From sequence record OL739525.1: 64,000 nt of DNA; one strand, 5' to 3'. Numbering within the stretch: position 1 is the first letter of the stretch; each line of letters opens with the position of its first letter. The notes under the pieces are model-generated. The model was not told the DNA's origin, made no database searches, and saw nothing but the letters and a program-made list of their open reading frames with translations. Below are positions 1 through 64,000 of this stretch, piece by piece. Source of the stretch: Escherichia phage dw-ec. The position numbers were made by a program, and so were the translations under genes.

Positions 1-45
1 CTTGGACACTGTGTACGTGAAGTTAACCTGGTTAAAACAGCAACC

Positions 46-321
46 ATGAAAATTGGTTCTATCCTGAAAGCTGACAACACTGAAGCTGCTAAAGCTGAAG
101 CTGCCGATGCTGCTAAAGTTCTGATTTGGACTGATGCTCTGTTCGGTATTGACGATGTAGCAGTAGGTGACACTTTCACCGCAGTCGTTGGCGTACGTGA
201 TCTTACTCTGAACCGCTTTGCAGTATACTACAAAGATGGCTCCCTGGTAGATGAAGCTGGCGTAGCAGCACTGGAAACACATGATCTGAAACTGACCGAA
301 AAAGTCGTTTTCACTTCTTAA
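46..321 (+). CDS. putative head decoration protein (lambda gpD-like position); may be 5' partial
   Basis: 91 aa from ATG at 46, but the frame is open back to position 1 with no obvious RBS, so the gene may start upstream of the window. Small Ala/Val-rich protein directly upstream of the capsid gene, as for lambda D. Sequence resemblance is weak. Confidence 0.4.
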   Translation: MKIGSILKADNTEAAKAEAADAAKVLIWTDALFGIDDVAVGDTFTAVVGVRDLTLNRFAVYYKDGSLVDEAGVAALETHDLKLTEKVVFTS

Positions 322-342
322 TTTTAATAGGAGATTAATATA

Positions 343-1344
343 ATGCCAGCAGTAATTTTAGATCAGGTTGTAGATTTCAGCCCTATGATCGAACTTCAGG
401 ATTCCCCTGATACACTGATTGCCAGCCTGAATCTGTTCAGTGTTGACTATCATTCAACTACCGCTATTGAAATCGGTAAAGAAAAAGCTGAAGATGCTCT
501 GATCTCCGCTCGTGAGCGTGGTGGTGAGCGTAACTTCCTGAGCATGAAAAATCCAGAACTGAAAGCGTTCCGCATTCCGTTCTTCCCTCTGGATAAAAAC
601 ATCAAAGCTCAAGATATTCAATCTTTCCGTAGCTTTGCAATGGCAGGAATCAATGACTCTCTGCGCACAGACGCTGAAGTTGTTAACCGCTATATGTCCC
701 AGATTCTGCGTGACGTAGCAAAAACCAAAGAGAAAATCTTTGCAGAAGCAGTTATGGGTCGTGCCTATAACGGCGTAGGTGGTGCAGCTAACTCTGCATA
801 CAACTGGTATACCGAATGGGGTGCTACCCAGAAATCTGTTGCTGTAGACTTTGCTTCTACCACTGTTTCTCCAGCAGCCACTATCGAGAAAGAAGCTCGT
901 GCTTACATCATCGATACTAAACAAGATGGTTCTACCGCTACTCGTATCGTAGCTCTGTGTTCTCGTGAATTTTTCGCATCTCTGGTTAACTCTCCATTTG
1001 TTCGCCAGGCATATCAGTATTTCCAGGGAACTCCTAACCTTCTGCGTGATCGCCTTAGCGGTAACATGGATGTTCAGGTGTTCGAATGGAACGGTGTAAC
1101 TTACATTGAAGATATCCACGGTAACATCCCTGCTGGTGAAGCATATGTTCTGCCTATGGGTATCGAAGGTATGTTCCAGGCGCACTACGCTCCTGCGGAT
1201 ACTCCAGAACTGGCTAACACCCAGGCTCGTGAACTGTATACCTTCATGATCAGCCAGCACCGCACTATTCAGCTTCAGTCTGAATTCTCGCTGCTCGCAG
1301 TTAACACCCGTCCAGAACTGGTAGTTAAACTGACTACGGCTTAA
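343..1344 (+). CDS. major capsid protein, lambda gpE-type
   Basis: 333 aa, RBS TAGGAGA. The C-terminal stretch NTQARELYTFMISQ resembles lambda E-type capsid proteins as I recall them (unverified). Highly expressed-type codon usage; followed by a hairpin terminator. Confidence 0.75.
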   Translation: MPAVILDQVVDFSPMIELQDSPDTLIASLNLFSVDYHSTTAIEIGKEKAEDALISARERGGERNFLSMKNPELKAFRIPFFPLDKNIKAQDIQSFRSFAMAGINDSLRTDAEVVNRYMSQILRDVAKTKEKIFAEAVMGRAYNGVGGAANSAYNWYTEWGATQKSVAVDFASTTVSPAATIEKEARAYIIDTKQDGSTATRIVALCSREFFASLVNSPFVRQAYQYFQGTPNLLRDRLSGNMDVQVFEWNGVTYIEDIHGNIPAGEAYVLPMGIEGMFQAHYAPADTPELANTQARELYTFMISQHRTIQLQSEFSLLAVNTRPELVVKLTTA

Positions 1345-1364
1345 TAGAACTCTGTTAAGATTAG

Positions 1365-1398
1365 AGGCTCGTCCGTGATGGGCGAGCCTTTTCTGTTT
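1365..1398 (+). terminator. hairpin plus T-run after capsid gene
   Basis: AGGCTCGTCC...GGGCGAGCCT stem followed by TTTTCTGTTT. Confidence 0.55.
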
Positions 1399-1428
1399 AC
1401 AATAAGAGTTTACAACGAGGAGATTGAT

Positions 1429-1773
1429 ATGTCAAACCCAGAATTGAAACGTTACTTTAGTTATCACGAAATGATTCGTGATTTCGAATCGCTTTCACCA
1501 CTGATCGATGCTGATAAAACATTAGTATCTGCGCCACCAATGTCTTTCTATCTGAAAGATGGTCGTATTGCATTAGGTGGAAACTTCATTCACTTCCTCA
1601 CGCGTTTGAGAGAAGAAACAGGTATTCTTGTGCATCCTTTTGCAAGTGAAGAACACATGGGTTACTATCTTGTAAGTTACGAAGACTATGCACCTGTAAA
1701 AATCAAAGAAGAAGTTTTAAAAGTAGAAGCGGTAGACACTCCAGCTAAAAAACGTTCCCTTCGTAAAAAATAA
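1429..1773 (+). CDS. hypothetical structural protein (head completion/neck candidate)
   Basis: The track ORF 1375-1773 begins inside the terminator hairpin; the internal ATG at 1429 has RBS GAGGAG. 114 aa. Confidence 0.5.
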   Translation: MSNPELKRYFSYHEMIRDFESLSPLIDADKTLVSAPPMSFYLKDGRIALGGNFIHFLTRLREETGILVHPFASEEHMGYYLVSYEDYAPVKIKEEVLKVEAVDTPAKKRSLRKK

Positions 1774-1782
1774 GGTGGGCTT

Positions 1783-2331
1783 ATGCTGAATGCGGTAGAG
1801 TTGGCACCACTGATCCGAATTCTTGTTTATAACCCTTCTCAAGAAGTATTGCCAGATGCAATGCTGATTCAGATCATCCAAACTTGGATTGATATTATAG
1901 GGAATGAAGATAAGGATAAGTGTGCAGTATTGTGGAACAGCTTGATTTCTGTTTTAGAGTATTTATGGAACAACGATGTTCTTAACAATAGTACTCAAAC
2001 AGGAGGAGCTATGTCCCGCAGAGAAAAGATGGGTGAAGTCGAAGTTGAAGTTAAATTTAACAACGGTCAAGTAACTTATAAGTCTCCGTGGGAAGATATC
2101 TATCATAACTATTTAAATGGTCTTATGGTCATTCCTGGGTGCACGGCAGGACGAGGGGCAACCAGTAAAGTTCTTATTGGCGGTGTTGATGCTCGTGAGA
2201 TTGATCGAGTAAACAGCGATCCTAACTCTGTGAATGGTCTTGGTAATGTTGCAAGTGTTGATCGTAATACCCGCAACGTTAATTATTTGCGAAATTACGG
2301 ACCTGTTTCTTTTTATCGTAGGGACAAATAA
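1783..2331 (+). CDS. hypothetical structural protein
   Basis: 182 aa ORF with RBS AAGGTGG, in the head-to-tail joining region. Confidence 0.5.
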   Translation: MLNAVELAPLIRILVYNPSQEVLPDAMLIQIIQTWIDIIGNEDKDKCAVLWNSLISVLEYLWNNDVLNNSTQTGGAMSRREKMGEVEVEVKFNNGQVTYKSPWEDIYHNYLNGLMVIPGCTAGRGATSKVLIGGVDAREIDRVNSDPNSVNGLGNVASVDRNTRNVNYLRNYGPVSFYRRDK

Positions 2332-2819
2332 TGGAAAGTGAGATCTTACCAGGTGATGATACAGATTGGGAAACCATTATCAAAAAGATGATGGATCTCG
2401 AACAAGTTCAAATCGAAGCTGGTTTTTTAACAAACAAAAGGCATCCTGAATCAGATCTCACTATTCCTGCAATAGCAGCTATTCAACAATATGGTAATGA
2501 AACAAATAACATACCTGCTCGTCCTTTTATAACAGATGGTGCTGTTATCTCACAGAACAATATCGCTAAAAAGATGAAGCAGGTTTTTGCAAATTACCTA
2601 ATGAACAATGTCGGATTAGCTGTTTTTGAGCCTATAGCGAGAGCCTCTAGAGAAGGAATAGCTCAAGCGATTGCAATGCAACGTTATCGTCCTTTATCTC
2701 CTGTGACAATTAAGATACGACAAGATAAAGGCAACTATTCTAATCATATCTTAATAGATACGGCATATATGATAAATGCAATCGAAACAAAAATCACAAA
2801 AAGCAAGTCTAAAAAATAA
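2331..2819 (+). CDS. hypothetical structural protein
   Basis: 162 aa; start overlaps the previous stop (TAATG), suggesting translational coupling. Confidence 0.5.
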   Translation: MESEILPGDDTDWETIIKKMMDLEQVQIEAGFLTNKRHPESDLTIPAIAAIQQYGNETNNIPARPFITDGAVISQNNIAKKMKQVFANYLMNNVGLAVFEPIARASREGIAQAIAMQRYRPLSPVTIKIRQDKGNYSNHILIDTAYMINAIETKITKSKSKK

Positions 2820-2864
2820 CTTGCATAAACTTTGTTTTTGATGTATACTAAAAAGGAGATACAA

Positions 2865-3281
2865 GTGTTACTAGATCAATTTACTCTCCTTGATCTAACT
2901 GAATACCAAGGTCGTAGACGAGTCTACAAAGAGGCAGTTGGTTCAGTTATTGCTAACTTAGAAAGTAGTGTAGAATATGAACCATTTACTATTGAAGCGG
3001 CAAGCTTACAACCGATATCTGGTAAAACACTGAATGCACTACCTGAAGGTTACAGATCTAAGGCTCAATATAGTTTCTGGACTAAAACAGAAATGAAGGG
3101 GTTACAACAAGGAACAGAACAGTTATCAGATCAGATATTGATAGATGGTAAATGGTATTCTGTTTATTCCCTTAAAGATTGGACCAGAACATCTTTCTTA
3201 GTCCATCATCACTGTGTTGCGATATTAGACGATCAAAACAACTCCTGGTCTTATGGAACAGAAGGAGGAAACTTTGGCTAA
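2865..3281 (+). CDS. hypothetical structural protein
   Basis: Track ORF 2832-3281. A GTG at 2865 follows RBS AAGGAG and is the more plausible start than the TTG at 2832. Confidence 0.4.
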   Translation: MLLDQFTLLDLTEYQGRRRVYKEAVGSVIANLESSVEYEPFTIEAASLQPISGKTLNALPEGYRSKAQYSFWTKTEMKGLQQGTEQLSDQILIDGKWYSVYSLKDWTRTSFLVHHHCVAILDDQNNSWSYGTEGGNFG

Positions 3282-3912
3282 TATTTACCAACAAATAGAA
3301 GCATACGAAAATGCCATCTACTTAAATATAGGTGGCTTCCTTCAAGAATTAGTGGGGTTGCCAGTCTATGTTATGGATAAGCCATTCATTAAACCGGATA
3401 CTCCTTACCTAGCACTACGTATTATCACTTCCAGCGATTCTGGAGGTTGGTCTTACCGAAGCTCTATTCAAAATGATATGTATTCCTACGAGATGGATAA
3501 TACCTACGAGATTGAACTTGTAGCCTATCGTGGAAGACCTACCACTTTGATGAGCTATGTTCTGGCTGCTCTCCGTGGTGCAGAGGAATTAAAATACAAA
3601 CATCTCTATTCTAAAGGTCTTGGTTTTTTAGGAGCCTCTAATATAGCTCAAGCCAATACAATTGTAGACGGAGATAAGACTGAATTAAGAGCGCGTATGG
3701 TTATGACGTTCAACACTCGTATGAGTATTGAAGATATTGCTACTACACCAATAGAAGCAATCAACATGCACATCCGTTCATTCAGAGATAGTTACAATGA
3801 TCCTATCCCTTTAGATTTAATTCTAAACAGGGTTTATGCAATTACTTTGGTTCCAGGCGAATACTCGTCAGTTAATCAAAATGGATCATTATTTAACAAC
3901 CCTACCGAATAA
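3274..3912 (+). CDS. hypothetical structural protein (tail completion candidate)
   Basis: Track start is 3253; an in-frame TTG at 3274 follows RBS AAGGAGG and overlaps the upstream stop by 8 nt. Confidence 0.45.
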   Translation: MANIYQQIEAYENAIYLNIGGFLQELVGLPVYVMDKPFIKPDTPYLALRIITSSDSGGWSYRSSIQNDMYSYEMDNTYEIELVAYRGRPTTLMSYVLAALRGAEELKYKHLYSKGLGFLGASNIAQANTIVDGDKTELRARMVMTFNTRMSIEDIATTPIEAINMHIRSFRDSYNDPIPLDLILNRVYAITLVPGEYSSVNQNGSLFNNPTE

Positions 3913-3946
3913 ACTCATTGGAATTAAGTTTCTAACAGGAGCATAA

Positions 3947-5320
3947 ATGGCAACTTTTCGTGAAAAGGTAGCAACCGTAACTTTACTGTATGGTGCTACA
4001 TCAATTCGTGAAACCCAGTTCGATATTCCCCTGATCCTTACAGGTCAGAACGTAACTGGCGAAGCGATTCAATATTACTCTTCTTCCGATGCACTTTTGG
4101 AAGCAGGTTATGGATTAAATGATCCAGCGTATATTATGGCAGTCAAACTGTTTAACGGTTTGTTCCCACCAGATCAAGTCATGGTTGGTAAGCGTGAAGT
4201 TACAAACTTTACTCTAACTCCAATCGTAGAAGATAGTGCAACTTACACAATTACCATCAAAAATGGTACCAAGAAAAAAGAATTTAAATTCATTGCTGAT
4301 GACACTGCAACTGCACAAGAGATTGTAGTTGGTCTGACTGAAATGATCAATGCAGATCTTGTTTATGGCCCACTGTTTACAGTAGCTAACAACGGCGCTG
4401 CAATGACTTTCACTCCAGTAGAAGGTAAGTTTGGTTCTATTGACAGCACAGGTTTCACTCAAGAAACTGTCTATGCTAATGCTATTACGGAAGATATTGC
4501 TGCTCTGCATGATATTGATAGTAGCTGGTTCTGGACCCTTTCAGATTCCCATGAAACAGAAGATGTTCTAGCTTTGGCTGCATGGGTAGAAGAGAATGAT
4601 AAAGTTTACTTCTTCTCTAGCTCTGAACCTGGAATTAAAACGAAAGCAGAAGATAACGTTCTGGAACGACTGAATGACCTCGGTTATAATAACACTTGCT
4701 TTGCTTTGTGGATGACCGATGCAGATTCTGTATTCCCAGAAGCAGCAGTTGTTGGTGCAATCTGTTCTCGTCAACCTGGTTTAACTACTCTTCACGGTAA
4801 AACACTGGTAGGTGTAGAGATCGAGAAACTGGATCAGACTTCGGAAAACAATATTGTTCAACAGAACGGCAACATCTATCGTAAAGAGCATGGAACTCTG
4901 TTCTATCGTGATGGATTGATGGTTAGCGGTTTCTTTGTTGACTATGTTGTTCATGCTTTGTGGTTTAAAGCTCGCACAGAAGAATCACTGTTTACACTGT
5001 TTAAACAACAGTCTATGCTGGGTGGTGGCGTTCGTGCTACTTCAAACGGTCTGGCTTTGATTCGACAAGCTGTTCTGGCTAACCCGATCCAAGTAGGTAT
5101 CCTCAACGGTTCCATCGCTAATGAAGTTGTTACTTCTGAAGAGACTGGTTTGCGTGTCGATCTGAAACCTATTGTTTATATTCCTTCTCGTGCTGATATG
5201 ACTGATGCGCAAATCAATGCTCGTCTGGTCGATGGGATGAAGATTGAATATGTTTACGCTGGCTTCTTCCATTACGTTAAAGTTCAGGTCAACGTCCTGA
5301 CTAACCGTACTGCAAACTAA
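3947..5320 (+). CDS. tail sheath protein (putative)
   Basis: 457 aa, RBS AGGAG. Conserved myovirus order sheath, tube, chaperone pair, tape measure. No motif verified. Confidence 0.55.
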   Translation: MATFREKVATVTLLYGATSIRETQFDIPLILTGQNVTGEAIQYYSSSDALLEAGYGLNDPAYIMAVKLFNGLFPPDQVMVGKREVTNFTLTPIVEDSATYTITIKNGTKKKEFKFIADDTATAQEIVVGLTEMINADLVYGPLFTVANNGAAMTFTPVEGKFGSIDSTGFTQETVYANAITEDIAALHDIDSSWFWTLSDSHETEDVLALAAWVEENDKVYFFSSSEPGIKTKAEDNVLERLNDLGYNNTCFALWMTDADSVFPEAAVVGAICSRQPGLTTLHGKTLVGVEIEKLDQTSENNIVQQNGNIYRKEHGTLFYRDGLMVSGFFVDYVVHALWFKARTEESLFTLFKQQSMLGGGVRATSNGLALIRQAVLANPIQVGILNGSIANEVVTSEETGLRVDLKPIVYIPSRADMTDAQINARLVDGMKIEYVYAGFFHYVKVQVNVLTNRTAN

Positions 5321-5323
5321 TAC

Positions 5324-5344
5324 GGCGGGGGTTAAGCCCCCGTT
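5324..5344 (+). other. stem-loop between sheath and tube genes
   Basis: CGGGGG-TTAAG-CCCCCG hairpin with no strong T-run; possible attenuator or processing site. Confidence 0.3.
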
Positions 5345-5366
5345 ATCAAAATAAAGAGGATCTATA

Positions 5367-5846
5367 ATGGATAAAATGCTTACTGGCGTAATGGCCTACG
5401 ACCCATCTCAAGTTATCCTTTCATTAGGTGGTTGGGAACCGTGGGGTTTTGCGGCTGATACTAAAATCGTTATTGCTAAATCTAACGATATTATCAACCC
5501 TTATTCAGGGACTGATGGTGACGTTTCACTAGCTTTGAGTCGTAACCGTTTGGGAACACTCACAATGTCTTTGCAACGCACATCTCCAGCTAACGAAGTA
5601 CTTGCAACATATGCACAAACAATGTATTCTACTCGTCAAGTAGCATTCAGCGTTTACTTGGAAGACCCACGTGGCTATTACATTAGCACGATTGGATGGA
5701 TTCAAAGTCAGCCTGAAGATACTATTGGCGAAATGATTACAGAGAACCAATGGGTTATTGGTCTTAAAGATGCAAGCCTTCTGCGTAATGAAGTTGGTGT
5801 AGGTTTGAGCACCCTTAACTCAATCTCTGCTCTGACAATTCAATAA
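5367..5846 (+). CDS. tail tube protein (putative)
   Basis: 159 aa ORF directly after the sheath gene; RBS AGAGGA. Confidence 0.5.
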   Translation: MDKMLTGVMAYDPSQVILSLGGWEPWGFAADTKIVIAKSNDIINPYSGTDGDVSLALSRNRLGTLTMSLQRTSPANEVLATYAQTMYSTRQVAFSVYLEDPRGYYISTIGWIQSQPEDTIGEMITENQWVIGLKDASLLRNEVGVGLSTLNSISALTIQ

Positions 5847-5852
5847 TAAATA

Positions 5853-5876
5853 AAGGGCAGAAATGCCCTTTTTATC
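5853..5876 (+). terminator. rho-independent terminator after tube gene
   Basis: AAGGGCA-GAAA-TGCCCTT stem with GAAA loop, then TTTTT. Confidence 0.6.
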
Positions 5877-5891
5877 ATTAGAGAGGAAAAT

Positions 5892-6374
5892 ATGTCACAA
5901 GAACAAGATAACACAATTCAAAAATATGCTCGACCAGAAGAAGTAGTTGAGATTCCGTTAGATGGAAACAGATCTGTTACTTTCCGTATTATGAAGTGGA
6001 GTCCATCTAAAGTGTTTGACAGGATTCCAGAATTAGGTAGTGTTCTGGTTGTTCCTATGACTATGTATAGCACAGCAACAATGTCCGCAGACGAAGACCT
6101 TGAGTCACGTATTGCTATGGCACTGATCCAACTTTTTGCAGGTTTGGAAGAAAAGAATTTAACTGTCTTTTTGCGTAAAATTTTAGATGAGGTTTATACT
6201 CAAGACGGTTATAACGTTGCAGAAAATTTTGATGAATTATTTATGGCTCACCCAGAACTAGTGTTAGATCTTACTGCTAAAGTTCTGGAGGTAAACTACG
6301 GCCCTTTTTTCAAACGAGGTTTCGGAAAACTGTTCACACAGCTTCAGGCGATGACGAGTTTAGCAGCAAATTAA
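5892..6374 (+). CDS. tail assembly chaperone (G-like, zero-frame product)
   Basis: 160 aa ORF directly upstream of the tape measure gene; contains the slippery heptamer T_TTT_TTC. Confidence 0.6.
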   Translation: MSQEQDNTIQKYARPEEVVEIPLDGNRSVTFRIMKWSPSKVFDRIPELGSVLVVPMTMYSTATMSADEDLESRIAMALIQLFAGLEEKNLTVFLRKILDEVYTQDGYNVAENFDELFMAHPELVLDLTAKVLEVNYGPFFKRGFGKLFTQLQAMTSLAAN

Positions 6375-6640
6375 CACCTGCGATTGAACATGCTATCGAC
6401 ACAGCAACGAAAACCCTTACTTTGAAGTGGTATGAGGTTATTCTTTGCAAAGTCGTTAAAGATACCTCGGAAACACTGAAAACATTGGATAACTACGGTG
6501 TAGATTATCTTTTAAAACTATATGAGTATTTAACATACGAAGAGTATGTTGAAGCCATGTATGTTAAAGACACTTCAATAAAGAGAAAACATCAAAACCA
6601 GACAAATAAAATGTCAGATTTGTTTAAGAAACTTGTTTAA
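5892..6640 (+). CDS. tail assembly chaperone, frameshift-extended form (G-T-like)
   Basis: The -1 frame after 6305-6311 is continuous with ORF 6422-6640, with no stop between 6311 and 6422. Fusion would be about 249 aa. Matches the conserved chaperone frameshift arrangement upstream of tape measure genes. Confidence 0.45.
6305..6311 (+). promoter_or_regulatory. predicted -1 ribosomal frameshift slippery site T_TTT_TTC
   Basis: Zero-frame codons CCT TTT TTC. The -1 frame from 6311 is open through to the stop at 6640. Confidence 0.5.
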
Positions 6641-6660
6641 TCCAACACGAGGAACATACT

Positions 6661-8649
6661 TTGTTAGAAATTAACGCCTCCAAAATTAGTAACGTGGTTA
6701 CGTTTAAGGTGGACAAGAACAGTCTCAAGGAAGCAAAAGATGCCGTGTTGAGTGTTCAGAAGTTTGCAAATAAAATGCAACCCACTATGAACATGACCAA
6801 GTTTAGACAACAAATGAAAGAGATTGAGCGTGAACTTAAGAAAGCTCAAACTCAAAGTCAAAAACCTATGCGAGCACCTACTCCCGCTGGAGCGGGTGCT
6901 CCTGTAGGTGGATCTGGCAGACCAAGAACTCCTAAAACCCCGCAAGGAAGAGAAGAAGAAAAAGCTCGTAAAGCGGCTGAACGCGAAGCTAAAGCAGCAG
7001 CACGTAGGGAAGACTTAGGTAATCTTCGTTTGCAAAACTTTAACTACCGAGCAAAAGCATTTAGTAAAGCCAGCCCTGGCGCTATGCAAGAAGCTAGAGA
7101 CGTTATGGGTAAAGCTGTAGAGCAATACAAAAAGGGTGAAATAACTCTTCAACGTATGAACCAAGCTCTTGCTCACCAGTTAGATGCCTTACGCAGATCT
7201 CATCGTGAAAAGAATGCTGAAATAGAAGACGAGGTTCGCGGTCGTCGCCGTATTCGTAGAGAGCTAGAAGCAGAAGCTAAAATGCGTATACGTATGCGAA
7301 ATCGTGAACTTAGAGATATAGAACGCAACCGTAAGCGTGAATTAGCTCAACAAAAACGTGATCGTGATCGTCGATATGGACAATTAAAAGAAGGTGCAGC
7401 AGGTCTTAATCCACGTATGATTGCATCCTCTTTGATAGGTGCTGGGCTGTTTGCAGGTGGTTCTGTAGTTGGTAACACGTTGATGAATACTAACGAAAGA
7501 ATTAAACTTGTAAGTCGTGGCGCTGAAAACGTTCAGACAAACGCCAACGCTATTTTGGCAATGACAGCTTGGGGTGAACAGAACGGTGTAGACTCTGCAA
7601 ATATTATTAAATCAATAGATAATATTAAAGACGTTCGTGAACGTCTTGGTAATACAGTTTTAGCCTCAAAATGGAATGAGAAAGAAGGGAAGTGGAAAGG
7701 CGGTGATAATGGCATAAATGACATTATGAACTTGTTTGGATGGAATCCAGAACAGCTTAAACCTTTACAGAACGACCCTTTAGCTTTTATTCAGGCTACT
7801 GTTAATGAAGGTGAGCGTCGAGGTATGAACTCTGCTCAAATCGGGCGACTTCTTGAAAACCTTGGTGACGACCTTATGCACTACCAGCGCATGTTTAGTA
7901 AAAACGGCGAAGGGTATAATGAGGTATTGAAAATGCTTCAAAGAACAGGTGCAACATTAACTCAAGAACAAATAGATGCTTCTAAAGAGTTTACTCGTTT
8001 TGCTGCAACAGTTCAGCTTGTAGGTCAAGGTATGCAGAACCATTTCTTAGAGGGTTTTGTGAAAGCCTTACCTAAAGATGATTCTTGGTTGGATAACGTT
8101 AAAGTGCTAGATCAGTTTGCCAAAGATTTAGGTGAAGAACTTGGTAAAACAACAGTTCAACTTGGTGGTTTTGCTAAAGAATTGGGAGATGGTTTCGGAT
8201 CTTTTACCAATTGGCTTAAAGAAACATTCCCAGATACCTTCGGAGACAACACAGATCCTAATAAATCTATGGCACAAAAAGCATACGAGGCAACGCAAAG
8301 TGGAGACAGTAACCCTGTAGCAGATTGGTTGTACAATTTAACAGGTATTGATACACAAGATATTGGTCGTATGTGGAGAGGAGAACAAACAAGGACACGT
8401 GCTTTTGGATTTGGTAATCCTCTTGAAGATTTACGTGAATCAGCCTATACACCTAACGTAAGTTTGGCTCGTAATCAACCTGTTGTTGAGAATACGGTAG
8501 CAATACCAAGTGATCTTATCAAAGTTACGATCAGCCCTTCTTCCGAGTTTGGAAATATTCTTGATGCAAGAATTCAAAATAGCGGAAATAGCATTTTCCA
8601 ACGTTTGTCTCTTTCAACTCTAAGTGGACAATCTAACACTGGTGGTTAA
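6661..8649 (+). CDS. tail tape measure protein
   Basis: 662 aa, TTG start after RBS GAGGAA. Long highly charged coiled-coil region (repeated R/E/K/A runs); located after the chaperone pair. Confidence 0.75.
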   Translation: MLEINASKISNVVTFKVDKNSLKEAKDAVLSVQKFANKMQPTMNMTKFRQQMKEIERELKKAQTQSQKPMRAPTPAGAGAPVGGSGRPRTPKTPQGREEEKARKAAEREAKAAARREDLGNLRLQNFNYRAKAFSKASPGAMQEARDVMGKAVEQYKKGEITLQRMNQALAHQLDALRRSHREKNAEIEDEVRGRRRIRRELEAEAKMRIRMRNRELRDIERNRKRELAQQKRDRDRRYGQLKEGAAGLNPRMIASSLIGAGLFAGGSVVGNTLMNTNERIKLVSRGAENVQTNANAILAMTAWGEQNGVDSANIIKSIDNIKDVRERLGNTVLASKWNEKEGKWKGGDNGINDIMNLFGWNPEQLKPLQNDPLAFIQATVNEGERRGMNSAQIGRLLENLGDDLMHYQRMFSKNGEGYNEVLKMLQRTGATLTQEQIDASKEFTRFAATVQLVGQGMQNHFLEGFVKALPKDDSWLDNVKVLDQFAKDLGEELGKTTVQLGGFAKELGDGFGSFTNWLKETFPDTFGDNTDPNKSMAQKAYEATQSGDSNPVADWLYNLTGIDTQDIGRMWRGEQTRTRAFGFGNPLEDLRESAYTPNVSLARNQPVVENTVAIPSDLIKVTISPSSEFGNILDARIQNSGNSIFQRLSLSTLSGQSNTGG

Positions 8650-8656
8650 TAAAATA

Positions 8657-8678
8657 CCTCGCTTCGGCGGGGTTTTTT
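8657..8678 (+). terminator. rho-independent terminator after tape measure gene
   Basis: CCTCGC-TTCG-GCGGGG stem with UUCG tetraloop, then TTTTTT. Confidence 0.7.
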
Positions 8679-8686
8679 CGTTTCCC

Positions 8687-8716
8687 TTGACACGAAGTTT
8701 CTATATGTGTTACAAT
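8687..8716 (+). promoter_or_regulatory. sigma70-like promoter (TTGACA-N18-TACAAT)
   Basis: -35 TTGACA at 8687-8692 and -10 TACAAT at 8711-8716, in the gap before the baseplate genes. Confidence 0.55.
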
Positions 8717-8726
8717 AATCAATATG

Positions 8727-8749
8727 GGAAGATCTTGCATCTTCCTTTT
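8727..8749 (+). promoter_or_regulatory. promoter-proximal hairpin plus U-run in 5' leader
   Basis: GGAAGAT-CTTGC-ATCTTCC followed by TTTT, just downstream of the predicted start site and upstream of the RBS at about 8765. Confidence 0.3.
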
Positions 8750-8775
8750 GGCATTATCATTACTACGAGGTTATC

Positions 8776-9477
8776 ATGGCAGCAATGACTCCACAACAGT
8801 CGGTGAGAGCCGTCTATAAGGCAGAACAGGAAATCAACTCTACCGAGAATAAAAATACCTCGGCATCTACTGTAAAGGGTGATAATGGTTTCTGCATTTT
8901 AGCAAGTGTTTATAATAGTTCAAGTGATCAATACATTCAAAACTTTAAAGCAATTACTTTCGATTCAGTCCCTGAAATAGGTGTAACTCGTGAGGCAGAT
9001 GTTACAAGTTTTCCAGTAGAATCAGGATCGGATGTAAGCGACCACGTTCAAATAAAAAACAACAGATTTAAACTTTCAGGTATAATTACCGAAACACCAA
9101 TTCGGCTTATGCGAGATCAATTATACAGTGCAGGTGTAAATGGGGCAAGGATTTCTCAAGCAATAGAATATCTAGATCAAATATTTGAGTCAAGACAACC
9201 AATAGTTCTTTTGACAGAACACAGAACTTTTGAAAATGTTATTCTCAAAGGTTATTCATATGATTATAAATCTGAATTTGCTATGCAATTTGATTTAGAG
9301 TTTGAACAAATCCGTCTCGTTTCTAAGGCCACTACTAACGCTATTGCTGTAAAAACAGCACCAAATAAGTCAACTGGTGGTGATGTGAAAGGTCAAGTTG
9401 CTTCTAATGGTCCTAAGTCAGATATTACAGTAAGAACTGCTGAAGCTACTAATACCCCAACAAACAATGGAGGTTAA
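8776..9477 (+). CDS. baseplate/tail assembly protein (hypothetical)
   Basis: 233 aa ORF with RBS, first gene after the tape measure. Confidence 0.4.
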   Translation: MAAMTPQQSVRAVYKAEQEINSTENKNTSASTVKGDNGFCILASVYNSSSDQYIQNFKAITFDSVPEIGVTREADVTSFPVESGSDVSDHVQIKNNRFKLSGIITETPIRLMRDQLYSAGVNGARISQAIEYLDQIFESRQPIVLLTEHRTFENVILKGYSYDYKSEFAMQFDLEFEQIRLVSKATTNAIAVKTAPNKSTGGDVKGQVASNGPKSDITVRTAEATNTPTNNGG

Positions 9478-9479
9478 TA

Positions 9480-9893
9480 GTGACAACTTATTCTAAAACA
9501 ACAAGGTCTACAAGTAATACTGGCTACAGTGCAGTTTATCTGGAGGACCATTCTACTTATTTTGCATGGTATCTGAAAACTGAAGAGTACCCCGATCAAA
9601 CATATACAGTTACATTGGATGGAGTTGATTATGACATTCGTTTAAGGTGGAACACTAGGGACGAATCTTGGCAATGTCAAATGGGATTATCTGGAGATGA
9701 TCCGAGTATAAGTTTCAAAGTTACAAATGGTTTAGATCTTCTTAAACCTTATAAATATCTTGAAAGTGTACCAGATGGTCAATTGTATATAGTAGATACA
9801 GTTAAGATTAATGGTCGTCCTGGGTATACAACTACAGGTCGAGATAAACGTTTTGTATTGGTTTATATTGATAACAAACCTAATCAGGCGTAA
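9480..9893 (+). CDS. hypothetical baseplate protein
   Basis: 137 aa, GTG start after RBS GGAGG. Confidence 0.4.
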   Translation: MTTYSKTTRSTSNTGYSAVYLEDHSTYFAWYLKTEEYPDQTYTVTLDGVDYDIRLRWNTRDESWQCQMGLSGDDPSISFKVTNGLDLLKPYKYLESVPDGQLYIVDTVKINGRPGYTTTGRDKRFVLVYIDNKPNQA

Positions 9894-9902
9894 GGAGATA
9901 AT

Positions 9903-10913
9903 ATGGCAGAAAGAGAGTATACAAAAGCTCCTGCCCCTAATTTAAACAGGGCATACAAATTATTAATTGGTTCTGCCACAAACACAATACAGAAGAGAAC
10001 TAAGAACTCGGCATTTAAATCTACAGTAGATTTGGATACCAAGTTAGGGACAACAGAAAAATCCTCTTCTAATTTGTATTTGTTGCAAGACCATCAAATA
10101 ACCTTCAGTATTAAGAAAGATAATAACAAAGATCCTAACCAAGCAGAGATTGTAGTTTATAACCTTTCAGATGATACTGTTAACTATATAAACCGTGGTA
10201 TCCGAAATAACTTGGCTGTTGCTTTAGCGGTAGGATACGAAGGTGAAGAGTTGGTTATGATCTTCAAAGGAACTATCCAGTGGGTTAGTGATACTTTTGA
10301 CTCGGTAGACAGGAAAACCACTTTACACTGTTTGGATGGTGGTATTAACATTGCAGAAGCAAGAACAAGCCGCAGTTACCCAAAAGGAACTAAAATCAAA
10401 CGTGTTGTGACAGATTTGGTAAAGGATTTAGGGACTACAGAAGGTAATATACATGTAGACAATGACCAAACCCTATCTTCAGCAACAGCTATGTGTGGGA
10501 ACACTTCACATTACCTAGAACATATTTGTAAGAGTATTGATCACAATGTGTCAATACAAGACGGATCTGTTTATGTTACTCCACGTTCCCAAATGTCTAG
10601 TGCACGTAGCGCCTACATTAGTCCTGAAACTGGTTTAATAGGAAGCCCAGAACCATTCCACAACGATATTAAACCTACTAAAAAAGTTACCAAATCCTCT
10701 AAGAAGGCAAAGAAACCTACAGATGGTGTTAAATTTAAATGCCAAATGAATGGTGCAATCTTACCAGAAAAAACAATCTGGTTAAAAAGCCGAGATTATG
10801 ATGGTCCATTTAAAGTAGTCTCTGTTTCCCACAATGGGGATAAAGAAGGTAAAGAGTGGGTTACTGAAGTGGAATGTGTATCCGTGTCTGAAATAATGAC
10901 TAAGGAGAAATAA
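9903..10913 (+). CDS. baseplate hub protein (putative)
   Basis: 336 aa, RBS AAGGAGA, directly upstream of the spike gene. Assignment by position only. Confidence 0.4.
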   Translation: MAEREYTKAPAPNLNRAYKLLIGSATNTIQKRTKNSAFKSTVDLDTKLGTTEKSSSNLYLLQDHQITFSIKKDNNKDPNQAEIVVYNLSDDTVNYINRGIRNNLAVALAVGYEGEELVMIFKGTIQWVSDTFDSVDRKTTLHCLDGGINIAEARTSRSYPKGTKIKRVVTDLVKDLGTTEGNIHVDNDQTLSSATAMCGNTSHYLEHICKSIDHNVSIQDGSVYVTPRSQMSSARSAYISPETGLIGSPEPFHNDIKPTKKVTKSSKKAKKPTDGVKFKCQMNGAILPEKTIWLKSRDYDGPFKVVSVSHNGDKEGKEWVTEVECVSVSEIMTKEK

Positions 10914-11647
10914 TGGACGCATTAAATTTTGTCACAGCAATGCGTGGCTTAATGACAGAACAATTGGCAGAAGTCCATACAGCCCTGCCAGTCCGTGTGA
11001 CTGGCGTTAATTATGGTGCTAAGACTGTCACCTTAGAATCTATTGTTAAAAACACCCGATCTAGCGAAGATGAAATAGATTACCCTACTTTTGAAGATGT
11101 TCCTTTTATGGTTAATGGCGGTGGGACAGGAAGAATCTCATTCCCTATTAAAGCTGGCGATTTAGGAACTGTTATATTTTCTGAAAGAGATCCTTCTAAT
11201 GCACTGCAAACTAGTGGGGAAACCTCTTCATCATCCACTTTTATGCAGCCTTGTGGATTATACCCTATTTGTTTTATTCCTAAAATAGCTACAGGAACAG
11301 ATTCAACAGAAGCTGTAGATTCTGAAAAGGTAGTTATTTCTAATAACAAAAACACGTACGCTTCTTTCGACCCTACAGGTAATATTTCAATATGGAATAG
11401 TCAAGGGATGAAAATAGATATTACTACCTCCGGTATTACTATTACAGACGGCACAGGGACTTTGGATCTAAAAGGTGGTAATTTAACTTTCAAAGGCGGC
11501 GTAGCAGATATCAATGGTCTTAAAATAGATCAGAACGGTTTGATGACAGATGGTAATGGCATCGGATTCCATACTCACACGCACACGGTTCGTAATATTC
11601 AGAGCGGTAGCTCAAGTGCCGAGTCCTTAAAACCAACAGGAGCCTAA
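10913..11647 (+). CDS. baseplate central spike protein (gpV/gp5-like)
   Basis: 244 aa. C-terminal Gly/Thr-rich repeats (TSGITITDGTGTLDLKGGNLTFKGG) ending in HTHTHT, resembling His-x-His tip motifs of membrane-piercing spikes. Confidence 0.5.
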   Translation: MDALNFVTAMRGLMTEQLAEVHTALPVRVTGVNYGAKTVTLESIVKNTRSSEDEIDYPTFEDVPFMVNGGGTGRISFPIKAGDLGTVIFSERDPSNALQTSGETSSSSTFMQPCGLYPICFIPKIATGTDSTEAVDSEKVVISNNKNTYASFDPTGNISIWNSQGMKIDITTSGITITDGTGTLDLKGGNLTFKGGVADINGLKIDQNGLMTDGNGIGFHTHTHTVRNIQSGSSSAESLKPTGA

Positions 11648-11648
11648 C

Positions 11649-12275
11649 ATGGGAATCCCTTTTGACTTAAAACTTGGACCAAACAACGACCTCATCATGG
11701 ACGATGGGGATTTGGTCCTTACCACAACCAGAACAGAAATTGCAGCACAAACTCTTGGGATAACTCTGAACACGTATCGTGGAGAGTGGTTTTTAAATAC
11801 TAACTTCGGTGTGCCTTATTTACAAGAGATTATTGGTGTTGCCAGAAAGAAAGATATTGTAGATAGAATATTTTTAGCAGAGATTGCCAAAAACGTTTAC
11901 GTAGATACAATAAACAGTTATAAATCTGCTTATGATATGGACCAACGTTATTACTCAATGACAGTTATGGTCACAGTTGGAGCAGATACAGTAACATCTA
12001 TATTCAATACTCAACCTTCTGAAGAGTTTATTTACCCTGAAGCTGGTGAAGACAATGCAGCGATCATTTGTGAAGCTTACAGTATTGTTGAGAATTCGAA
12101 TAGACTTTATCGCTTTATCAACTTTGTTGGTTTGCCACGTGATACCTACTCTACTTGGTGGAATGAATGGTCTACAGAGTCAGCAGTGGAAAGAATCATG
12201 GTTAACGAAAAAGGTGATGCATTAGCTACAAACAATGACTTCGGTATAACAGCTATGACAGGAGTAGAAGAGTAA
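11649..12275 (+). CDS. baseplate wedge protein, gp25/GpW-like (putative)
   Basis: 208 aa, directly after the spike gene. Resemblance to the gp25/GpW family is by eye only. Confidence 0.45.
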   Translation: MGIPFDLKLGPNNDLIMDDGDLVLTTTRTEIAAQTLGITLNTYRGEWFLNTNFGVPYLQEIIGVARKKDIVDRIFLAEIAKNVYVDTINSYKSAYDMDQRYYSMTVMVTVGADTVTSIFNTQPSEEFIYPEAGEDNAAIICEAYSIVENSNRLYRFINFVGLPRDTYSTWWNEWSTESAVERIMVNEKGDALATNNDFGITAMTGVEE

Positions 12276-12748
12276 TGGCAGATTTAACTACGATCAAAAT
12301 TTCTGATCTTACACAAACAACCTCTGTGTCTGATACAGATTTCTTTGTAACAGATCAGGCTGGAATAACAAAGAAAACTTCTTTGAAAGTGCTGTTGAGT
12401 GGTGCAGGGGTAACTAGAAACCGTCTGAATGCACGGGGAACAGTAACTAGCACCTTGGCATTAGATATTAGTTCAGCAGAATATTTTTCTGCAACTTTAT
12501 CTTCTGCAACGTGCACAATTAGTTTTACTAATATTCCAGTAGCAACAAATGCAGTTTTAAACTTTACTTTAGCTTTGCGTCAAGGAAGTGGTGCAAATAA
12601 AGTCGTATGGCCTTCTTCTGTAAAATGGAGTTTTGGTCGCCCCCCAGTTTTGAGTTATCGTCAAGGTGCAACAGACACTTTTGAGTTTATCAGTTATGAT
12701 AATGGAGCAACTTGGACAGGTAGCTTAGTTTTAGCAGGAGTTATTTAA
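12275..12748 (+). CDS. hypothetical baseplate or fibre-associated protein
   Basis: 157 aa; N-terminus (ISDLTQTTSVSDTDFFVTDQAG...KTSLKVLL) is of the type seen at the baseplate-attachment ends of fibre proteins. Confidence 0.4.
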   Translation: MADLTTIKISDLTQTTSVSDTDFFVTDQAGITKKTSLKVLLSGAGVTRNRLNARGTVTSTLALDISSAEYFSATLSSATCTISFTNIPVATNAVLNFTLALRQGSGANKVVWPSSVKWSFGRPPVLSYRQGATDTFEFISYDNGATWTGSLVLAGVI

Positions 12749-15624
12749 TGTCAAGAGTTAAGCACAATATTGACAACACGTTTCAGTTGATTGAAGGGTT
12801 GGTTCAGTTTTTGGAAAGAAATACTGGTCTTACCATAGATCCTACGGTTCAGCACTACATTATCAACCCACAAAACGTATTGGCGAACAACAGACACTTT
12901 ATTAACTGGACAGCGCAGGAAGGGCAACCAAACGGTGACGCTACTACCGAAGGTCAATCTGTGCTTATCACTGGTTTTGCTTATGCATATTTGGCTACAG
13001 GAGATAAAAAATATCTTGAATCTGCCGAGAAGTATTGGCAAGCCTATATAGATCACTTCTTCGGGGGCCAACCTATTCCTGATCCTCCAGCTAAGTATCG
13101 TCCCAACTGGATCATCAATGGTAAAGAACCACGTTTAGCACACTACCCTCTCACAGATGATGGGTATCCTACGCACGGTGGGTTCAAAGGTAGCATGATG
13201 ACTTGGATTAACGGAAGGACTGTTATTCCTAAAGGTGCGCCACATTGGGGAGAATACTTAGATAAAGCTTGGTTTGCTTTCAATGGTAATCTTGGTTGGA
13301 ACTCTGTTAACGCAACAGTGTATGCAACTAACCCAGATGGTTCAACCAACTGGAAAGAATATGGAGATCAGTGGGACGTTGAATGGATTATAGATCGTCT
13401 AGGACGTAAAGTTGATTGGGATGGTAACATTTTATCCACTGGGCATAGCTTTGCAGAATATGGAACAGTGCAACTTAAAAACGCTTCTGTGAACGGAGAC
13501 TATAAATTCAACTACGCTACATGCAATCCTGTAGAACACGGTGGATATCTGCTTAAGCGTAATGAGATGTGGCATAACCGTCCTGTAAACGTTCCGGTAG
13601 AGTTAGGTTATCAAGACAATGCTTCCGATGCTGAAACGTGGTGGTGTGATGCAAACTACTTAATGTATCAGATCACAGGAGAGAGAAAATACTGGCTTTG
13701 CTGGCAATCTTCTTTATTGTTGTGTCAAGACTACTCAAACATCGATATGTTTGATAAATTCTTCCGTAGATCTACGACAGCAATAATTCCTTTTACAGAT
13801 GGTATCTCGTATGATTACTCATACCCATCTACAGCAATACCTAAATATTCTCGTGACGAGTTAGGATACACAGTAATTCGCCAAGATGTTGCAGCACAAA
13901 CAACTCTAGAACAACAGGCAGTTTGGTTCAGAGTGGATCAGAATTCAAAACTGCGTATTGAGTTTCAAGGCGTAGATGATGCAGGGGAAGGTGTTCTTTT
14001 CCGTCCAGAGTTAGAATTAAGCAAGACTAAGAGTGAAACAGACACAGTGACATATCGTTGTGGCTTACCTCTTGGTGCAGCTAATATGACTAAGATGGAT
14101 ATACCTTTATCCAGTTTTATGCGCACTGAACCTCCTGGAGGTGGTGTATATATTATTGCCGAACCTAGAATCATTGTTGACTGGGGAAGCAATACTGTGA
14201 TACAATATAAATATGCAACTGGTATTGCTGGGACAAATAGTGATCAGATAGTTTCTGCTAATATGGATTCAGATGGTGGTTTTACTATTGGGTTTTGGTT
14301 AACACCAACTAAAACAACCAATTTAAAATCTATTACGTATCGTTCATACGCAGATGATTTTAACATCACTATTACGGATTCCGCAGGTTGGAGATGGTGG
14401 GCCATGTTAGAAAAAACAAATTCTGCATGGGTTACTAAAGCTTTAAGTCCTGCTGATTTCAAATTAAGTACTTGGCAACCTAATCACAATGACACAGAGA
14501 CAAAACCTTCGTCAATAAACCTGACTGCTGTTGATCAGATGAACATTGCATTGGATTCTGAACCTGCAAATGGCTTGACAGGGGCAATCGACTTTTATTG
14601 CGTTAACGATATCCCATCTTTGTATTCTTCAGCCGCTGGTGATGATTACACAATGTATTTCAGGGTTACAGTTTCATCTGAAAATCCTTATACAGCAAAA
14701 CTTGGAGATTGTACAATACTGGACTACAAACTTGACAGTTTGAATTATACTCCAGGAATCATCCCATTTTCCAATATTAGTGATCCTAATACAGCATTAT
14801 ATGACGGTTGGCGTGGTATTCCTTACCCAGGTTATCAATACCCATCCTTATATTGTTTTAAAGGGAGAGATATTGACTGGGTTCGTATGAACAACAGTAT
14901 AGACTTTTTATATGATTCACAAATGTGGTTTTATAATAAGTTTGCCCCTGTAATGCCTGGGCCAATGGCACAAGCTTATGTTTGGGATCGTTGGGATGCT
15001 CATAAATATGGAAACAAAAATGAGTTCACAATGTATCATTGGAACGATAAAGCTTGGGATGGTTATGAAGCAAGAGCATTCTTCTGTGCGTGTCATACGG
15101 TATACGAACTAAAGCGACGAGGAGCCGAAGTTCCTGAAAAACTTTTAACAGTTTGTAAAAACTGGATCAACTACCTGAAGTGGTTCCAAGATAACAACGA
15201 AGGAAGAACACCAACAATATTTTATCCCAACGGAGAAGTGGCTGCGCCTGTAGATGACTTTACAAGTCACATGTCTGCGCTCTTTATGGCGGGATGTGCT
15301 ATAATGGGGATGGCTGGATATGATTCAGAAATTCCTAACATTAAAATAGTAGCAGATCGCTGTTTTGAACTTATTCAGGAAAATTATATTGTTCTTGGTC
15401 CTAATCACGTTATGAATGGTTGTTGGAGTGCTGCTCCTAGACCAGACAGTGATAACGGAGTCTTCTTTGGCTTCCACGCTGGAGAGTTGTTACGTGGTTT
15501 TGGGTTGTATGCTTTATACAAAAAACTTAATCCCCAAAATGCATTACCTGTTTTGGATTCGAGCAATATTCCTGCACTTACTGTTTTGACAATGGCAAAC
15601 ATTAGTGTGGACGTTACCGAGTAA
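12748..15624 (+). CDS. large tail-associated protein, putative polysaccharide-degrading tailspike (alpha/alpha-barrel hydrolase-like)
   Basis: 958 aa. Segments such as ITGFAYAYLATGDKKYLESAEKYWQAY and FFCACHTVYELKRRG...MSALFMAGCAIMGMAGY resemble alpha/alpha-toroid glycosidase or lyase folds. Unverified. Confidence 0.4.
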   Translation: MSRVKHNIDNTFQLIEGLVQFLERNTGLTIDPTVQHYIINPQNVLANNRHFINWTAQEGQPNGDATTEGQSVLITGFAYAYLATGDKKYLESAEKYWQAYIDHFFGGQPIPDPPAKYRPNWIINGKEPRLAHYPLTDDGYPTHGGFKGSMMTWINGRTVIPKGAPHWGEYLDKAWFAFNGNLGWNSVNATVYATNPDGSTNWKEYGDQWDVEWIIDRLGRKVDWDGNILSTGHSFAEYGTVQLKNASVNGDYKFNYATCNPVEHGGYLLKRNEMWHNRPVNVPVELGYQDNASDAETWWCDANYLMYQITGERKYWLCWQSSLLLCQDYSNIDMFDKFFRRSTTAIIPFTDGISYDYSYPSTAIPKYSRDELGYTVIRQDVAAQTTLEQQAVWFRVDQNSKLRIEFQGVDDAGEGVLFRPELELSKTKSETDTVTYRCGLPLGAANMTKMDIPLSSFMRTEPPGGGVYIIAEPRIIVDWGSNTVIQYKYATGIAGTNSDQIVSANMDSDGGFTIGFWLTPTKTTNLKSITYRSYADDFNITITDSAGWRWWAMLEKTNSAWVTKALSPADFKLSTWQPNHNDTETKPSSINLTAVDQMNIALDSEPANGLTGAIDFYCVNDIPSLYSSAAGDDYTMYFRVTVSSENPYTAKLGDCTILDYKLDSLNYTPGIIPFSNISDPNTALYDGWRGIPYPGYQYPSLYCFKGRDIDWVRMNNSIDFLYDSQMWFYNKFAPVMPGPMAQAYVWDRWDAHKYGNKNEFTMYHWNDKAWDGYEARAFFCACHTVYELKRRGAEVPEKLLTVCKNWINYLKWFQDNNEGRTPTIFYPNGEVAAPVDDFTSHMSALFMAGCAIMGMAGYDSEIPNIKIVADRCFELIQENYIVLGPNHVMNGCWSAAPRPDSDNGVFFGFHAGELLRGFGLYALYKKLNPQNALPVLDSSNIPALTVLTMANISVDVTE

Positions 15625-15632
15625 GGGGTAAA

Positions 15633-17786
15633 ATGAAACAAGCTATATTTACTGTCACGCGAGACAAGAGAGTAAATGCGAGTTCATTTAACTACACGAC
15701 TGTTGACGGAACAGCAGTCGCTGGTAGAGATTATATTGCAAAATCGGGAACACTTGTGTTCCCTGATGATGCTGATTCTGCTACTATTGTGGTTGAAGTA
15801 TTTGAACGACCAAAGAACTCAATAGATCTTAACTTCTCCCTCCAAGTTTCAGGGATTAGTCAAAATAACATGATGGTTGAAACAACCATCAATTGTATTA
15901 TAACTACTATCCAAGAAAATACTACTCCAATAACTTGGACTACAAAAGACGTTAAAATGTTCTCTCCTATGTATTGGACAATAGACTCTCAAGCAACGGA
16001 AAGTTGTTCTATTGTATCTCATGGAGACTCTTTTACTGCAAGATTTGTAAACAGAACAACAGCAGGTTTGGCAGGGGTTATCTGGAGCACAGTTGACAAA
16101 TATGATCACAAAGGTGTTGGGTATTTACCACACACAGATTTAAGTTCAGATAAACTTTGGTTTAAAATGGAAATTAGTCAAAACATGCCAGGTTTTAAAG
16201 AAGAACCTTTGGTGCCGACTTTGACTGTAACTCTCCTGGATAAAAGTGTTCATTATGTCAGTTTAGGATTCTACGCTTCGGATATTTCAGAAGATGGTAA
16301 AACAGCTACAATCAAGTTAGATTTTGGTAATATCTTTTCTGGCCCTAATAATGATATTCCTTTGGATATGAGTGCTGTAGATAATATTTTCTTCTCTTTG
16401 ATTACAGCAAGGTATGAAGAAATAGAAGAGGTTGTACCTATTGACAGTCAAGAGGCTTGGTTTACTTTCACTCTTCTTGAACCTACCTCTGGTTATAGTA
16501 TGATGAAAGTCAGCAACCTTGTCCAGCCTGAACATGATATTCGCATGTGCACATCTTATGATGATATGTATAACCTGACTCCAGAAAGAGTTATTTATAA
16601 TACATATGCGCTAGGTTATCGTGGAATGATTAACCATTACAACGGAATGTCTCACTATTATGAGTTCTCATGGAACGGAACATCTTGGGCTTTAAATAGA
16701 TCTGTTTTCCTGAATCCGGCTACAGAAGCTTGGCTAAATAGTTTCCATTCTATAGCAAACGAGAAGGGCTACACGATAATGAACTCTTTAAGTTTTGAAT
16801 TGATGAGCACAGTTTGTCCTGTAGAATGGGTCCAGCATGATTGGAACGATGCTCTTGCAGCAACAGGGTATGAACCTCCTAGTTATGTGTTGTCTCCAAC
16901 TATTGACGAAGGTATGGAATATTTGCAAAATGTTATTAATAAAATAGCATCTATTTCGCAAGCTAATAATATTCCAGTTGTCATTCAAATTGGTGAGCCT
17001 TGGTGGTGGTATAATACAGCAAGTAAAATGCCTTGCATATATGATTACACTACCAAACTGGCATTCAACACAGAAACAGGTTTATTTGCACAAGATGCAG
17101 GAACAATAGATAATTATAAAACAGGAACGCCGTTTGACGAATACTATGCATTTTTGTCTCGTAAACTAGGATTAAGAGTTACAAAGTTTGCAACAGATAC
17201 TAGAGCAACTTACCCAGGAGCCAAGGTAACATTGCTTCCGTTCTTGCCATCAATTATCGGCAACGGTTTGATGGAGAAAGTTAACTTCCCGTCTGATTAC
17301 TACATTCCTGAAGCTTTTGATTTTTACTGTTCAGAGTGTTATGACTGGCTTCTGGAAGGTAAGATGATGAAAGCATTTGATGCAATTACCATACCACATG
17401 AAAAATTAGGTTTTGAATATTCTGATATTCACTACCTTTCAGGTTTTGTTCCAGATGCTACTCTTGCACCTTTGTATGGCTTTGATCCTAAATCAAACTA
17501 CCGCACATATCTTTGGAAGATGATTATAGGTAACATAGTGTTGAACGCCAATAAGTTTGACGGACTTACACAATATATATGGGCCTATCCTCAAATAATG
17601 CATGATTCTATCACGGTAGTTAATTCTCAATCCCAAGTTTTCTATATGGGTAACGTGCCTTTGAACGTTTATTTACAGGATATCACTCTTAAACAGGTAA
17701 ATGTTGAGATTGCCACCATAAGTGGAATTACATTAGCCACTAAATCTGGAGAAGATTTAGTAACAACACAAAAATTTTATATATAG
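15633..17786 (+). CDS. tail-associated protein with N-terminal Calx-beta-like motif
   Basis: 717 aa. N-terminal NYTTVDGTAVAGRDYIAKSGTLVFPDDADSATIVVEV looks like a Calx-beta signature; the remainder could be an enzymatic domain. Confidence 0.4.
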   Translation: MKQAIFTVTRDKRVNASSFNYTTVDGTAVAGRDYIAKSGTLVFPDDADSATIVVEVFERPKNSIDLNFSLQVSGISQNNMMVETTINCIITTIQENTTPITWTTKDVKMFSPMYWTIDSQATESCSIVSHGDSFTARFVNRTTAGLAGVIWSTVDKYDHKGVGYLPHTDLSSDKLWFKMEISQNMPGFKEEPLVPTLTVTLLDKSVHYVSLGFYASDISEDGKTATIKLDFGNIFSGPNNDIPLDMSAVDNIFFSLITARYEEIEEVVPIDSQEAWFTFTLLEPTSGYSMMKVSNLVQPEHDIRMCTSYDDMYNLTPERVIYNTYALGYRGMINHYNGMSHYYEFSWNGTSWALNRSVFLNPATEAWLNSFHSIANEKGYTIMNSLSFELMSTVCPVEWVQHDWNDALAATGYEPPSYVLSPTIDEGMEYLQNVINKIASISQANNIPVVIQIGEPWWWYNTASKMPCIYDYTTKLAFNTETGLFAQDAGTIDNYKTGTPFDEYYAFLSRKLGLRVTKFATDTRATYPGAKVTLLPFLPSIIGNGLMEKVNFPSDYYIPEAFDFYCSECYDWLLEGKMMKAFDAITIPHEKLGFEYSDIHYLSGFVPDATLAPLYGFDPKSNYRTYLWKMIIGNIVLNANKFDGLTQYIWAYPQIMHDSITVVNSQSQVFYMGNVPLNVYLQDITLKQVNVEIATISGITLATKSGEDLVTTQKFYI

Positions 17787-17794
17787 GAGTAAAA

Positions 17795-19693
17795 ATGTCA
17801 ACTACAATTACTAATTTACCCGAAACATCAAAAGTTAATGGTTCAGATTACCTGGTTTTAGATCAACCTGATAAAACTGTTAAAAGCACAGTTTCCAACT
17901 TTCTTACTGACACTGGGGTGGTTTTAGCCACCCAGTTGAAAGATACAAATGGAGCAGATTTAATACAATCCTCAAATGGTAATACTGTTCAGGAAGAGTT
18001 GAATAACAATCTTCTTAATGATCGTGAACAGTGGCGTCGTAGTCTTGCCGAGGCTGGGTTAACTCTTGTTGATGGTAGTTTTGAAGAAGGGGCTACAGTG
18101 GGCAGTGTAACTGATGCTGTTTGGCACATTTCTGTTGGACAGTGTTATACATGGCATGGCGCTTTCCCTAAAACTGTTCCTGCTGACTCAACCCCTGAAG
18201 CATCTGGTGGTGTTGGTATTGGTGCATGGGTTAGTGTTGGAGATGCATCTTTGAGAAGCAATCTTGCATCTGATGATGGCGCGGGTCTGGTCGGATTTAA
18301 GTCGCCTCTGGCCAACTCTATTAAGCGAGCACTACATGATAAAAATAATGACCTGGTGTCAGTCAAGGACTTTGGAGTTGTTGGCGACGGTGTGACCGAC
18401 GATACCGCCGCATTTCAGGCAGCAATAGATTCGAAAAAGAGTTTATACATACCGGATGGTATTTATCTTATAAGCTCTACTTTAATCATAACTGCCACTG
18501 ATAGTTTATGTATTGTTGGTAATAGTTTTGGACATGTTAATGACCAAACAACAGGTTCAGTAATTAAGTTTACTGGGTTAGCGTCACCCGCCATTCGGGT
18601 TCAAGGTGGTGCGATAGGAGCTAAGATTTCTGGACTTTTTCTGGATATCCAGGATTCATCATCTGATGGCTTTGATTTCGGTGGGGCTTGGTATTTAAAA
18701 CTTCAAGATTGCGTTGTCAGAAACGCTCGATATGGGGTCTATTTACATTACGATAGCCCAGACTATTTTTCCGGAGTAGCTGAGCTAACTTCGTGCTATT
18801 TCGCTAAATGCGCAAATGGCGTAAAAACGTCAAAAGTAGATATCAACGTAGTTAAAGTTGATAATTGCACCTTCTTTGACGGAGTTAACGGTGTTCTTAT
18901 TGGTGACTCAGGTGCTGCAAGTAGTGTGCGAAATTTCATAGTCAGAGACTCTCTATTCGAAGCGAACACAGGTTATGACGTAGGCGTCGTCGCTGGGGGT
19001 GCGCAGCAGTTACTGGTAGATGGTAACTATTTCGAAGAGAATACCGCTTCCTCTTTAGCGAGGGTATATGTTGCAGATGATGTTCGCTCTCCGCGTTCTT
19101 CCTCGGTTTCAATAACTAACAACACGTTTAGTAAAGATACGACAGGCGACCTTGTTTTCTTGTCCGGTGTTTCCGGCGTTCTTGTTAAACAAAACTGGTC
19201 TGCGTTCGGAGGTATAGGTTTTGTACGGGCGATTAATATTGACAATTATGAGATAGATAGATGCTCCACAGTATCAGGTGCGGCTCCATGTAATGTTGTC
19301 ATAGACAACATCTTACAAGTACCGGACACTTCTGTTAATAAGATTTCTATTAACAAGGCCCAAGAATACTCGTTTATTGGGACTACTGTCGTAAAAAGGT
19401 CTAGTGCATGTACACGGGCTATGATTCAATTTAATGGAATTTCTGGGTCGTTAGTGTATGCAGACGGAGCAACTGTATCTAAAACCGGGACCGGTAAATA
19501 TACCATCAACCTATCTAATGCTTTACCCTCTTCCGCATACGCTGTTTCGTGTAGTGTCGGCAATACTACAGGCGGAGAGAAATTAGCAATTAATGTTGTA
19601 AGTACATCCGCTGGTTCTTTTAACCTTGAAGTTTTCGACCTTTCAGGGGCGTATCAGGATTCTGGATACATATCTGCCGCAGTTATTATGTAA
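17795..19693 (+). CDS. tailspike with pectate-lyase-type beta-helix
   Basis: 632 aa. Motif VKDFGVVGDGVTDDTAAFQAAIDS is typical of right-handed beta-helix depolymerases. N-terminus is of the attachment type. Confidence 0.6.
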   Translation: MSTTITNLPETSKVNGSDYLVLDQPDKTVKSTVSNFLTDTGVVLATQLKDTNGADLIQSSNGNTVQEELNNNLLNDREQWRRSLAEAGLTLVDGSFEEGATVGSVTDAVWHISVGQCYTWHGAFPKTVPADSTPEASGGVGIGAWVSVGDASLRSNLASDDGAGLVGFKSPLANSIKRALHDKNNDLVSVKDFGVVGDGVTDDTAAFQAAIDSKKSLYIPDGIYLISSTLIITATDSLCIVGNSFGHVNDQTTGSVIKFTGLASPAIRVQGGAIGAKISGLFLDIQDSSSDGFDFGGAWYLKLQDCVVRNARYGVYLHYDSPDYFSGVAELTSCYFAKCANGVKTSKVDINVVKVDNCTFFDGVNGVLIGDSGAASSVRNFIVRDSLFEANTGYDVGVVAGGAQQLLVDGNYFEENTASSLARVYVADDVRSPRSSSVSITNNTFSKDTTGDLVFLSGVSGVLVKQNWSAFGGIGFVRAINIDNYEIDRCSTVSGAAPCNVVIDNILQVPDTSVNKISINKAQEYSFIGTTVVKRSSACTRAMIQFNGISGSLVYADGATVSKTGTGKYTINLSNALPSSAYAVSCSVGNTTGGEKLAINVVSTSAGSFNLEVFDLSGAYQDSGYISAAVIM

Positions 19694-19728
19694 ATAATGC
19701 TCACTCCAGATATCCATCATGTAAAAAA

Positions 19729-19747
19729 CCCCTCTTCGGAGGGGTTT
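19729..19747 (+). terminator. hairpin terminator after tailspike gene
   Basis: CCCCTC-TTCG-GAGGGG with UUCG tetraloop, then TTTCC (weak U-run). Confidence 0.5.
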
Positions 19748-19770
19748 CCTAGAAAAACAATGAGGTTTAT

Positions 19771-20079
19771 ATGAACGAAATGTTCTCACAAGGTGGTAAG
19801 GGTTCAACTGGAATCTTAACCAACAAACAAGCAGTAGCCCGTCACTTTGGGGTTAAGCAATCTGAGGTTGTTTACTTCTCAGTTGGTGTGGATTTGGGTG
19901 GGTATAAGGTTATCTATGATAAGGAGACGCAAAGGGCGTATTCCCTACCTGCTGATATTGCCCCAGGTACTACTGCCATTAGTCTTAGTGCTGCTGTACT
20001 TGTGCATTCAGCGGGTTCTGTAGACCTTGGGGAATTAGCTGTATCTCGTGATTTAAAAAGTAATGAGAATGCACTATGA
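19771..20079 (+). CDS. hypothetical protein sharing a segment with tailspike 24403-27456
   Basis: 102 aa. Segment YSLPADIAPGTTAISLSAAVLVHSAGSVDLGELAVSRD aligns with YTLPPNITGTLTSLSVSGVMTYSGGSVDLSALAVERG in the 1017-aa tailspike. Confidence 0.4.
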   Translation: MNEMFSQGGKGSTGILTNKQAVARHFGVKQSEVVYFSVGVDLGGYKVIYDKETQRAYSLPADIAPGTTAISLSAAVLVHSAGSVDLGELAVSRDLKSNENAL

Positions 20080-20318
20080 GAAAATTTTTAATAGGTATGT
20101 TCTGTACATATCCTGATAATAAAGTCAGTTCTACGAAAGTCTGGAACGCTGTAGGCATGTCGGTTATGACAGGCATGTTTATCTTTTTAGGAATAGAAAA
20201 AGAAATTCCTGAATGGATGGGTTGGGCTTTTGTTTTCATGATAACTCCTTCTCGCCTCATGAAAAATCTTATTGATTTACGCTGGGGCAGATCACAATCT
20301 ACCAAAGAGGATGACTAA
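20076..20318 (+). CDS. small membrane protein (two predicted TM helices)
   Basis: 80 aa with two hydrophobic segments and a charged C-terminus; holin-like topology but not adjacent to a lysin. Confidence 0.4.
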   Translation: MRKFLIGMFCTYPDNKVSSTKVWNAVGMSVMTGMFIFLGIEKEIPEWMGWAFVFMITPSRLMKNLIDLRWGRSQSTKEDD

Positions 20319-21805
20319 TGGACGAATATGGTTTGACAGATGCGGGATTTGTAATCCCGACTTTTGACGATGTTTTAAACAACTACATGACAGCAGTAAA
20401 AAACACATTTGGTGCAGATGCAGCCACTTCGGAAGATACTGTGATCGGACAACTGTTTAGAATAATTGCATACACAGATTACACATTGTGGGAAGGTATG
20501 CAAGGTGTTTATAATACTCAAACACTGGATGGTGCAGAAGGTATTTATCTTGATGAAATCTTTTCTAAACGCGGTTTCTATCGAGCAGGTGCAGCAGCAA
20601 GTACAGGTTATGCATATGTTAAGAGTAATAACAAAGCAGCTTGGACTTATGAGCTAGGCACGGATATTTACTTCAACTCTGACAGCGATATGAACTACTA
20701 TGTTAGCACACCAACTATGTTGAATGCTAAGATTGCAGCTTATCAAATCTCTCGTGCTAATGCAACTGCTACAGGTGTTCCAAATATTACTTTTTATGCA
20801 CAAAGTGCGGTCGATGGAGGACTAAACAGTAAAACACTTGCACCTGGTTCTTCTACATTTATAACCGATCTTGAAACTTTTATCAAGGCAAATTTAACAG
20901 AAGCTGATCGTAGTCTTGTATTTTCTGATTCAGGTAACTTATCAATTGGTTTTACTTCTTTAACCAGTGATACTCCAGTGGGGCTGGTAACTCCTATTAA
21001 ATTTTATGCTAGTGTTCCGGTTGGAACTAAATGGAGTGAGATTCCGGTAGTTGCAGCAGAGAAAGGATACAATCCTGTTGGTGTGGAGTCTATTACAGGG
21101 ATATCTTCTACCTTTACAGGTTATCTTGACAGTGGTAACTTCTATTCATTTTCTCCTGGTCGAGATGTTGAGACAGACGCAGAATTCCGCTCTCGTTTCA
21201 ATGACAACGTTGATGAAGCTAACGCAGGGACACGAGCAGCTATTGTGAAAGCTCTGTTGCTTACAGATGGTGTTACTAAGGTGAAGATTTATGATAACCC
21301 TACGTTACATGATCAAGAACACGCTCCAGCTATGACTTTCCAGACTATAGTTTATGGTGGCAGTGCAGAAGAAATTGCAAATGTTATCTATAAAACCAAA
21401 CCAATCAACACTTTGACACACGGAACAACTAACATAACAGTTACAACAGAAGATGGAGGACAAGAAATTATTCGCTTCTCCCCTGGTGCTTCTGCTATGT
21501 ATTCTGTAAAACTTGTTTATCAAACTGTCAACGGAACAACTTTAAGTGGAACAGAAAAACAAAACATCGTAGAAGCTTTACAAAACCTGCAAGCTTACTT
21601 TGAGTTAGGTTCTTCAGTAACGAACGATCAAATCAAAGGTGTTATTTATGCAGCACTTGCTTTTGGACGCTTGACTTCTCTTCGTGTTTATGTTAAACTT
21701 AATACTGAGGATGACAGTAAATATACAGAGAATAATATAGTTCCTGCTTATAATGTTGTCCCTTCTTTTGACCTTGATAACATTTCTTACGAGTATGGAG
21801 TGTAA
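20318..21805 (+). CDS. baseplate J-like protein (putative)
   Basis: 495 aa, RBS AGAGGA. Assignment by size and position; resemblance to the J-like family is by eye. Confidence 0.45.
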   Translation: MDEYGLTDAGFVIPTFDDVLNNYMTAVKNTFGADAATSEDTVIGQLFRIIAYTDYTLWEGMQGVYNTQTLDGAEGIYLDEIFSKRGFYRAGAAASTGYAYVKSNNKAAWTYELGTDIYFNSDSDMNYYVSTPTMLNAKIAAYQISRANATATGVPNITFYAQSAVDGGLNSKTLAPGSSTFITDLETFIKANLTEADRSLVFSDSGNLSIGFTSLTSDTPVGLVTPIKFYASVPVGTKWSEIPVVAAEKGYNPVGVESITGISSTFTGYLDSGNFYSFSPGRDVETDAEFRSRFNDNVDEANAGTRAAIVKALLLTDGVTKVKIYDNPTLHDQEHAPAMTFQTIVYGGSAEEIANVIYKTKPINTLTHGTTNITVTTEDGGQEIIRFSPGASAMYSVKLVYQTVNGTTLSGTEKQNIVEALQNLQAYFELGSSVTNDQIKGVIYAALAFGRLTSLRVYVKLNTEDDSKYTENNIVPAYNVVPSFDLDNISYEYGV

Positions 21806-21807
21806 AA

Positions 21808-22437
21808 ATGGCAGTGAGTGTTGACCATGTAACAACTTGGGCCAGTATCAATGAAGACGTTAAAAACCTTCTGATTGAAGATTTTAAATCTTCTCCTAAC
21901 ATTGTCAAGCTCCTCTACATCGTATCCAGTGAAAAGCAAAAGATAGATCAGGCAATGATCTATCTTGCTAAACACCGCTTGATCTCTACAGCTACAGGCA
22001 AATACCTAGATATTCTAGGGGAAGAAATGGGGATCGAACGTAATGGCTCTGATGATGAAGAGTATAGAACAATATTAAAAATCAGGGCTTACCGCGTAGC
22101 CTCATCGGGGACTCGTGGTGACATAATTGATATCTTCGCCCGTTTCACAGGAACAGAGCGTGAAACGCTTAATACTTACGTAGGTTTGAATAAAACCTTT
22201 GATGTGTTTTTCTACAACCTGTGTCTTCAATCTGATCAAGCTTTAGAGCAGTTGCTAAGTGTTTTCCCTATTATTAGTAGCTACCGTCTTGGAGCAAAAG
22301 CAGGATCAGCTTTTGGTTTTAGTTCTTATTATGCTACCAAACCGCCTCATGGTATTGGTGGTTTAGGTTCCCTGTACATGGAATCTACTGGGGATGAAAC
22401 AGGACGCATGTGTACGCTTCTCAAGCAAATAGATTAA
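21808..22437 (+). CDS. baseplate protein (hypothetical)
   Basis: 209 aa ORF coupled to the J-like gene. Confidence 0.4.
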   Translation: MAVSVDHVTTWASINEDVKNLLIEDFKSSPNIVKLLYIVSSEKQKIDQAMIYLAKHRLISTATGKYLDILGEEMGIERNGSDDEEYRTILKIRAYRVASSGTRGDIIDIFARFTGTERETLNTYVGLNKTFDVFFYNLCLQSDQALEQLLSVFPIISSYRLGAKAGSAFGFSSYYATKPPHGIGGLGSLYMESTGDETGRMCTLLKQID

Positions 22438-22446
22438 GGAGTTTAA

Positions 22447-23508
22447 ATGGCGAAGCCAATATATTATCCTGACTGGGCTACACAAACTGTAACGCTCCCA
22501 GGAACTTTAAACACAAACAAAATTAGACCTAAAGAAACCATCCGCACAGTTGGTATGGATTATGGTCAAATCATGACTTGCGAAGAAATGAACTGGATTC
22601 TTAATAATATCGGTTTATGGATTCGCTATTTGGTGGATGACTTTCTTCCAACTTTACCTAATACCTACTTGCCTTTAGTGGGAACTAAGATTACAATGGC
22701 AGGTGATGCTACTGGTGAGGCTACTTGGAACGGTAACAAAGAAGTTACTTTATCTATCCAGGTTCAAGATAACAGTCATAATCACTTGTCGGCAAACATT
22801 ACAGATGCCACTAGTTCAACAGTAACACCAAACGTGCTGGTAAAACGTGATGCGGGTGGTGCTATTTATGGTGGCGATGTTTATGTTAACGGTACTTCCA
22901 CAACAGATCCTGCAACACTGTTCTTCAAAAACTTTGCAGGACAAACAAATGGTGAGATTTCTGCCGAGTATCAAAGCGGAGGTCAGCTTTATATTTATCG
23001 TAGAAATCCTAGCACAGGTAGTGTATCGGCAGGTGTTCGTTTATATGATGCAGGTTATGTTCTAATAGATAGTCCAAGATCAAACAGTGGACAAGATACT
23101 TCTAACGGAAATGCTTTAGTTCGTTTAGATTATCTGAACTCTCGTTTGACTTCCCTTCAGAACACATTGCAGACGAATATTAACACTGTTCAAAACAACT
23201 TGAATAATGTTAACAACAACCTCTCTTCTCGTATAAACAATGTAGAAAGTAATCATCAAAGTCAGATTACAAATAACTACAACTATGCTAACGGAACCTT
23301 TGTAAGAGATATTCGTTATACTAGCCAAGGTGTGTATTATCCACCAGGGAACGAGGTTTCTTGGACTTATATCTGTTCTTCTGGTTATGTTCTTTCTGGT
23401 ATTATCGTACAGGAAACAGGACGTAGCTCTGCGGATAACATCGGTGGGGTTTACTTCAAACGCCTCCAGCGCAACGTTAACGGAAACTGGTACGATATTG
23501 GAGGCTAA
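22447..23508 (+). CDS. tail fibre protein
   Basis: 353 aa with an Asn/Gln-rich periodic shaft segment (NALVRLDYLNSRLTSLQNTLQTNINTVQNNLNNVNNNL); followed by a fibre-assembly gene. Confidence 0.55.
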   Translation: MAKPIYYPDWATQTVTLPGTLNTNKIRPKETIRTVGMDYGQIMTCEEMNWILNNIGLWIRYLVDDFLPTLPNTYLPLVGTKITMAGDATGEATWNGNKEVTLSIQVQDNSHNHLSANITDATSSTVTPNVLVKRDAGGAIYGGDVYVNGTSTTDPATLFFKNFAGQTNGEISAEYQSGGQLYIYRRNPSTGSVSAGVRLYDAGYVLIDSPRSNSGQDTSNGNALVRLDYLNSRLTSLQNTLQTNINTVQNNLNNVNNNLSSRINNVESNHQSQITNNYNYANGTFVRDIRYTSQGVYYPPGNEVSWTYICSSGYVLSGIIVQETGRSSADNIGGVYFKRLQRNVNGNWYDIGG

Positions 23509-24054
23509 ATGATATTTACAAACTTTAAAAAATATATTCCTGAAGACCCTGAACTAAAAGAATTGGTAGAAGCAGAGAACATTCTTTTTCTTCGTTGCGA
23601 TCAAGGTTACGATTGGTATGATTTACGTAGCACAGAATTCAATAACGATAAAATGAAAGTCGTTTTTGATGATCAAAATCGTATTGTGTTTTGGAATACT
23701 GATCCTACACTACTTTGCCCTGAAGATCTTTCTATAGCACAAGTAGACTTTAATATAGATACTTTTGAGGATATTAGGAACAAGGTTCTGGATTTAGAAA
23801 CCTTAACTCTTAAGGATAAAGAGTATTCCCGTGAAGAGTTGATGACACAAGCTAGTGCAAAAATTCGCTCTTTACAAGAAACAGCGGTAGCACTTATAAC
23901 ACCTTTACAGTATGCTAAAGATTTAGAAATGGCTACTGAAGACGAATTAGCTTATCTTAAAAATCTTCAAGTTTATGTAGTTAAACTAAATCGTGTTCCG
24001 CTTCAAAAAGACTATCCTTACGCTATAGATTGGCCTACATTACCGACAGAATAA
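23509..24054 (+). CDS. tail fibre assembly protein (Tfa-like chaperone)
   Basis: 181 aa, immediately downstream of the fibre gene. C-terminal ...YPYAIDWPTLPTE resembles the conserved Tfa C-terminus as I recall it. Confidence 0.55.
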   Translation: MIFTNFKKYIPEDPELKELVEAENILFLRCDQGYDWYDLRSTEFNNDKMKVVFDDQNRIVFWNTDPTLLCPEDLSIAQVDFNIDTFEDIRNKVLDLETLTLKDKEYSREELMTQASAKIRSLQETAVALITPLQYAKDLEMATEDELAYLKNLQVYVVKLNRVPLQKDYPYAIDWPTLPTE

Positions 24055-24063
24055 GGGATCACT

Positions 24064-24399
24064 ATGGAATTTCAAGAAGCATGGGGACTTGCAAAGGATG
24101 CAATAATCCCTTTAATCGGAGTCATCTGGTTCTTTTTCAAACAAAAAATGGATAAATTCGGCTCTGATCTTGAGGAAATGGAGGAGAAAAGTCGAGAGCT
24201 AGAGAAGAAGTTGGTCTTTGTTGAATCAACTTACGCAACTAAAGCCGAACTTACCCAGATGCTAAATCAAATTAACTCTACATTAATGGCAAATAACAAC
24301 ACCCTTGAGCAAAAAATTGAAAAGATTATGGACCTCAAGAATGCGACTATCCAAATGATGCTAGATGACATAGTTAAACGTACACAGAATAAGGGGTAA
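24064..24399 (+). CDS. membrane-anchored coiled-coil protein
   Basis: 111 aa with an N-terminal TM segment (IIPLIGVIWFFF) then a charged helical region; i-spanin-like architecture but no lysis neighbours. Confidence 0.35.
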   Translation: MEFQEAWGLAKDAIIPLIGVIWFFFKQKMDKFGSDLEEMEEKSRELEKKLVFVESTYATKAELTQMLNQINSTLMANNNTLEQKIEKIMDLKNATIQMMLDDIVKRTQNKG

Positions 24400-24402
24400 T
24401 TA

Positions 24403-27400
24403 ATGGCAACATTCCCAACATATCCAGCAACGTCTCTCGAACAGGGCGTAGACCTGGTTATTTTCTCATCTAACCAACTCCATGATGTTATTAATGGAAG
24501 TGCTACAGAGAGTATTGAAACAGAATCAGGGTTGATACCAACCCTGAGAAAAGCCCTTGTTGACAACTTTTTCTTTAAAAGCCCATTGGATTGGGCGCAA
24601 GGCACAAACGAAACAGTTTTTAACCAACTTCGTTATTTCCAGAATGGAGTATTGAGCGGTTATTACTATGCTCCTAACGCTACATTGGTTAACCCAATCC
24701 CTATGCAAGGGACTCCAGTAGGAGATAACAACTGGGTATTGTGGGGACTGAAAACAGAACAATTAGCAACAGAAGTCACCCCGTGGGTATACTCTGGTGC
24801 AACTGGTTATGAAACAGTAATTAGTCCTCCTTACATCTTTGATAGTGCTATTGTTACGATCAATGGTGTTATTCAGGTTCTGGGGGAAGCTTTCCGTATA
24901 GAAGACAGTAAGATCATCTTATCTGAACCTTTGGGACACGATCCTGCAACAGGACTGCCAAACAAGCTTTTTGCTTATATTGGTAAAATCGTAGCTTCAG
25001 CAGATACAGATCCTAATCTAGAGAACCGTCTTGTTAGTTTAGAAACAAAAACGGAAGAACTAACAGAAAGCATGGATAAAGTCCCTCTGCAAACTATTGC
25101 TCGTAAGTATGGTTTGTTAGATGATGAGGTGGCTTACGCAACAGCAGGTCAATCGTTAACAGGGATTAAAGCTCTGTACGATCCGGTAGCACAGTCTTCC
25201 TACACATTACCTCCTAACATCACAGGAACTTTAACATCCTTATCTGTTTCTGGAGTAATGACTTATTCTGGAGGATCTGTAGACCTTTCTGCACTGGCTG
25301 TTGAGCGTGGACAGTTTGTTCATTTGCCTACAAGCTTTGGTAATAACGTAACTCTGACAGCTAAAAATCAGACGATTGGACGTGGTGCTGGTCGTTATCG
25401 TTGGGCTGGAAGTTTACCAAAAAGTATTTTGGCCTCTGATACATTGGAGACAAGCGGAGGATTAGGTCCAAATGCATGGGTTCTGACTAATACAGAAGGA
25501 CTGTTAACCCCTCGTGGTGGAACATACAACGATCTATTCGATGTTGTCTACTTGTCAGAATTTGCTAACAATACAACTACCTATACCACACCAGAAGCAG
25601 CTTTCCAGGCGGCACTGTTAGCAGCAAAAGCTTCGAAAAGCAAGATTCTCGATGCTTACGGTTGCGACATGACTTTCACGACAAGCTCTTTTGATATTCA
25701 AGATATCACTTTGCGTGGTGGTGTGTTCCGTGGTCAACGCGACTATCGTGTGCAGAATGCTACAGTAGAAGGCACAACTTTCCGTAACTCTCGTGTTATG
25801 TATTGGGGTGGTGCTGTGCGCATGTTCGATTGTTTGTGGGACGGTGCTCCTCGCGCAGGTCAAGTTGGTAGCTTGGTATTCCAAGGCAACCCAATATCAG
25901 GTACTTTTGAAATTGATAATTGTACTTTTAAAAACGGGTTATATGGTATTCTTCAACAAGGAACAGGGGAACCAGTAACACGCGGTGTCTTCCGTAACCT
26001 TACCTTCATGGACATGCAAGGTGATGCAATAGAACTGAACGTCATCAATAAACATTATGACGATGGTTGTGTGATTGAGAATATTTACCTGTCTAATATC
26101 GATGGGACTAACGCTCCTATTCCTCTGTCCAACTGGGGTATCGGTATCGGTGTAGCTGGTAAAGGACCATATGGTTACGGAATCCCTGATGATCAATATT
26201 GTAAGAACATTACAATTCGTAACGTTTTTGCAAAACGTTGTCGTCAGATTGTCCACGTAGAAGTTGGTCGTAATATCTCTATCGAAAACATTCATGGCGA
26301 TCCAGATCAAACCGTATCTGTTGGGACAGGTTTGGCAACTGGCGCAGTTGTAATGTATGGAAGTAAAGACTTTACGATTGATGGTGTTTATGGAGAGCCT
26401 AAAACAGACGGTAGCACACTTGCAAGTAATATCCGTATGATTTACTTGGAGTGGGGAACTAACGCAGTTCTGGATGAAGAGGGTAATCCGGTAGTTCCGG
26501 CACAGGGCAGACCTTCAAACCCATGCTTTAACTATTCTGTTCGTAACGTTCACACCAAAACTGGGCGTGTTTTTGCGGGAGTTTCCGCTGGGCCAGGTTA
26601 TGAAAACAGAGTTAGCTTTGAAAATATTCGTTGCGCTGCCTTGCAGTTGTTCGGTATAGCTTCTTGGCTTTCAATGTCTAACATCACCTGTAATATCTTC
26701 GATTGTGTTGGTCAACCTGAATCTGGTCCAGGGACATTTTATGATGGATTCTTCCGTAGAGAAAAATCTGTTCTTGAAATGGTTAACGTAAACTGTTACC
26801 CAGATGGCAAGACGATGGTTACTGGTCGTCCACAGTGGAGCCGTTGCCGTTACTCGGATATTCATCGTGTCAACTGTAATGTTGAAGCTAATATGTATAC
26901 CAATATCGCAGGTGGTATTGGAGCTATTGTAGGGACAACGGGCAAAGTTTATTACTTAGAGCCTAATCCTAGTCGAAACATTGATGGAATGCATTTCCCA
27001 ACAGGGAAAGAGTTTGACAAAGGGGATATGATAGTCAAGGCGGATAATACGTTCTTCCTTGTAACAACAAGTGGGGCATATATTCCAGATATCCCAGCTT
27101 TCGGTATTCGAGCTACACAGGCAGGAGATACCTTCCTGACACAGAACTTGACTCCTAACGGGACAGCAACAAATGCTTCTTGGTTGTATCATTACCCTCT
27201 GTCAGCAGGGACACGTATCCGTATTCCTGGCGCTGGTGTAGGTGGAGCAGATTTGGACACAGTTATTACTCGTGCACCTTATCAAGATAATGATACGTGG
27301 ACTAACCCAGTTAAAATAGACATTGCAGATCCAATTGTAACGCCTACAAGTGCTGGAGTTAGAATTAAAACCATACCTAATGATTCCAGTAATGTTTCTG

Positions 27401-27456
27401 TAGGTAATACTGCGGTTATTCGCCCAACGCCAGTAGTAGATGTGCCAACAACCTAA
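24403..27456 (+). CDS. tailspike or tail fibre (large)
   Basis: 1017 aa. Shares the W-G-x-PK...STP..GG..AW motif with two other fibre proteins; Gly/Asn-rich beta-helix-like repeats. Confidence 0.5.
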   Translation: MATFPTYPATSLEQGVDLVIFSSNQLHDVINGSATESIETESGLIPTLRKALVDNFFFKSPLDWAQGTNETVFNQLRYFQNGVLSGYYYAPNATLVNPIPMQGTPVGDNNWVLWGLKTEQLATEVTPWVYSGATGYETVISPPYIFDSAIVTINGVIQVLGEAFRIEDSKIILSEPLGHDPATGLPNKLFAYIGKIVASADTDPNLENRLVSLETKTEELTESMDKVPLQTIARKYGLLDDEVAYATAGQSLTGIKALYDPVAQSSYTLPPNITGTLTSLSVSGVMTYSGGSVDLSALAVERGQFVHLPTSFGNNVTLTAKNQTIGRGAGRYRWAGSLPKSILASDTLETSGGLGPNAWVLTNTEGLLTPRGGTYNDLFDVVYLSEFANNTTTYTTPEAAFQAALLAAKASKSKILDAYGCDMTFTTSSFDIQDITLRGGVFRGQRDYRVQNATVEGTTFRNSRVMYWGGAVRMFDCLWDGAPRAGQVGSLVFQGNPISGTFEIDNCTFKNGLYGILQQGTGEPVTRGVFRNLTFMDMQGDAIELNVINKHYDDGCVIENIYLSNIDGTNAPIPLSNWGIGIGVAGKGPYGYGIPDDQYCKNITIRNVFAKRCRQIVHVEVGRNISIENIHGDPDQTVSVGTGLATGAVVMYGSKDFTIDGVYGEPKTDGSTLASNIRMIYLEWGTNAVLDEEGNPVVPAQGRPSNPCFNYSVRNVHTKTGRVFAGVSAGPGYENRVSFENIRCAALQLFGIASWLSMSNITCNIFDCVGQPESGPGTFYDGFFRREKSVLEMVNVNCYPDGKTMVTGRPQWSRCRYSDIHRVNCNVEANMYTNIAGGIGAIVGTTGKVYYLEPNPSRNIDGMHFPTGKEFDKGDMIVKADNTFFLVTTSGAYIPDIPAFGIRATQAGDTFLTQNLTPNGTATNASWLYHYPLSAGTRIRIPGAGVGGADLDTVITRAPYQDNDTWTNPVKIDIADPIVTPTSAGVRIKTIPNDSSNVSVGNTAVIRPTPVVDVPTT

Positions 27457-27462
27457 TGGAAT

Positions 27463-27481
27463 AGAGGGGGATTCCCCCTCT
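27463..27481 (+). other. GC-rich hairpin after tailspike gene
   Basis: AGAGGGGG...CCCCCTCT inverted repeat with no clear U-run. Confidence 0.3.
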
Positions 27482-27517
27482 TCTTCCAATAGAATGGTCT
27501 AATGATAGGAGAGATAA

Positions 27518-29542
27518 ATGAATTTAACAAGACCTAATAGTGCGATAGCCGATCTGGTAGAAGCTACTTATCGAAAACGTCGCAGCTTTGAGGCAGGTTT
27601 TACATTACGTAATTCCCGTGAAGTTTTGCTGTTAGCAGCAGAAGGGAATTATTACCAATGGAAAGGAACTTTTCCTAAAGTTGTTCCAGCAAACTCTACG
27701 CCAGCCACCACAGGTGGTATTTCTTCCCTTGCATGGCAAAGTGTTGGGACCGCTGATGATATAGCAATTATCAATGCCAAGTTTACGGCAATGCAGCAAC
27801 AGATTGATGATCTGTCGGAAACAATACCTGAAGCTGGTAAATCGGCTTATCAGATCGCACTTGATAATGGTTTTGTTGGAACAGAAGCACAATGGCTTGC
27901 TTCTTTGAAAGGGGATACTGGTGCTCAACTTAATATTAAAGGATCATTAGCAAACACTAGTGAACTACCATCCACAGGTAACGTTGCAGGGGATGGTTAT
28001 ATCGTAGGTGATGTAATCTACGCTTGGGACGGTTCTGTTTGGAAACTTATTTCTTCTCTTGGGCCAGAAGGTAAATCAGCTTACGAGGTATGGTTGGCAG
28101 ATGGTAATACAGGATCTGTTTATGATTTTCTTACCTCTATAAAAGGTGATAAAGGTGATGTTGGTCCTACAGGGCCACAGGGAGCACCTGGTGTTAACGC
28201 CAACGGTTTTGATTATCGTGGGGATTTGCCTTCTACAAGTAACTTACCACAACCAAACTCTGAAAACGTAAGTCAAGCTTATTCTATCAATGGTAATCTT
28301 TATGTCTCTAATGGGACAGCTTGGGTCAACATGGGTAATATTGTTGGTCCTCAAGGTCCACAAGGTGAGGCAGGTAAAGACGGTCTTGATGGAACAGATG
28401 GAGATGAAGGGAAATCTGCATATCAAAGTTGGCTGGATGCTGGTAATGAAGGGACAGAAGTAGATTTTATTGCCTCACTTAAAGGTCCAAAAGGAGACAA
28501 AGGTGATCAAGGAGAGCGAGGTCCACAAGGTGAACTAGGTCCACAAGGACCAGTGGGTGCAACAGGATCAGGCTTAGATATTATCGGGGTTCTGAACAGT
28601 GAAGCTGAACTTCCTCCTACCGGAGAAGTAGGTGATGCATATAAAATTAATAATGATTTATATGTTTGGGTTCAAGATGCTACGGAATGGATGAATGTTG
28701 GCAGTCTTGGAGGAACATCAATTACAGCTAAAGGTCATGTTCCGAACAGTGAAGCTCTCCCTGTTTATAATAACTATGGCGATGCCTACTTAACTGAAGA
28801 CACTAGTAATCTTTACATCTATACCTACGATCAAGACACCAATTCCGCATCTTTTGTTGACATGGGAAGTATTAAAGGCGACAAAGGTGAAAAAGGGGAT
28901 AAAGGAGATAAGGGTGATCCTGGAACAAACGGAACCAACGGTACTGATGGGACCAACGGTAAGGACGGCGCACAGTGGTTTGTAGCAACAACTAATCCAG
29001 TTGCAGGAGACGGTGTTATCAATGATTACGCCTTCAATACTACCACTGGAGCAGTGTTTAAGAAAACAGATTCTTCTACGTGGACGCTTATAGGCACTCT
29101 TCCTAGTATACCAGAAGCCCCTCAAGACGGCTTGACGTATGGTCGGTCTGATGGAAACTGGATCGAAATATCAGGATCAGATCCTACGGAAGCTATAACA
29201 CCAACTAGAGTTACAGCAGGTTTCATGGAACTTGAAACAACTGCTGCCAACTCTGGAGCATCTTGGACTCCTTCTGGAACTTCCAATATGTATGTTGTTA
29301 CAGTAACTGATGCTCTGACAGTTGGAGCATGGCCTGGTGTCACTGGCTCTACAAAACCTAAAGCGTTTTCAGCAATGATTTATTTGATTCAAGATACAAC
29401 GGGACACACGGTTACACTAGATGCGTCTTATGGAGCACTAAATGATACAGAAATAGCAACTGCTGCTAACGCAGTAACAATTTTGCAATTAACGTATCCT
29501 GGTGTGGGTGATATCGTGGACATGGTTGTTGTAACACGATAA
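27518..29542 (+). CDS. tail fibre with collagen-like and phage-fibre repeats
   Basis: 674 aa. Gly-X-Y runs (GDKGDVGPTGPQGAPG; GPKGDKGDQGERGPQGELGPQGPVGATG; GDKGEKGDKGDKGDPGTNGTNGTDGTNGKDG) and a thrice-repeated GKSAY...W(L)...LKG unit. Confidence 0.75.
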   Translation: MNLTRPNSAIADLVEATYRKRRSFEAGFTLRNSREVLLLAAEGNYYQWKGTFPKVVPANSTPATTGGISSLAWQSVGTADDIAIINAKFTAMQQQIDDLSETIPEAGKSAYQIALDNGFVGTEAQWLASLKGDTGAQLNIKGSLANTSELPSTGNVAGDGYIVGDVIYAWDGSVWKLISSLGPEGKSAYEVWLADGNTGSVYDFLTSIKGDKGDVGPTGPQGAPGVNANGFDYRGDLPSTSNLPQPNSENVSQAYSINGNLYVSNGTAWVNMGNIVGPQGPQGEAGKDGLDGTDGDEGKSAYQSWLDAGNEGTEVDFIASLKGPKGDKGDQGERGPQGELGPQGPVGATGSGLDIIGVLNSEAELPPTGEVGDAYKINNDLYVWVQDATEWMNVGSLGGTSITAKGHVPNSEALPVYNNYGDAYLTEDTSNLYIYTYDQDTNSASFVDMGSIKGDKGEKGDKGDKGDPGTNGTNGTDGTNGKDGAQWFVATTNPVAGDGVINDYAFNTTTGAVFKKTDSSTWTLIGTLPSIPEAPQDGLTYGRSDGNWIEISGSDPTEAITPTRVTAGFMELETTAANSGASWTPSGTSNMYVVTVTDALTVGAWPGVTGSTKPKAFSAMIYLIQDTTGHTVTLDASYGALNDTEIATAANAVTILQLTYPGVGDIVDMVVVTR

Positions 29543-29544
29543 CA

Positions 29545-29570
29545 GAAGCCCCGAAAGGGGCTTTCTTTTT
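29545..29570 (+). terminator. rho-independent terminator
   Basis: GAAGCCCC-GAAA-GGGGCTT stem then CTTTTT. Confidence 0.6.
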
Positions 29571-29583
29571 ATGGAGGGTTTAA

Positions 29584-32256
29584 ATGTTTCCAATTCCAAT
29601 ATTTACTATTATGACCAGCACTGGTGTCGTTCCTCTGCCAGCGGGTATTGTTAAAAAAGTAATCACTTTAGATTACCCAGATAATGCTGGTAATTCTAAC
29701 AGCAGTTTAGCAATTTTGCTTAATGATGGTAGATTGTTTACTCAAGGCGCAAACCTTTTTGGTGAGATTGCAGATGGAACTCGTAGTGCACGATTCAATA
29801 ATTTCCACTTAGCTTCTACTGTAGTAGCGGATGTGTTTACCGCAGATCGTTGTTTTGTTATTAAAACTAACAGCGGGGGATGGCAATATTCAGGATTGAC
29901 AGCAGGGTTGGTAGGATCTATAGCAGCAGGTGGTACGGATGCATGTGTAACTACTTGGACCAGCTTTCCATCTGTAATAACAGGGACTATCTCTTTAGCC
30001 AATCTTAAAGAGGTTAAAGGAGGGTATAACAATACTCTTTGGTTAATGAATAGCGGTGTTCTTTATGGATCGGGTCAAAACACAGTAGGCAGTTTAGGTG
30101 CAAGCACTACTAACGAAGTTTCTACTCCCCGTCAGATAACAAGTTCAGCAGTTGCTTTTGATGCAGGTTATAACCAATGCTCTTATGTCAACAATGCGGG
30201 AACCTTGCGTGTTTGTGGAGCTAGTAAAGGTTTAGCAGGTAATAATAACACAACAACCGCTTTTGTCAATGCCACGATATCCACTACTGAAACAGTGTAT
30301 GTCAAAGATTACATCAATACAGTTTCCCAGACAATAGTTGTAGGAGATACCTCCGGTGGCGCGGGTACAGTAAACTACTTATATGTTAGATCTAATACAG
30401 AAACAACCTACACTAAACTGGACACCTTTGCAGCAGGTTTCTCAACATGGAAATTTCCACCAAGCCGCCACTCTTTTTTCGTTGGGATCAATAATTCCTT
30501 GTGGGCTATTGGTAAGAACTACACTGCAAACTTAGGTTTGGGATATGATTCTGCGAGCGGAGATCCACTCCAAGTGGGAAAACCAGTTAAACCTGAAGGA
30601 GTGGGTTCCTGGGATATAAACAAGCTCACAAGCGTTCATACGTTGAATATGGATATTACTAACCAATTAGGTTATCAAGGAACCTTTTTCGTTTATAACG
30701 GGGATATGTATTATTCCGGTATTTGGAAAGATGGGAAAGCCTCGTATCTGTTCAATAGTGGTCTAAACTATAATAAATTCACACCAATAGCAAGCTCCGT
30801 GATTACGGGGGATGTTCTGGCAACTGGCTTAACTACAGATTCTTTAGGAATTTGTATTGTAGGTGGAACTAAACAGTTGACACATTCTGTTAGCCCAGAA
30901 GGAGGTAAACTTTTCAATATTAAATACACTTCTTCTGCCCCTGCAAACATGACAATATCATCTACTGGTTTAATGACTTTCCATGCAGAAGGTGGTTTTG
31001 ATGCAGGTATGACAGCCTTAAACGCTGAAGGAACAACTTTATCAGATACCTCTGGAGGATATGCTTCAACATTGAGTGTTTACACCCCTAGCTTATCTGC
31101 GATGGATGTAGGAACAACACAAACAATGGTAGCAGAAATAACGCCAACAGGAGCAGCAAGCTTACCTGGTATGGTTGTTGAGTATACAACTACAGATCCT
31201 AATGTTGCTACAGTAGATCCTACAACTGGTGTAATAACTGGTGTTGGTGATGGTGGTTGTAGAATTGGTTGCACAGCTACATATCAAGGTGTTGTTACCG
31301 CTTCTGATAGTTCTTATTTAACGGTGAACGCTGTTGCGGGAAAGGAGTTAGCTCCATCTCCGAGTAGTAGTTTAACGGTTCTAAACGGATATTTCAACCA
31401 CTCGGCAGATGGGGCAATTACGTTCCCAATTTTATCGGGTACTGTCACACCAGCTAACTTTGTAGTTAAGGTGGATGACGTTGTAATACCTTCAAATAAA
31501 GTAATATTTAGAAATAAAGCTTTCTCTACAGTGGATAGTTATCCAGCAGGAGAATATAGACTGGCTATTGAATTTGCAAGTGCTTCAGTAGTGAATAGTG
31601 TTGATGTGTCTATGGAAGCAAATCCAGATCTTTTAGAATTATGGGGCGGCAACAGAATTGGTTATTCTACAAGCCCAGCCTCACAATTCTTAAAAGGTTG
31701 TGCTAACTTAAGACGAATAACTTCTGATTGTTTTAGTAACACATCTTACACCGGAACATCTATAAGTGGTATCTTCTCTGGCTGTACAAGTTTGACAGCT
31801 ATCCCTGAAGGATTATTCAGTGATGCTTTATTTCCTTCAATGACAACAATGTCAAGCACGTTTGAAGGTTGTACATCTTTAACATCTATTCCTTCAGATT
31901 TATTTAAAAATCTATCAAAAGTTACAAGATATTCTTACACCTTTAAAGATTGCACCTCTCTTGCAGAAGTTCCAGCAGGAATGTTTGATAATATTCCAAC
32001 GAAAGTGACCTCTTTAACAGCTACATTCCAAGGTTGTTTAGCACTTACAGATTTTAATAAAATCTTTAATGACAACCCAGGGTTAACTGTTTGTGGTAAA
32101 CGTGGAGCATTATCTTCTTTCTTTAGTGGATGCACAAATCTTACAGGAACAGGAACAACATTAACAAATACATTAGGCGGAGTAGCTAATAGTTACCTAT
32201 TCAGGTATTGCACAAAACTTTCTGATTATAACAATATTCCTTCGGGTTATAAATAA
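29584..32256 (+). CDS. tail fibre/adhesin with Ig-like and BspA-type leucine-rich-repeat C-terminus
   Basis: 890 aa. Big_2-like segment (PNVATVDPTTGVITGVGDGGCRIGCTATYQGVVTAS). C-terminal repeats of the form F.GCTSLT.IP..LF (FSGCTSLTAIPEGLF, FEGCTSLTSIPSDLF, FKDCTSLAEVPAGMF, FQGCLALTDF, FSGCTNLTG). Confidence 0.55.
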   Translation: MFPIPIFTIMTSTGVVPLPAGIVKKVITLDYPDNAGNSNSSLAILLNDGRLFTQGANLFGEIADGTRSARFNNFHLASTVVADVFTADRCFVIKTNSGGWQYSGLTAGLVGSIAAGGTDACVTTWTSFPSVITGTISLANLKEVKGGYNNTLWLMNSGVLYGSGQNTVGSLGASTTNEVSTPRQITSSAVAFDAGYNQCSYVNNAGTLRVCGASKGLAGNNNTTTAFVNATISTTETVYVKDYINTVSQTIVVGDTSGGAGTVNYLYVRSNTETTYTKLDTFAAGFSTWKFPPSRHSFFVGINNSLWAIGKNYTANLGLGYDSASGDPLQVGKPVKPEGVGSWDINKLTSVHTLNMDITNQLGYQGTFFVYNGDMYYSGIWKDGKASYLFNSGLNYNKFTPIASSVITGDVLATGLTTDSLGICIVGGTKQLTHSVSPEGGKLFNIKYTSSAPANMTISSTGLMTFHAEGGFDAGMTALNAEGTTLSDTSGGYASTLSVYTPSLSAMDVGTTQTMVAEITPTGAASLPGMVVEYTTTDPNVATVDPTTGVITGVGDGGCRIGCTATYQGVVTASDSSYLTVNAVAGKELAPSPSSSLTVLNGYFNHSADGAITFPILSGTVTPANFVVKVDDVVIPSNKVIFRNKAFSTVDSYPAGEYRLAIEFASASVVNSVDVSMEANPDLLELWGGNRIGYSTSPASQFLKGCANLRRITSDCFSNTSYTGTSISGIFSGCTSLTAIPEGLFSDALFPSMTTMSSTFEGCTSLTSIPSDLFKNLSKVTRYSYTFKDCTSLAEVPAGMFDNIPTKVTSLTATFQGCLALTDFNKIFNDNPGLTVCGKRGALSSFFSGCTNLTGTGTTLTNTLGGVANSYLFRYCTKLSDYNNIPSGYK

Positions 32257-32257
32257 G

Positions 32258-32287
32258 AAAAGGAGCCATTTGGCTCCTTTCTTTTAT
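32258..32287. terminator. bidirectional hairpin terminator at the convergence point
   Basis: AAAGGAGCC-ATTT-GGCTCCTTT with A-run upstream and T-run downstream, so it reads as hairpin plus U-tract on both strands. Confidence 0.6.
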
Positions 32288-32322
32288 AAAGTTAACTCTT
32301 CCCATGTTCTTGTGCCGCTTCT

Positions 32323-32345
32323 GGGGGGCCCCCCCCCCCCCCCCC
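32323..32345. repeat. homopolymer tract G6C17
   Basis: GGGGGGCCCCCCCCCCCCCCCCC read directly, in the 3' region of ssb between the convergent gene blocks. Confidence 0.9.
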
Positions 32346-32360
32346 TATAGATCAATAAGA

Positions 32361-33248
32361 TCAGAATGGAATATCATCATCGAAGTCCATTGGAGGTTCT
32401 TCTTGATTACTTGGAGTTGGTTCTGGTTGTGGTTCAGGTTTTTTAACTTCTTTCTTCTCTTCTTTCTTAGGTTGTTCTGCGGAACCACGAATGGCAGCAG
32501 CAACTTTATCAGACAAAGCTAGAACTTTACGAGCAGAGTCAATCAAATCTTCTACAGATACAGTCTTAATGGTATGGTCTTTACAAGCATTGAGGATAGC
32601 GTGACCAACAGATGCCCCAAGATCATAATCATTAATGTCAACGCCACGAGATTCAGCAATTTCCGATTTCAGCGTGACAGTTGCAGATTGAACAACCCCA
32701 GCGATATCGAAAGCATCACCTTTAACACCATTACGAATCAGTTCCAGTGCACCATTTACTGCGTGACCAGTTTCCAGACCTACAGTATCACGTTTTTTAT
32801 AGGACTGCTTAGGAGCAGCATCGTTGGAACCTTTATTGCCAGAAGATTTGTTAGACTTCTGAACACCATCGGTAGACAATACTGTAATACGAGATTTTTT
32901 AGTATTGTAGTAAGTTTTACCGCCTTTATTATCAACGCGATCAATATCAATACTTACTTCTACACCTTTTTCAATAGTGATCCAATTATCACCTTCTTTG
33001 ACTTGCAGGTTTTCATAACCTTCTTTCAGTTCAATGTCACCAAGAGAAATCCAAACACCTTTCTCATCTGGTTTAGCACCTTTCTCTTTCAGAACAAGAG
33101 AAGCTCGGTGAGTTGAAACAATCGTTTTTCCTTCCCAATGAAAAGTTTTAGGTTCAGCGAATTTATCCAGTTTAACGTAGTCTACGATACCAGTTGCATA
33201 AGTTACGGTTTTGCCTTTACGATCAGTTTCAGTATTAATTACGGACAT
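32361..33248 (-). CDS. ssb: single-stranded DNA-binding protein
   Basis: 295 aa ending in the SSB-type acidic tail ...PPMDFDDDIPF, preceded by a Pro/Glu/Lys-rich linker. Confidence 0.8.
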   Translation of the reverse strand: MSVINTETDRKGKTVTYATGIVDYVKLDKFAEPKTFHWEGKTIVSTHRASLVLKEKGAKPDEKGVWISLGDIELKEGYENLQVKEGDNWITIEKGVEVSIDIDRVDNKGGKTYYNTKKSRITVLSTDGVQKSNKSSGNKGSNDAAPKQSYKKRDTVGLETGHAVNGALELIRNGVKGDAFDIAGVVQSATVTLKSEIAESRGVDINDYDLGASVGHAILNACKDHTIKTVSVEDLIDSARKVLALSDKVAAAIRGSAEQPKKEEKKEVKKPEPQPEPTPSNQEEPPMDFDDDIPF

Positions 33249-33264
33249 TATTATCTCCTCTACA

Positions 33265-33657
33265 TTACATTAATTTTGCACAGAAAGAGCGGAGTCTTTC
33301 CATATCATCTTGCTCTAACAGGTATTTACCTTTACCTATTCCAACTCCAATTTCACCATTAGGGAAATGAACTATTTGCACTGGAAAACCTCCGAGTTTA
33401 ATTGTGGCAGCTTTGCCTTCTTCGTCTATAACGTTTCGGATTGTATCTTGCAGTGAAATGAATTCTTTGTTTGTAACAGTGGTTTCAATTATTTCAGATG
33501 TTTCAACACGAGCAGTTAGCTTCTTGTTTCCACCTTGAATAACCAAAATTTGAAAATAAAAAGAGTTGTCAAGACCTACAACATTTTTCTCAACTAGTGT
33601 CAAACTGGTATAGTTTCCATAAACAGTTTCAACAGCTATCTTAGAACGTTCAGTCAT
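33265..33657 (-). CDS. hypothetical protein
   Basis: 130 aa ORF directly upstream of ssb. Confidence 0.45.
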   Translation of the reverse strand: MTERSKIAVETVYGNYTSLTLVEKNVVGLDNSFYFQILVIQGGNKKLTARVETSEIIETTVTNKEFISLQDTIRNVIDEEGKAATIKLGGFPVQIVHFPNGEIGVGIGKGKYLLEQDDMERLRSFCAKLM

Positions 33658-33702
33658 TGAATGCTATCCTATCATAAAATGTTTAATATTGTCAAGCTTT
33701 AA

Positions 33703-34296
33703 TTACCAAGGAATATCCTCTTCTTCCAATCTGGTATCTACTTGAGGTGGACGTGGAACCTTAACCTCTTTCACAAAACGAAGATATGGGAAACGTGTAG
33801 CAATTTTAATAACGTGTTTGGCATCTTCTCTAACGTCTTTGTGCAAGAAGCAGATCCCTGTTTCCAAGGTTGTTTCAAAATCTTTAGAATAATAACAATC
33901 CTTCCCATCAAATGCAGCCTGGCAGATGGACAGATCGAACTCATTTAGAAAGGTTGTCATTACGCTTGGTTCCATAATCATAAGGTTGCAAAGCTGACCA
34001 TCACGTTCAAACTCAAAAACGTGTTTAAGACCAGTAACACCTTCATAATTGTCAGAAGCCTCTTTGTTTCCTAGTTTACGAATATTGGTTCCCATTAAAG
34101 CAGATGCAATTAATCCTTGTATTTGTTCTTCAGTCCGATGTGCAGGAAGGGATGTATAGAAATCAAGATCACGTCCAGCAATATCAAGAATACGCCAATC
34201 ACGAACAGCACCGCCAGCCAAGACAGAATTAGGATCAGCGATCTTTAATACGGTAAGAATTTCTTTGGCAATATTGATTTGTTTTGATTTAGTCAT
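33703..34296 (-). CDS. nucleotidyltransferase-fold protein (CCA-adding-enzyme head-like)
   Basis: 197 aa. Motif VLAGGAVRDWRILDIAGRDLDF matches the pol-beta-type GGxVRD...DxD signature of class II tRNA nucleotidyltransferases. C-terminus ends EEEDIPW. Confidence 0.45.
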   Translation of the reverse strand: MTKSKQINIAKEILTVLKIADPNSVLAGGAVRDWRILDIAGRDLDFYTSLPAHRTEEQIQGLIASALMGTNIRKLGNKEASDNYEGVTGLKHVFEFERDGQLCNLMIMEPSVMTTFLNEFDLSICQAAFDGKDCYYSKDFETTLETGICFLHKDVREDAKHVIKIATRFPYLRFVKEVKVPRPPQVDTRLEEEDIPW

Positions 34297-34507
34297 TGAT
34301 ACGCTCCACAGTTACTTTTACAACATCATCCATATTAATCTCATCCCCCAAGACCTCAATAACACCTTCCTCATAAAGTCGAGCACATTCTTCCCACACT
34401 TCAGCTTCCGTCATTCCACCTGCAATCTTATTTGCAAGACCTTTAATAACATCTTCATTTTGTTCATCAACAAGAATTGAAACATTAAAGCTCACTAATT
34501 TACGCAT
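34289..34507 (-). CDS. hypothetical protein
   Basis: 72 aa acidic protein, RBS AAGGAGAA. Confidence 0.4.
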   Translation of the reverse strand: MRKLVSFNVSILVDEQNEDVIKGLANKIAGGMTEAEVWEECARLYEEGVIEVLGDEINMDDVVKVTVERIND

Positions 34508-34517
34508 TGTTTTCTCC

Positions 34518-34685
34518 TTATACTTCTAAACGGAAAGTTTCTTTAGATACAAAATCGTATCCACCTTTTTCAAGCCAGTCATTGTAAACCTCATCGGCTT
34601 GAGACTCTATCATAAAATACCGAGTGGTAATTTCGTCTCCGACAATACGCACAATTTTATAGCAAATCATGATACCATTTCCCAT
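34518..34685 (-). CDS. small hypothetical protein (55 aa, not in ORF track)
   Basis: ATG overlaps the upstream stop (TAATG); the ORF ends at a TAA embedded in the next gene's RBS. Fills an otherwise empty 170-nt gap. Confidence 0.35.
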   Translation of the reverse strand: MGNGIMICYKIVRIVGDEITTRYFMIESQADEVYNDWLEKGGYDFVSKETFRLEV

Positions 34686-34876
34686 TAATCTTCCTCCAGA
34701 TCAATTTCATTATAACAATGTATGCAGAAACCATCATTGTGCATATGTTGTTCATAAGACATATCTTTACCACAAGACCAACAACGGATATCCCCATCGT
34801 CCCATTCACGTTCTTCTTCACCTTCAAATTCATCTGGTAGGTAAGGCATACCAAAATAATCTAAATCGTAACTCAT
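34685..34876 (-). CDS. small zinc-ribbon-like protein
   Basis: Track ORF 34685-34981 overlaps the polymerase gene. The internal ATG at 34876 has RBS AGGAGAAG and gives a protein with CWSCG...CIHC. Confidence 0.45.
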   Translation of the reverse strand: MSYDLDYFGMPYLPDEFEGEEEREWDDGDIRCWSCGKDMSYEQHMHNDGFCIHCYNEIDLEED

Positions 34877-34889
34877 ATCTTCTCCTATA

Positions 34890-34907
34890 AAGGGGCAGAA
34901 GCCCCTT
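34890..34907 (-). other. hairpin between polymerase gene and small gene
   Basis: AAGGGGC-AGAA-GCCCCTT with no U-run; possible processing or stability element. Confidence 0.3.
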
Positions 34908-34925
34908 ATAAAACAATACGTTAGA

Positions 34926-37523
34926 TCAATGACAGGATGCCCAAGAATTCCCCACATCATATCCAGCAGTAAGCTGAACATTAAGATTGTAAAATTCTCC
35001 AGCCTTAGTAACAGCTAAAGCAGCAAGTTCACCTGCCCGACTATAAGCTGTAAACCATCCACCTTTGGGAGATTCATGAATGTTAGCCCAAATTTGCCCT
35101 GTCTCTTTTTCCTTATTATGCTTCCATTCTTCGACTTTAGCAAGGCATTCTTTATCAATTTTCTTTTGTTCTTCAGGATCGTCTACTTTCTTCCAACCTA
35201 ATGATTCAGGTGAAAACCATTTGAATTCTACAAGGTTACGAGAAACTTCAAGCTGGGCTTCATCGTGATATGCAATCATTTGTTGCACGAAGTCTTTATT
35301 CTTCCAGTCATCTTTAAAGAAGTCAACACTTAGCCCTTCTTCTTCGATCATGTCATCATAAATAACCATTGCACGTTTAGCACAGATAACCCCACCGCTT
35401 TGGAACAGAGAGTTAAGAATCGCGTGAGCAGAACGAGTAGGAACCTTACGACCGTCAATACCCAAAACATATTGTTTACCAGTCTTAACCCAGAAATCAT
35501 TTAAACGTTCTTTAAGACGCGCCAATGGGAATGCAGCTTCCCAGAAAGCATCGAACACCAATTGACCTGTAAACTTGTCGCTACCAATTGTTTTAGCAAC
35601 CTTGTCGGCTTGTGCACCATAGGTAATACCATACTTAACAGATTTAGCAGGACTACGTTCAAATTTACGTCCAATAGTTTCAGTGATACGTTTTGCCATC
35701 ATTGTGTGAACATCGTTAGGTTTCTCTAACAACAGAGCGTTACAATATTCGTGTGGCTCTGGCTCGTACCGCCAACAGTAGTGTGATTCAATTTTTGCTT
35801 CCAAAGAGTCGAAGTCGTAGCCAATCTGGAAGTACTTAGGAACCTCTACACCAAACAAGTTACGCATCTCCCATCCAAACAAAGATGTGACACGAGGAAT
35901 ATTAGCTACAGACCTATGCTTCATACGAGAGGTTGCAGCATCACATGTAGCTGCTGGGGTAGGAATACGACCATCCGCCCTTACTGCGGCTAAGAAACCT
36001 TTATCATATTCTTGATCTTCCTCATCTTCTTCCCAATCAGCACCACCGCCTAAAATAGAGTTCCTACGATGCTTATACGTTAAGTATTCTACAATCTGTG
36101 TAGCATAAGGGAATTTCTCACCTAAAGCTTGCAGGTTAGGACAGATTTCTTTTTCCTGACCTTTGGTAAAACATGGGTTAGTCAATACTTTAAGACCGCG
36201 ACCCTTACCTTTTGCTATACGCTCTTGAATCTTCCTCTCCAAGGTTTCCGGTGTGCACTCCAGATGATCACAACGATCCTGACAAAAATTAGAAGACAGA
36301 GTTTGCTCAACGTAAGCTCGAATACCTTTCTGAAGTTCTTCCTCGCTCTTTTTAATCTTGGTGCCAGATTTAAGAGTCAAGTCTTTATCTTTATATTCAG
36401 ACGGTACCCAACCTAATCCTACAAGCCAGTTTTTAATATGGGTAGTATCGTTCAATGTTGCAGGGATATTAGGATCACACAAAGGCTCATCTGCTGCAAC
36501 TGGCAGTTTCCATTCTTTCCCCAACATCACTAACCACCAATCTCCATCCCTCTCTTCCAAATGACCATCATGTTTCTTAGCAAAATTGATCATATGGTTA
36601 GTTGGCTCTAAGTTCTTTTTAATTTGCAACTTAGGTGGAATAAAAGCCTTAAGATAACCTTTTGTTGCTGGTTTAGGTGGCAAAATAGGCTCAACGAGTA
36701 AACGAAGACGCTCCATTTCTGCATCCAAAAAAGCAAGGTTCTCTTCTGCTTGTTTCATGTTAAAAGCAAACCCACGGTGTTCCTGGCGTGTAATAATGTC
36801 TGCTACACGTTGTTCAAGTTCAAATGGACCTTCCCATTTATCATAATCACCCCATTCTTCCATAAGGTAATTATATACGCTCGTATTGGCTTTGTTGTCA
36901 TAGATACAGTAATAAAGCATATCCGCAGCAAAAGTCTTAAATCGATCTTCTTCTGGAATCTCTTTACGGAAATCTATTTTTACATCACCCCCTGCCTTTC
37001 GAGAAAGTGCTGCCAAGCTATGTCCTGATTTGCCCTCAATCTTTCGATCTGGGTTTAACACTTTACTCAAAATCAAGGAGTCAATAAGTTTTACCTTATT
37101 TTTGCCCCACGTATTATATTTAACACTGTAATCTAAACCATAAAACAGTTTTGTAGCCAACCAGTCATAGTTGATACCGTTGTGAGCCACAGCTATTTCA
37201 ACCAGATATTCAGGCTTATCTTTAAAATAACCTTCATGATTAATAAAGTCTGGGAAATCTTTTAGTTGAAAATGTGTGTAATCTTGCGCCACATACTCTT
37301 TAAGAACATATGTGTATTTACCATCTGACTCTTCATAAGAACGCCCATCAAAGATGTATTTAGGGCCATCGTGGAAAGCTACTATTTCTCCTGTTTCATG
37401 GTTCTCTAAGACAATACAGTGCATTTGAAATGTGTCTTTGAGACGATAAGGACTAGCTAAATAATCGATAGTGTCATTATTCAACAATCCGTTTGCTTCA
37501 ATATCCCATGTAAACTTACTCAC
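34926..37523 (-). CDS. DNA polymerase, family A, with 3'-5' exonuclease domain
   Basis: 865 aa. N-terminal WDIEANGL (exonuclease motif) and KYGITYGAQ (motif B-like). Unsegmented. Confidence 0.85.
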   Translation of the reverse strand: MSKFTWDIEANGLLNNDTIDYLASPYRLKDTFQMHCIVLENHETGEIVAFHDGPKYIFDGRSYEESDGKYTYVLKEYVAQDYTHFQLKDFPDFINHEGYFKDKPEYLVEIAVAHNGINYDWLATKLFYGLDYSVKYNTWGKNKVKLIDSLILSKVLNPDRKIEGKSGHSLAALSRKAGGDVKIDFRKEIPEEDRFKTFAADMLYYCIYDNKANTSVYNYLMEEWGDYDKWEGPFELEQRVADIITRQEHRGFAFNMKQAEENLAFLDAEMERLRLLVEPILPPKPATKGYLKAFIPPKLQIKKNLEPTNHMINFAKKHDGHLEERDGDWWLVMLGKEWKLPVAADEPLCDPNIPATLNDTTHIKNWLVGLGWVPSEYKDKDLTLKSGTKIKKSEEELQKGIRAYVEQTLSSNFCQDRCDHLECTPETLERKIQERIAKGKGRGLKVLTNPCFTKGQEKEICPNLQALGEKFPYATQIVEYLTYKHRRNSILGGGADWEEDEEDQEYDKGFLAAVRADGRIPTPAATCDAATSRMKHRSVANIPRVTSLFGWEMRNLFGVEVPKYFQIGYDFDSLEAKIESHYCWRYEPEPHEYCNALLLEKPNDVHTMMAKRITETIGRKFERSPAKSVKYGITYGAQADKVAKTIGSDKFTGQLVFDAFWEAAFPLARLKERLNDFWVKTGKQYVLGIDGRKVPTRSAHAILNSLFQSGGVICAKRAMVIYDDMIEEEGLSVDFFKDDWKNKDFVQQMIAYHDEAQLEVSRNLVEFKWFSPESLGWKKVDDPEEQKKIDKECLAKVEEWKHNKEKETGQIWANIHESPKGGWFTAYSRAGELAALAVTKAGEFYNLNVQLTAGYDVGNSWASCH

Positions 37524-38317
37524 TATTCCTCCTTTCTAATGTTCTCCAGAACCCACTGAAGTTCTTTTAAACTTAAACTTCTTACTCCCGCAGTTTTACT
37601 AGCTTCAGCTTTAAGTAACGGGTAAGCCTCAATGATACGCGTTTTAAGATCAGAAGTCAAGGCTTTTAAAAAATAGGTAGATGCTTCAGATAAAGAATCT
37701 TCTTCTGATAACACTTTACCTGCACTTGCTCCCGCTCTCCTAACGGCTATATCGTAGTCTTTACTGTTACCTAATACGAATAGTCGATTCTCTCCTAAAA
37801 CAACGGGAGAACGCTTCTCGTTGCGTTTAATCCATATCTGGAATACACAAGGAACATCCCAAGGTTCTCCATGAAGAATAAAAGATCCTTTTGGACATTC
37901 TTCTTCGTAAAAAAGATGCATGTGGGGATTTAGTTTGTGTGCAAAAAAGATTTTTTGAAATGTGCGAGGCAAGATAAAACAAATACCACCTTCGTTATCC
38001 AACATTTCAGCACAATGGTTAAAGAACTTAATGGCAAGACTGGCATTTTTTCCAAACGGAGGATTACCGACAAAAGCAGTTACACTACCAACAGACTCAA
38101 CAGATTGAGCTAAAAAATCTGCCTCAATACAATCTTCAAACTTAGGGTCAATATCAAAAGAAGTTATGTTTTTAAAACAAGAAGAGAAAGCTCCTTCTCC
38201 CGCAGATGGTTCTACGTAGTTAGCTTCCTCTCCAAAAATTTCTTTGATCTTATCACATAAGAACCCCGCATAAGCGGGGTTAGTGTAATATTGATCAAGT
38301 ATGTTCAACTTGCTCAA
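37523..38317 (-). CDS. DNA N6-adenine methyltransferase (NPPF type)
   Basis: 264 aa, TTG start after RBS AAGGAGG. Motif I-like VEPSAGEGAF and motif IV NPPFG. Confidence 0.65.
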   Translation of the reverse strand: MSKLNILDQYYTNPAYAGFLCDKIKEIFGEEANYVEPSAGEGAFSSCFKNITSFDIDPKFEDCIEADFLAQSVESVGSVTAFVGNPPFGKNASLAIKFFNHCAEMLDNEGGICFILPRTFQKIFFAHKLNPHMHLFYEEECPKGSFILHGEPWDVPCVFQIWIKRNEKRSPVVLGENRLFVLGNSKDYDIAVRRAGASAGKVLSEEDSLSEASTYFLKALTSDLKTRIIEAYPLLKAEASKTAGVRSLSLKELQWVLENIRKEE

Positions 38318-38326
38318 TAGTCCTCC

Positions 38327-38758
38327 TTAGTTGTTAGCGAACTCAATAGTGAGGTCAACTTTACCATCATCAGAAATAACCATGTTTTTAGTATTTTTAA
38401 AGATGATGTCTACTTTACCTTCACTTACACGACAGAATGCAACACCATCTGCAACTTTATCGATATAATATTTGTAAGAAAGAATACCCACTTTACTACG
38501 ACCAGCACCTTTTGTGAAAGAAGGGCTTACATCGAAACGGAAACCTTTAGAAGAAACAACACGGTAAGAACGTCCAGTTGGGATATGTTCAATAACAGAA
38601 ACATTGTTCTCAACAACTTTTACAGCAAACTCTTCAGGATGATCCTCAACAATCATATGTGGGATGGCAAATGCCAACGCTTGTTTGTGTTTAATAACAC
38701 CAGCACCTAGAGCACCAGCAGCTTTAACTTTTGCATTCAGATCGATTGTCATACGCAT
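38327..38758 (-). CDS. hypothetical protein
   Basis: 143 aa, RBS GAGGAG; first gene after the predicted promoter at 38792-38820. Confidence 0.45.
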   Translation of the reverse strand: MRMTIDLNAKVKAAGALGAGVIKHKQALAFAIPHMIVEDHPEEFAVKVVENNVSVIEHIPTGRSYRVVSSKGFRFDVSPSFTKGAGRSKVGILSYKYYIDKVADGVAFCRVSEGKVDIIFKNTKNMVISDDGKVDLTIEFANN

Positions 38759-38791
38759 TTTTACTTCTCCTCTTGTTTGGTTGATGAGACA

Positions 38792-38820
38792 AGTATAAGT
38801 CCCTTCCGCAAAGTTGTCAA
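38792..38820 (-). promoter_or_regulatory. sigma70-like promoter (TTGACA-N17-TATACT)
   Basis: On the minus strand, -35 TTGACA at 38820-38815 and -10 TATACT at 38797-38792. Confidence 0.55.
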
Positions 38821-38825
38821 CAGGT

Positions 38826-38852
38826 ATTTTTAATAAAAGGGCCGAAGCCCTT
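38826..38852 (-). terminator. rho-independent terminator overlapping primase-helicase stop
   Basis: AAGGGC-TTCG-GCCCTT (UUCG tetraloop) then UUAUUAAAAAU on the minus strand. Confidence 0.55.
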
Positions 38853-40629
38853 AATAGTTGCTATCCGTAGGCAAATTAGCAGGATTGTTGAAATACTGCT
38901 CTTTGTCATGCAGAGTTGCAGTTCTAATGTCATAGTAAAACTGCCCTGCCGGACCAGTTTCCGAGAACTCACGGTTTTTTAGGATAAAGCAATGAGTCGT
39001 ATTGCGTTCTACAGGGTCTTCAGCGGCTTTATCTCGTTCCAAAGCCAAGGTAATACCAGCACCTTTAGCCAAAAAACTACTACCCATTGCATCGTCCTCT
39101 GTTAAGTGTTCATTGCCACCATTAGCCGATTTCTTAACGTGTGAGATGACGATAATAGTTATAGCGTACTCTTTCATGATGCGCTTCAACCATGTTGCTA
39201 ACTCTTCCTGGGCTTGAACATCCATACCAGAAAGCAAATCAGAATAAGGGTCGATAACAAGAATTGTTACTCCAAAATAGATGATCATCTCCAAAACTTT
39301 TTCTTTGATAGACTCCACATCTGCTCCACGATCATCACACACATAAAAACGTGGTGATCCATCTTCTCTTTCGTAAAAATCTAGGATTTTTTCTTTATTC
39401 TCTTCCAAGATTTGAAATTTCTCTTCCGGTGTTTTCCTGTGTAGAGGAATATGCAGGAACGAGGACAACAGGTTACGAGAATATTTCTTATAAGTTGCTT
39501 CCAAGGACAGAATACCCAAGGTATGTTCTGGGTGAGCAACAATAATATGTTTGGTGATCTCGTTCACCATCAAAGTTTTACCGATACTGGTCTTTGCCAG
39601 GATCACTGTAATCTCTTCCTCTACTAAACCACCACCCAGCATATTTGCAGCAACACGCATAAAAGGAGGCAAGGTAATCATCTTGGATTCCAAGCATTCT
39701 AATGCAGCTTCATACAAGACATTAGAAGCATAAACACCTGCTGGGGTGTATAGACGAGCACTCCAAAAAGCTTTTACGAAATCTTTTGCACGACCTTCTT
39801 CCAGATACTGATTGGCATCCTTAAGATCCATCTGCATACGGTAGACTTTGTTACGGGGCAGCACCTTAACAATATTTTCAAATGCCTCATTACCTGCTTT
39901 GTCATTATCCATGCAAACAATAATCTTCTTAAATTTTTCAAAGAAAGGATATTGTGCCTGAACTTGTTTATACATACTGGTTTCACCAGTTGTGCCACTA
40001 ACTACTGCTGGAAGTTCATATTTGTTGTCCAAGTTTTCAGACAACATTTGATAAGCTGCCAGAGCATCGTGTTCACCACCTGTAATTACCACAGTATGAG
40101 AACGGTCTGCAAAACGAATTTGTCCAAAAAGATCTACATCTTTACCTACTTGACCAATAGGTTTACTGAAATCTTTAGGATGGATACGACGCTTAAAACC
40201 AACCAATTCTTTACCGATGGTAGTTGGATATAAACAACTTTCTACTACCATCTGATCCCCTTCCTGACGGTATTCATAACGAACACCATAGAAAGATGAA
40301 ACTTTTTCTTTAATGCCTCGATAACCACGTGGGTTGGTTGATGTTTCTTGAACAATTTTACGATGAATCTGTTTATTAAATTCCGAACCCACAATCTCCT
40401 CCTCTTCTTCTAAAACTTCACCATTTTCTCGTAACCATTCTACGCTAGGAATAGTGTATTCACACGCAAAGCACTTAGCACCTTTATGCTCTCCATTAGA
40501 ATCTAATCCATAAACCATCAGGTTATTACGAGAGCGATCCTTGCCATTTTTCATGCAGCGCGGACAACCTGTATGCCCTTCCTTGCTAAGATCAACATCA
40601 AATCCATATTTAGTTATAATGTGCGACAC
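38851..40629 (-). CDS. DNA primase/helicase (T7 gp4-like)
   Basis: 592 aa. N-terminal Cys4 zinc ribbon (CPRCMKNG...CFACEY) and a C-terminal DnaB-like Walker A (ILAKTSIGKT). Confidence 0.8.
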   Translation of the reverse strand: MSHIITKYGFDVDLSKEGHTGCPRCMKNGKDRSRNNLMVYGLDSNGEHKGAKCFACEYTIPSVEWLRENGEVLEEEEEIVGSEFNKQIHRKIVQETSTNPRGYRGIKEKVSSFYGVRYEYRQEGDQMVVESCLYPTTIGKELVGFKRRIHPKDFSKPIGQVGKDVDLFGQIRFADRSHTVVITGGEHDALAAYQMLSENLDNKYELPAVVSGTTGETSMYKQVQAQYPFFEKFKKIIVCMDNDKAGNEAFENIVKVLPRNKVYRMQMDLKDANQYLEEGRAKDFVKAFWSARLYTPAGVYASNVLYEAALECLESKMITLPPFMRVAANMLGGGLVEEEITVILAKTSIGKTLMVNEITKHIIVAHPEHTLGILSLEATYKKYSRNLLSSFLHIPLHRKTPEEKFQILEENKEKILDFYEREDGSPRFYVCDDRGADVESIKEKVLEMIIYFGVTILVIDPYSDLLSGMDVQAQEELATWLKRIMKEYAITIIVISHVKKSANGGNEHLTEDDAMGSSFLAKGAGITLALERDKAAEDPVERNTTHCFILKNREFSETGPAGQFYYDIRTATLHDKEQYFNNPANLPTDSNY

Positions 40630-40641
40630 TTTGTTCTCCTG

Positions 40642-40920
40642 TTAAAATGGTTCGTTAGTCTCCATCATATATTCTGCTTCTAGTTCTTCCATGTGCTTTC
40701 TAAATTGGAAAGCAATTTCTGCTACAGTTACATTTAAATCTTTTTCAAAAACTTCTGTAGAGCCTTCGTAAAAACGAATACCGTCAATTAAAAGCCCTCC
40801 GTGGTAATCCCAATCACTTTCACGAGAAAGCGGGTTAGGCTCTTCATAATAGTAATCCACCTCCACGACTAAAGCTTTCCCGTTACGAGTGGTGTATTCA
40901 AAATCAAAAGTGTTAATCAT
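40642..40920 (-). CDS. hypothetical protein
   Basis: 92 aa acidic protein. Confidence 0.4.
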   Translation of the reverse strand: MINTFDFEYTTRNGKALVVEVDYYYEEPNPLSRESDWDYHGGLLIDGIRFYEGSTEVFEKDLNVTVAEIAFQFRKHMEELEAEYMMETNEPF

Positions 40921-41864
40921 TATAGCTCCTCAAATAAAAGTCTACGACGCTCATTCAACACATCAATGTGATAATGAGTCCTGACATACTTAGCTAATGC
41001 TAATCCTTTCTCCATGCAAACATCGGGAGCACTTAATAAGTATTCCGTAATATCTTTCCACTCGGAAGGTGTTTCAGCAAAGAATAACAAATCTTTAAAC
41101 TCTTGCGTATGATAATTCTCACGAGGAGAACAGATCAAAGGTAAACCCTTAGCACCTGCCTCAAGAATTTTAAGATTGCTTTTTGCATTATTAAACACGT
41201 TATCAATCAATGGCGCAAGACTGATTTGATGACCATCGTAAGATTCCATGTAGTTGGCATATGGTCTTACACCTTCATAAACACAAGTTGGTGCTACATT
41301 TTCTCTGATTACAGACCATTCACGACTACTTAAAACTTCAGAATCCCTACGAAAACCACATATTGTAAGATCTTTACCAAAATCGGGCAAGATAGCCAAA
41401 TCTTGTTTATGTGTTTCACTTCCAGCCCAGACTAATGGAGTTTTGGAGTAGCGATCACGGGTCAACACAAATTGACCTTCATCGTAAGGAAGTCCATTAG
41501 GGATTATGTGCACATTATCATTGTATTGTGAAAGTTCAACTTGCAAAGCAGGTGTCGTAGTTGTGACAAGATCGCTGTGCTCTAAAAACCATTTTAAATG
41601 TTCACGAATACCTGATTCAAAAATACCTTCTAACATGTGTCCTTTTGGAATAACTAAAGAGTCATCCAAATCCATAACCATTTTAAAGCCTAGGTTTTTA
41701 AGGGCTAAAAAGCCCTGTTTACCTTTTGTTGGCACCCCGTTAAAAACGAAAACGTTGTGTTTAGGTTGTGAAGAGAACTGCCTTGAGTAAGGCAGCACTA
41801 CCCTATGGAAATCGCAGACACTATAATTGATTCCGTTACGATTGTCAAGAATTATTTGTCCCAT
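40920..41864 (-). CDS. glycosyltransferase, GT-B fold (putative)
   Basis: 314 aa, paralogous to the next gene. Motif SNLKILEAGAKGLPLICS resembles the GT4-type nucleotide-sugar binding motif. Confidence 0.5.
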   Translation of the reverse strand: MGQIILDNRNGINYSVCDFHRVVLPYSRQFSSQPKHNVFVFNGVPTKGKQGFLALKNLGFKMVMDLDDSLVIPKGHMLEGIFESGIREHLKWFLEHSDLVTTTTPALQVELSQYNDNVHIIPNGLPYDEGQFVLTRDRYSKTPLVWAGSETHKQDLAILPDFGKDLTICGFRRDSEVLSSREWSVIRENVAPTCVYEGVRPYANYMESYDGHQISLAPLIDNVFNNAKSNLKILEAGAKGLPLICSPRENYHTQEFKDLLFFAETPSEWKDITEYLLSAPDVCMEKGLALAKYVRTHYHIDVLNERRRLLFEEL

Positions 41865-41871
41865 ACTTCAC

Positions 41872-42819
41872 CTACAAACTTTCAATAACCTGGCGTCGCA
41901 ACTCGTTTGCATCTGCCAGATTATAATGTGTTCGAACATGTTCCGCCAAGAACAAACCACGATCTTCCCGATAGTTTGGATTGCGAAGAAGCTTAACAAT
42001 TTCGTAATGCCATTCTGCTTTATTCTCTGCGTAAGCAACAGCGCGAGCATCTACAGGGTTAAAATAAGGTAATACCTTAGAACAAACAATTGGAATACCT
42101 TTTGCTCCAGCTTCCAGGATTTTGAGATTACTTTTACAATTATTAAAATCATTATCTACCAAAGGAGCTATAGCAATAGCATGACTTTCGTAAACACTCA
42201 TGTAATTATCTAAATCTTTTACAGCGGCTTTATATTTGGCATTTGGTAAATTTCTGCGAATCTTAATCCACTCTTGTCCCGTGATGCTTTGTGATGCTTC
42301 ATATCCCGCAATAGTAAGAAGTTCATCATCGAAAGTATTAGAGACTAGTCGTAAATCTGGTTCGTGACTAGCACCGCCAGCCCATACAACAGGGGTACCG
42401 GATGAACGATCATTTGACAAAGTGAATTGTCCACTATCAAAAGGAAGTGCATTTCGGATCACAACAACATTCCTATTTAAGTGACGGATCTTATATGCCA
42501 AATATTCTGTAGTCACAATAACCACATCAGCAAGCTTAACCATAGCTACAATAGCATGAGTGTTTGACTCGTATAGACTTGCTAAATAATGTTCTGGATT
42601 AAGTTGGTAGAAATCATCTAAATCTACAACAATCTTAACACCTTGACGTTTCAAAGATAAAACGTATTCTGCACCTTTAGAGTGGATACGGTTAAACACA
42701 ACAACATCTTTCTTAGGTTGAAGATTATGGTTGTTAAATGGCATAACAATACGATGATAGTCACAACCGCTGTGAGGTTTTGCATCAATTTTTAGTTTAG
42801 ACCATTTTTTATTTGACAT
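41872..42819 (-). CDS. glycosyltransferase, GT-B fold (putative; paralog of 40920-41864)
   Basis: 315 aa. Shares CD(F/Y)HR(V/I)V(L/M)P...SNLKILEAGAKG(L/I)P with the neighbouring gene. Confidence 0.5.
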   Translation of the reverse strand: MSNKKWSKLKIDAKPHSGCDYHRIVMPFNNHNLQPKKDVVVFNRIHSKGAEYVLSLKRQGVKIVVDLDDFYQLNPEHYLASLYESNTHAIVAMVKLADVVIVTTEYLAYKIRHLNRNVVVIRNALPFDSGQFTLSNDRSSGTPVVWAGGASHEPDLRLVSNTFDDELLTIAGYEASQSITGQEWIKIRRNLPNAKYKAAVKDLDNYMSVYESHAIAIAPLVDNDFNNCKSNLKILEAGAKGIPIVCSKVLPYFNPVDARAVAYAENKAEWHYEIVKLLRNPNYREDRGLFLAEHVRTHYNLADANELRRQVIESL

Positions 42820-43492
42820 GTGCTAGTGCCTCCTCATAGGAAATTCGGATTTTCCCATTTTTAATATCCTCTAAAGATGCTTTATATTCTTCCCAGTTAA
42901 TCCCGATAGCAGCTTCTTTCTCTTCTTTTGTCAGATTAGCAAAAGGCATAGGATTGTTTCCAAAAACATCGTCTGGGTGGATATAAGCCATGATACGAAG
43001 TGGACAAGGTGTTGCCTGAATACCATGATTCAAACCAGCAGCTTGTAAACGGTGTCCCCATTCAGCATCTTCAAAACCATAACCATGAGTGTAAGGACGG
43101 AAATAACCCATCTTCTCAACAACGGCACGAGAATACATTGCAAATTGACACATTGCAAGTTCCCAGAGAATAACTTCTCCTTTGCTTCCAACAACTTTAT
43201 CTTTGAAGTACTCCGGCATACCAAAGAAATCCCATCCTCCAGAGACAGCTTGATCTACAAAATATGTTTCCCATCCCTCCATGACTGGGTAGCAATCGTC
43301 GTCAAAAATAAACCAATAATCATAACCTTCTTCATAAAACTGGTGCATAAGTTCATTCCTGGCATAAGCTACACCTTTACGGTCTGGATCGTTGAATACT
43401 CGAAAATCTGCACGTGGATCTGTTACAAGGTAGTCTTTAAGTGGACGGACACCTACAGTGATAACACCCACTCCGATTTTAATATTTTCCAT
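42809..43492 (-). CDS. glycosyltransferase, GT-A fold (putative)
   Basis: 227 aa with DxD-type FIFDDDCYP and HGYGFEDAEWG motifs. Confidence 0.5.
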   Translation of the reverse strand: MENIKIGVGVITVGVRPLKDYLVTDPRADFRVFNDPDRKGVAYARNELMHQFYEEGYDYWFIFDDDCYPVMEGWETYFVDQAVSGGWDFFGMPEYFKDKVVGSKGEVILWELAMCQFAMYSRAVVEKMGYFRPYTHGYGFEDAEWGHRLQAAGLNHGIQATPCPLRIMAYIHPDDVFGNNPMPFANLTKEEKEAAIGINWEEYKASLEDIKNGKIRISYEEALAHVK

Positions 43493-43500
43493 TTTCTCTC

Positions 43501-44064
43501 CTAAATAGTTTTACTGTGATCATGACAGTGTAATAAATGATGTATAGACCGTTGAGGATTTGTTTGACCTAATCTGTAAATGTGAAACAGATACATTCCC
43601 CGCATCAATCCTAACCTCTTCCCTTTTTCATGTAAAGTGCGAGAGAAAATTAAGTCGAATTGGATAGATTTTTCTTCGAAAGGAATTTCATTCCACAAGG
43701 ATTTTCTAAAAAGCAAAAAGAAACCTGCTAGAGGTGTTCCGAAAGGAACTTCTTCAACACTCACTTTATGATATTCTCTTGCAATCTTAGCATATTCTAT
43801 ATGGTTTAGAATATCTGGATCATCGTTAATTTGGTTAGAGAAAAGCTGATAACCACTGCCTAACCTGTTACAAGTTGCACCTATTACATCAAAAGGTGGG
43901 TTTGACATAACAAGCTCTTCAAGCATAGATGGTTGATCAGGTAGGAGGAACATTGTATCGGTATCTCTTAAACACACCCAACTATCATCTGGAAGAACGG
44001 CAATGGCTTCATTGATAGCCTTGCCGATATTTCCTGTCAGATAGGGAGTAATATAATAAATCAT
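43501..44064 (-). CDS. possible glycosyltransferase (GT-A-like)
   Basis: 187 aa. N-terminal YYITPY...LRDTDTMF could be a Rossmann-type strand plus DxD; weak. Confidence 0.3.
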   Translation of the reverse strand: MIYYITPYLTGNIGKAINEAIAVLPDDSWVCLRDTDTMFLLPDQPSMLEELVMSNPPFDVIGATCNRLGSGYQLFSNQINDDPDILNHIEYAKIAREYHKVSVEEVPFGTPLAGFFLLFRKSLWNEIPFEEKSIQFDLIFSRTLHEKGKRLGLMRGMYLFHIYRLGQTNPQRSIHHLLHCHDHSKTI

Positions 44065-44080
44065 TCTCCCCTCCGTTATA

Positions 44081-44272
44081 TTAACTGTCGGCTACAATCC
44101 CGCGTTTAATCATTTCCTGTTGGATTTGGATGACACGATCTCGTGCTTCCATGTATTCTTTAAAAGATTCTTGAAGATGGTCACGAGCTACGTCTCGTAG
44201 CTTAATCAGTTTGTCGTTTGTCACTTCTTGAAGAGAGATTTCGCCAGTTTCATTGGTCCCAAGCGTTTTCAT
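44081..44272 (-). CDS. hypothetical small helical protein
   Basis: 63 aa ORF. Confidence 0.4.
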   Translation of the reverse strand: MKTLGTNETGEISLQEVTNDKLIKLRDVARDHLQESFKEYMEARDRVIQIQQEMIKRGIVADS

Positions 44273-44480
44273 TTACAACCTCCTTAATAGCTACTGCACA
44301 GTTCTTACAAATACATTGACCTTTGTTCTTAGAAATTTCAATGTAAGGTTCATTTTCGTTTTCTCCGCGTCGTGAGTCGTATATTACCGTATTGAAGCAG
44401 ACAACGCAAATGTTTTTAATAACGACATATTTTTGCACTTTCTGTTTAGTGCGAAAATTGACTTCAATGACTTCTCCCAT
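44250..44480 (-). CDS. small zinc-ribbon protein
   Basis: Track ORF 44250-44528. The ATG at 44480 (RBS GGAGA) overlaps the upstream stop as TGATG; protein has CVVC...CICKNC. Confidence 0.4.
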   Translation of the reverse strand: MGEVIEVNFRTKQKVQKYVVIKNICVVCFNTVIYDSRRGENENEPYIEISKNKGQCICKNCAVAIKEVVNENAWDQ

Positions 44481-44764
44481 CAGTGAATCTCCCCTAAAAT
44501 GTTGTTTTGAGACATTACTGCGGAGCATTCTACAGCATCATGAGTCCTTGCAAAACGCTCCCACAACACAGCATCTACTTTAAGAACCATACAAGGATAA
44601 ATACTGTCGTTGATCATGTCAATGCTATATTTATCTACATCCTTTTCACCTTCCATAAACAAAGTAGCATATGCTTCTAAATGCTTACGGGTGTAGTATA
44701 CATCCTCTTCAGTAAGACCGACAACCAGGTAACTTGCTACAACAACAGTATTATCTTCTTGCAT
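44480..44764 (-). CDS. hypothetical protein
   Basis: Track ORF 44480-44827. The internal ATG at 44764 has RBS AAGGGGAG and avoids overlap with the lysin gene. Confidence 0.4.
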   Translation of the reverse strand: MQEDNTVVVASYLVVGLTEEDVYYTRKHLEAYATLFMEGEKDVDKYSIDMINDSIYPCMVLKVDAVLWERFARTHDAVECSAVMSQNNILGEIH

Positions 44765-44765
44765 T

Positions 44766-45287
44766 TTAACTCCCCTTTGGTAGATAGAAACCATGCACTT
44801 TATCTCGATAAACAAGACGCATATCACGTTCCCAGTGTGTCCTTATATTCCGTTTCTTGAAGTATAGAGCACCTTTAGTAACATCTAAAACAGACCGCAA
44901 TTCAGGAAAATGTTTCTCTAAATAAAGTAAACGCTCCGCTATTGCTTTTGCTTCCTGCCACTTATCTTTCTCTGTTACGTTAAAAGTTTTCGCATATGAG
45001 AATTGCCCTTTCTGGAACAAGACTCCTCTGACCGTGTTAGGGAAGTAGGTATCATTTCTTCTGTTGATTACCACATTCCCAACGGCATTCATTCCTTTTT
45101 TACCCAGACCTCGACCTTCTGCGTAAATTGCACAAGCTAATAGAATTTTATCATTATATTGCTTTGTACATTTGTGAACTACTTTAGCGGTTTTTACGTT
45201 TGCAGCTTCGGCTTTCGCCACAACAGGTGTAAATGTAAAAGCAGTTAAGGATAGTAACGCAACTGTTACAAAGTTTTTTATCAGCAA
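44766..45287 (-). CDS. SleB-type cell-wall hydrolase with N-terminal signal sequence (putative endolysin)
   Basis: 173 aa, TTG start after RBS AGGAGG. N-terminal hydrophobic signal (FVTVALLSLTAFTFTPVVAKA). Motif AIYAEGRG...GMNAVGNVVINRRND..YFPNTVRGVLFQKGQFS is typical of the SleB hydrolase family. Confidence 0.6.
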   Translation of the reverse strand: MLIKNFVTVALLSLTAFTFTPVVAKAEAANVKTAKVVHKCTKQYNDKILLACAIYAEGRGLGKKGMNAVGNVVINRRNDTYFPNTVRGVLFQKGQFSYAKTFNVTEKDKWQEAKAIAERLLYLEKHFPELRSVLDVTKGALYFKKRNIRTHWERDMRLVYRDKVHGFYLPKGS

Positions 45288-45319
45288 ATTTTGCCTCCTT
45301 TTTAAGTTAACGAATTTCT

Positions 45320-45348
45320 AGTATAACACGATAGAGGCTTTATTGCAA
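45320..45348 (-). promoter_or_regulatory. sigma70-like promoter (TTGCAA-N17-TATACT)
   Basis: On the minus strand, -35 TTGCAA at 45348-45343 and -10 TATACT at 45325-45320, upstream of the lysin gene. Confidence 0.5.
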
Positions 45349-45368
45349 GAGGGGGATTTCTCCCCCTC
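45349..45368 (-). other. GC-rich hairpin after the TerD-like gene
   Basis: GAGGGGGA-TTTC-TCCCCCTC abutting the -35 element; no U-run. Confidence 0.35.
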
Positions 45369-45386
45369 AAAATCATTTGTTAATTA

Positions 45387-45989
45387 TTATGGACATTCAT
45401 ACCATTCTTTTTTACCACCGAAGGCCATCACCACATCGCAAATATCCAGACCGGCTTTACCTACACCATATGCTTTCAGCTTCCATTCCCCATCTTCACG
45501 AACCAAGGAAGCCACGTGGCAGATTGTGTTACCAGCTACTTCAGGAGCCAGGAAGTCAAAATCCAGAATTTCCACATTACGTTCGGAGTCAAAGATTTTA
45601 AGCATACCTTCAGAAGCATGACCAAAACGTTTCAGACCTGTATCATCATCAATGGTCAGAACAAAGGCAATCTCTTGTGCATCAGGAGAGATTTTAGCCA
45701 GAGTAATATCAATCTGCTCCATGCTGCCAGTCCCATCACGAACATCGTCACCAGCGAAGGTAGAACGTTCAGGATCAAACTTGTTAGCGTAGCAAACCAG
45801 ATGACGTGCAGACAGCATTTCAGGATTGCCAGCGGCATTATGACGACAAACCAGTGCACTTACATCCAGATCCAGTTTAGAATCAGATTTCCAAGAGAAT
45901 TCCAGGCGCAGTTCTTTCAGAGCCGGAGCAACTTTCTTCAGGGAAATTTTTTCGCTAGAGCCTTTTTTCAGGGAAATTTTATCAGTCAT
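45387..45989 (-). CDS. TerD-family protein
   Basis: 200 aa. Aligns by eye along its length to E. coli TerD recalled from memory: N-terminal ISLKKG..ISLKK, DLDVSALV, GDDVRDGTG, FVLTIDD, GEWKLKAYGVG. Confidence 0.7.
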   Translation of the reverse strand: MTDKISLKKGSSEKISLKKVAPALKELRLEFSWKSDSKLDLDVSALVCRHNAAGNPEMLSARHLVCYANKFDPERSTFAGDDVRDGTGSMEQIDITLAKISPDAQEIAFVLTIDDDTGLKRFGHASEGMLKIFDSERNVEILDFDFLAPEVAGNTICHVASLVREDGEWKLKAYGVGKAGLDICDVVMAFGGKKEWYECP

Positions 45990-46004
45990 CTTTTGTCTCC
46001 TCTA

Positions 46005-46274
46005 TTATTTAAGTGTAATACCAGTTACAGTCAATTCTACTTCCAAAAGCTTAGATGTGTTTTGGATTGATACTAATTGTGCATGATGGTTTAGTTCTAC
46101 AGCGGAATAATCATTCTCCCCATCGTCTACTTTTAAATAAACAATGATTTCACTAAGGTCTAAACCATTTTCGTCAAATGCATTTTCATAGACGAAAGTA
46201 TCTCCTACATCCAAATCTTTAATGGTAAGGCATCGTTTATTTACTTTTTGCTCATCAATTTCGAAGTTTAACAC
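46005..46274 (-). CDS. hypothetical protein (paralog of 47296-47574)
   Basis: 89 aa. Shares DLDVGDTFVYENAFDENGLD and a C-terminal TVTGITLK-type motif with the gene downstream of the vWA gene. Confidence 0.45.
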   Translation of the reverse strand: MLNFEIDEQKVNKRCLTIKDLDVGDTFVYENAFDENGLDLSEIIVYLKVDDGENDYSAVELNHHAQLVSIQNTSKLLEVELTVTGITLK

Positions 46275-46503
46275 TTCTTCCTCCTAATGTTATCTCCGGT
46301 TTGTATATACGAAGAATTATAGCATTTTCATTTTCTTTGTCAACCCATTCTTCATAATCGGGCCATACATGAATCTCTACTCTACTTACAATATCTTCCA
46401 TTCGCACAGTCCCAATGAAATACTCTTTGAGACTGCGCATAATGAAAGCTTCTCTCTCGCGCCAATAATTTTCTACGACTTGAGAGGCAAGCTCGTCGAT
46501 CAT
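46255..46503 (-). CDS. hypothetical protein
   Basis: 82 aa ORF coupled to its neighbours. Confidence 0.4.
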   Translation of the reverse strand: MIDELASQVVENYWREREAFIMRSLKEYFIGTVRMEDIVSRVEIHVWPDYEEWVDKENENAIILRIYKPEITLGGRSVKLRN

Positions 46504-47294
46504 TTTTTAGCACCTACTTTAACAACCCACTCTCCGAACTCTTCAGATAAGAGTTTGTCATAAAGCTCTGAATCTGTCAAGTCTAAATCTTTAATGCCAA
46601 TAAAACCAACATTATCATAAGCATTTGCCAGTTCTTTCAGGAAGCCAAACTTCTCATTACCAACGCCAACCATGAACCAATAAATAGGTTTATTCTTATT
46701 CTCTTCAATAAGACGACGAACAGCACTAGGATCACCATTCTCACCATCCGTCTGGAAGAATACAACACCAGGGGTAACGTCAGCACCTGGTTCAGATACA
46801 GCTACAACTTTTTCACGCTCTACAGACACTGTTTCAGTTTTACCAAGCAGACGATTAAAGAAGCCTTTCTTTGGAGCCTCCTCTTGTACCACTTGTTTAG
46901 TGGTAATATATTTGGTAACAGTGCCAAAATACTCATCGTAGATATCTGCCATTACAGGGGCGTAATTTGTTCCACCTCCGATACGAACATTACGCATACA
47001 TTTACCAACATAGTCATCGTAAACGTCTGCTGTTGCTGGAGTAAGCTCTTGGGAACTCGTATTGAAGGCCCACATATCAATTTGTTGATTATCGTCGAAC
47101 AGCATACCAAAAGGAAGCAGTTTACCTACAAAATCACTCACTACCCCACTAGAATATAGACCATGCATACTACCAGAAATATCTAGAGCACATGCTACAC
47201 GAAGAACAATCTTACCTTCATTCAGGTTCTTATTCTTTTTCAGAGAGAAAGCAAGGTTTTCTTGACGTTTTTTCAGGCTGATTTTCTCGGACAT
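46500..47294 (-). CDS. von Willebrand factor A domain protein (TerY-like)
   Basis: 264 aa with MIDAS-type motif DISGSM. N-terminus MSEKISLKK resembles the TerD-like N-terminus. Confidence 0.55.
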   Translation of the reverse strand: MSEKISLKKRQENLAFSLKKNKNLNEGKIVLRVACALDISGSMHGLYSSGVVSDFVGKLLPFGMLFDDNQQIDMWAFNTSSQELTPATADVYDDYVGKCMRNVRIGGGTNYAPVMADIYDEYFGTVTKYITTKQVVQEEAPKKGFFNRLLGKTETVSVEREKVVAVSEPGADVTPGVVFFQTDGENGDPSAVRRLIEENKNKPIYWFMVGVGNEKFGFLKELANAYDNVGFIGIKDLDLTDSELYDKLLSEEFGEWVVKVGAKK

Positions 47295-47295
47295 A

Positions 47296-47574
47296 TTATT
47301 TCTCCTTCTTAAGTGTAATATTGGTAACTTCTAAATCTACTTCCACCATATTTGTATCTGGTGGGATGCAATGAGTATAGCCTCGTTGTGCTAGTGATCC
47401 ATTAATACAAATCGCACTGTTTGTGGAATTTTTAATGAACACCAAGTTACGGTAGGTATCCAACCCTGCGTCTTCATAGGCATCATAATACATGAATGTG
47501 GCCCCTACATCAAGATCTTCGAAAGCAATAGGTAAATCCTGACTTTTTTCTTCTTGAATATTGAATCTAAACAC
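47296..47574 (-). CDS. hypothetical protein (paralog of 46005-46274)
   Basis: Track ORF 47296-47640. A GTG at 47574 after RBS GAGGAGG avoids overlap with the upstream gene. Shares DLDVGATFMYYDAYEDAGLD...VTNITLKK. Confidence 0.4.
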   Translation of the reverse strand: MFRFNIQEEKSQDLPIAFEDLDVGATFMYYDAYEDAGLDTYRNLVFIKNSTNSAICINGSLAQRGYTHCIPPDTNMVEVDLEVTNITLKKEK

Positions 47575-48130
47575 GCATACCTCCTCTACCAATTTTGAAG
47601 CCCAAATCGTAAGCTTCCTTAGTGATCTTTTGTAACTCACTTATAGGAAGTGTTACAAGAGGATCATCTTCTTCAATTTCCATCTTGTCATCTTCTGTTT
47701 CAATGAGAGTATTATGCACTTTGTGATAAGGGTTGTCAACACGTTTAAACTTATTCTTTTCTGTGCTGAAAAAACAATCTGGATCTTCTTCACCATCACC
47801 CCAACCTTGGTTAGGATCTCCGTCAGATTGTTCTGTAGGGATTTCACCTGTAAAGTACTCTTCCAGCACCATAGCGATACCGTCCCTTGGATTTGAGGAA
47901 TGCATCAAATCACAAACCTTACTCCAATCCATAGCCCATTCAAATCGTTCACGAACACCATTTTCATCCTCCTTTCCAGAGAAAACACAACCATAACTAT
48001 CATAGTTGCCATACATCTCTTCAATAACAACACCGTCCTTCAAAAGAAAGAGGTAGCAAGGTGATCCGTCGAAAGAAGTAGAAAGGGCAGCTTTGCCCGA
48101 TTCTTTGCACAAAAAGCTAAAACAACCCAT
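47567..48130 (-). CDS. hypothetical acidic protein
   Basis: 187 aa ORF. Confidence 0.45.
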   Translation of the reverse strand: MGCFSFLCKESGKAALSTSFDGSPCYLFLLKDGVVIEEMYGNYDSYGCVFSGKEDENGVRERFEWAMDWSKVCDLMHSSNPRDGIAMVLEEYFTGEIPTEQSDGDPNQGWGDGEEDPDCFFSTEKNKFKRVDNPYHKVHNTLIETEDDKMEIEEDDPLVTLPISELQKITKEAYDLGFKIGRGGMRV

Positions 48131-48528
48131 TACAAACCCTCCTTCAGATTATCAAGAGCTACAGTGGTTTCACAAAATTCTCCATAAGCTTTATGATGTT
48201 CCAGAAAAGCTTCGGGTCCACCCCAGTCATTATCTTGTGTATTCCAGCCATCTATAAAAGCATCTTCAATGATTGTGATCAGTTCCTGTCGAGTCAACGT
48301 AATGGTATCAGGTTTCTGCGTAGTTTCCACACGGAACCCTGGTTCTTCATAAAAACCTTTAGTTATAATGGATTCTAACTCTTCTGCATCACAGAGGAAG
48401 TAGCCACAAAGATAACACCAACCGTCATCATCTTTCATTACTTCATAAACTTCACCACTTGCCAAATTAGTGAAAAGAGTAGGGTCTGTTACTGTAAGTT
48501 TTAAAAGAATACCTGTTGGATTATACAT
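48130..48528 (-). CDS. hypothetical protein
   Basis: 132 aa ORF with overlapping start and stop. Confidence 0.45.
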   Translation of the reverse strand: MYNPTGILLKLTVTDPTLFTNLASGEVYEVMKDDDGWCYLCGYFLCDAEELESIITKGFYEEPGFRVETTQKPDTITLTRQELITIIEDAFIDGWNTQDNDWGGPEAFLEHHKAYGEFCETTVALDNLKEGL

Positions 48529-48693
48529 CTTCTTCCTCCTCTAAAATATGGAACCCGTAATTACAATAATCCTGAAAGGTTTCGTGTGCAAGATCTTCTA
48601 TATCCTCTTGAGACATATCATCTTCAATTTCGATATCCACAACCTCATTGCATCCACACCAAGCAGTTTCAATATTCACTCGTAGTATTTTCA

Positions 48694-48891
48694 TTACTCC
48701 TCCTCCTCATTGAAGTCAATATCTGCAAGGAGTTCGAATTTACGGAAGTTACGACAACCTTCATAAATATAACAATCACGACAAACTGCTAGAACACTTG
48801 GGGGATATATACCTCCCATCGGCGCGAATCGTTTTTCGTCATCATAACGGACACCAATGTCCTCATCAATTATATAGATACGGATTCTCAT
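48694..48891 (-). CDS. hypothetical small protein
   Basis: 65 aa ORF. Confidence 0.35.
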   Translation of the reverse strand: MRIRIYIIDEDIGVRYDDEKRFAPMGGIYPPSVLAVCRDCYIYEGCRNFRKFELLADIDFNEEEE

Positions 48892-50000
48892 TTACCAAGC
48901 CCTCGTTTCACAGCAGCTACCATCCCGTCTTCCAGAGATTGAACTTCATTAATATAATCAACACGAGCAGCACGGGCTTCCGTATTGATGCGGTTAGTTT
49001 CTTCCAACATCTTAACCAAGTTTTCCTGATCGTGACGCAGAGTTTCAATATCCAACACTTGACGGTTAGCCAGTGCTGCTGCTTCGATCTGATTCTGTGT
49101 GGCAAGATCGCTACCCAGTTTAATTGCCAGGTTAAATTCATCAAGAACGTTATTCTGCGTCTCTGCTGCTTTCATTTGACGTAAGCTCTCGATATACATT
49201 GAGAAGTTAGCAGAGTAAGCAGGAATAACATTATTTACTATGTTACGCGCAGATCGCATTAAGCTTGCAGAAACTTTTTGCATACCTTGTACACGCGGTC
49301 CCATTTGGACACACAGTAGGCGCAATGCTTTTAAATCTGCAATACGAATCTCCAGAAGATCCAAAGTATCTCGGATCACTTGTCGCTGTTCTACTGCATC
49401 TTCTGGAAGAGCAGCCAAAGCTTGTTCTTCTTTTTCATAGGTTGCTGTTAGAAGCTGCATATCTCGGTTCAAACTTGCAGCATATTGTCCAATAGCTTGA
49501 TGTAGCTTTTCAAGATATACCAAGGAATCTTCTTCTTTGCGAATATCCATTTGAAGGTTCTTTACCAACTCTTCAATACGGTTATTAACATTATCAAACT
49601 CCCCGAACAGGTCTTCTTTCATACCCATAACTTTTTTAATGAGTTTAGTAATACCCTTGCTTTGTTTAATAGAGTTTGGATCAAGTTGTTTTGCCTGTTT
49701 AATCAAAGCTGTAAGTCGTTCACTCATCTGATCGCCTTGATTACTACGTTGATGTTTTAACACCTCGGCATTCAAGGAACGCAAGGTTGTTCCTGCCTCT
49801 GCCCCAATCTCTTCAATCTCTTGTCGGGTCATAGAAGGCAAAACTGGAACTTCTTGCGGTGCCGCTGGTGCATAAACAGGACTGGCATCTAACACGCTTG
49901 GAGCGAATACAGATTTACTTGCATCTGTTGTTGCAGCGAATACACTCATTTCAGACTTCTTCTGACCACCAGTAGCTGCTTTTAAAAATGGACTTGTCAT
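48888..50000 (-). CDS. TelA-like (toxic anion resistance family) coiled-coil protein, tentative
   Basis: 370 aa, largely helical, of the size expected for TelA/KlaB-type proteins and flanked by TerD, vWA and TerC genes. No diagnostic motif verified. Confidence 0.4.
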   Translation of the reverse strand: MTSPFLKAATGGQKKSEMSVFAATTDASKSVFAPSVLDASPVYAPAAPQEVPVLPSMTRQEIEEIGAEAGTTLRSLNAEVLKHQRSNQGDQMSERLTALIKQAKQLDPNSIKQSKGITKLIKKVMGMKEDLFGEFDNVNNRIEELVKNLQMDIRKEEDSLVYLEKLHQAIGQYAASLNRDMQLLTATYEKEEQALAALPEDAVEQRQVIRDTLDLLEIRIADLKALRLLCVQMGPRVQGMQKVSASLMRSARNIVNNVIPAYSANFSMYIESLRQMKAAETQNNVLDEFNLAIKLGSDLATQNQIEAAALANRQVLDIETLRHDQENLVKMLEETNRINTEARAARVDYINEVQSLEDGMVAAVKRGLGK

Positions 50001-50587
50001 TCTTCATTCTCCTCTTCTGCATCTCTTATATATGGTGAAACACCGTACTCTTTAGCTACTTTAACCCAATCATCCCATTTATACAACCATAATTTTCCTT
50101 CAGTTCCTTCTTTATCTGATTTCAACCACATGTTAGGTTGCTTGCCTGGGTACATGCGATTAGGTTTACGATTATAACCTCTAACACATCTTGTCGCAAA
50201 CCTATCTACCAGAACAAGAACATATTTATACTCGTGGTTCAACGGCTCTTTGGAAGTGGCTTTAGGATTAGCCCCTAACTCTGCTGCCAGTTTTTGCCAA
50301 TGAGCACCGTGCCTACTAAACTTACCCATACAACCATCAATAGCGTGAGCAATTTCGTGCTTCATTGTATCCACGATCATATCTCTTGTAGAGTTCTTAT
50401 GCAAGTGCCAATTTACAACAACAATTTTATCTCGGTAGTTGCACCAACCGAAAGAGTTATTCACTTTGTTTCTAACACAAGCTTTATATCCTGCTTCACG
50501 TAACATGTTGTAGTAAACAGGAAAATCTTCTTTTATTTCCTGCATCACTTCCCACCACAAGAGTTGCAAGTCTCTCTCGGTATGCAT
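49997..50587 (-). CDS. SprT-like zinc metallopeptidase (putative)
   Basis: 196 aa with HExxH in TMKHEIAHAIDG...HGAHW, arranged as in SprT-family proteins. Confidence 0.5.
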   Translation of the reverse strand: MHTERDLQLLWWEVMQEIKEDFPVYYNMLREAGYKACVRNKVNNSFGWCNYRDKIVVVNWHLHKNSTRDMIVDTMKHEIAHAIDGCMGKFSRHGAHWQKLAAELGANPKATSKEPLNHEYKYVLVLVDRFATRCVRGYNRKPNRMYPGKQPNMWLKSDKEGTEGKLWLYKWDDWVKVAKEYGVSPYIRDAEEENEE

Positions 50588-50589
50588 AC

Positions 50590-51183
50590 TTACACCTTAA
50601 AAGCGAAATGCGTGGTCGTGGCTTCAAAATCAGGGCCAGATAAACTTGCACTGAAATCTGAAATATTTGTAATTAAAAAGCTTTTATGCATACCTAACAC
50701 AGCCACGCTTTCAATATCTTCTACTAACATTTCAATCATGTTAGAAACATGGCTGAACGTATAGTTTTGTTTTTTGATGGTGTAGAAAGAAAGACTCTCA
50801 CCTGCTGTATAAGATACTTCTTCAAAATCTTTAATCGTATACTGTGTCCCATCAGTAAAGAAAATGGTAGCTTTATTAGTAGCACGTTTCTTGTTTTTTG
50901 GTCCTTTTTTACGTTTACTGCGAGTAGGCAAACCGTTTGGAAATACCGTAGCTACAAATTCTTCAGGAGAAACCTCCTTACCGAAATCATAACCGTAAGA
51001 AACAGCGTCTATAAACTCGTCGTCTTCATTTTTAAAATAATGAAAATAGGGCCAATTTGAGAGATTATCGAGCATCTTATGCTCATCCACAGCAGAGAAC
51101 GTATCCCTCAAAGCACGTGTGATTTGCAAAGCATTAGGCAAACTTTTAACACCTGTAATGGAAGTACGGATAGAAATTGTCAT
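50590..51183 (-). CDS. hypothetical protein
   Basis: 197 aa ORF. Confidence 0.45.
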   Translation of the reverse strand: MTISIRTSITGVKSLPNALQITRALRDTFSAVDEHKMLDNLSNWPYFHYFKNEDDEFIDAVSYGYDFGKEVSPEEFVATVFPNGLPTRSKRKKGPKNKKRATNKATIFFTDGTQYTIKDFEEVSYTAGESLSFYTIKKQNYTFSHVSNMIEMLVEDIESVAVLGMHKSFLITNISDFSASLSGPDFEATTTHFAFKV

Positions 51184-51197
51184 TGTTTTTCTCCTTA

Positions 51198-51635
51198 TTA
51201 ACGTCGCTTGCTACGAGATGAACTCTTTTTACTTAAAGGGCTATTGTAAGATTTACGAGTTGTATAGCTACTATTTGTTTTAAAAGTTTGTCTCGGCTTT
51301 TCATAAGTTTTTATCTCTTGTTTAGGCTTACCATAAAAATTAGTTTTCGGTTTAGGTGTATTATAATGCTTATTAATAATCGTTCTGTTATCGTTATAAT
51401 CCCCACTGCTACGATTACTACCGCCACTCATCATATGCCCTAACAACATACCTGTAGCAAACTCACCAACACCGCTACTACTAGAACCGCCACCATTGTT
51501 GATAATAGTTGTATCTCCGTCAGATCCTTGTTGAGCGTATTGTTGAGGAGGTTGTTGGTATTGTGCAGGATTTGTTTCATCCTCGCAAGCTGTTAAAAAG
51601 ATACAACCAATTAAAATCAGGGCTAGTTTTTTCAT
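51198..51635 (-). CDS. lipoprotein (putative)
   Basis: Track ORF 51198-51710. The internal ATG at 51635 (RBS GAGGAAAG) gives MKKLALILIGCIFLTAC with lipobox LTAC, followed by a Gly/Ser-rich region and a basic C-terminus. Confidence 0.5.
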   Translation of the reverse strand: MKKLALILIGCIFLTACEDETNPAQYQQPPQQYAQQGSDGDTTIINNGGGSSSSGVGEFATGMLLGHMMSGGSNRSSGDYNDNRTIINKHYNTPKPKTNFYGKPKQEIKTYEKPRQTFKTNSSYTTRKSYNSPLSKKSSSRSKRR

Positions 51636-51822
51636 ATTTGCTTTCCTCGTTTTGGCTATTAATACATCTGTGTTTGAAATCTCCAGAGAAGCAATAAAGT
51701 TGCTCTCCATCTCGGTATAAACTCACTTTACTGCCGTTGATTACGCTTGTCAATACAAAAATTACAACAAACAACCCTATTGCAAAACAGATATTTTCAA
51801 ACACAACCAACAAGTATTTCAT
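51577..51822 (-). CDS. small membrane protein
   Basis: 81 aa with an N-terminal hydrophobic helix; its 3' end overlaps the lipoprotein gene start. Confidence 0.35.
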   Translation of the reverse strand: MKYLLVVFENICFAIGLFVVIFVLTSVINGSKVSLYRDGEQLYCFSGDFKHRCINSQNEESKYEKTSPDFNWLYLFNSLRG

Positions 51823-52169
51823 TTTAAAAATACCTCATCATCAGTTTCATTATCCCAGAAGAACAAATCCCAACCATTCGGATCATTCCATTTGGCTGCT
51901 GGAGAAGTCCATATTTGTTCAATATCAATATTCAAAACTTCACCGTTTCGTTTTGAAACAGCTTTAGTTAATTCCCAACGAGATACAGGCTCTACTTCTC
52001 CTGAACCACTTCCACAACAAGCTACCACATTAGGAGGCAAATTAATCGGATCTTTGGTCACAATCATAACGCTTACCCCAGGGTAAACTTTTGAAAGATA
52101 ATCTGAAATGTAATCCACATCACCAGGTAAATCCCAAACAAGTTCTTGAATTTCATCAAAATTATTCAT
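51819..52169 (-). CDS. hypothetical protein
   Basis: 116 aa, RBS AGGAGAG. Confidence 0.45.
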   Translation of the reverse strand: MNNFDEIQELVWDLPGDVDYISDYLSKVYPGVSVMIVTKDPINLPPNVVACCGSGSGEVEPVSRWELTKAVSKRNGEVLNIDIEQIWTSPAAKWNDPNGWDLFFWDNETDDEVFLK

Positions 52170-52187
52170 AAGTCTCTCCTATAAAAT

Positions 52188-52205
52188 AGCCTCCCGAAGG
52201 AGGCT
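52188..52205 (-). terminator. hairpin terminator after TerC gene
   Basis: AGCCTCC-TTCG-GGAGGCT on the minus strand, then AUUUUAU. Confidence 0.5.
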
Positions 52206-52211
52206 CATCTA

Positions 52212-53186
52212 TTAAATAGCAGCTTCTTCTTTTTCAGGGAAGATAAAGCTTGCAATAACACCAAGAGCTAATGTGCCTAGAACAATCATCAGACTTACGT
52301 TAGGGGAAATATCATGCGGGAGGAATGACCACTTGGCATGAAGTGTTTCACCGAACGGGTGGTACATAAGTTTAGCACCAACAAACACCAGAACCACAGC
52401 AACAGCTTTCTCTAAGTGAACCAGATATTTCACAGCTACACTCAACACAAAGAAAAGTGCACGTAAACCAAGAACAGCCATCAGCATTGCAGAATAAACT
52501 AGCAGAGGTTCTTGTGTCACACCGATCACAGCCGGAACTGAATCAAAAGAGAAGACAATATCTGTAAGCTCAATAACAAACACACAAAGAAGAGCAGGAG
52601 TTGCATATTTAATACCATTCTTAATGGTGATGAACTTTTCACCATCCAGTGCATTGTGCACAGGCAGAACTTTACCTACTAAACGAACAGCCCAATGCTT
52701 AGAGTAATCAATATCCTCTTCTTCGTCACCACCTTTGATGATAGCCACGGCAGACCAAGCTACAATCAAACCGAACAACACTTGGACCGACCAATGAAGG
52801 TTAAACAAAGCGGTCCCTGCTGCAACAAAAATACCTCGGAAGACAATGGCTCCTGCAATCCCCCAAAGTAGAATCTTATGTTGGAGATGTGTGCTCTTAA
52901 TTCCAAAGCTTGCAAAAATCGCCATGAACACCATCAGGTTATCTACAGAAAGACTCTTTTCCAACACATAGCCACTTAGGAAAAGCGCGGCAAACTCTTT
53001 ACCATGTTCTACCCAAATGAATGCGTAATATCCTAAAGCTAAAGCAATCCAAAAAACAGACCAAAGCAAAGCAGATTTAATTCCAATTTCTTTATTCTCT
53101 TTATGACCAAAGAAATCGATACCAATAGACAATGCCAAAATACCAACTAAAACAACTACATCAATAATTGGGAAACCGAGTTGCAT
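52212..53186 (-). CDS. TerC-family integral membrane protein
   Basis: 324 aa, multiple TM helices. Characteristic GYVLEKSLSVDN and ELTDIVFSFDSVPAV motifs. Confidence 0.7.
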   Translation of the reverse strand: MQLGFPIIDVVVLVGILALSIGIDFFGHKENKEIGIKSALLWSVFWIALALGYYAFIWVEHGKEFAALFLSGYVLEKSLSVDNLMVFMAIFASFGIKSTHLQHKILLWGIAGAIVFRGIFVAAGTALFNLHWSVQVLFGLIVAWSAVAIIKGGDEEEDIDYSKHWAVRLVGKVLPVHNALDGEKFITIKNGIKYATPALLCVFVIELTDIVFSFDSVPAVIGVTQEPLLVYSAMLMAVLGLRALFFVLSVAVKYLVHLEKAVAVVLVFVGAKLMYHPFGETLHAKWSFLPHDISPNVSLMIVLGTLALGVIASFIFPEKEEAAI

Positions 53187-53203
53187 TCTTTTCTCCTCTC
53201 TTT

Positions 53204-53222
53204 GCGGGGAACTATTCCCCGC
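53204..53222 (-). promoter_or_regulatory. 5' leader hairpin upstream of TerC gene
   Basis: GCGGGGA-ACTAT-TCCCCGC between the putative promoter and the RBS AGAGGAGAA. Confidence 0.35.
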
Positions 53223-53234
53223 TTCATGTGATAT

Positions 53235-53262
53235 ATCTTACTCTTTTTAAGAACTATGTCAA
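53235..53262 (-). promoter_or_regulatory. sigma70-like promoter candidate (TTGACA-N16-TAAGAT)
   Basis: On the minus strand, -35 TTGACA at 53262-53257 and -10 TAAGAT at 53240-53235. Confidence 0.4.
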
Positions 53263-53265
53263 CAC

Positions 53266-53487
53266 TTATTTTGTTGAATGAGAGGAAAAGATTCCTCGTA
53301 ATACCGCCAGAATAAACGAAACACAAACCACGGTCCAGAAGGTTACTGGGACAGTGATATCTGCATGACCCATAACTTCAGCAACATAGTTGTAAGCCAG
53401 CAACAGTAACCAAGCTGGAATCAAACTAAGCATAAAAGCAATAACAAAAAAGCTTACCACTGCAACAATACCTGCAAAAACACCCAT
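53266..53487 (-). CDS. small membrane protein (two TM helices)
   Basis: 73 aa, two hydrophobic segments. Confidence 0.4.
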   Translation of the reverse strand: MGVFAGIVAVVSFFVIAFMLSLIPAWLLLLAYNYVAEVMGHADITVPVTFWTVVCVSFILAVLRGIFSSHSTK

Positions 53488-53499
53488 ACTAATCTCCTC

Positions 53500-53973
53500 T
53501 TAAAGTTTATAAATAGTCACATCGTGACCTGTTTTTACTAAAGTTTCTTCAATCATCACTTGGATGATAGCCCAATTACCTCCAGCATATCCAGCGCCAA
53601 TCATAGGTAAGCCGATCTTACATTTTTGGTCACGGAGAAGCAAATCATTAGCCATAGCTATTAGTGCATCGTAAAGTGCATCATAGTCCAACTGACGACC
53701 TTTAGCATTGTATCCATAACGGTATTGCCCGTATAGATTATATACCAAAGGGTCTGATTGTTCGTCTGGCACCCCTAAACTAAAACAACCTAGTTTACTT
53801 TGATCACCAGCCATTGTGTCTAAGTCTGCTGCATATGCGTAAGGAAATGCTTGTTTGATTTGTGGGGCAATACCTGCCCCCATATTACACATACAGTTGC
53901 AACAATGAGCAATAACAGTTACTTCACCTGCTTTAGCGGCATCAATAAGATTACCTCTTTTCATTTTAAGCAT
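53500..53973 (-). CDS. macro-domain-like protein (tentative)
   Basis: Track ORF 53500-54078. The ATG at 53973 follows RBS AAGGAG. Segments VIAHCCNCMCNMGAGIA and KIGLPMIGAGYAGGNW resemble macro-domain motifs; a LOG-like fold is an alternative. Confidence 0.35.
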   Translation of the reverse strand: MLKMKRGNLIDAAKAGEVTVIAHCCNCMCNMGAGIAPQIKQAFPYAYAADLDTMAGDQSKLGCFSLGVPDEQSDPLVYNLYGQYRYGYNAKGRQLDYDALYDALIAMANDLLLRDQKCKIGLPMIGAGYAGGNWAIIQVMIEETLVKTGHDVTIYKL

Positions 53974-53986
53974 TTTTAGCTCCTTA

Positions 53987-54814
53987 TTACAGAATGTGTT
54001 GTTTTGTGTAACGATCCAAGAATTCAAAGTTTTCAGCATACTTTGAAATTCGGTTGTAACCTTCTCCCAAACATCCAAAGAAAAGTTGCTCTACATAGTA
54101 ATGTGGCAATTGGCTAAGAATGATTTTGAAGTCTTCATGATTTTGGCCCATAAGATACTTAATAGGACGAACAAGACACTGTGCATCACGTTCTTCATTA
54201 ATCATTTTAACAAACGCTTCTGGTGTATTAATGTAGTTAAAATTCAGTTTAGCTTCGGTATCTGCTTGATTACCTTCGTATTTTGCAAAATACAAGAAGT
54301 AAACATCATTTTTAACTTGATTTTCATCAAGGATCTCAATCAGTTTGTCTTCATGCGTTCCAGTGATATTTACATCATCAATGAATACAAGCTTCTTATC
54401 ACCCCAGAATTCTTTGTTGCAGTAGAATGTATCCCCATCAATAAGTTTCTTACGACTAGCTTTATCCAAGAAACCATAATCGTTGATATAGCTAACTTTA
54501 CGATGAATAATGTCCAGTTCTGCTGAACGACCTTGATCATATTGTGATTGCAACATATTAAAATAATTAATAAAATGATCTGTCATCATTGTTGCAGCAT
54601 TATGCACATGGTTATAAGGAGAAGGAATGATAACAAATTGTTCCCCAATATGTTTCATTGCCACTTGAGCAAAAAACTGAAGTGCCAATTCTTTACCCAT
54701 ACGACGCGCAGCTTGGTTACTACCAAATTTCAATTTTGAATAATCTTGGATATCAAAAGTAGCAGTTTCCAGGTCATCAAATTTATTTGCAAAAATTTGA
54801 GTTTGATTACGCAT
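53987..54814 (-). CDS. phosphoribosyltransferase-fold protein (PRTase or PRPP-synthetase-like)
   Basis: 275 aa. PRPP-binding-type motif KKLVFIDDVNITGTHEDK. Confidence 0.55.
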   Translation of the reverse strand: MRNQTQIFANKFDDLETATFDIQDYSKLKFGSNQAARRMGKELALQFFAQVAMKHIGEQFVIIPSPYNHVHNAATMMTDHFINYFNMLQSQYDQGRSAELDIIHRKVSYINDYGFLDKASRKKLIDGDTFYCNKEFWGDKKLVFIDDVNITGTHEDKLIEILDENQVKNDVYFLYFAKYEGNQADTEAKLNFNYINTPEAFVKMINEERDAQCLVRPIKYLMGQNHEDFKIILSQLPHYYVEQLFFGCLGEGYNRISKYAENFEFLDRYTKQHIL

Positions 54815-55463
54815 TTACAATTTCTCCTCTTTTAAGTTTCTCTAGTAAGTCGTTAGGGTTCTTAATATGACAGAAGTTAAATCCTAAGTCAACACATTTT
54901 CCATCATATTCTTCACTATCACCTACATGCAACACTTCGTGCCCTAACAGAGGGATCGGAGAATACGTGAGCGTGCGAGCAAAGAATCGCGGATCTGGTT
55001 TACAAAGTAAAGCTTCATCCGAGAAATGGGTGAACTCAAAACAATTCCAACTATCAAACTTACAAGCACGACGCAGGATATCCCCTGATATGAAGTTGGT
55101 ATTGCTCTTAATACTCAAATCATAACGCCCCGAAAGATACAGCAAGTACATCGGCAGATCCACGGCTACGTGTGGTGGAAACTTAAGGAACCACTGTTCA
55201 CACTCGAAACGAAGCTTTGCAGACTTCCAAGGCGTTATCCCAAGTTCAGAACCAAGTCTTTCCCAGGCGTATGCTGCACACTCGGCTTTGCCTTGAAGTG
55301 CTGCATTATCCAGTTCCTTTTTGATCTTTTTATAAGCTGCTCTTGCTTCCACTTCCGTAATATCTCCATATTTTGCGATAGTCCAGGCTCGCATGTCTGC
55401 GTAATTGGAGTTTGCTGTGATCAGTGTGTTCCATACATCAAAAGAGATATGTTTAATAGTCAT
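54807..55463 (-). CDS. HAD-superfamily hydrolase (putative)
   Basis: 218 aa. Motif I-like SFDVWNTLI, LCKPDPRFF and HVGDSEEYDG. Confidence 0.55.
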   Translation of the reverse strand: MTIKHISFDVWNTLITANSNYADMRAWTIAKYGDITEVEARAAYKKIKKELDNAALQGKAECAAYAWERLGSELGITPWKSAKLRFECEQWFLKFPPHVAVDLPMYLLYLSGRYDLSIKSNTNFISGDILRRACKFDSWNCFEFTHFSDEALLCKPDPRFFARTLTYSPIPLLGHEVLHVGDSEEYDGKCVDLGFNFCHIKNPNDLLEKLKRGEIVNA

Positions 55464-55464
55464 A

Positions 55465-56070
55465 TTAAGCCCACCATGCGTCTAAGTTAAGATTACTGTC
55501 CACTACCACTTGTTCTATGTGGTAGCCTTTTATCTGTATCCCACTATTCAAGAGCATATCATACGCTTCATTGAAACGCAACTTATCTTCTGCGGAATAT
55601 AAGCGAGCATTATAAAATCGGTAATCAACTTCTTCAGCATTAGAAGAAATACGGAAGAAGTTTGTTTCTACTTCGGGATCACTTGCTGAAGTCTTAATGT
55701 GAACTTCTCCGTAATTTTCTTTACTTAGATCCATGAAAAGAACACAGGCAACATGTTTAAACATTCGTTCCAGCTTGTAACGAACAACATTGAAACCTGC
55801 ATTCTCAAGTTTTTCTACACACTGCAACATTAAAGTAGTGTCGAGATCGCTTTGATACTTTGTTAACATACGATCACGTTGAGACTTTGTATCCCGATGT
55901 AAATCAATTGTTGTGCATTTGGCACCAATAATCTTAGCTGCTTTCATCAACTCTTCAGAACTAACGTTAGATAAAGTAAGATGAAAATGGGCTTTCCACA
56001 CTTTTTTAGCAGGGACACCAAAAGATTTATCCCCACTATTCGGCATGTTGACTACTACACTATGTTGCAT
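55465..56070 (-). CDS. hypothetical protein (possible divergent 2H phosphoesterase)
   Basis: 201 aa. One clear H-x-T-x motif (AHFHLTLSN); the second (VHIKTS) is poor. Confidence 0.4.
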   Translation of the reverse strand: MQHSVVVNMPNSGDKSFGVPAKKVWKAHFHLTLSNVSSEELMKAAKIIGAKCTTIDLHRDTKSQRDRMLTKYQSDLDTTLMLQCVEKLENAGFNVVRYKLERMFKHVACVLFMDLSKENYGEVHIKTSASDPEVETNFFRISSNAEEVDYRFYNARLYSAEDKLRFNEAYDMLLNSGIQIKGYHIEQVVVDSNLNLDAWWA

Positions 56071-56085
56071 TACTTATCTCCTCAC

Positions 56086-56310
56086 TTAAAATGGAAGTCT
56101 TTGAAGTTCATCTCCTCCGATATCAAGTAATTTAGCAACATCTCGATCAGAAAGCAACTCTTTTCTTTGTAAAATATCCACAAGGGTTGCAAGAATATCC
56201 TTAACGTCCCGATCACTGTTCTTCAAAAGTTCTCCTGCCGTCCCTACTCTATCTCCTACAGCAAAATATGTAACCATAAAACCTCCTAAGTTAATCTGAT
56301 TGCCAACCAC
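56086..56310 (-). CDS. hypothetical small protein
   Basis: 74 aa ORF overlapping the nrdG start region. Confidence 0.35.
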   Translation of the reverse strand: MVGNQINLGGFMVTYFAVGDRVGTAGELLKNSDRDVKDILATLVDILQRKELLSDRDVAKLLDIGGDELQRLPF

Positions 56311-56761
56311 TTGCCGTTTTGGTCCATAATCTTTGATTATCTGACCCTCTGAAAGGTTTTGTAGTTGGATTGTTTATTTCATACTTTCCGTCTACAATAA
56401 TGTCAACAAGATTTTTAATATACAAAGGCACTTCCTCAAAAGTATATCCTGTATACACCATTATATCTTTGCTTGACCCATAAACGTCTCTAACCTTTTC
56501 TATAAGGTTTTTAACATTGTAAATATTCTGCGGATCTAATGGCTCTCCTCCTAAAATTGTTAAACCTTTTACAAACGGTCTTGACAAATCTTTTAAAACT
56601 TGCTCTACATTTTCGTGAGTGAACGGTTTCCCATAAGAATAAGACCAGGCTTTTTGGTTAAAACAGCCACGACAACCGTGGCTACAACCACTAACCCAGA
56701 GGGAGCACCTAACTCCCTCACCATTAATAAGATCTACAGGTTCATATCCTGCAAAATTCAA
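56291..56761 (-). CDS. nrdG: anaerobic ribonucleotide reductase activating protein (radical SAM)
   Basis: 156 aa with CSHGCRGC radical-SAM cluster motif; coupled to nrdD by an ATGA overlap. Confidence 0.8.
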   Translation of the reverse strand: MNFAGYEPVDLINGEGVRCSLWVSGCSHGCRGCFNQKAWSYSYGKPFTHENVEQVLKDLSRPFVKGLTILGGEPLDPQNIYNVKNLIEKVRDVYGSSKDIMVYTGYTFEEVPLYIKNLVDIIVDGKYEINNPTTKPFRGSDNQRLWTKTASGWQSD

Positions 56762-58572
56762 AGATGTTTCTCCCTTTGCAAAACTTCCTGCATTTTACCT
56801 TTGTTGTAAGGCCGTGAATTAGGGGCAGAAAGATACCCTGATACACGTCTAACTACAGAAATAGTTTCTTCTTCATGGTTGCCACAATCAGGACACTCAA
56901 ACCCTTTAGCCGTTGCCTTAAATTCTCCATGAAAACCACACTTAAAGCATTGATCCACGGGCTGATTAATACCAAAATAGTGAATATGTTCATAAGCGTA
57001 GTCTACTAAAGTCTCCAAAGCTTCTAAGTTATTCTTTAAGTTTGGTGTTTCGACATAACTTATGTTACCACCATTGCTAATCTGTGCAAAACCTGCTTCA
57101 TAATCCCATTTTTCAAAAGGATTTGTTACCAACCATACAGGTTGGTGAAAAGAGTTGGTAAGATAGTCTCTTTCTACCAAACCTGGGTATTTTTCATTTA
57201 AAGCTGTTGCAAACTTATAACACAAGGATTCTGCTGGAGTTCCATAGAGACTAAACGCCAACTTAGATCGTTCTTTAAACACAGCACACACATCTTTCAT
57301 ATGTTGCAGAATGCTTTTACCAAGTTCCTTTTTATCTTTTTCTTCTGGATAAAGGATTTCCAAAGCTTCGGCAAGACCTACATAACCAATACTAATAGAA
57401 GCATAACCACCTTCAAACAAAACACCAATTTCATCATTGGCATTTAAACGCGCTAAAGCCCCTTCCATGAAAAGAATAGGGTTTTCAGATGCTTTGGTAT
57501 GTCTGATACGGTTTACACGTAACATGTGAGCATCGTAGGCTATCTCCATATGTTTATTAAGAAGATCGGTGAAAGATTCTCCTTTACTTCTCGCTTCCGC
57601 AGCGATCAGAGGTAAGTTGATAGAAACTACTCCAAGGTTGAATCGTCCATCGTATTTTTCTCCTTGTTCGGTGGCATAGTACGACAAAAAGGAACGACAA
57701 CCCATACTCGTAACAGTGCCATCTGCTGATCCCGTAACTTCTTTGTTCAAAGGAACAGAAATAAAATCTGGATAAATACGATCAGCACAACATGCCAAAG
57801 CTTGTTGCTTAAGGTCATAGTTAGGATCACTAGGTTTCATGTTAACACCTTCTTGTAAAAAGAAAATAACTTTAGGGAATACAGGTGTTACATGATCTTT
57901 GCCTAGACCGTTACTATGAACTTTAAGATAGTTAGCTGTGATCATTCTGCCAAAAACAGAGGTATCCAGACCCATACTGATTGTAATAAAAGGAGATTGT
58001 CCATTAACACTCATTAAAGTATTAACCTGATACAAGAGAGTTTGCATAGCATCATATACATCTTGTTCGGTCATTTCTAGTGCTTCTTTCCTTGCATAAC
58101 AACCGTAGCGACGTTTGGTTATCTCCATGTTTTTAAGGAAACTAGCTTCAACATAAGGACTAAGACCTTTATCAATGTGCGCACACGTCTGACCTCCATA
58201 CTGACTGGAGGCAACAGCTTGGATGATTTGAGTTAGCACTGTGGTAGCTACCCCAATAGATTTTGGTTTTTCTATCTGTGCGGCTCCGATCTTAAAGCCA
58301 TTCTCTAACATATCTTGATAATTAACAAGACAACAGTTTGTAAGAGGAGAGAGTAGATAATCTAAGTCGTGAATATGTCCAAAACCTTCTGTATGCCATT
58401 CTGACAAGTTTTTTGGCAGTATCTGTGTCATTGCCATATGTTTGCTTAAAATCCCCGCCAAGAGATCCCTATGCGTGTTAACGAGGTGGGAAGGTTTGTT
58501 TGCATTCTCTCTAGTGTATGTTTCTGAAGTGCGATCTAAAAAAGAAAAAACATCTTGGTACAAATCTTTCAT
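56758..58572 (-). CDS. nrdD: anaerobic ribonucleoside-triphosphate reductase (class III)
   Basis: 604 aa. C-terminal Cys4 zinc site (CFKCG...CPDCG) followed by the glycyl-radical motif RRVSGYL. Confidence 0.85.
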   Translation of the reverse strand: MKDLYQDVFSFLDRTSETYTRENANKPSHLVNTHRDLLAGILSKHMAMTQILPKNLSEWHTEGFGHIHDLDYLLSPLTNCCLVNYQDMLENGFKIGAAQIEKPKSIGVATTVLTQIIQAVASSQYGGQTCAHIDKGLSPYVEASFLKNMEITKRRYGCYARKEALEMTEQDVYDAMQTLLYQVNTLMSVNGQSPFITISMGLDTSVFGRMITANYLKVHSNGLGKDHVTPVFPKVIFFLQEGVNMKPSDPNYDLKQQALACCADRIYPDFISVPLNKEVTGSADGTVTSMGCRSFLSYYATEQGEKYDGRFNLGVVSINLPLIAAEARSKGESFTDLLNKHMEIAYDAHMLRVNRIRHTKASENPILFMEGALARLNANDEIGVLFEGGYASISIGYVGLAEALEILYPEEKDKKELGKSILQHMKDVCAVFKERSKLAFSLYGTPAESLCYKFATALNEKYPGLVERDYLTNSFHQPVWLVTNPFEKWDYEAGFAQISNGGNISYVETPNLKNNLEALETLVDYAYEHIHYFGINQPVDQCFKCGFHGEFKATAKGFECPDCGNHEEETISVVRRVSGYLSAPNSRPYNKGKMQEVLQREKHL

Positions 58573-58636
58573 TATTAATCCTTATTTTGTGAGTAGAACT
58601 ATTATTCTACCTCTTCCAACCGAAAAAAGCTTTGAG

Positions 58637-58667
58637 GAAAATCAAAAAAGGCGCAAAGTGCGCCTTT
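58637..58667 (-). terminator. rho-independent terminator
   Basis: AAAGGCGC-ACTTT-GCGCCTTT on the minus strand, then UUUUGAUUUU. Confidence 0.6.
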
Positions 58668-58672
58668 AAGTT

Positions 58673-60019
58673 TTATCGTTTGGAGAGGAATTGTCTTCCC
58701 ATGATCTTACCGTTCTTTACAGCGGTCCCATCGTGTCCATTATAATCCCAAGTTCCATCAATGTTACGCAAGAAGCTATCACGAACAGTGTAGGCTTTAC
58801 CGTTCTCTACTTTACTTTCTTCCACAATGATTGCCATAACAAGCTTATTTTCAATTTCGGTAGTAACCGATTCTTTAATACCCTCTGTAACTTCACGATC
58901 ATATTGGATATAAACTCGCTCCTCGGTCACTTGCACGTCTACCACATTTTTAAATGTGTATGTCTGCTGTGTAGTGTAAAGGACACGAACGACACTCTTC
59001 TTACCTACTGGCGGCTTCTGACGACGCTTGCGGTAACGTGGAGACGGGTTAAGTTGAATATAACCTACAATATCTGACCCATCTCCAGAGTGGCTCCAAT
59101 AAAACGTCTCTGCCAAACCTTTTCCTTTGTCCCCATTTCGAAAAAGGATATTAACAGGACCATCACAAGGGCGTCTACCTCCGATGTGGGCTTGGTATTT
59201 TGCTGTTCTTGGGAGAACAAAATATTCTTCAATCTGCCATTCACTGTCGTATTTCTCCCATTCGAAGTGGTTGGCTTTGCATACTTCTAAAACACCATTT
59301 TTGTAACGGACTTGAACAAAGTCCTCACAAGGTTGAATACCTGTATTAGGAATATAGGTAGGCTCTGTGTCTTCTGGTTCAAAAGTCTCTTTTTGTTGTT
59401 CTACATCTTCCACTTTTCTTACATGCTTAGTATAAAACATATCTTTAAACTCCTGTGCTTCAACCTCAACTGCAAATTCATGTTCTCTAACAGCCGGAGG
59501 CACAAGGCTTCCACACTCAAGATGTAGAGCATCCAGACCTGCCATTTTATCGTAAAAGATAACTTTTCGATACTTCTTACCGTCTTCTGGAATAGCAGGG
59601 TCTACTCGTTTAAGACGGGAAGCATCGTTTTTAGTCCAAAAACTCTTCCCTGTTGTATTATTGAAAGTAGTAATCATTTCTCCAATTTCTTCTTCAGAAA
59701 GGTTACTAGTGTCTGTGTAAACATCTTCAATTTTTAGCATTTTAGTTTTCTTAAAAATTAAATCTAGCATTGCATCTCCTGTAAAACGTAGTTCATTATC
59801 TCCTACTGTCGGCTCTCCAGAAAATTCATCAGTCCCGACTGTGTGACAGATGTATGGAAAATTTGTGCAACCGTGTAAAAGAGCATATTGTCCTGTAAGT
59901 TTAGGATCTGTCTCTTTAGTCCAACCATATGCAATCTCAATAGCTTTGCAAAGCCTATCGAACAAGCCCCGATTGTTTGCCGCTGTTACCAAATCTTGCT
60001 TATGTGCATATACATTCAT
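58673..60019 (-). CDS. hypothetical protein
   Basis: 448 aa ORF; no family recognised by eye. Confidence 0.5.
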   Translation of the reverse strand: MNVYAHKQDLVTAANNRGLFDRLCKAIEIAYGWTKETDPKLTGQYALLHGCTNFPYICHTVGTDEFSGEPTVGDNELRFTGDAMLDLIFKKTKMLKIEDVYTDTSNLSEEEIGEMITTFNNTTGKSFWTKNDASRLKRVDPAIPEDGKKYRKVIFYDKMAGLDALHLECGSLVPPAVREHEFAVEVEAQEFKDMFYTKHVRKVEDVEQQKETFEPEDTEPTYIPNTGIQPCEDFVQVRYKNGVLEVCKANHFEWEKYDSEWQIEEYFVLPRTAKYQAHIGGRRPCDGPVNILFRNGDKGKGLAETFYWSHSGDGSDIVGYIQLNPSPRYRKRRQKPPVGKKSVVRVLYTTQQTYTFKNVVDVQVTEERVYIQYDREVTEGIKESVTTEIENKLVMAIIVEESKVENGKAYTVRDSFLRNIDGTWDYNGHDGTAVKNGKIMGRQFLSKR

Positions 60020-60570
60020 AATAATCCTCCCCGTTTTATTGCAATAGATGCCCTAGGCTCTGCGATACCAGTGGCGTATAAATATGGATGACCTTGTGGA
60101 GAAGTTCTCATCCCAAACGAACCTAATTCTAACCCATACATATCTTCCACGTCAAGACCAATATCTGTCTCTATGATTTGAGTTTGAACTTTGTAATACG
60201 TCCAAAAGAAATAGCGCATAGTTTCGGCATATTCTTTGACGGACGCTCCTGGATAAAACTCAATAATTTCCAACTTTAAGAAAATGTTAAAATGAGCATC
60301 ATCCAACTCTTCTTCTGTTCGGTAGCAAGGTGTTAGAGCCATATAAGGATGATCTGTTGAAAATTCAAACCCATCTTTCTCCATCTGGAGGAAAGACTGC
60401 TCTGCACTGGCTACGTAGAACTTACCATTAGGATGCCCCAAGGGGCGATCCTCTTTACCTTCTGGTAATGTATATGCAAGGATATCCGCATCTACAAGAT
60501 AAGGGACTTCCAACATCTCCGCAAATCGCCCGTAGTAATCAATAGCTTGAGCAATAACAGCTACGTTCAT
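60016..60570 (-). CDS. hypothetical protein
   Basis: 184 aa ORF. Confidence 0.45.
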   Translation of the reverse strand: MNVAVIAQAIDYYGRFAEMLEVPYLVDADILAYTLPEGKEDRPLGHPNGKFYVASAEQSFLQMEKDGFEFSTDHPYMALTPCYRTEEELDDAHFNIFLKLEIIEFYPGASVKEYAETMRYFFWTYYKVQTQIIETDIGLDVEDMYGLELGSFGMRTSPQGHPYLYATGIAEPRASIAIKRGGLL

Positions 60571-60818
60571 GATCTTCCTCCTGTGCGGAAAGCGCGTTTA
60601 GTAATGTTGGACATAATGATTAAGTCTTGTAAAGTCATATCTGGGAACTGTTGTTCTAAAACTCCCTCAACAGCACCTATAATATCTGATAATTCAACAA
60701 GTTGCATTATTTTGCAATCCTGTTCAACAGCATCAAAAAGTTCTTCTACTTCCTCTTTAATCTTTTCTATGCTGCCATAAGGTTGTTTCTTAATGTCTGT
60801 TATGTGATACCCTGCCAT
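60567..60818 (-). CDS. small all-helical protein, possibly MazG-like NTP pyrophosphohydrolase
   Basis: 83 aa with acidic helical motifs (EKIKEEVEELFDAVEQD...). Tentative. Confidence 0.3.
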   Translation of the reverse strand: MAGYHITDIKKQPYGSIEKIKEEVEELFDAVEQDCKIMQLVELSDIIGAVEGVLEQQFPDMTLQDLIIMSNITKRAFRTGGRS

Positions 60819-62411
60819 TTAACGATCCTCTCTGATTTGATTAATCTTACGAGCAAGGGCAGCTATAAGCTTATCTTCTTCAGACACAGGAGCCGTGCTC
60901 TTACCTAAACGATGCATGTCTAAAATCTCTTGAACAGTTCGGTTCCATTGTAGACATTTAATACAACGTGTATGTGCAACATACAGAAGATTTCGTTCTG
61001 ATTCTTCAAGACCTACCCACTCACCCTTCTTATCATAATTAGAAGGAAAGTCATTTGCAACAATAACCTGATCCCATTCCAAACCTTTTGATTTGTGGGC
61101 TGTAGTTAAAGTAACTTTAGCCGTTGGAGAGTTACGGTGCATACGTAAAGTGTATGCAATATTATTAGCTTTACCAGAAACAACAATGTTTAAAAGTCGT
61201 TTTGCATCAGGATCTGATTCTGCACACTCTACAAATTCTTCCCAAGAAGTGTAAGGGAGAACTGTCTCATGCTTAACTTTGTCCAAATCACCTCTACGTA
61301 AAGCATTAACACTATCAACCATAGAAATGAAATCTTTGGTATCTACGTTAATAATAATCTCTTCTCCGTTAGCGATTCGGTCCATAGCTTCGAGCAACAG
61401 AGTCAAATTTTTACGGAAAATAATGGTGTAAGGTTTACTATAATCTACCACATCAGAATGAAAACTTCCAGTGACAGTATCATAACCTTTGCCTACCAGC
61501 GGATGCTTCAGAGGTGAGCGATCAGAAAGGATCGCATTAGCAATGTCCGCAACTTTAGGACCAAAGCGAAAACAAGCTGTCAGAGGCAACTCAACCCCAT
61601 ATGTAGCCGTTTGCTTCATCATGTTCTGGCTTCCACGGAACTGATAAATACTCTGAAATTCATCACCCACAACAACAATACGTTTAGCTGATTTAGCATT
61701 GCGAAGGATAGACAGGAATGCAGGGTTAACATCCTGGAATTCATCTCCAAAAATAATATCGTATCCTAAGTCTTCTTTGCTCAATTCAAAGAGTTTCACA
61801 TAGGTGTCATGAGTCATAATGGTTTCTGATTTAGGATCAATACGCTCACGCCAAAGTTGCTTCGCATATTTAACAACTTCGTTAATAAGTTTTTGTTCGT
61901 TGATGTTCTTACGTTTAAGATCTGACATATGCACTTTAGGAAAATGTTTATGTCCGATATGTTCATCGTCAGAAAACTCATATTTAGCTAAAGTTTGTTT
62001 TACCATTAACCCGATCATTGCACGAGTCAGTAGCACTTTACCATTCTTATCAATCAAGTTCTGAATCTTGAATTTTTTGGCAATCTCACTACCAGTTCCA
62101 GCTACGTTAACATATTGACCTTCTGGACGAGACAATTTGTGTCGAAGGTTTTGTGGAAGACGCTGGTAACAGATTGAATGTAGCGTTCGGCACATAACGT
62201 TAGGCGGCATTTTACGTCGAGCTTCCTCTGCCATACTCTTGTTAAAGGCCAAGTATAGAATACTATCATTTGTGCCATTAGCCAACATATACAGTGTTGA
62301 CGTTTTACCTGATCCAGATTTAGCTTGAATTGTAACGAAACGATTTTCTTTATACCCGCTTTCAATAGCGTATTGTTCCTCGGTAGGTGTAAAACTCAAT
62401 TGTGTAGACAC
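60819..62411 (-). CDS. UvrD/Rep/PcrA-type superfamily 1 DNA helicase
   Basis: 530 aa. Walker A AKSGSGKTS, motif II FGDEFQDVNP, motif III VVGDEFQSIYQFRGS, and a C-terminal TAHKSKGLEWDQV motif. Confidence 0.75.
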   Translation of the reverse strand: MSTQLSFTPTEEQYAIESGYKENRFVTIQAKSGSGKTSTLYMLANGTNDSILYLAFNKSMAEEARRKMPPNVMCRTLHSICYQRLPQNLRHKLSRPEGQYVNVAGTGSEIAKKFKIQNLIDKNGKVLLTRAMIGLMVKQTLAKYEFSDDEHIGHKHFPKVHMSDLKRKNINEQKLINEVVKYAKQLWRERIDPKSETIMTHDTYVKLFELSKEDLGYDIIFGDEFQDVNPAFLSILRNAKSAKRIVVVGDEFQSIYQFRGSQNMMKQTATYGVELPLTACFRFGPKVADIANAILSDRSPLKHPLVGKGYDTVTGSFHSDVVDYSKPYTIIFRKNLTLLLEAMDRIANGEEIIINVDTKDFISMVDSVNALRRGDLDKVKHETVLPYTSWEEFVECAESDPDAKRLLNIVVSGKANNIAYTLRMHRNSPTAKVTLTTAHKSKGLEWDQVIVANDFPSNYDKKGEWVGLEESERNLLYVAHTRCIKCLQWNRTVQEILDMHRLGKSTAPVSEEDKLIAALARKINQIREDR

Positions 62412-62425
62412 GTATTTCTCCTCTC

Positions 62426-62941
62426 TTAATAAAAACTCTTGACAATCCTCATCATTTCCTTAGCTCTGCTGGCATAAGGTTCTTTTAGATTAGGTGGCAA
62501 ATGTGCATTAATGTACCCCATTTGTTTTTCCCATGTCCACTTATCTTTAAATCTTGGCATGGTGTCTCCTGCTAAACTGTTTTCTTTTCGTGTTTGAATA
62601 ATCCAATTACATGGAAAATGCACACCACCTTTACGGAAGGGAATATAATGTCCCAATGTGAATGCCTTATTATTCTTTAAACGTCCAGCTAAATTAAGAT
62701 TAACAATAAGACTACGAAACACGTAGTATTGATAAAGATTGTCAACAGTATATACAGAGTAGTATGCTCTAAGTGCATTATCTCTACTAAGATTACCAAC
62801 ATCCAAACTGCACCAGTTTAAATTACTTGGATCGTAGTTGTGATTATCAATCCATTCTTCTCTTTCCTCAAATTCTGCATTAACAGCAGACTGCCCTGCT
62901 GTAGATACAAAAAGAGAATTTGCATCAAAGAACATACTCAC
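62426..62941 (-). CDS. hypothetical protein
   Basis: 171 aa ORF. Confidence 0.45.
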   Translation of the reverse strand: MSMFFDANSLFVSTAGQSAVNAEFEEREEWIDNHNYDPSNLNWCSLDVGNLSRDNALRAYYSVYTVDNLYQYYVFRSLIVNLNLAGRLKNNKAFTLGHYIPFRKGGVHFPCNWIIQTRKENSLAGDTMPRFKDKWTWEKQMGYINAHLPPNLKEPYASRAKEMMRIVKSFY

Positions 62942-62948
62942 TCCCCCT

Positions 62949-63359
62949 TTAGTTTACATCGTTTAGAGCATTACCAATCTTTAAGATAATAGCATCATTA
63001 AGAGCGTCTTCTCCATTAAGGCCAGAGAAAGCAGGAGTAACGAAAGTTACCATATAATAATGGTCTTCTTGTAGGATTGCGATAACGCCGTCTAGTTTAA
63101 CATCTCCTGTGAAACGAAAAACTTTCAACTTTTGTTCTAAAGGAAGATCTCCTTCAACATTTAAAACCATATCTCCGACACCAAACTTTTCTGCCCCGAT
63201 GTAGATGTAAGCTTGGTCCTCTTTTTTATGGTAATACAATGTTGCTTGTTTGTCTTGTAGTGTTGTGATACCAAACACATCCACATCAATAATATTTTTC
63301 AAAAATTCTCCTCCCAAATCCAATAATTGTCTACATAAGTAGGATGCCTTTTGTCCCAC
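62949..63359 (-). CDS. hypothetical protein
   Basis: 136 aa ORF. Confidence 0.45.
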   Translation of the reverse strand: MGQKASYLCRQLLDLGGEFLKNIIDVDVFGITTLQDKQATLYYHKKEDQAYIYIGAEKFGVGDMVLNVEGDLPLEQKLKVFRFTGDVKLDGVIAILQEDHYYMVTFVTPAFSGLNGEDALNDAIILKIGNALNDVN

Positions 63360-63667
63360 TCTTTTCTAGCCCAAGCTACGGCTGCTACCAATACATCTCC
63401 ATGACAAGGTTGAGGTGAGCAGAAGCAAACTAAATCTTTCCCTTCTAACTCTAATAAATCTTCAAGAGTGATCTTACCACAACGAATTTGCTCCCACAAC
63501 CACTCTTTATACCTTTGTATAGTTGATCCTCGTGGCTCATCATCTTTTAACTTAAAAGGGTTTGCAAACTTAGAGGCTTTTAGTCCCATGTGTGGCATTG
63601 CTCTACCAATATAAACAGCACCTTCTGGGATTGTTTTGCCTAAATGGTAAAAGTTTAATACCTTCAT
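63299..63667 (-). CDS. hypothetical protein, DUF4326-like
   Basis: 122 aa with CFCSPQPCHGDVL; resembles a phage-associated domain of unknown function as I recall it. Confidence 0.35.
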   Translation of the reverse strand: MKVLNFYHLGKTIPEGAVYIGRAMPHMGLKASKFANPFKLKDDEPRGSTIQRYKEWLWEQIRCGKITLEDLLELEGKDLVCFCSPQPCHGDVLVAAVAWARKEWDKRHPTYVDNYWIWEENF

Positions 63668-63668
63668 A

Positions 63669-63986
63669 TTAACCTAAACACATACGTGCGATCAGACCCT
63701 GGATGAGTTTATCTGCTTCTTCCCGATCATAGTCGGTATCTTCTATACCACCATCTTCGTCACGATAAACTTTACCTTCCAGGTACCCAGCATCGATCAA
63801 ACCAATAATCAAATCGAACTGCCAGCAAGAGTTACCGAAAGGGCGTTTTCCACTGAAACTATCTTCTTCTTCCCAAAGTGTAGAGAGTAGTCGTCTGAAA
63901 TATTCACGCACAGTAACAGTGCCAAGATCATCGTCTTCAAAAACAACATCTAAAGCATCTGGTTCAGCTTTCTCTACAACAGGCAC
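63669..63986 (-). CDS. hypothetical acidic protein, possibly 5' partial
   Basis: 105 aa from a GTG at 63986; the frame stays open to the window end at 64000. Confidence 0.35.
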   Translation of the reverse strand: MPVVEKAEPDALDVVFEDDDLGTVTVREYFRRLLSTLWEEEDSFSGKRPFGNSCWQFDLIIGLIDAGYLEGKVYRDEDGGIEDTDYDREEADKLIQGLIARMCLG

Positions 63987-64000
63987 ATAACGTTGACCAT

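Follow-up and report, generated by a model that had tools for sequence, protein, structure and literature searches.

A HAD-phosphoribosyltransferase gene pair flanked by a macro-domain gene and a homologue of AbiEi-slot proteins in an Escherichia phage

The question raised by this locus is whether four contiguous phage genes serve a single pathway or only share a gene string. The window, i.e., the whole 64-kb stretch of DNA that was analysed, comes from an E. coli myophage that resembles Phapecoctavirus; the region matches Escherichia phage Mt1B1_P17 with 99.6% identity. Four ORFs are located on the minus strand at 53500-53973, 53987-54814, 54807-55463 and 55465-56070. As proposed in a preliminary description, the outer two indeed bracket the genes of a phosphoribosyltransferase (PRTase; PRTase_3, E 2e-41) and a HAD hydrolase. 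In the same description the outer genes were regarded as a macro-like protein and a possible 2H phosphoesterase, and all four genes as one module regenerating NAD-related metabolites or destroying ADP-ribose-based immune signals. Genome records label these genes in nearly all cases as "hypothetical", "phosphatase" or "orotate PRTase". The reading favoured here, with a probability of roughly 55%, is that of three evolutionarily separate units in one gene string: a HAD-PRTase nucleoside-metabolite cassette and, one on either side of it, two orphan counter-defence genes resembling antitoxins, of which one would encode an SCO6735-type macro hydrolase and the other a 201-aa protein that is not of the 2H type and belongs to a family occupying the AbiEi slot. 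What the sequence comparisons show are the family assignments, conserved residues and gene neighbourhoods of the four genes; all of their substrates and biological roles are inferred.

The gene string runs from right to left in the order nrdD-nrdG-p74-p201-HAD-PRTase-macro-p73-terC and has an operon-like layout, with short intergenic gaps or overlaps, ribosome-binding sites and terminator-like hairpins at both ends. Each of the four ORFs starts either behind a GGAG-type ribosome-binding site (TAAGGAG ahead of the macro ATG) or by translational coupling to the preceding gene. Upstream in the same string are nrdG and nrdD, the genes of the anaerobic ribonucleotide reductase (56291..58572, minus strand; overlapping ORFs, assigned from the annotation of near-identical phages). 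A small conserved ORF of 63-74 aa (56086..56310, minus strand; phrog_17780, 1e-39; 48% identity in Justusliebigvirus) is encoded after nrdG and before the 201-aa gene. The macro gene and terC are separated by the gene of a 73-aa hydrophobic, predicted membrane protein (53266..53487, minus strand; phrog_16065, 6e-43), which is syntenic in Justusliebigvirus with 60% identity. Possible boundaries of the transcription unit are a hairpin upstream of nrdD (58647..58667, minus strand; 9-bp stem with five GC pairs, then a T-run) and another one right after the terC stop codon (52188..52205, minus strand; 7-bp stem with five GC pairs). The contiguity of the four genes, which are probably co-transcribed, speaks for one pathway in which macro protein, PRTase, HAD hydrolase and a 2H enzyme recycle ADP-ribose or NAD-derived metabolites or degrade ADP-ribose-based immune signals, and so does the HAD-PRTase-macro order, which is syntenic across two genera of Stephanstirmvirinae. 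However, the otherwise syntenic locus of the sister genus Justusliebigvirus lacks the 201-aa gene, which elsewhere has other neighbours, and a module of all four genes is not supported.

The last gene of the four (53500..53973, minus strand) encodes a protein of 157 aa, counted from the ATG. Its assignment as macro-like, previously considered weak, turned out to be much stronger. The Pfam model Macro (PF01661) scores 22.3 bits (cut-off 22), and phmmer comparison with solved macro domains yielded SCO6735 as best match (5E3B, 2.5e-12), along with BT1257 (2FG1, 1e-8), DarG (5M31, 1.7e-6) and TARG1 (4J5Q, 2.8e-6). DarG models from PADLOC (5.6e-10) and NCBIfam (1e-8) also match, with the NCBIfam score of 34.9 bits lying far under the equivalog cut-off of 250. 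Invariant in 33 homologues are H23, N26 and Q83, which correspond to H24, N27 and Q85 of SCO6735 in a HMMER alignment, as well as the loop residues G126, G128 and G132. Judged by its sequence, the protein has a true macro domain, belonging to the SCO6735/ALC1-like class, and is most likely an ADP-ribosyl hydrolase. Common to it and SCO6735 are the His-x-x-Asn motif, the Gly-Gln motif, in which Gln replaces the Lys of TARG1 and DarG, and the GxGxxGG diphosphate loop. However, Val25 of SCO6735 is a Cys in the phage protein, and Lys34 and Lys89, which aid DNA binding of SCO6735, are both missing. Moreover, SCO6735 is a protein of Streptomyces coelicolor, whereas the phage protein comes from a virulent phage, with an activity that is predicted. 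SCO6735 removes both the thymidine-linked ADP-ribose that is attached to DNA by DarT and Glu-linked ADP-ribose on proteins, and its activity is abolished by the exchange Q85A and nearly abolished by N27S (PMC9411070).

Orphan anti-DarT enzymes, among them the macrodomain AdfM, are established in phages (PMC13309987, PMC11825919, PMC11481870). AdfM of chimalliviruses, the NADAR-type AdfN and AdfB of ICP1 resemble the macro protein, as it is predicted here, in being orphan antitoxin-like ADP-ribosyl hydrolases of lytic phages. AdfM and DarG2, however, have a catalytic Lys (K78/K80; PMC13309987), and the catalytic Lys known from DarG (K80) and TARG1 (K84) is missing in the phage protein, with Gln83 at the aligned position. 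This missing residue counts against a DarG-like reading. Unlike DarG, the phage protein also has no DarT-binding C-terminal domain. In the favoured reading it would remove ADP-ribose that is attached either to proteins or to DNA, in the latter case as DarT-type thymidine adducts, and would protect the phage in the manner of an orphan DarG-like antitoxin. Its closest phage relative outside the subfamily (47% identity, in another phage) is located amid genes for NAMPT, NADAR, SIR2, HAD and PRPP synthetase (Prs). This neighbourhood favours the one-pathway reading, and because of it the protein may have a role in small-molecule ADP-ribose metabolism. A function directed against host defence based on NAD or ADP-ribose is plausible. 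Of the ADP-ribose chemistry proposed earlier, the part concerning the macro domain is supported, as such domains act on ADP-ribose adducts, but the single four-gene pathway is not.

At the other end of the four genes, the 201-aa protein (55465..56070, minus strand) had been considered a possible 2H phosphoesterase on account of one clear H-x-T-x motif. The motif is present once (H30-L-T32-L). By our estimate, ~0.2-0.3 four-residue motifs of this kind are expected by chance per 200-aa protein; it is nevertheless meaningful because neither H30 nor T32 varies among 71 homologues of ~25-55% identity. The family assignment, in contrast, had to be abandoned. A second 2H motif is absent, with residues 124-127 reading H-I-K-T and homologues showing H-x-[K/R/H]-x at this site. 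None of the 71 family members matches any Pfam or NCBIfam model, and a PDB profile search with the family returned no 2H protein at E<=10. The hhalign probabilities were 3.5% versus E. coli ThpR and 0.3% versus phage Acb1, and fold comparison of an AF2 model yielded no match to the bilobed LigT-like/2H fold. By sequence, profile and predicted fold the 2H assignment is rejected, and this failed assignment also weakens the one-pathway reading.

Nevertheless, the protein resembles 2H phosphoesterases (ThpR/LigT, Acb1, CPDase) in size (~180 aa), in one invariant H-x-T on a beta-strand, in the local string FHxHITL, which is similar to the second motif of ThpR (FHPHITL), and in its genomic company with RNA-repair and anti-CBASS genes, whereas the second H-x-T/S motif, the profile similarity and the LigT-like fold are all missing. 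In other phages the neighbours of its homologues include genes for Acb1 (overlapping), NADAR, RNA ligase, RlaP and a Rv2179c-like exonuclease; no Acb1 or RNA-ligase homologue was detected in the 64-kb window. Some family members are fused to NUDIX, RelA/SpoT-type HD (HD_4) or HTH domains. A metal-independent phosphodiesterase of a 2H-like kind, either very divergent or convergent, which would open 2',3'-cyclic phosphates or cleave cyclic or 2'-5' oligonucleotides in order to repair RNA or destroy immune signals, would agree with the resemblance to ThpR, with the RNA-repair and Acb1 genes among the neighbours, with the fusions to NUDIX and HD_4 nucleotide hydrolases and with two motifs invariant in the family, H-x-T in the first strand and E-x-H-x-[K/R] in one that comes later. 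Such an enzyme appears unlikely.

A different context is provided by toxin-antitoxin systems. The protein belongs to a mostly viral, unannotated family (phrog_22504 being its only phrog match) and is a homologue of a non-canonical partner of AbiEii toxins in the AbiEi slot. The PADLOC AbiEi models PDLC02277 and PDLC02279 match it with 3.6e-13 and 3.1e-12, the alignment spanning residues 29-200 of the protein and 4-192 of 195 model positions. Within the family, all 71 members match PDLC02277 and 70 of the 71 match PDLC02279 (best E 5e-26). The AbiEi families of Pfam matched none of the 71 members, a PDB profile search returned no AbiEi chain, and canonical AbiEi (winged-helix plus C-terminal domain, COG5340) is unrelated to this protein. 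In bacteria, the family sits in the antitoxin position beside AbiEii/MenT-like nucleotidyltransferase toxins. An AbiEii gene follows directly downstream of four bacterial homologues, found in an alphaproteobacterial MAG and in Deinococcus, Kitasatospora and Streptomyces rimosus plasmids, with a gene overlap of 4 nt in both annotated bacterial records; in two of the six bacterial contexts examined no AbiEii neighbour was found. The Deinococcus protein matches the 201-aa family with an hhalign probability of 97.6% and keeps the invariant residues. A plasmid search with the phage sequence itself gave no match.

The bacterial homologues resemble AbiE/MenAT systems in their position just upstream of AbiEii genes, as is typical for antitoxins, and in their PADLOC class "AbiEi". 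The phage copy differs in that its toxin partner is missing from the window (no AbiEii homologue by tblastn in 64 kb), which makes it an orphan, and in that the family appears to be enzymatic. To our knowledge, no AbiEii homologue is relevant in hosts of this phage. In the favoured reading, the phage copy would be an orphan and probably enzymatic neutraliser of AbiEii/MenT-like toxins or of their RNA-end products. Stoichiometric inhibitors and sponges are frequent among phage counter-defence proteins. Together with the antitoxin slot occupied in bacteria, this would suit a non-enzymatic binder, which either sequesters AbiEii-type toxins as a mimic of classical type II/IV antitoxins or serves as a nucleotide sponge. 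However, about 15 polar residues (His, Thr, Arg, Lys, Glu, Asp, Asn, Ser) are invariant in 71 sequences with a mean column identity of 23%, which is, like the fusion to catalytic NUDIX/HD domains, more typical of an enzyme. Such a binder is therefore quite unlikely.

A single AF2 model of the 201-aa protein (21 input sequences, pLDDT 82.7) predicts that the family is built of ferredoxin-like beta-alpha-beta units; comparison of the N-terminal with the C-terminal half by hhalign gave no signal of an internal duplication. As a tentative suggestion, which in its full form is rather unlikely, the protein could represent a new enzyme family that has a tandem ferredoxin-like fold of its own and H-x-H-x-T / E-x-H-x-K as its active site, undoing the AbiEii/MenT-type nucleotidylation of RNA 3' ends (probably of tRNA) and serving as an enzymatic antitoxin in bacteria and as orphan counter-defence copies in phages and apparently in giant eukaryotic viruses. 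By analogy, this would be the RNA-repair counterpart of the DarT/DarG relationship, encoded in this phage at a distance of two genes from a DarG-like macro hydrolase. Phapecoctaviruses are frequently considered for use in phage therapy. If both flanking genes encode orphan antitoxin-like enzymes, these would take part in shaping host range in the face of DarTG- and AbiE-type defences, and the 201-aa family would provide a first handle on reversing or blocking nucleotidylation of the AbiEii/MenT type other than by canonical AbiEi.

The two inner genes form a unit of their own. The PRTase (53987..54814, minus strand; 275 aa) matches a single profile, PRTase_3 (PF15610, E 2.2e-41; 142.5 bits, cut-off 28.7; model positions 9-264 of 264), and is a ComF-like type I enzyme and not a NAMPT/NAPRTase. 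Its PRPP loop IDDVxITGTHE is intact and invariant in four phage orthologues, with D146, D147, T151, G152, H154 and E155 as invariant residues; the PDB holds no solved relative at E<1. The HAD-IA hydrolase gene (54807..55463, minus strand; 218 aa; NCBIfam DREG-2 2.4e-8, YjjG 3.8e-5) overlaps the PRTase gene by 8 nt. Pfam Hydrolase scores 21.2 bits, under its cut-off of 26.4, and a profile search of the PDB yielded 2OM6 (1.8e-10), with which the protein has the FDVWNTL motif in common. Motifs I-IV are present, with the nucleophile D9 in motif I, S120/T122 in motif II, K155 in motif III and the acidic D182/D187 in motif IV, all of them invariant, as are W11 and T13. Motif I, however, reads D-V-W-N-T and lacks the Asp at position D+2 which is the general acid/base of phosphomonoesterases, and the Trp found instead is retained without exception in three phage orthologues and is also present in 2OM6. 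A simple 5'-nucleotidase activity is uncertain because of this Trp.

The overlap of a HAD gene followed by a PRTase gene is kept in Xanthomonas, Rhizobium and Brevundimonas phages and in rhizobial plasmids, where the pair stands alone, with neither a macro nor a 201-aa gene beside it. From these comparisons the pair appears as a self-contained, portable two-gene cassette, and its occurrence without the macro gene in such distant phages and plasmids argues against the one-pathway reading. A NUDIX gene after the pair in a Rhizobium phage points in the opposite direction. Known phage pathways of NAD+ reconstitution use NAMPT plus NMNAT/Nudix or the ADPR-PP route (PMC7824862, PMC9503650). They resemble the present locus in encoding a PRTase and ADP-ribose-related enzymes near each other, but the PRTase found here is ComF-like, and genes for an adenylyltransferase, Nudix and Prs are not present in the window. 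Likewise, tblastn revealed no homologue of NAMPT, NADAR, SIR2, Prs or NUDIX in the window, which covers 64 kb of a ~150-kb genome. The earlier proposal of NAD regeneration thus found no direct support, and recycling or degradation of ADP-ribose-type metabolites by all four genes as one pathway is very unlikely.

The surroundings of the cassette point to another link. The same gene string includes genes for a TerC-family integral membrane protein (52212..53186; PF03741, 3e-40), a TelA-like protein (48888..50000; PF05816, 3.2e-33), a vWA-TerF-like protein (46500..47294; PF10138, 1.6e-37) and a TerD-domain protein (45387..45989; PF02342, 3.2e-28), all on the minus strand and in an arrangement that is kept in Justusliebigvirus. 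This Ter cluster had been overlooked in the preliminary description. A Ter-associated PRTase/HAD module for a "nucleoside-like metabolite" is said to go back to Anantharaman, Iyer and Aravind in 2012. In the favoured reading, the PRTase would couple a base to PRPP, yielding a ribonucleotide, and the HAD hydrolase would then process the phosphate of this nucleotide, yielding a nucleoside-like metabolite, in a setting where such a metabolite was proposed as a signal. Iyer et al. (2021, PMC7824862) gave examples of phage Ter systems in which "signal biosynthesis" genes for a PRTase and a HAD enzyme occur. The present locus agrees with the Ter-associated module in having a PRTase_3 member and a HAD hydrolase amid TerC, TelA, TerD and vWA-TerF genes, but the ATP-grasp and TIM-barrel lyase partners are missing, the HAD hydrolase has a Trp at D+2, and the closest HAD-PRTase pairs elsewhere have no Ter neighbours. 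No Ter genes occur within 7 kb of the pair in the Xanthomonas, Rhizobium and Brevundimonas phages, and none are annotated beside it in two rhizobial plasmids, the gene tables of which are incomplete. As the nearest relatives of the pair are not located beside Ter genes, its linkage to Ter may be only local.

The macro, HAD-PRTase, p73, TerC, TelA, vWA and TerD genes are common to Phapecoctavirus and Justusliebigvirus, and a role of the Ter system in phage competition has been proposed (PMC7824862). Both facts would fit the idea that the gene string in its entirety, with macro gene and cassette, serves the Ter system of the phage in superinfection exclusion or stress tolerance, with the macro protein processing an ADP-ribose-containing Ter metabolite instead of countering DarT. 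However, macro homologues are widespread without Ter genes, the HAD-PRTase pair is likewise found without them, and a Ter-linked macro protein was not found described in the literature, where only generic annotation was found for Ter or macro genes of Phapecoctavirus. This idea is highly improbable. As a compact and portable unit, the HAD-PRTase cassette could allow the identification of the long-predicted "nucleoside-like" product of Ter-associated PRTases. Within the Ter cluster, a SprT-like metallopeptidase gene (49997..50587, minus strand; PF10263, 4.2e-9), which is absent from Justusliebigvirus, overlaps telA by 4 nt.

The four genes which the preliminary description had singled out, a macro and a possible 2H phosphoesterase ORF flanking a PRTase/HAD pair, are real, and their order could be confirmed. 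All of them lie on the minus strand, which carries every gene from approximately 32 kb up to the right-hand end of the window. They belong to a string that begins, in transcription order, with nrdD (56758-58572), nrdG (56291-56761) and the small ORF p74 (56086-56310), continues with the 201-aa ORF (55465-56070) and the genes for the HAD (54807-55463), the PRTase (53987-54814) and the macro protein (53500-53973), and ends with a 73-aa membrane ORF (53266-53487) and terC (52212-53186). Downstream of terC, a SprT-like gene, telA, a vWA-TerF-like gene and terD were found. Within the string, genes overlap or are separated by 1-15 nt, the sole exception being a gap of 79 nt ahead of terC that contains a promoter-like site. 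As a GGAG-type ribosome-binding site precedes most of these genes and terminator-like hairpins on the minus strand flank the string (58667-58647, just upstream of nrdD, and 52205-52188, just past terC), it appears likely that nrdD to terC are co-transcribed. Over the 3.2 kb around the four genes, identity reaches 99.6% with Escherichia phage Mt1B1_P17 and 98-99% with dozens of Phapecoctavirus genomes, each ~150 kb in size. Upstream of nrdD lies a 448-aa ORF (58673-60019), labeled by GenBank as 'class III ribonucleotide reductase' in the record of phage SKA64 and as 'hypothetical' elsewhere. The GC skew changes its sign at ~31000-33000, with the maximum of the cumulative skew near 31-32 kb, coinciding with the switch to minus-strand genes.

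The four genes had been proposed to act as a single ADP-ribose or NAD-metabolite module. Neither the conservation of gene neighborhoods nor the type of the PRTase supports such a unit, and a tblastn search of the 64-kb window yielded no homologues of NAMPT, Prs, NADAR, SIR2, NUDIX, Acb1, RNA ligase or AbiEii. Judged from sequence comparisons, the locus is best described as a portable HAD-PRTase cassette in a phage Ter cluster; the genes on either side of the cassette have their nearest bacterial relatives among the antitoxin-side enzymes of abortive-infection systems. For the macro protein these relatives are DarG/SCO6735-like, and for the 201-aa protein they are 'AbiEi-slot' proteins, encoded upstream of the AbiEii nucleotidyltransferase toxin gene, where the antitoxin AbiEi normally sits.

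The HAD gene also precedes the PRTase gene, its stop codon overlapping the PRTase start codon, in Justusliebigvirus (65% identity between the PRTases), a Xanthomonas jumbo phage (51%), Rhizobium phages (46%), Brevundimonas jumbo phages (36%) and rhizobial plasmids (about 38-40%). As no macro, 201-aa or Ter genes were found near the pair at these loci outside Stephanstirmvirinae, it can be regarded as an autonomous, portable cassette. In dw-ec it lies within a Ter cluster conserved in two genera, Phapecoctavirus and Justusliebigvirus. The match of the PRTase to Pfam PRTase_3 (ComF-like; E 2e-41) spans the entire protein, and the PRPP loop IDDVxITGTHE is retained; a search against the PDB found no solved relative. 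The HAD belongs to subfamily IA, with the nucleophile Asp9, Lys155 and Asp182/Asp187 being present. Phosphomonoesterases of the HAD type carry a general acid/base Asp at D+2, the position at which motif I of this protein (residues 9-13, D-V-W-N-T) exhibits an invariant Trp. Its FDVWNTL motif recurs in the archaeal structure 2OM6, labeled 'probable phosphoserine phosphatase'. The PRTase would form a ribonucleotide from a base and PRPP, and the phosphate of this ribonucleotide would be removed or transferred in a HAD-dependent step, which is uncertain because of the Trp at D+2. Anantharaman et al. reportedly defined the PRTase family in Ter operons in 2012 and predicted that PRTases and HAD enzymes make a nucleoside-like metabolite. 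Iyer et al. (2021; PMC7824862) repeat this prediction and point out that 'signal biosynthesis' genes for PRTase and HAD enzymes occur in Ter systems of phages.

Several smaller observations concern the cassette and its surroundings. In Rhizobium phage RHph_TM21B (4073-4790 of the comparison locus) the HAD gene preceding the PRTase gene is seemingly split over two reading frames, with tblastn matches at 4082-4246 and 4365-4748 and an annotated CDS covering only 4308-4790; a frameshift or a sequencing error may be responsible. In Xanthomonas phage XaC1, a DUF2828/DUF7788 protein of 528 aa (7941-9527 of its locus) is encoded directly downstream of the pair. TerC (52212-53186) shares 73% identity with its counterpart in phage SKA64 (8016-8987 of that locus), with all neighboring proteins being 97-100% identical, which suggests that terC is a site of allelic replacement or mosaicism. 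Overlapping telA by 4 nt, the gene of the SprT-like metallopeptidase (49997-50587) occurs in Phapecoctavirus, whereas the syntenic Ter cluster of Justusliebigvirus lacks it.

The assignment of the macro protein, previously termed weak, proved right and better founded than had been stated. The Pfam Macro model scores only narrowly above its cut-off (22.3 vs. 22 bits), but phmmer searches against solved structures retrieved SCO6735 (5E3B; 2.5e-12), Bacteroides BT1257 (1e-8), the Thermus DarG macrodomain (5M31; 1.7e-6), human TARG1 (2.8e-6) and yeast Poa1p (1e-3). The DarG models of PADLOC (5.6e-10) and NCBIfam (1e-8) also match, far under the equivalog cut-off. An alignment of 33 sequences of the phage family revealed H23, N26, Q83 and a glycine-rich loop (G126, G128, G132) as invariant. 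Gln83 aligns with the lysine that is catalytic in TARG1 (K84) and DarG (K80), and the position of TARG1 D125 is occupied by Ala, exactly the pattern (Gln, Ala) of SCO6735. That enzyme strips DarT thymidine-linked ADP-ribose off ssDNA and Glu-linked ADP-ribose off proteins; its activity is abolished in the Q85A and nearly abolished in the N27S mutant (PMC9411070). Orphan antitoxin-like anti-DarTG enzymes are carried by lytic phages, e.g., the chimallivirus macrodomain AdfM (PMC13309987; PMC11825919; PMC11481870). However, AdfM is a Lys-type, DarG2-like enzyme (PMC13309987), unlike the phage protein with its Gln83. The most economical reading is that the latter would be a SCO6735-type ADP-ribosyl hydrolase serving counter-defense. 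As a homologue with 47% identity in another phage is surrounded by NAMPT, NADAR, SIR2, a HAD and PRPP synthetase, the protein may also act on soluble ADP-ribose derivatives. In Justusliebigvirus Bas62 the macro protein (9833-10567 of the comparison locus) is annotated with 244 aa vs. 157 aa in dw-ec. As similarity begins only at approximately nucleotide 10118, it has either an N-terminal extension overlapping the PRTase gene or a mis-called start codon.

Macro gene and Ter context alike add further cases to kinds already known; the part worth pursuing is the 201-aa family. Its supposed identity as a 2H phosphoesterase failed every membership test applied. The protein contains a single H-x-T motif, the second candidate reading H-x-[K/R/H]. 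Comparison of the family by hhalign gave a probability of 3.5% for E. coli ThpR, resting on a local FHPHITL match only, and of 0.3% for a phage Acb1, an anti-CBASS 2H phosphodiesterase. A profile search with the family against all PDB sequences, its threshold relaxed to E<=10, still retrieved no 2H protein. The AlphaFold2 model (pLDDT 82.7, core >90) predicts the order beta-alpha-beta-beta-alpha-beta, followed by a second unit beta-beta-alpha-beta, and Foldseek found no match to it in the PDB <1e-3. Motif count, profile comparisons and Foldseek all speak against the 2H identity; as far as sequence and model indicate, the protein is not a 2H enzyme. Neither the protein nor any of 70 homologues matches a Pfam or NCBIfam family, and an exhaustive profile search yielded 257 cluster representatives. 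As 15 positions (H28, H30, T32, T70, R97, K99, E101, E122, H124, S142, N144, F152, E186, D191, D197) are invariant in 71 sequences despite a mean column identity of 23%, they look like an active site. Among predicted viral structures (BFVD), Foldseek retrieved eight uncharacterized proteins with TM-scores up to 0.71/0.82, encoded by phages, Acinetobacter phage ME3 among them, and by giant viruses, for example Klosneuvirus, Fadolivirus and Bodo saltans virus (E 1e-7 to 1e-6). The giant eukaryotic virus matches suggest that the fold extends beyond phages.

Two PADLOC 'AbiEi' models match the 201-aa protein over nearly its full length (3.6e-13 and 3.1e-12), one of them matching 71/71 and the other 70/71 of diverse family members. 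Canonical winged-helix AbiEi is unrelated to this family. The label is explained by bacterial homologues encoded directly upstream of AbiEii genes. Searches of plasmids and genomes revealed four such loci, on a Deinococcus sp. QL22 plasmid (NZ_CP097157.1; 2909-5181 of the comparison locus; 4-nt overlap), a Kitasatospora plasmid, a Streptomyces rimosus plasmid (4-nt overlap) and in an alphaproteobacterial MAG; in two further bacterial contexts of the family the AbiEii neighbor is absent. The Deinococcus homologue aligns with the family at an hhalign probability of 97.6% and keeps the invariant residues. As AbiEii/MenT toxins are reported to nucleotidylate tRNA 3' ends (PMC13064643; PMC10435456), the family might enzymatically neutralize these toxins or their products, with the phage copy possibly being an orphan antitoxin-like counter-defense gene. 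No other part of our interpretation is as speculative. The gene was never found linked to HAD-PRTase outside Phapecoctavirus-like phages and is missing from the otherwise syntenic Justusliebigvirus locus. Some family members carry an N-terminal NUDIX, a RelA/SpoT-type HD or an HTH domain as a fusion, and phage neighbors of the family comprise Acb1 (overlapping), NADAR, a Rv2179c-like exonuclease, RNA ligase, RlaP and thymidylate kinase. In a 110 kb phage (JGI 3300035492 contig), a 36%-identical homologue overlaps the start of the Acb1 gene by 8 nt (10001-11021 of that locus), and a NADAR gene follows 3.5 kb downstream, an arrangement that looks like an anti-defense island. On the Deinococcus plasmid, a divergent RNA ligase family gene adjoins the homologue/AbiEii pair, which suggests that the three genes could form a unit for RNA-end modification and repair.
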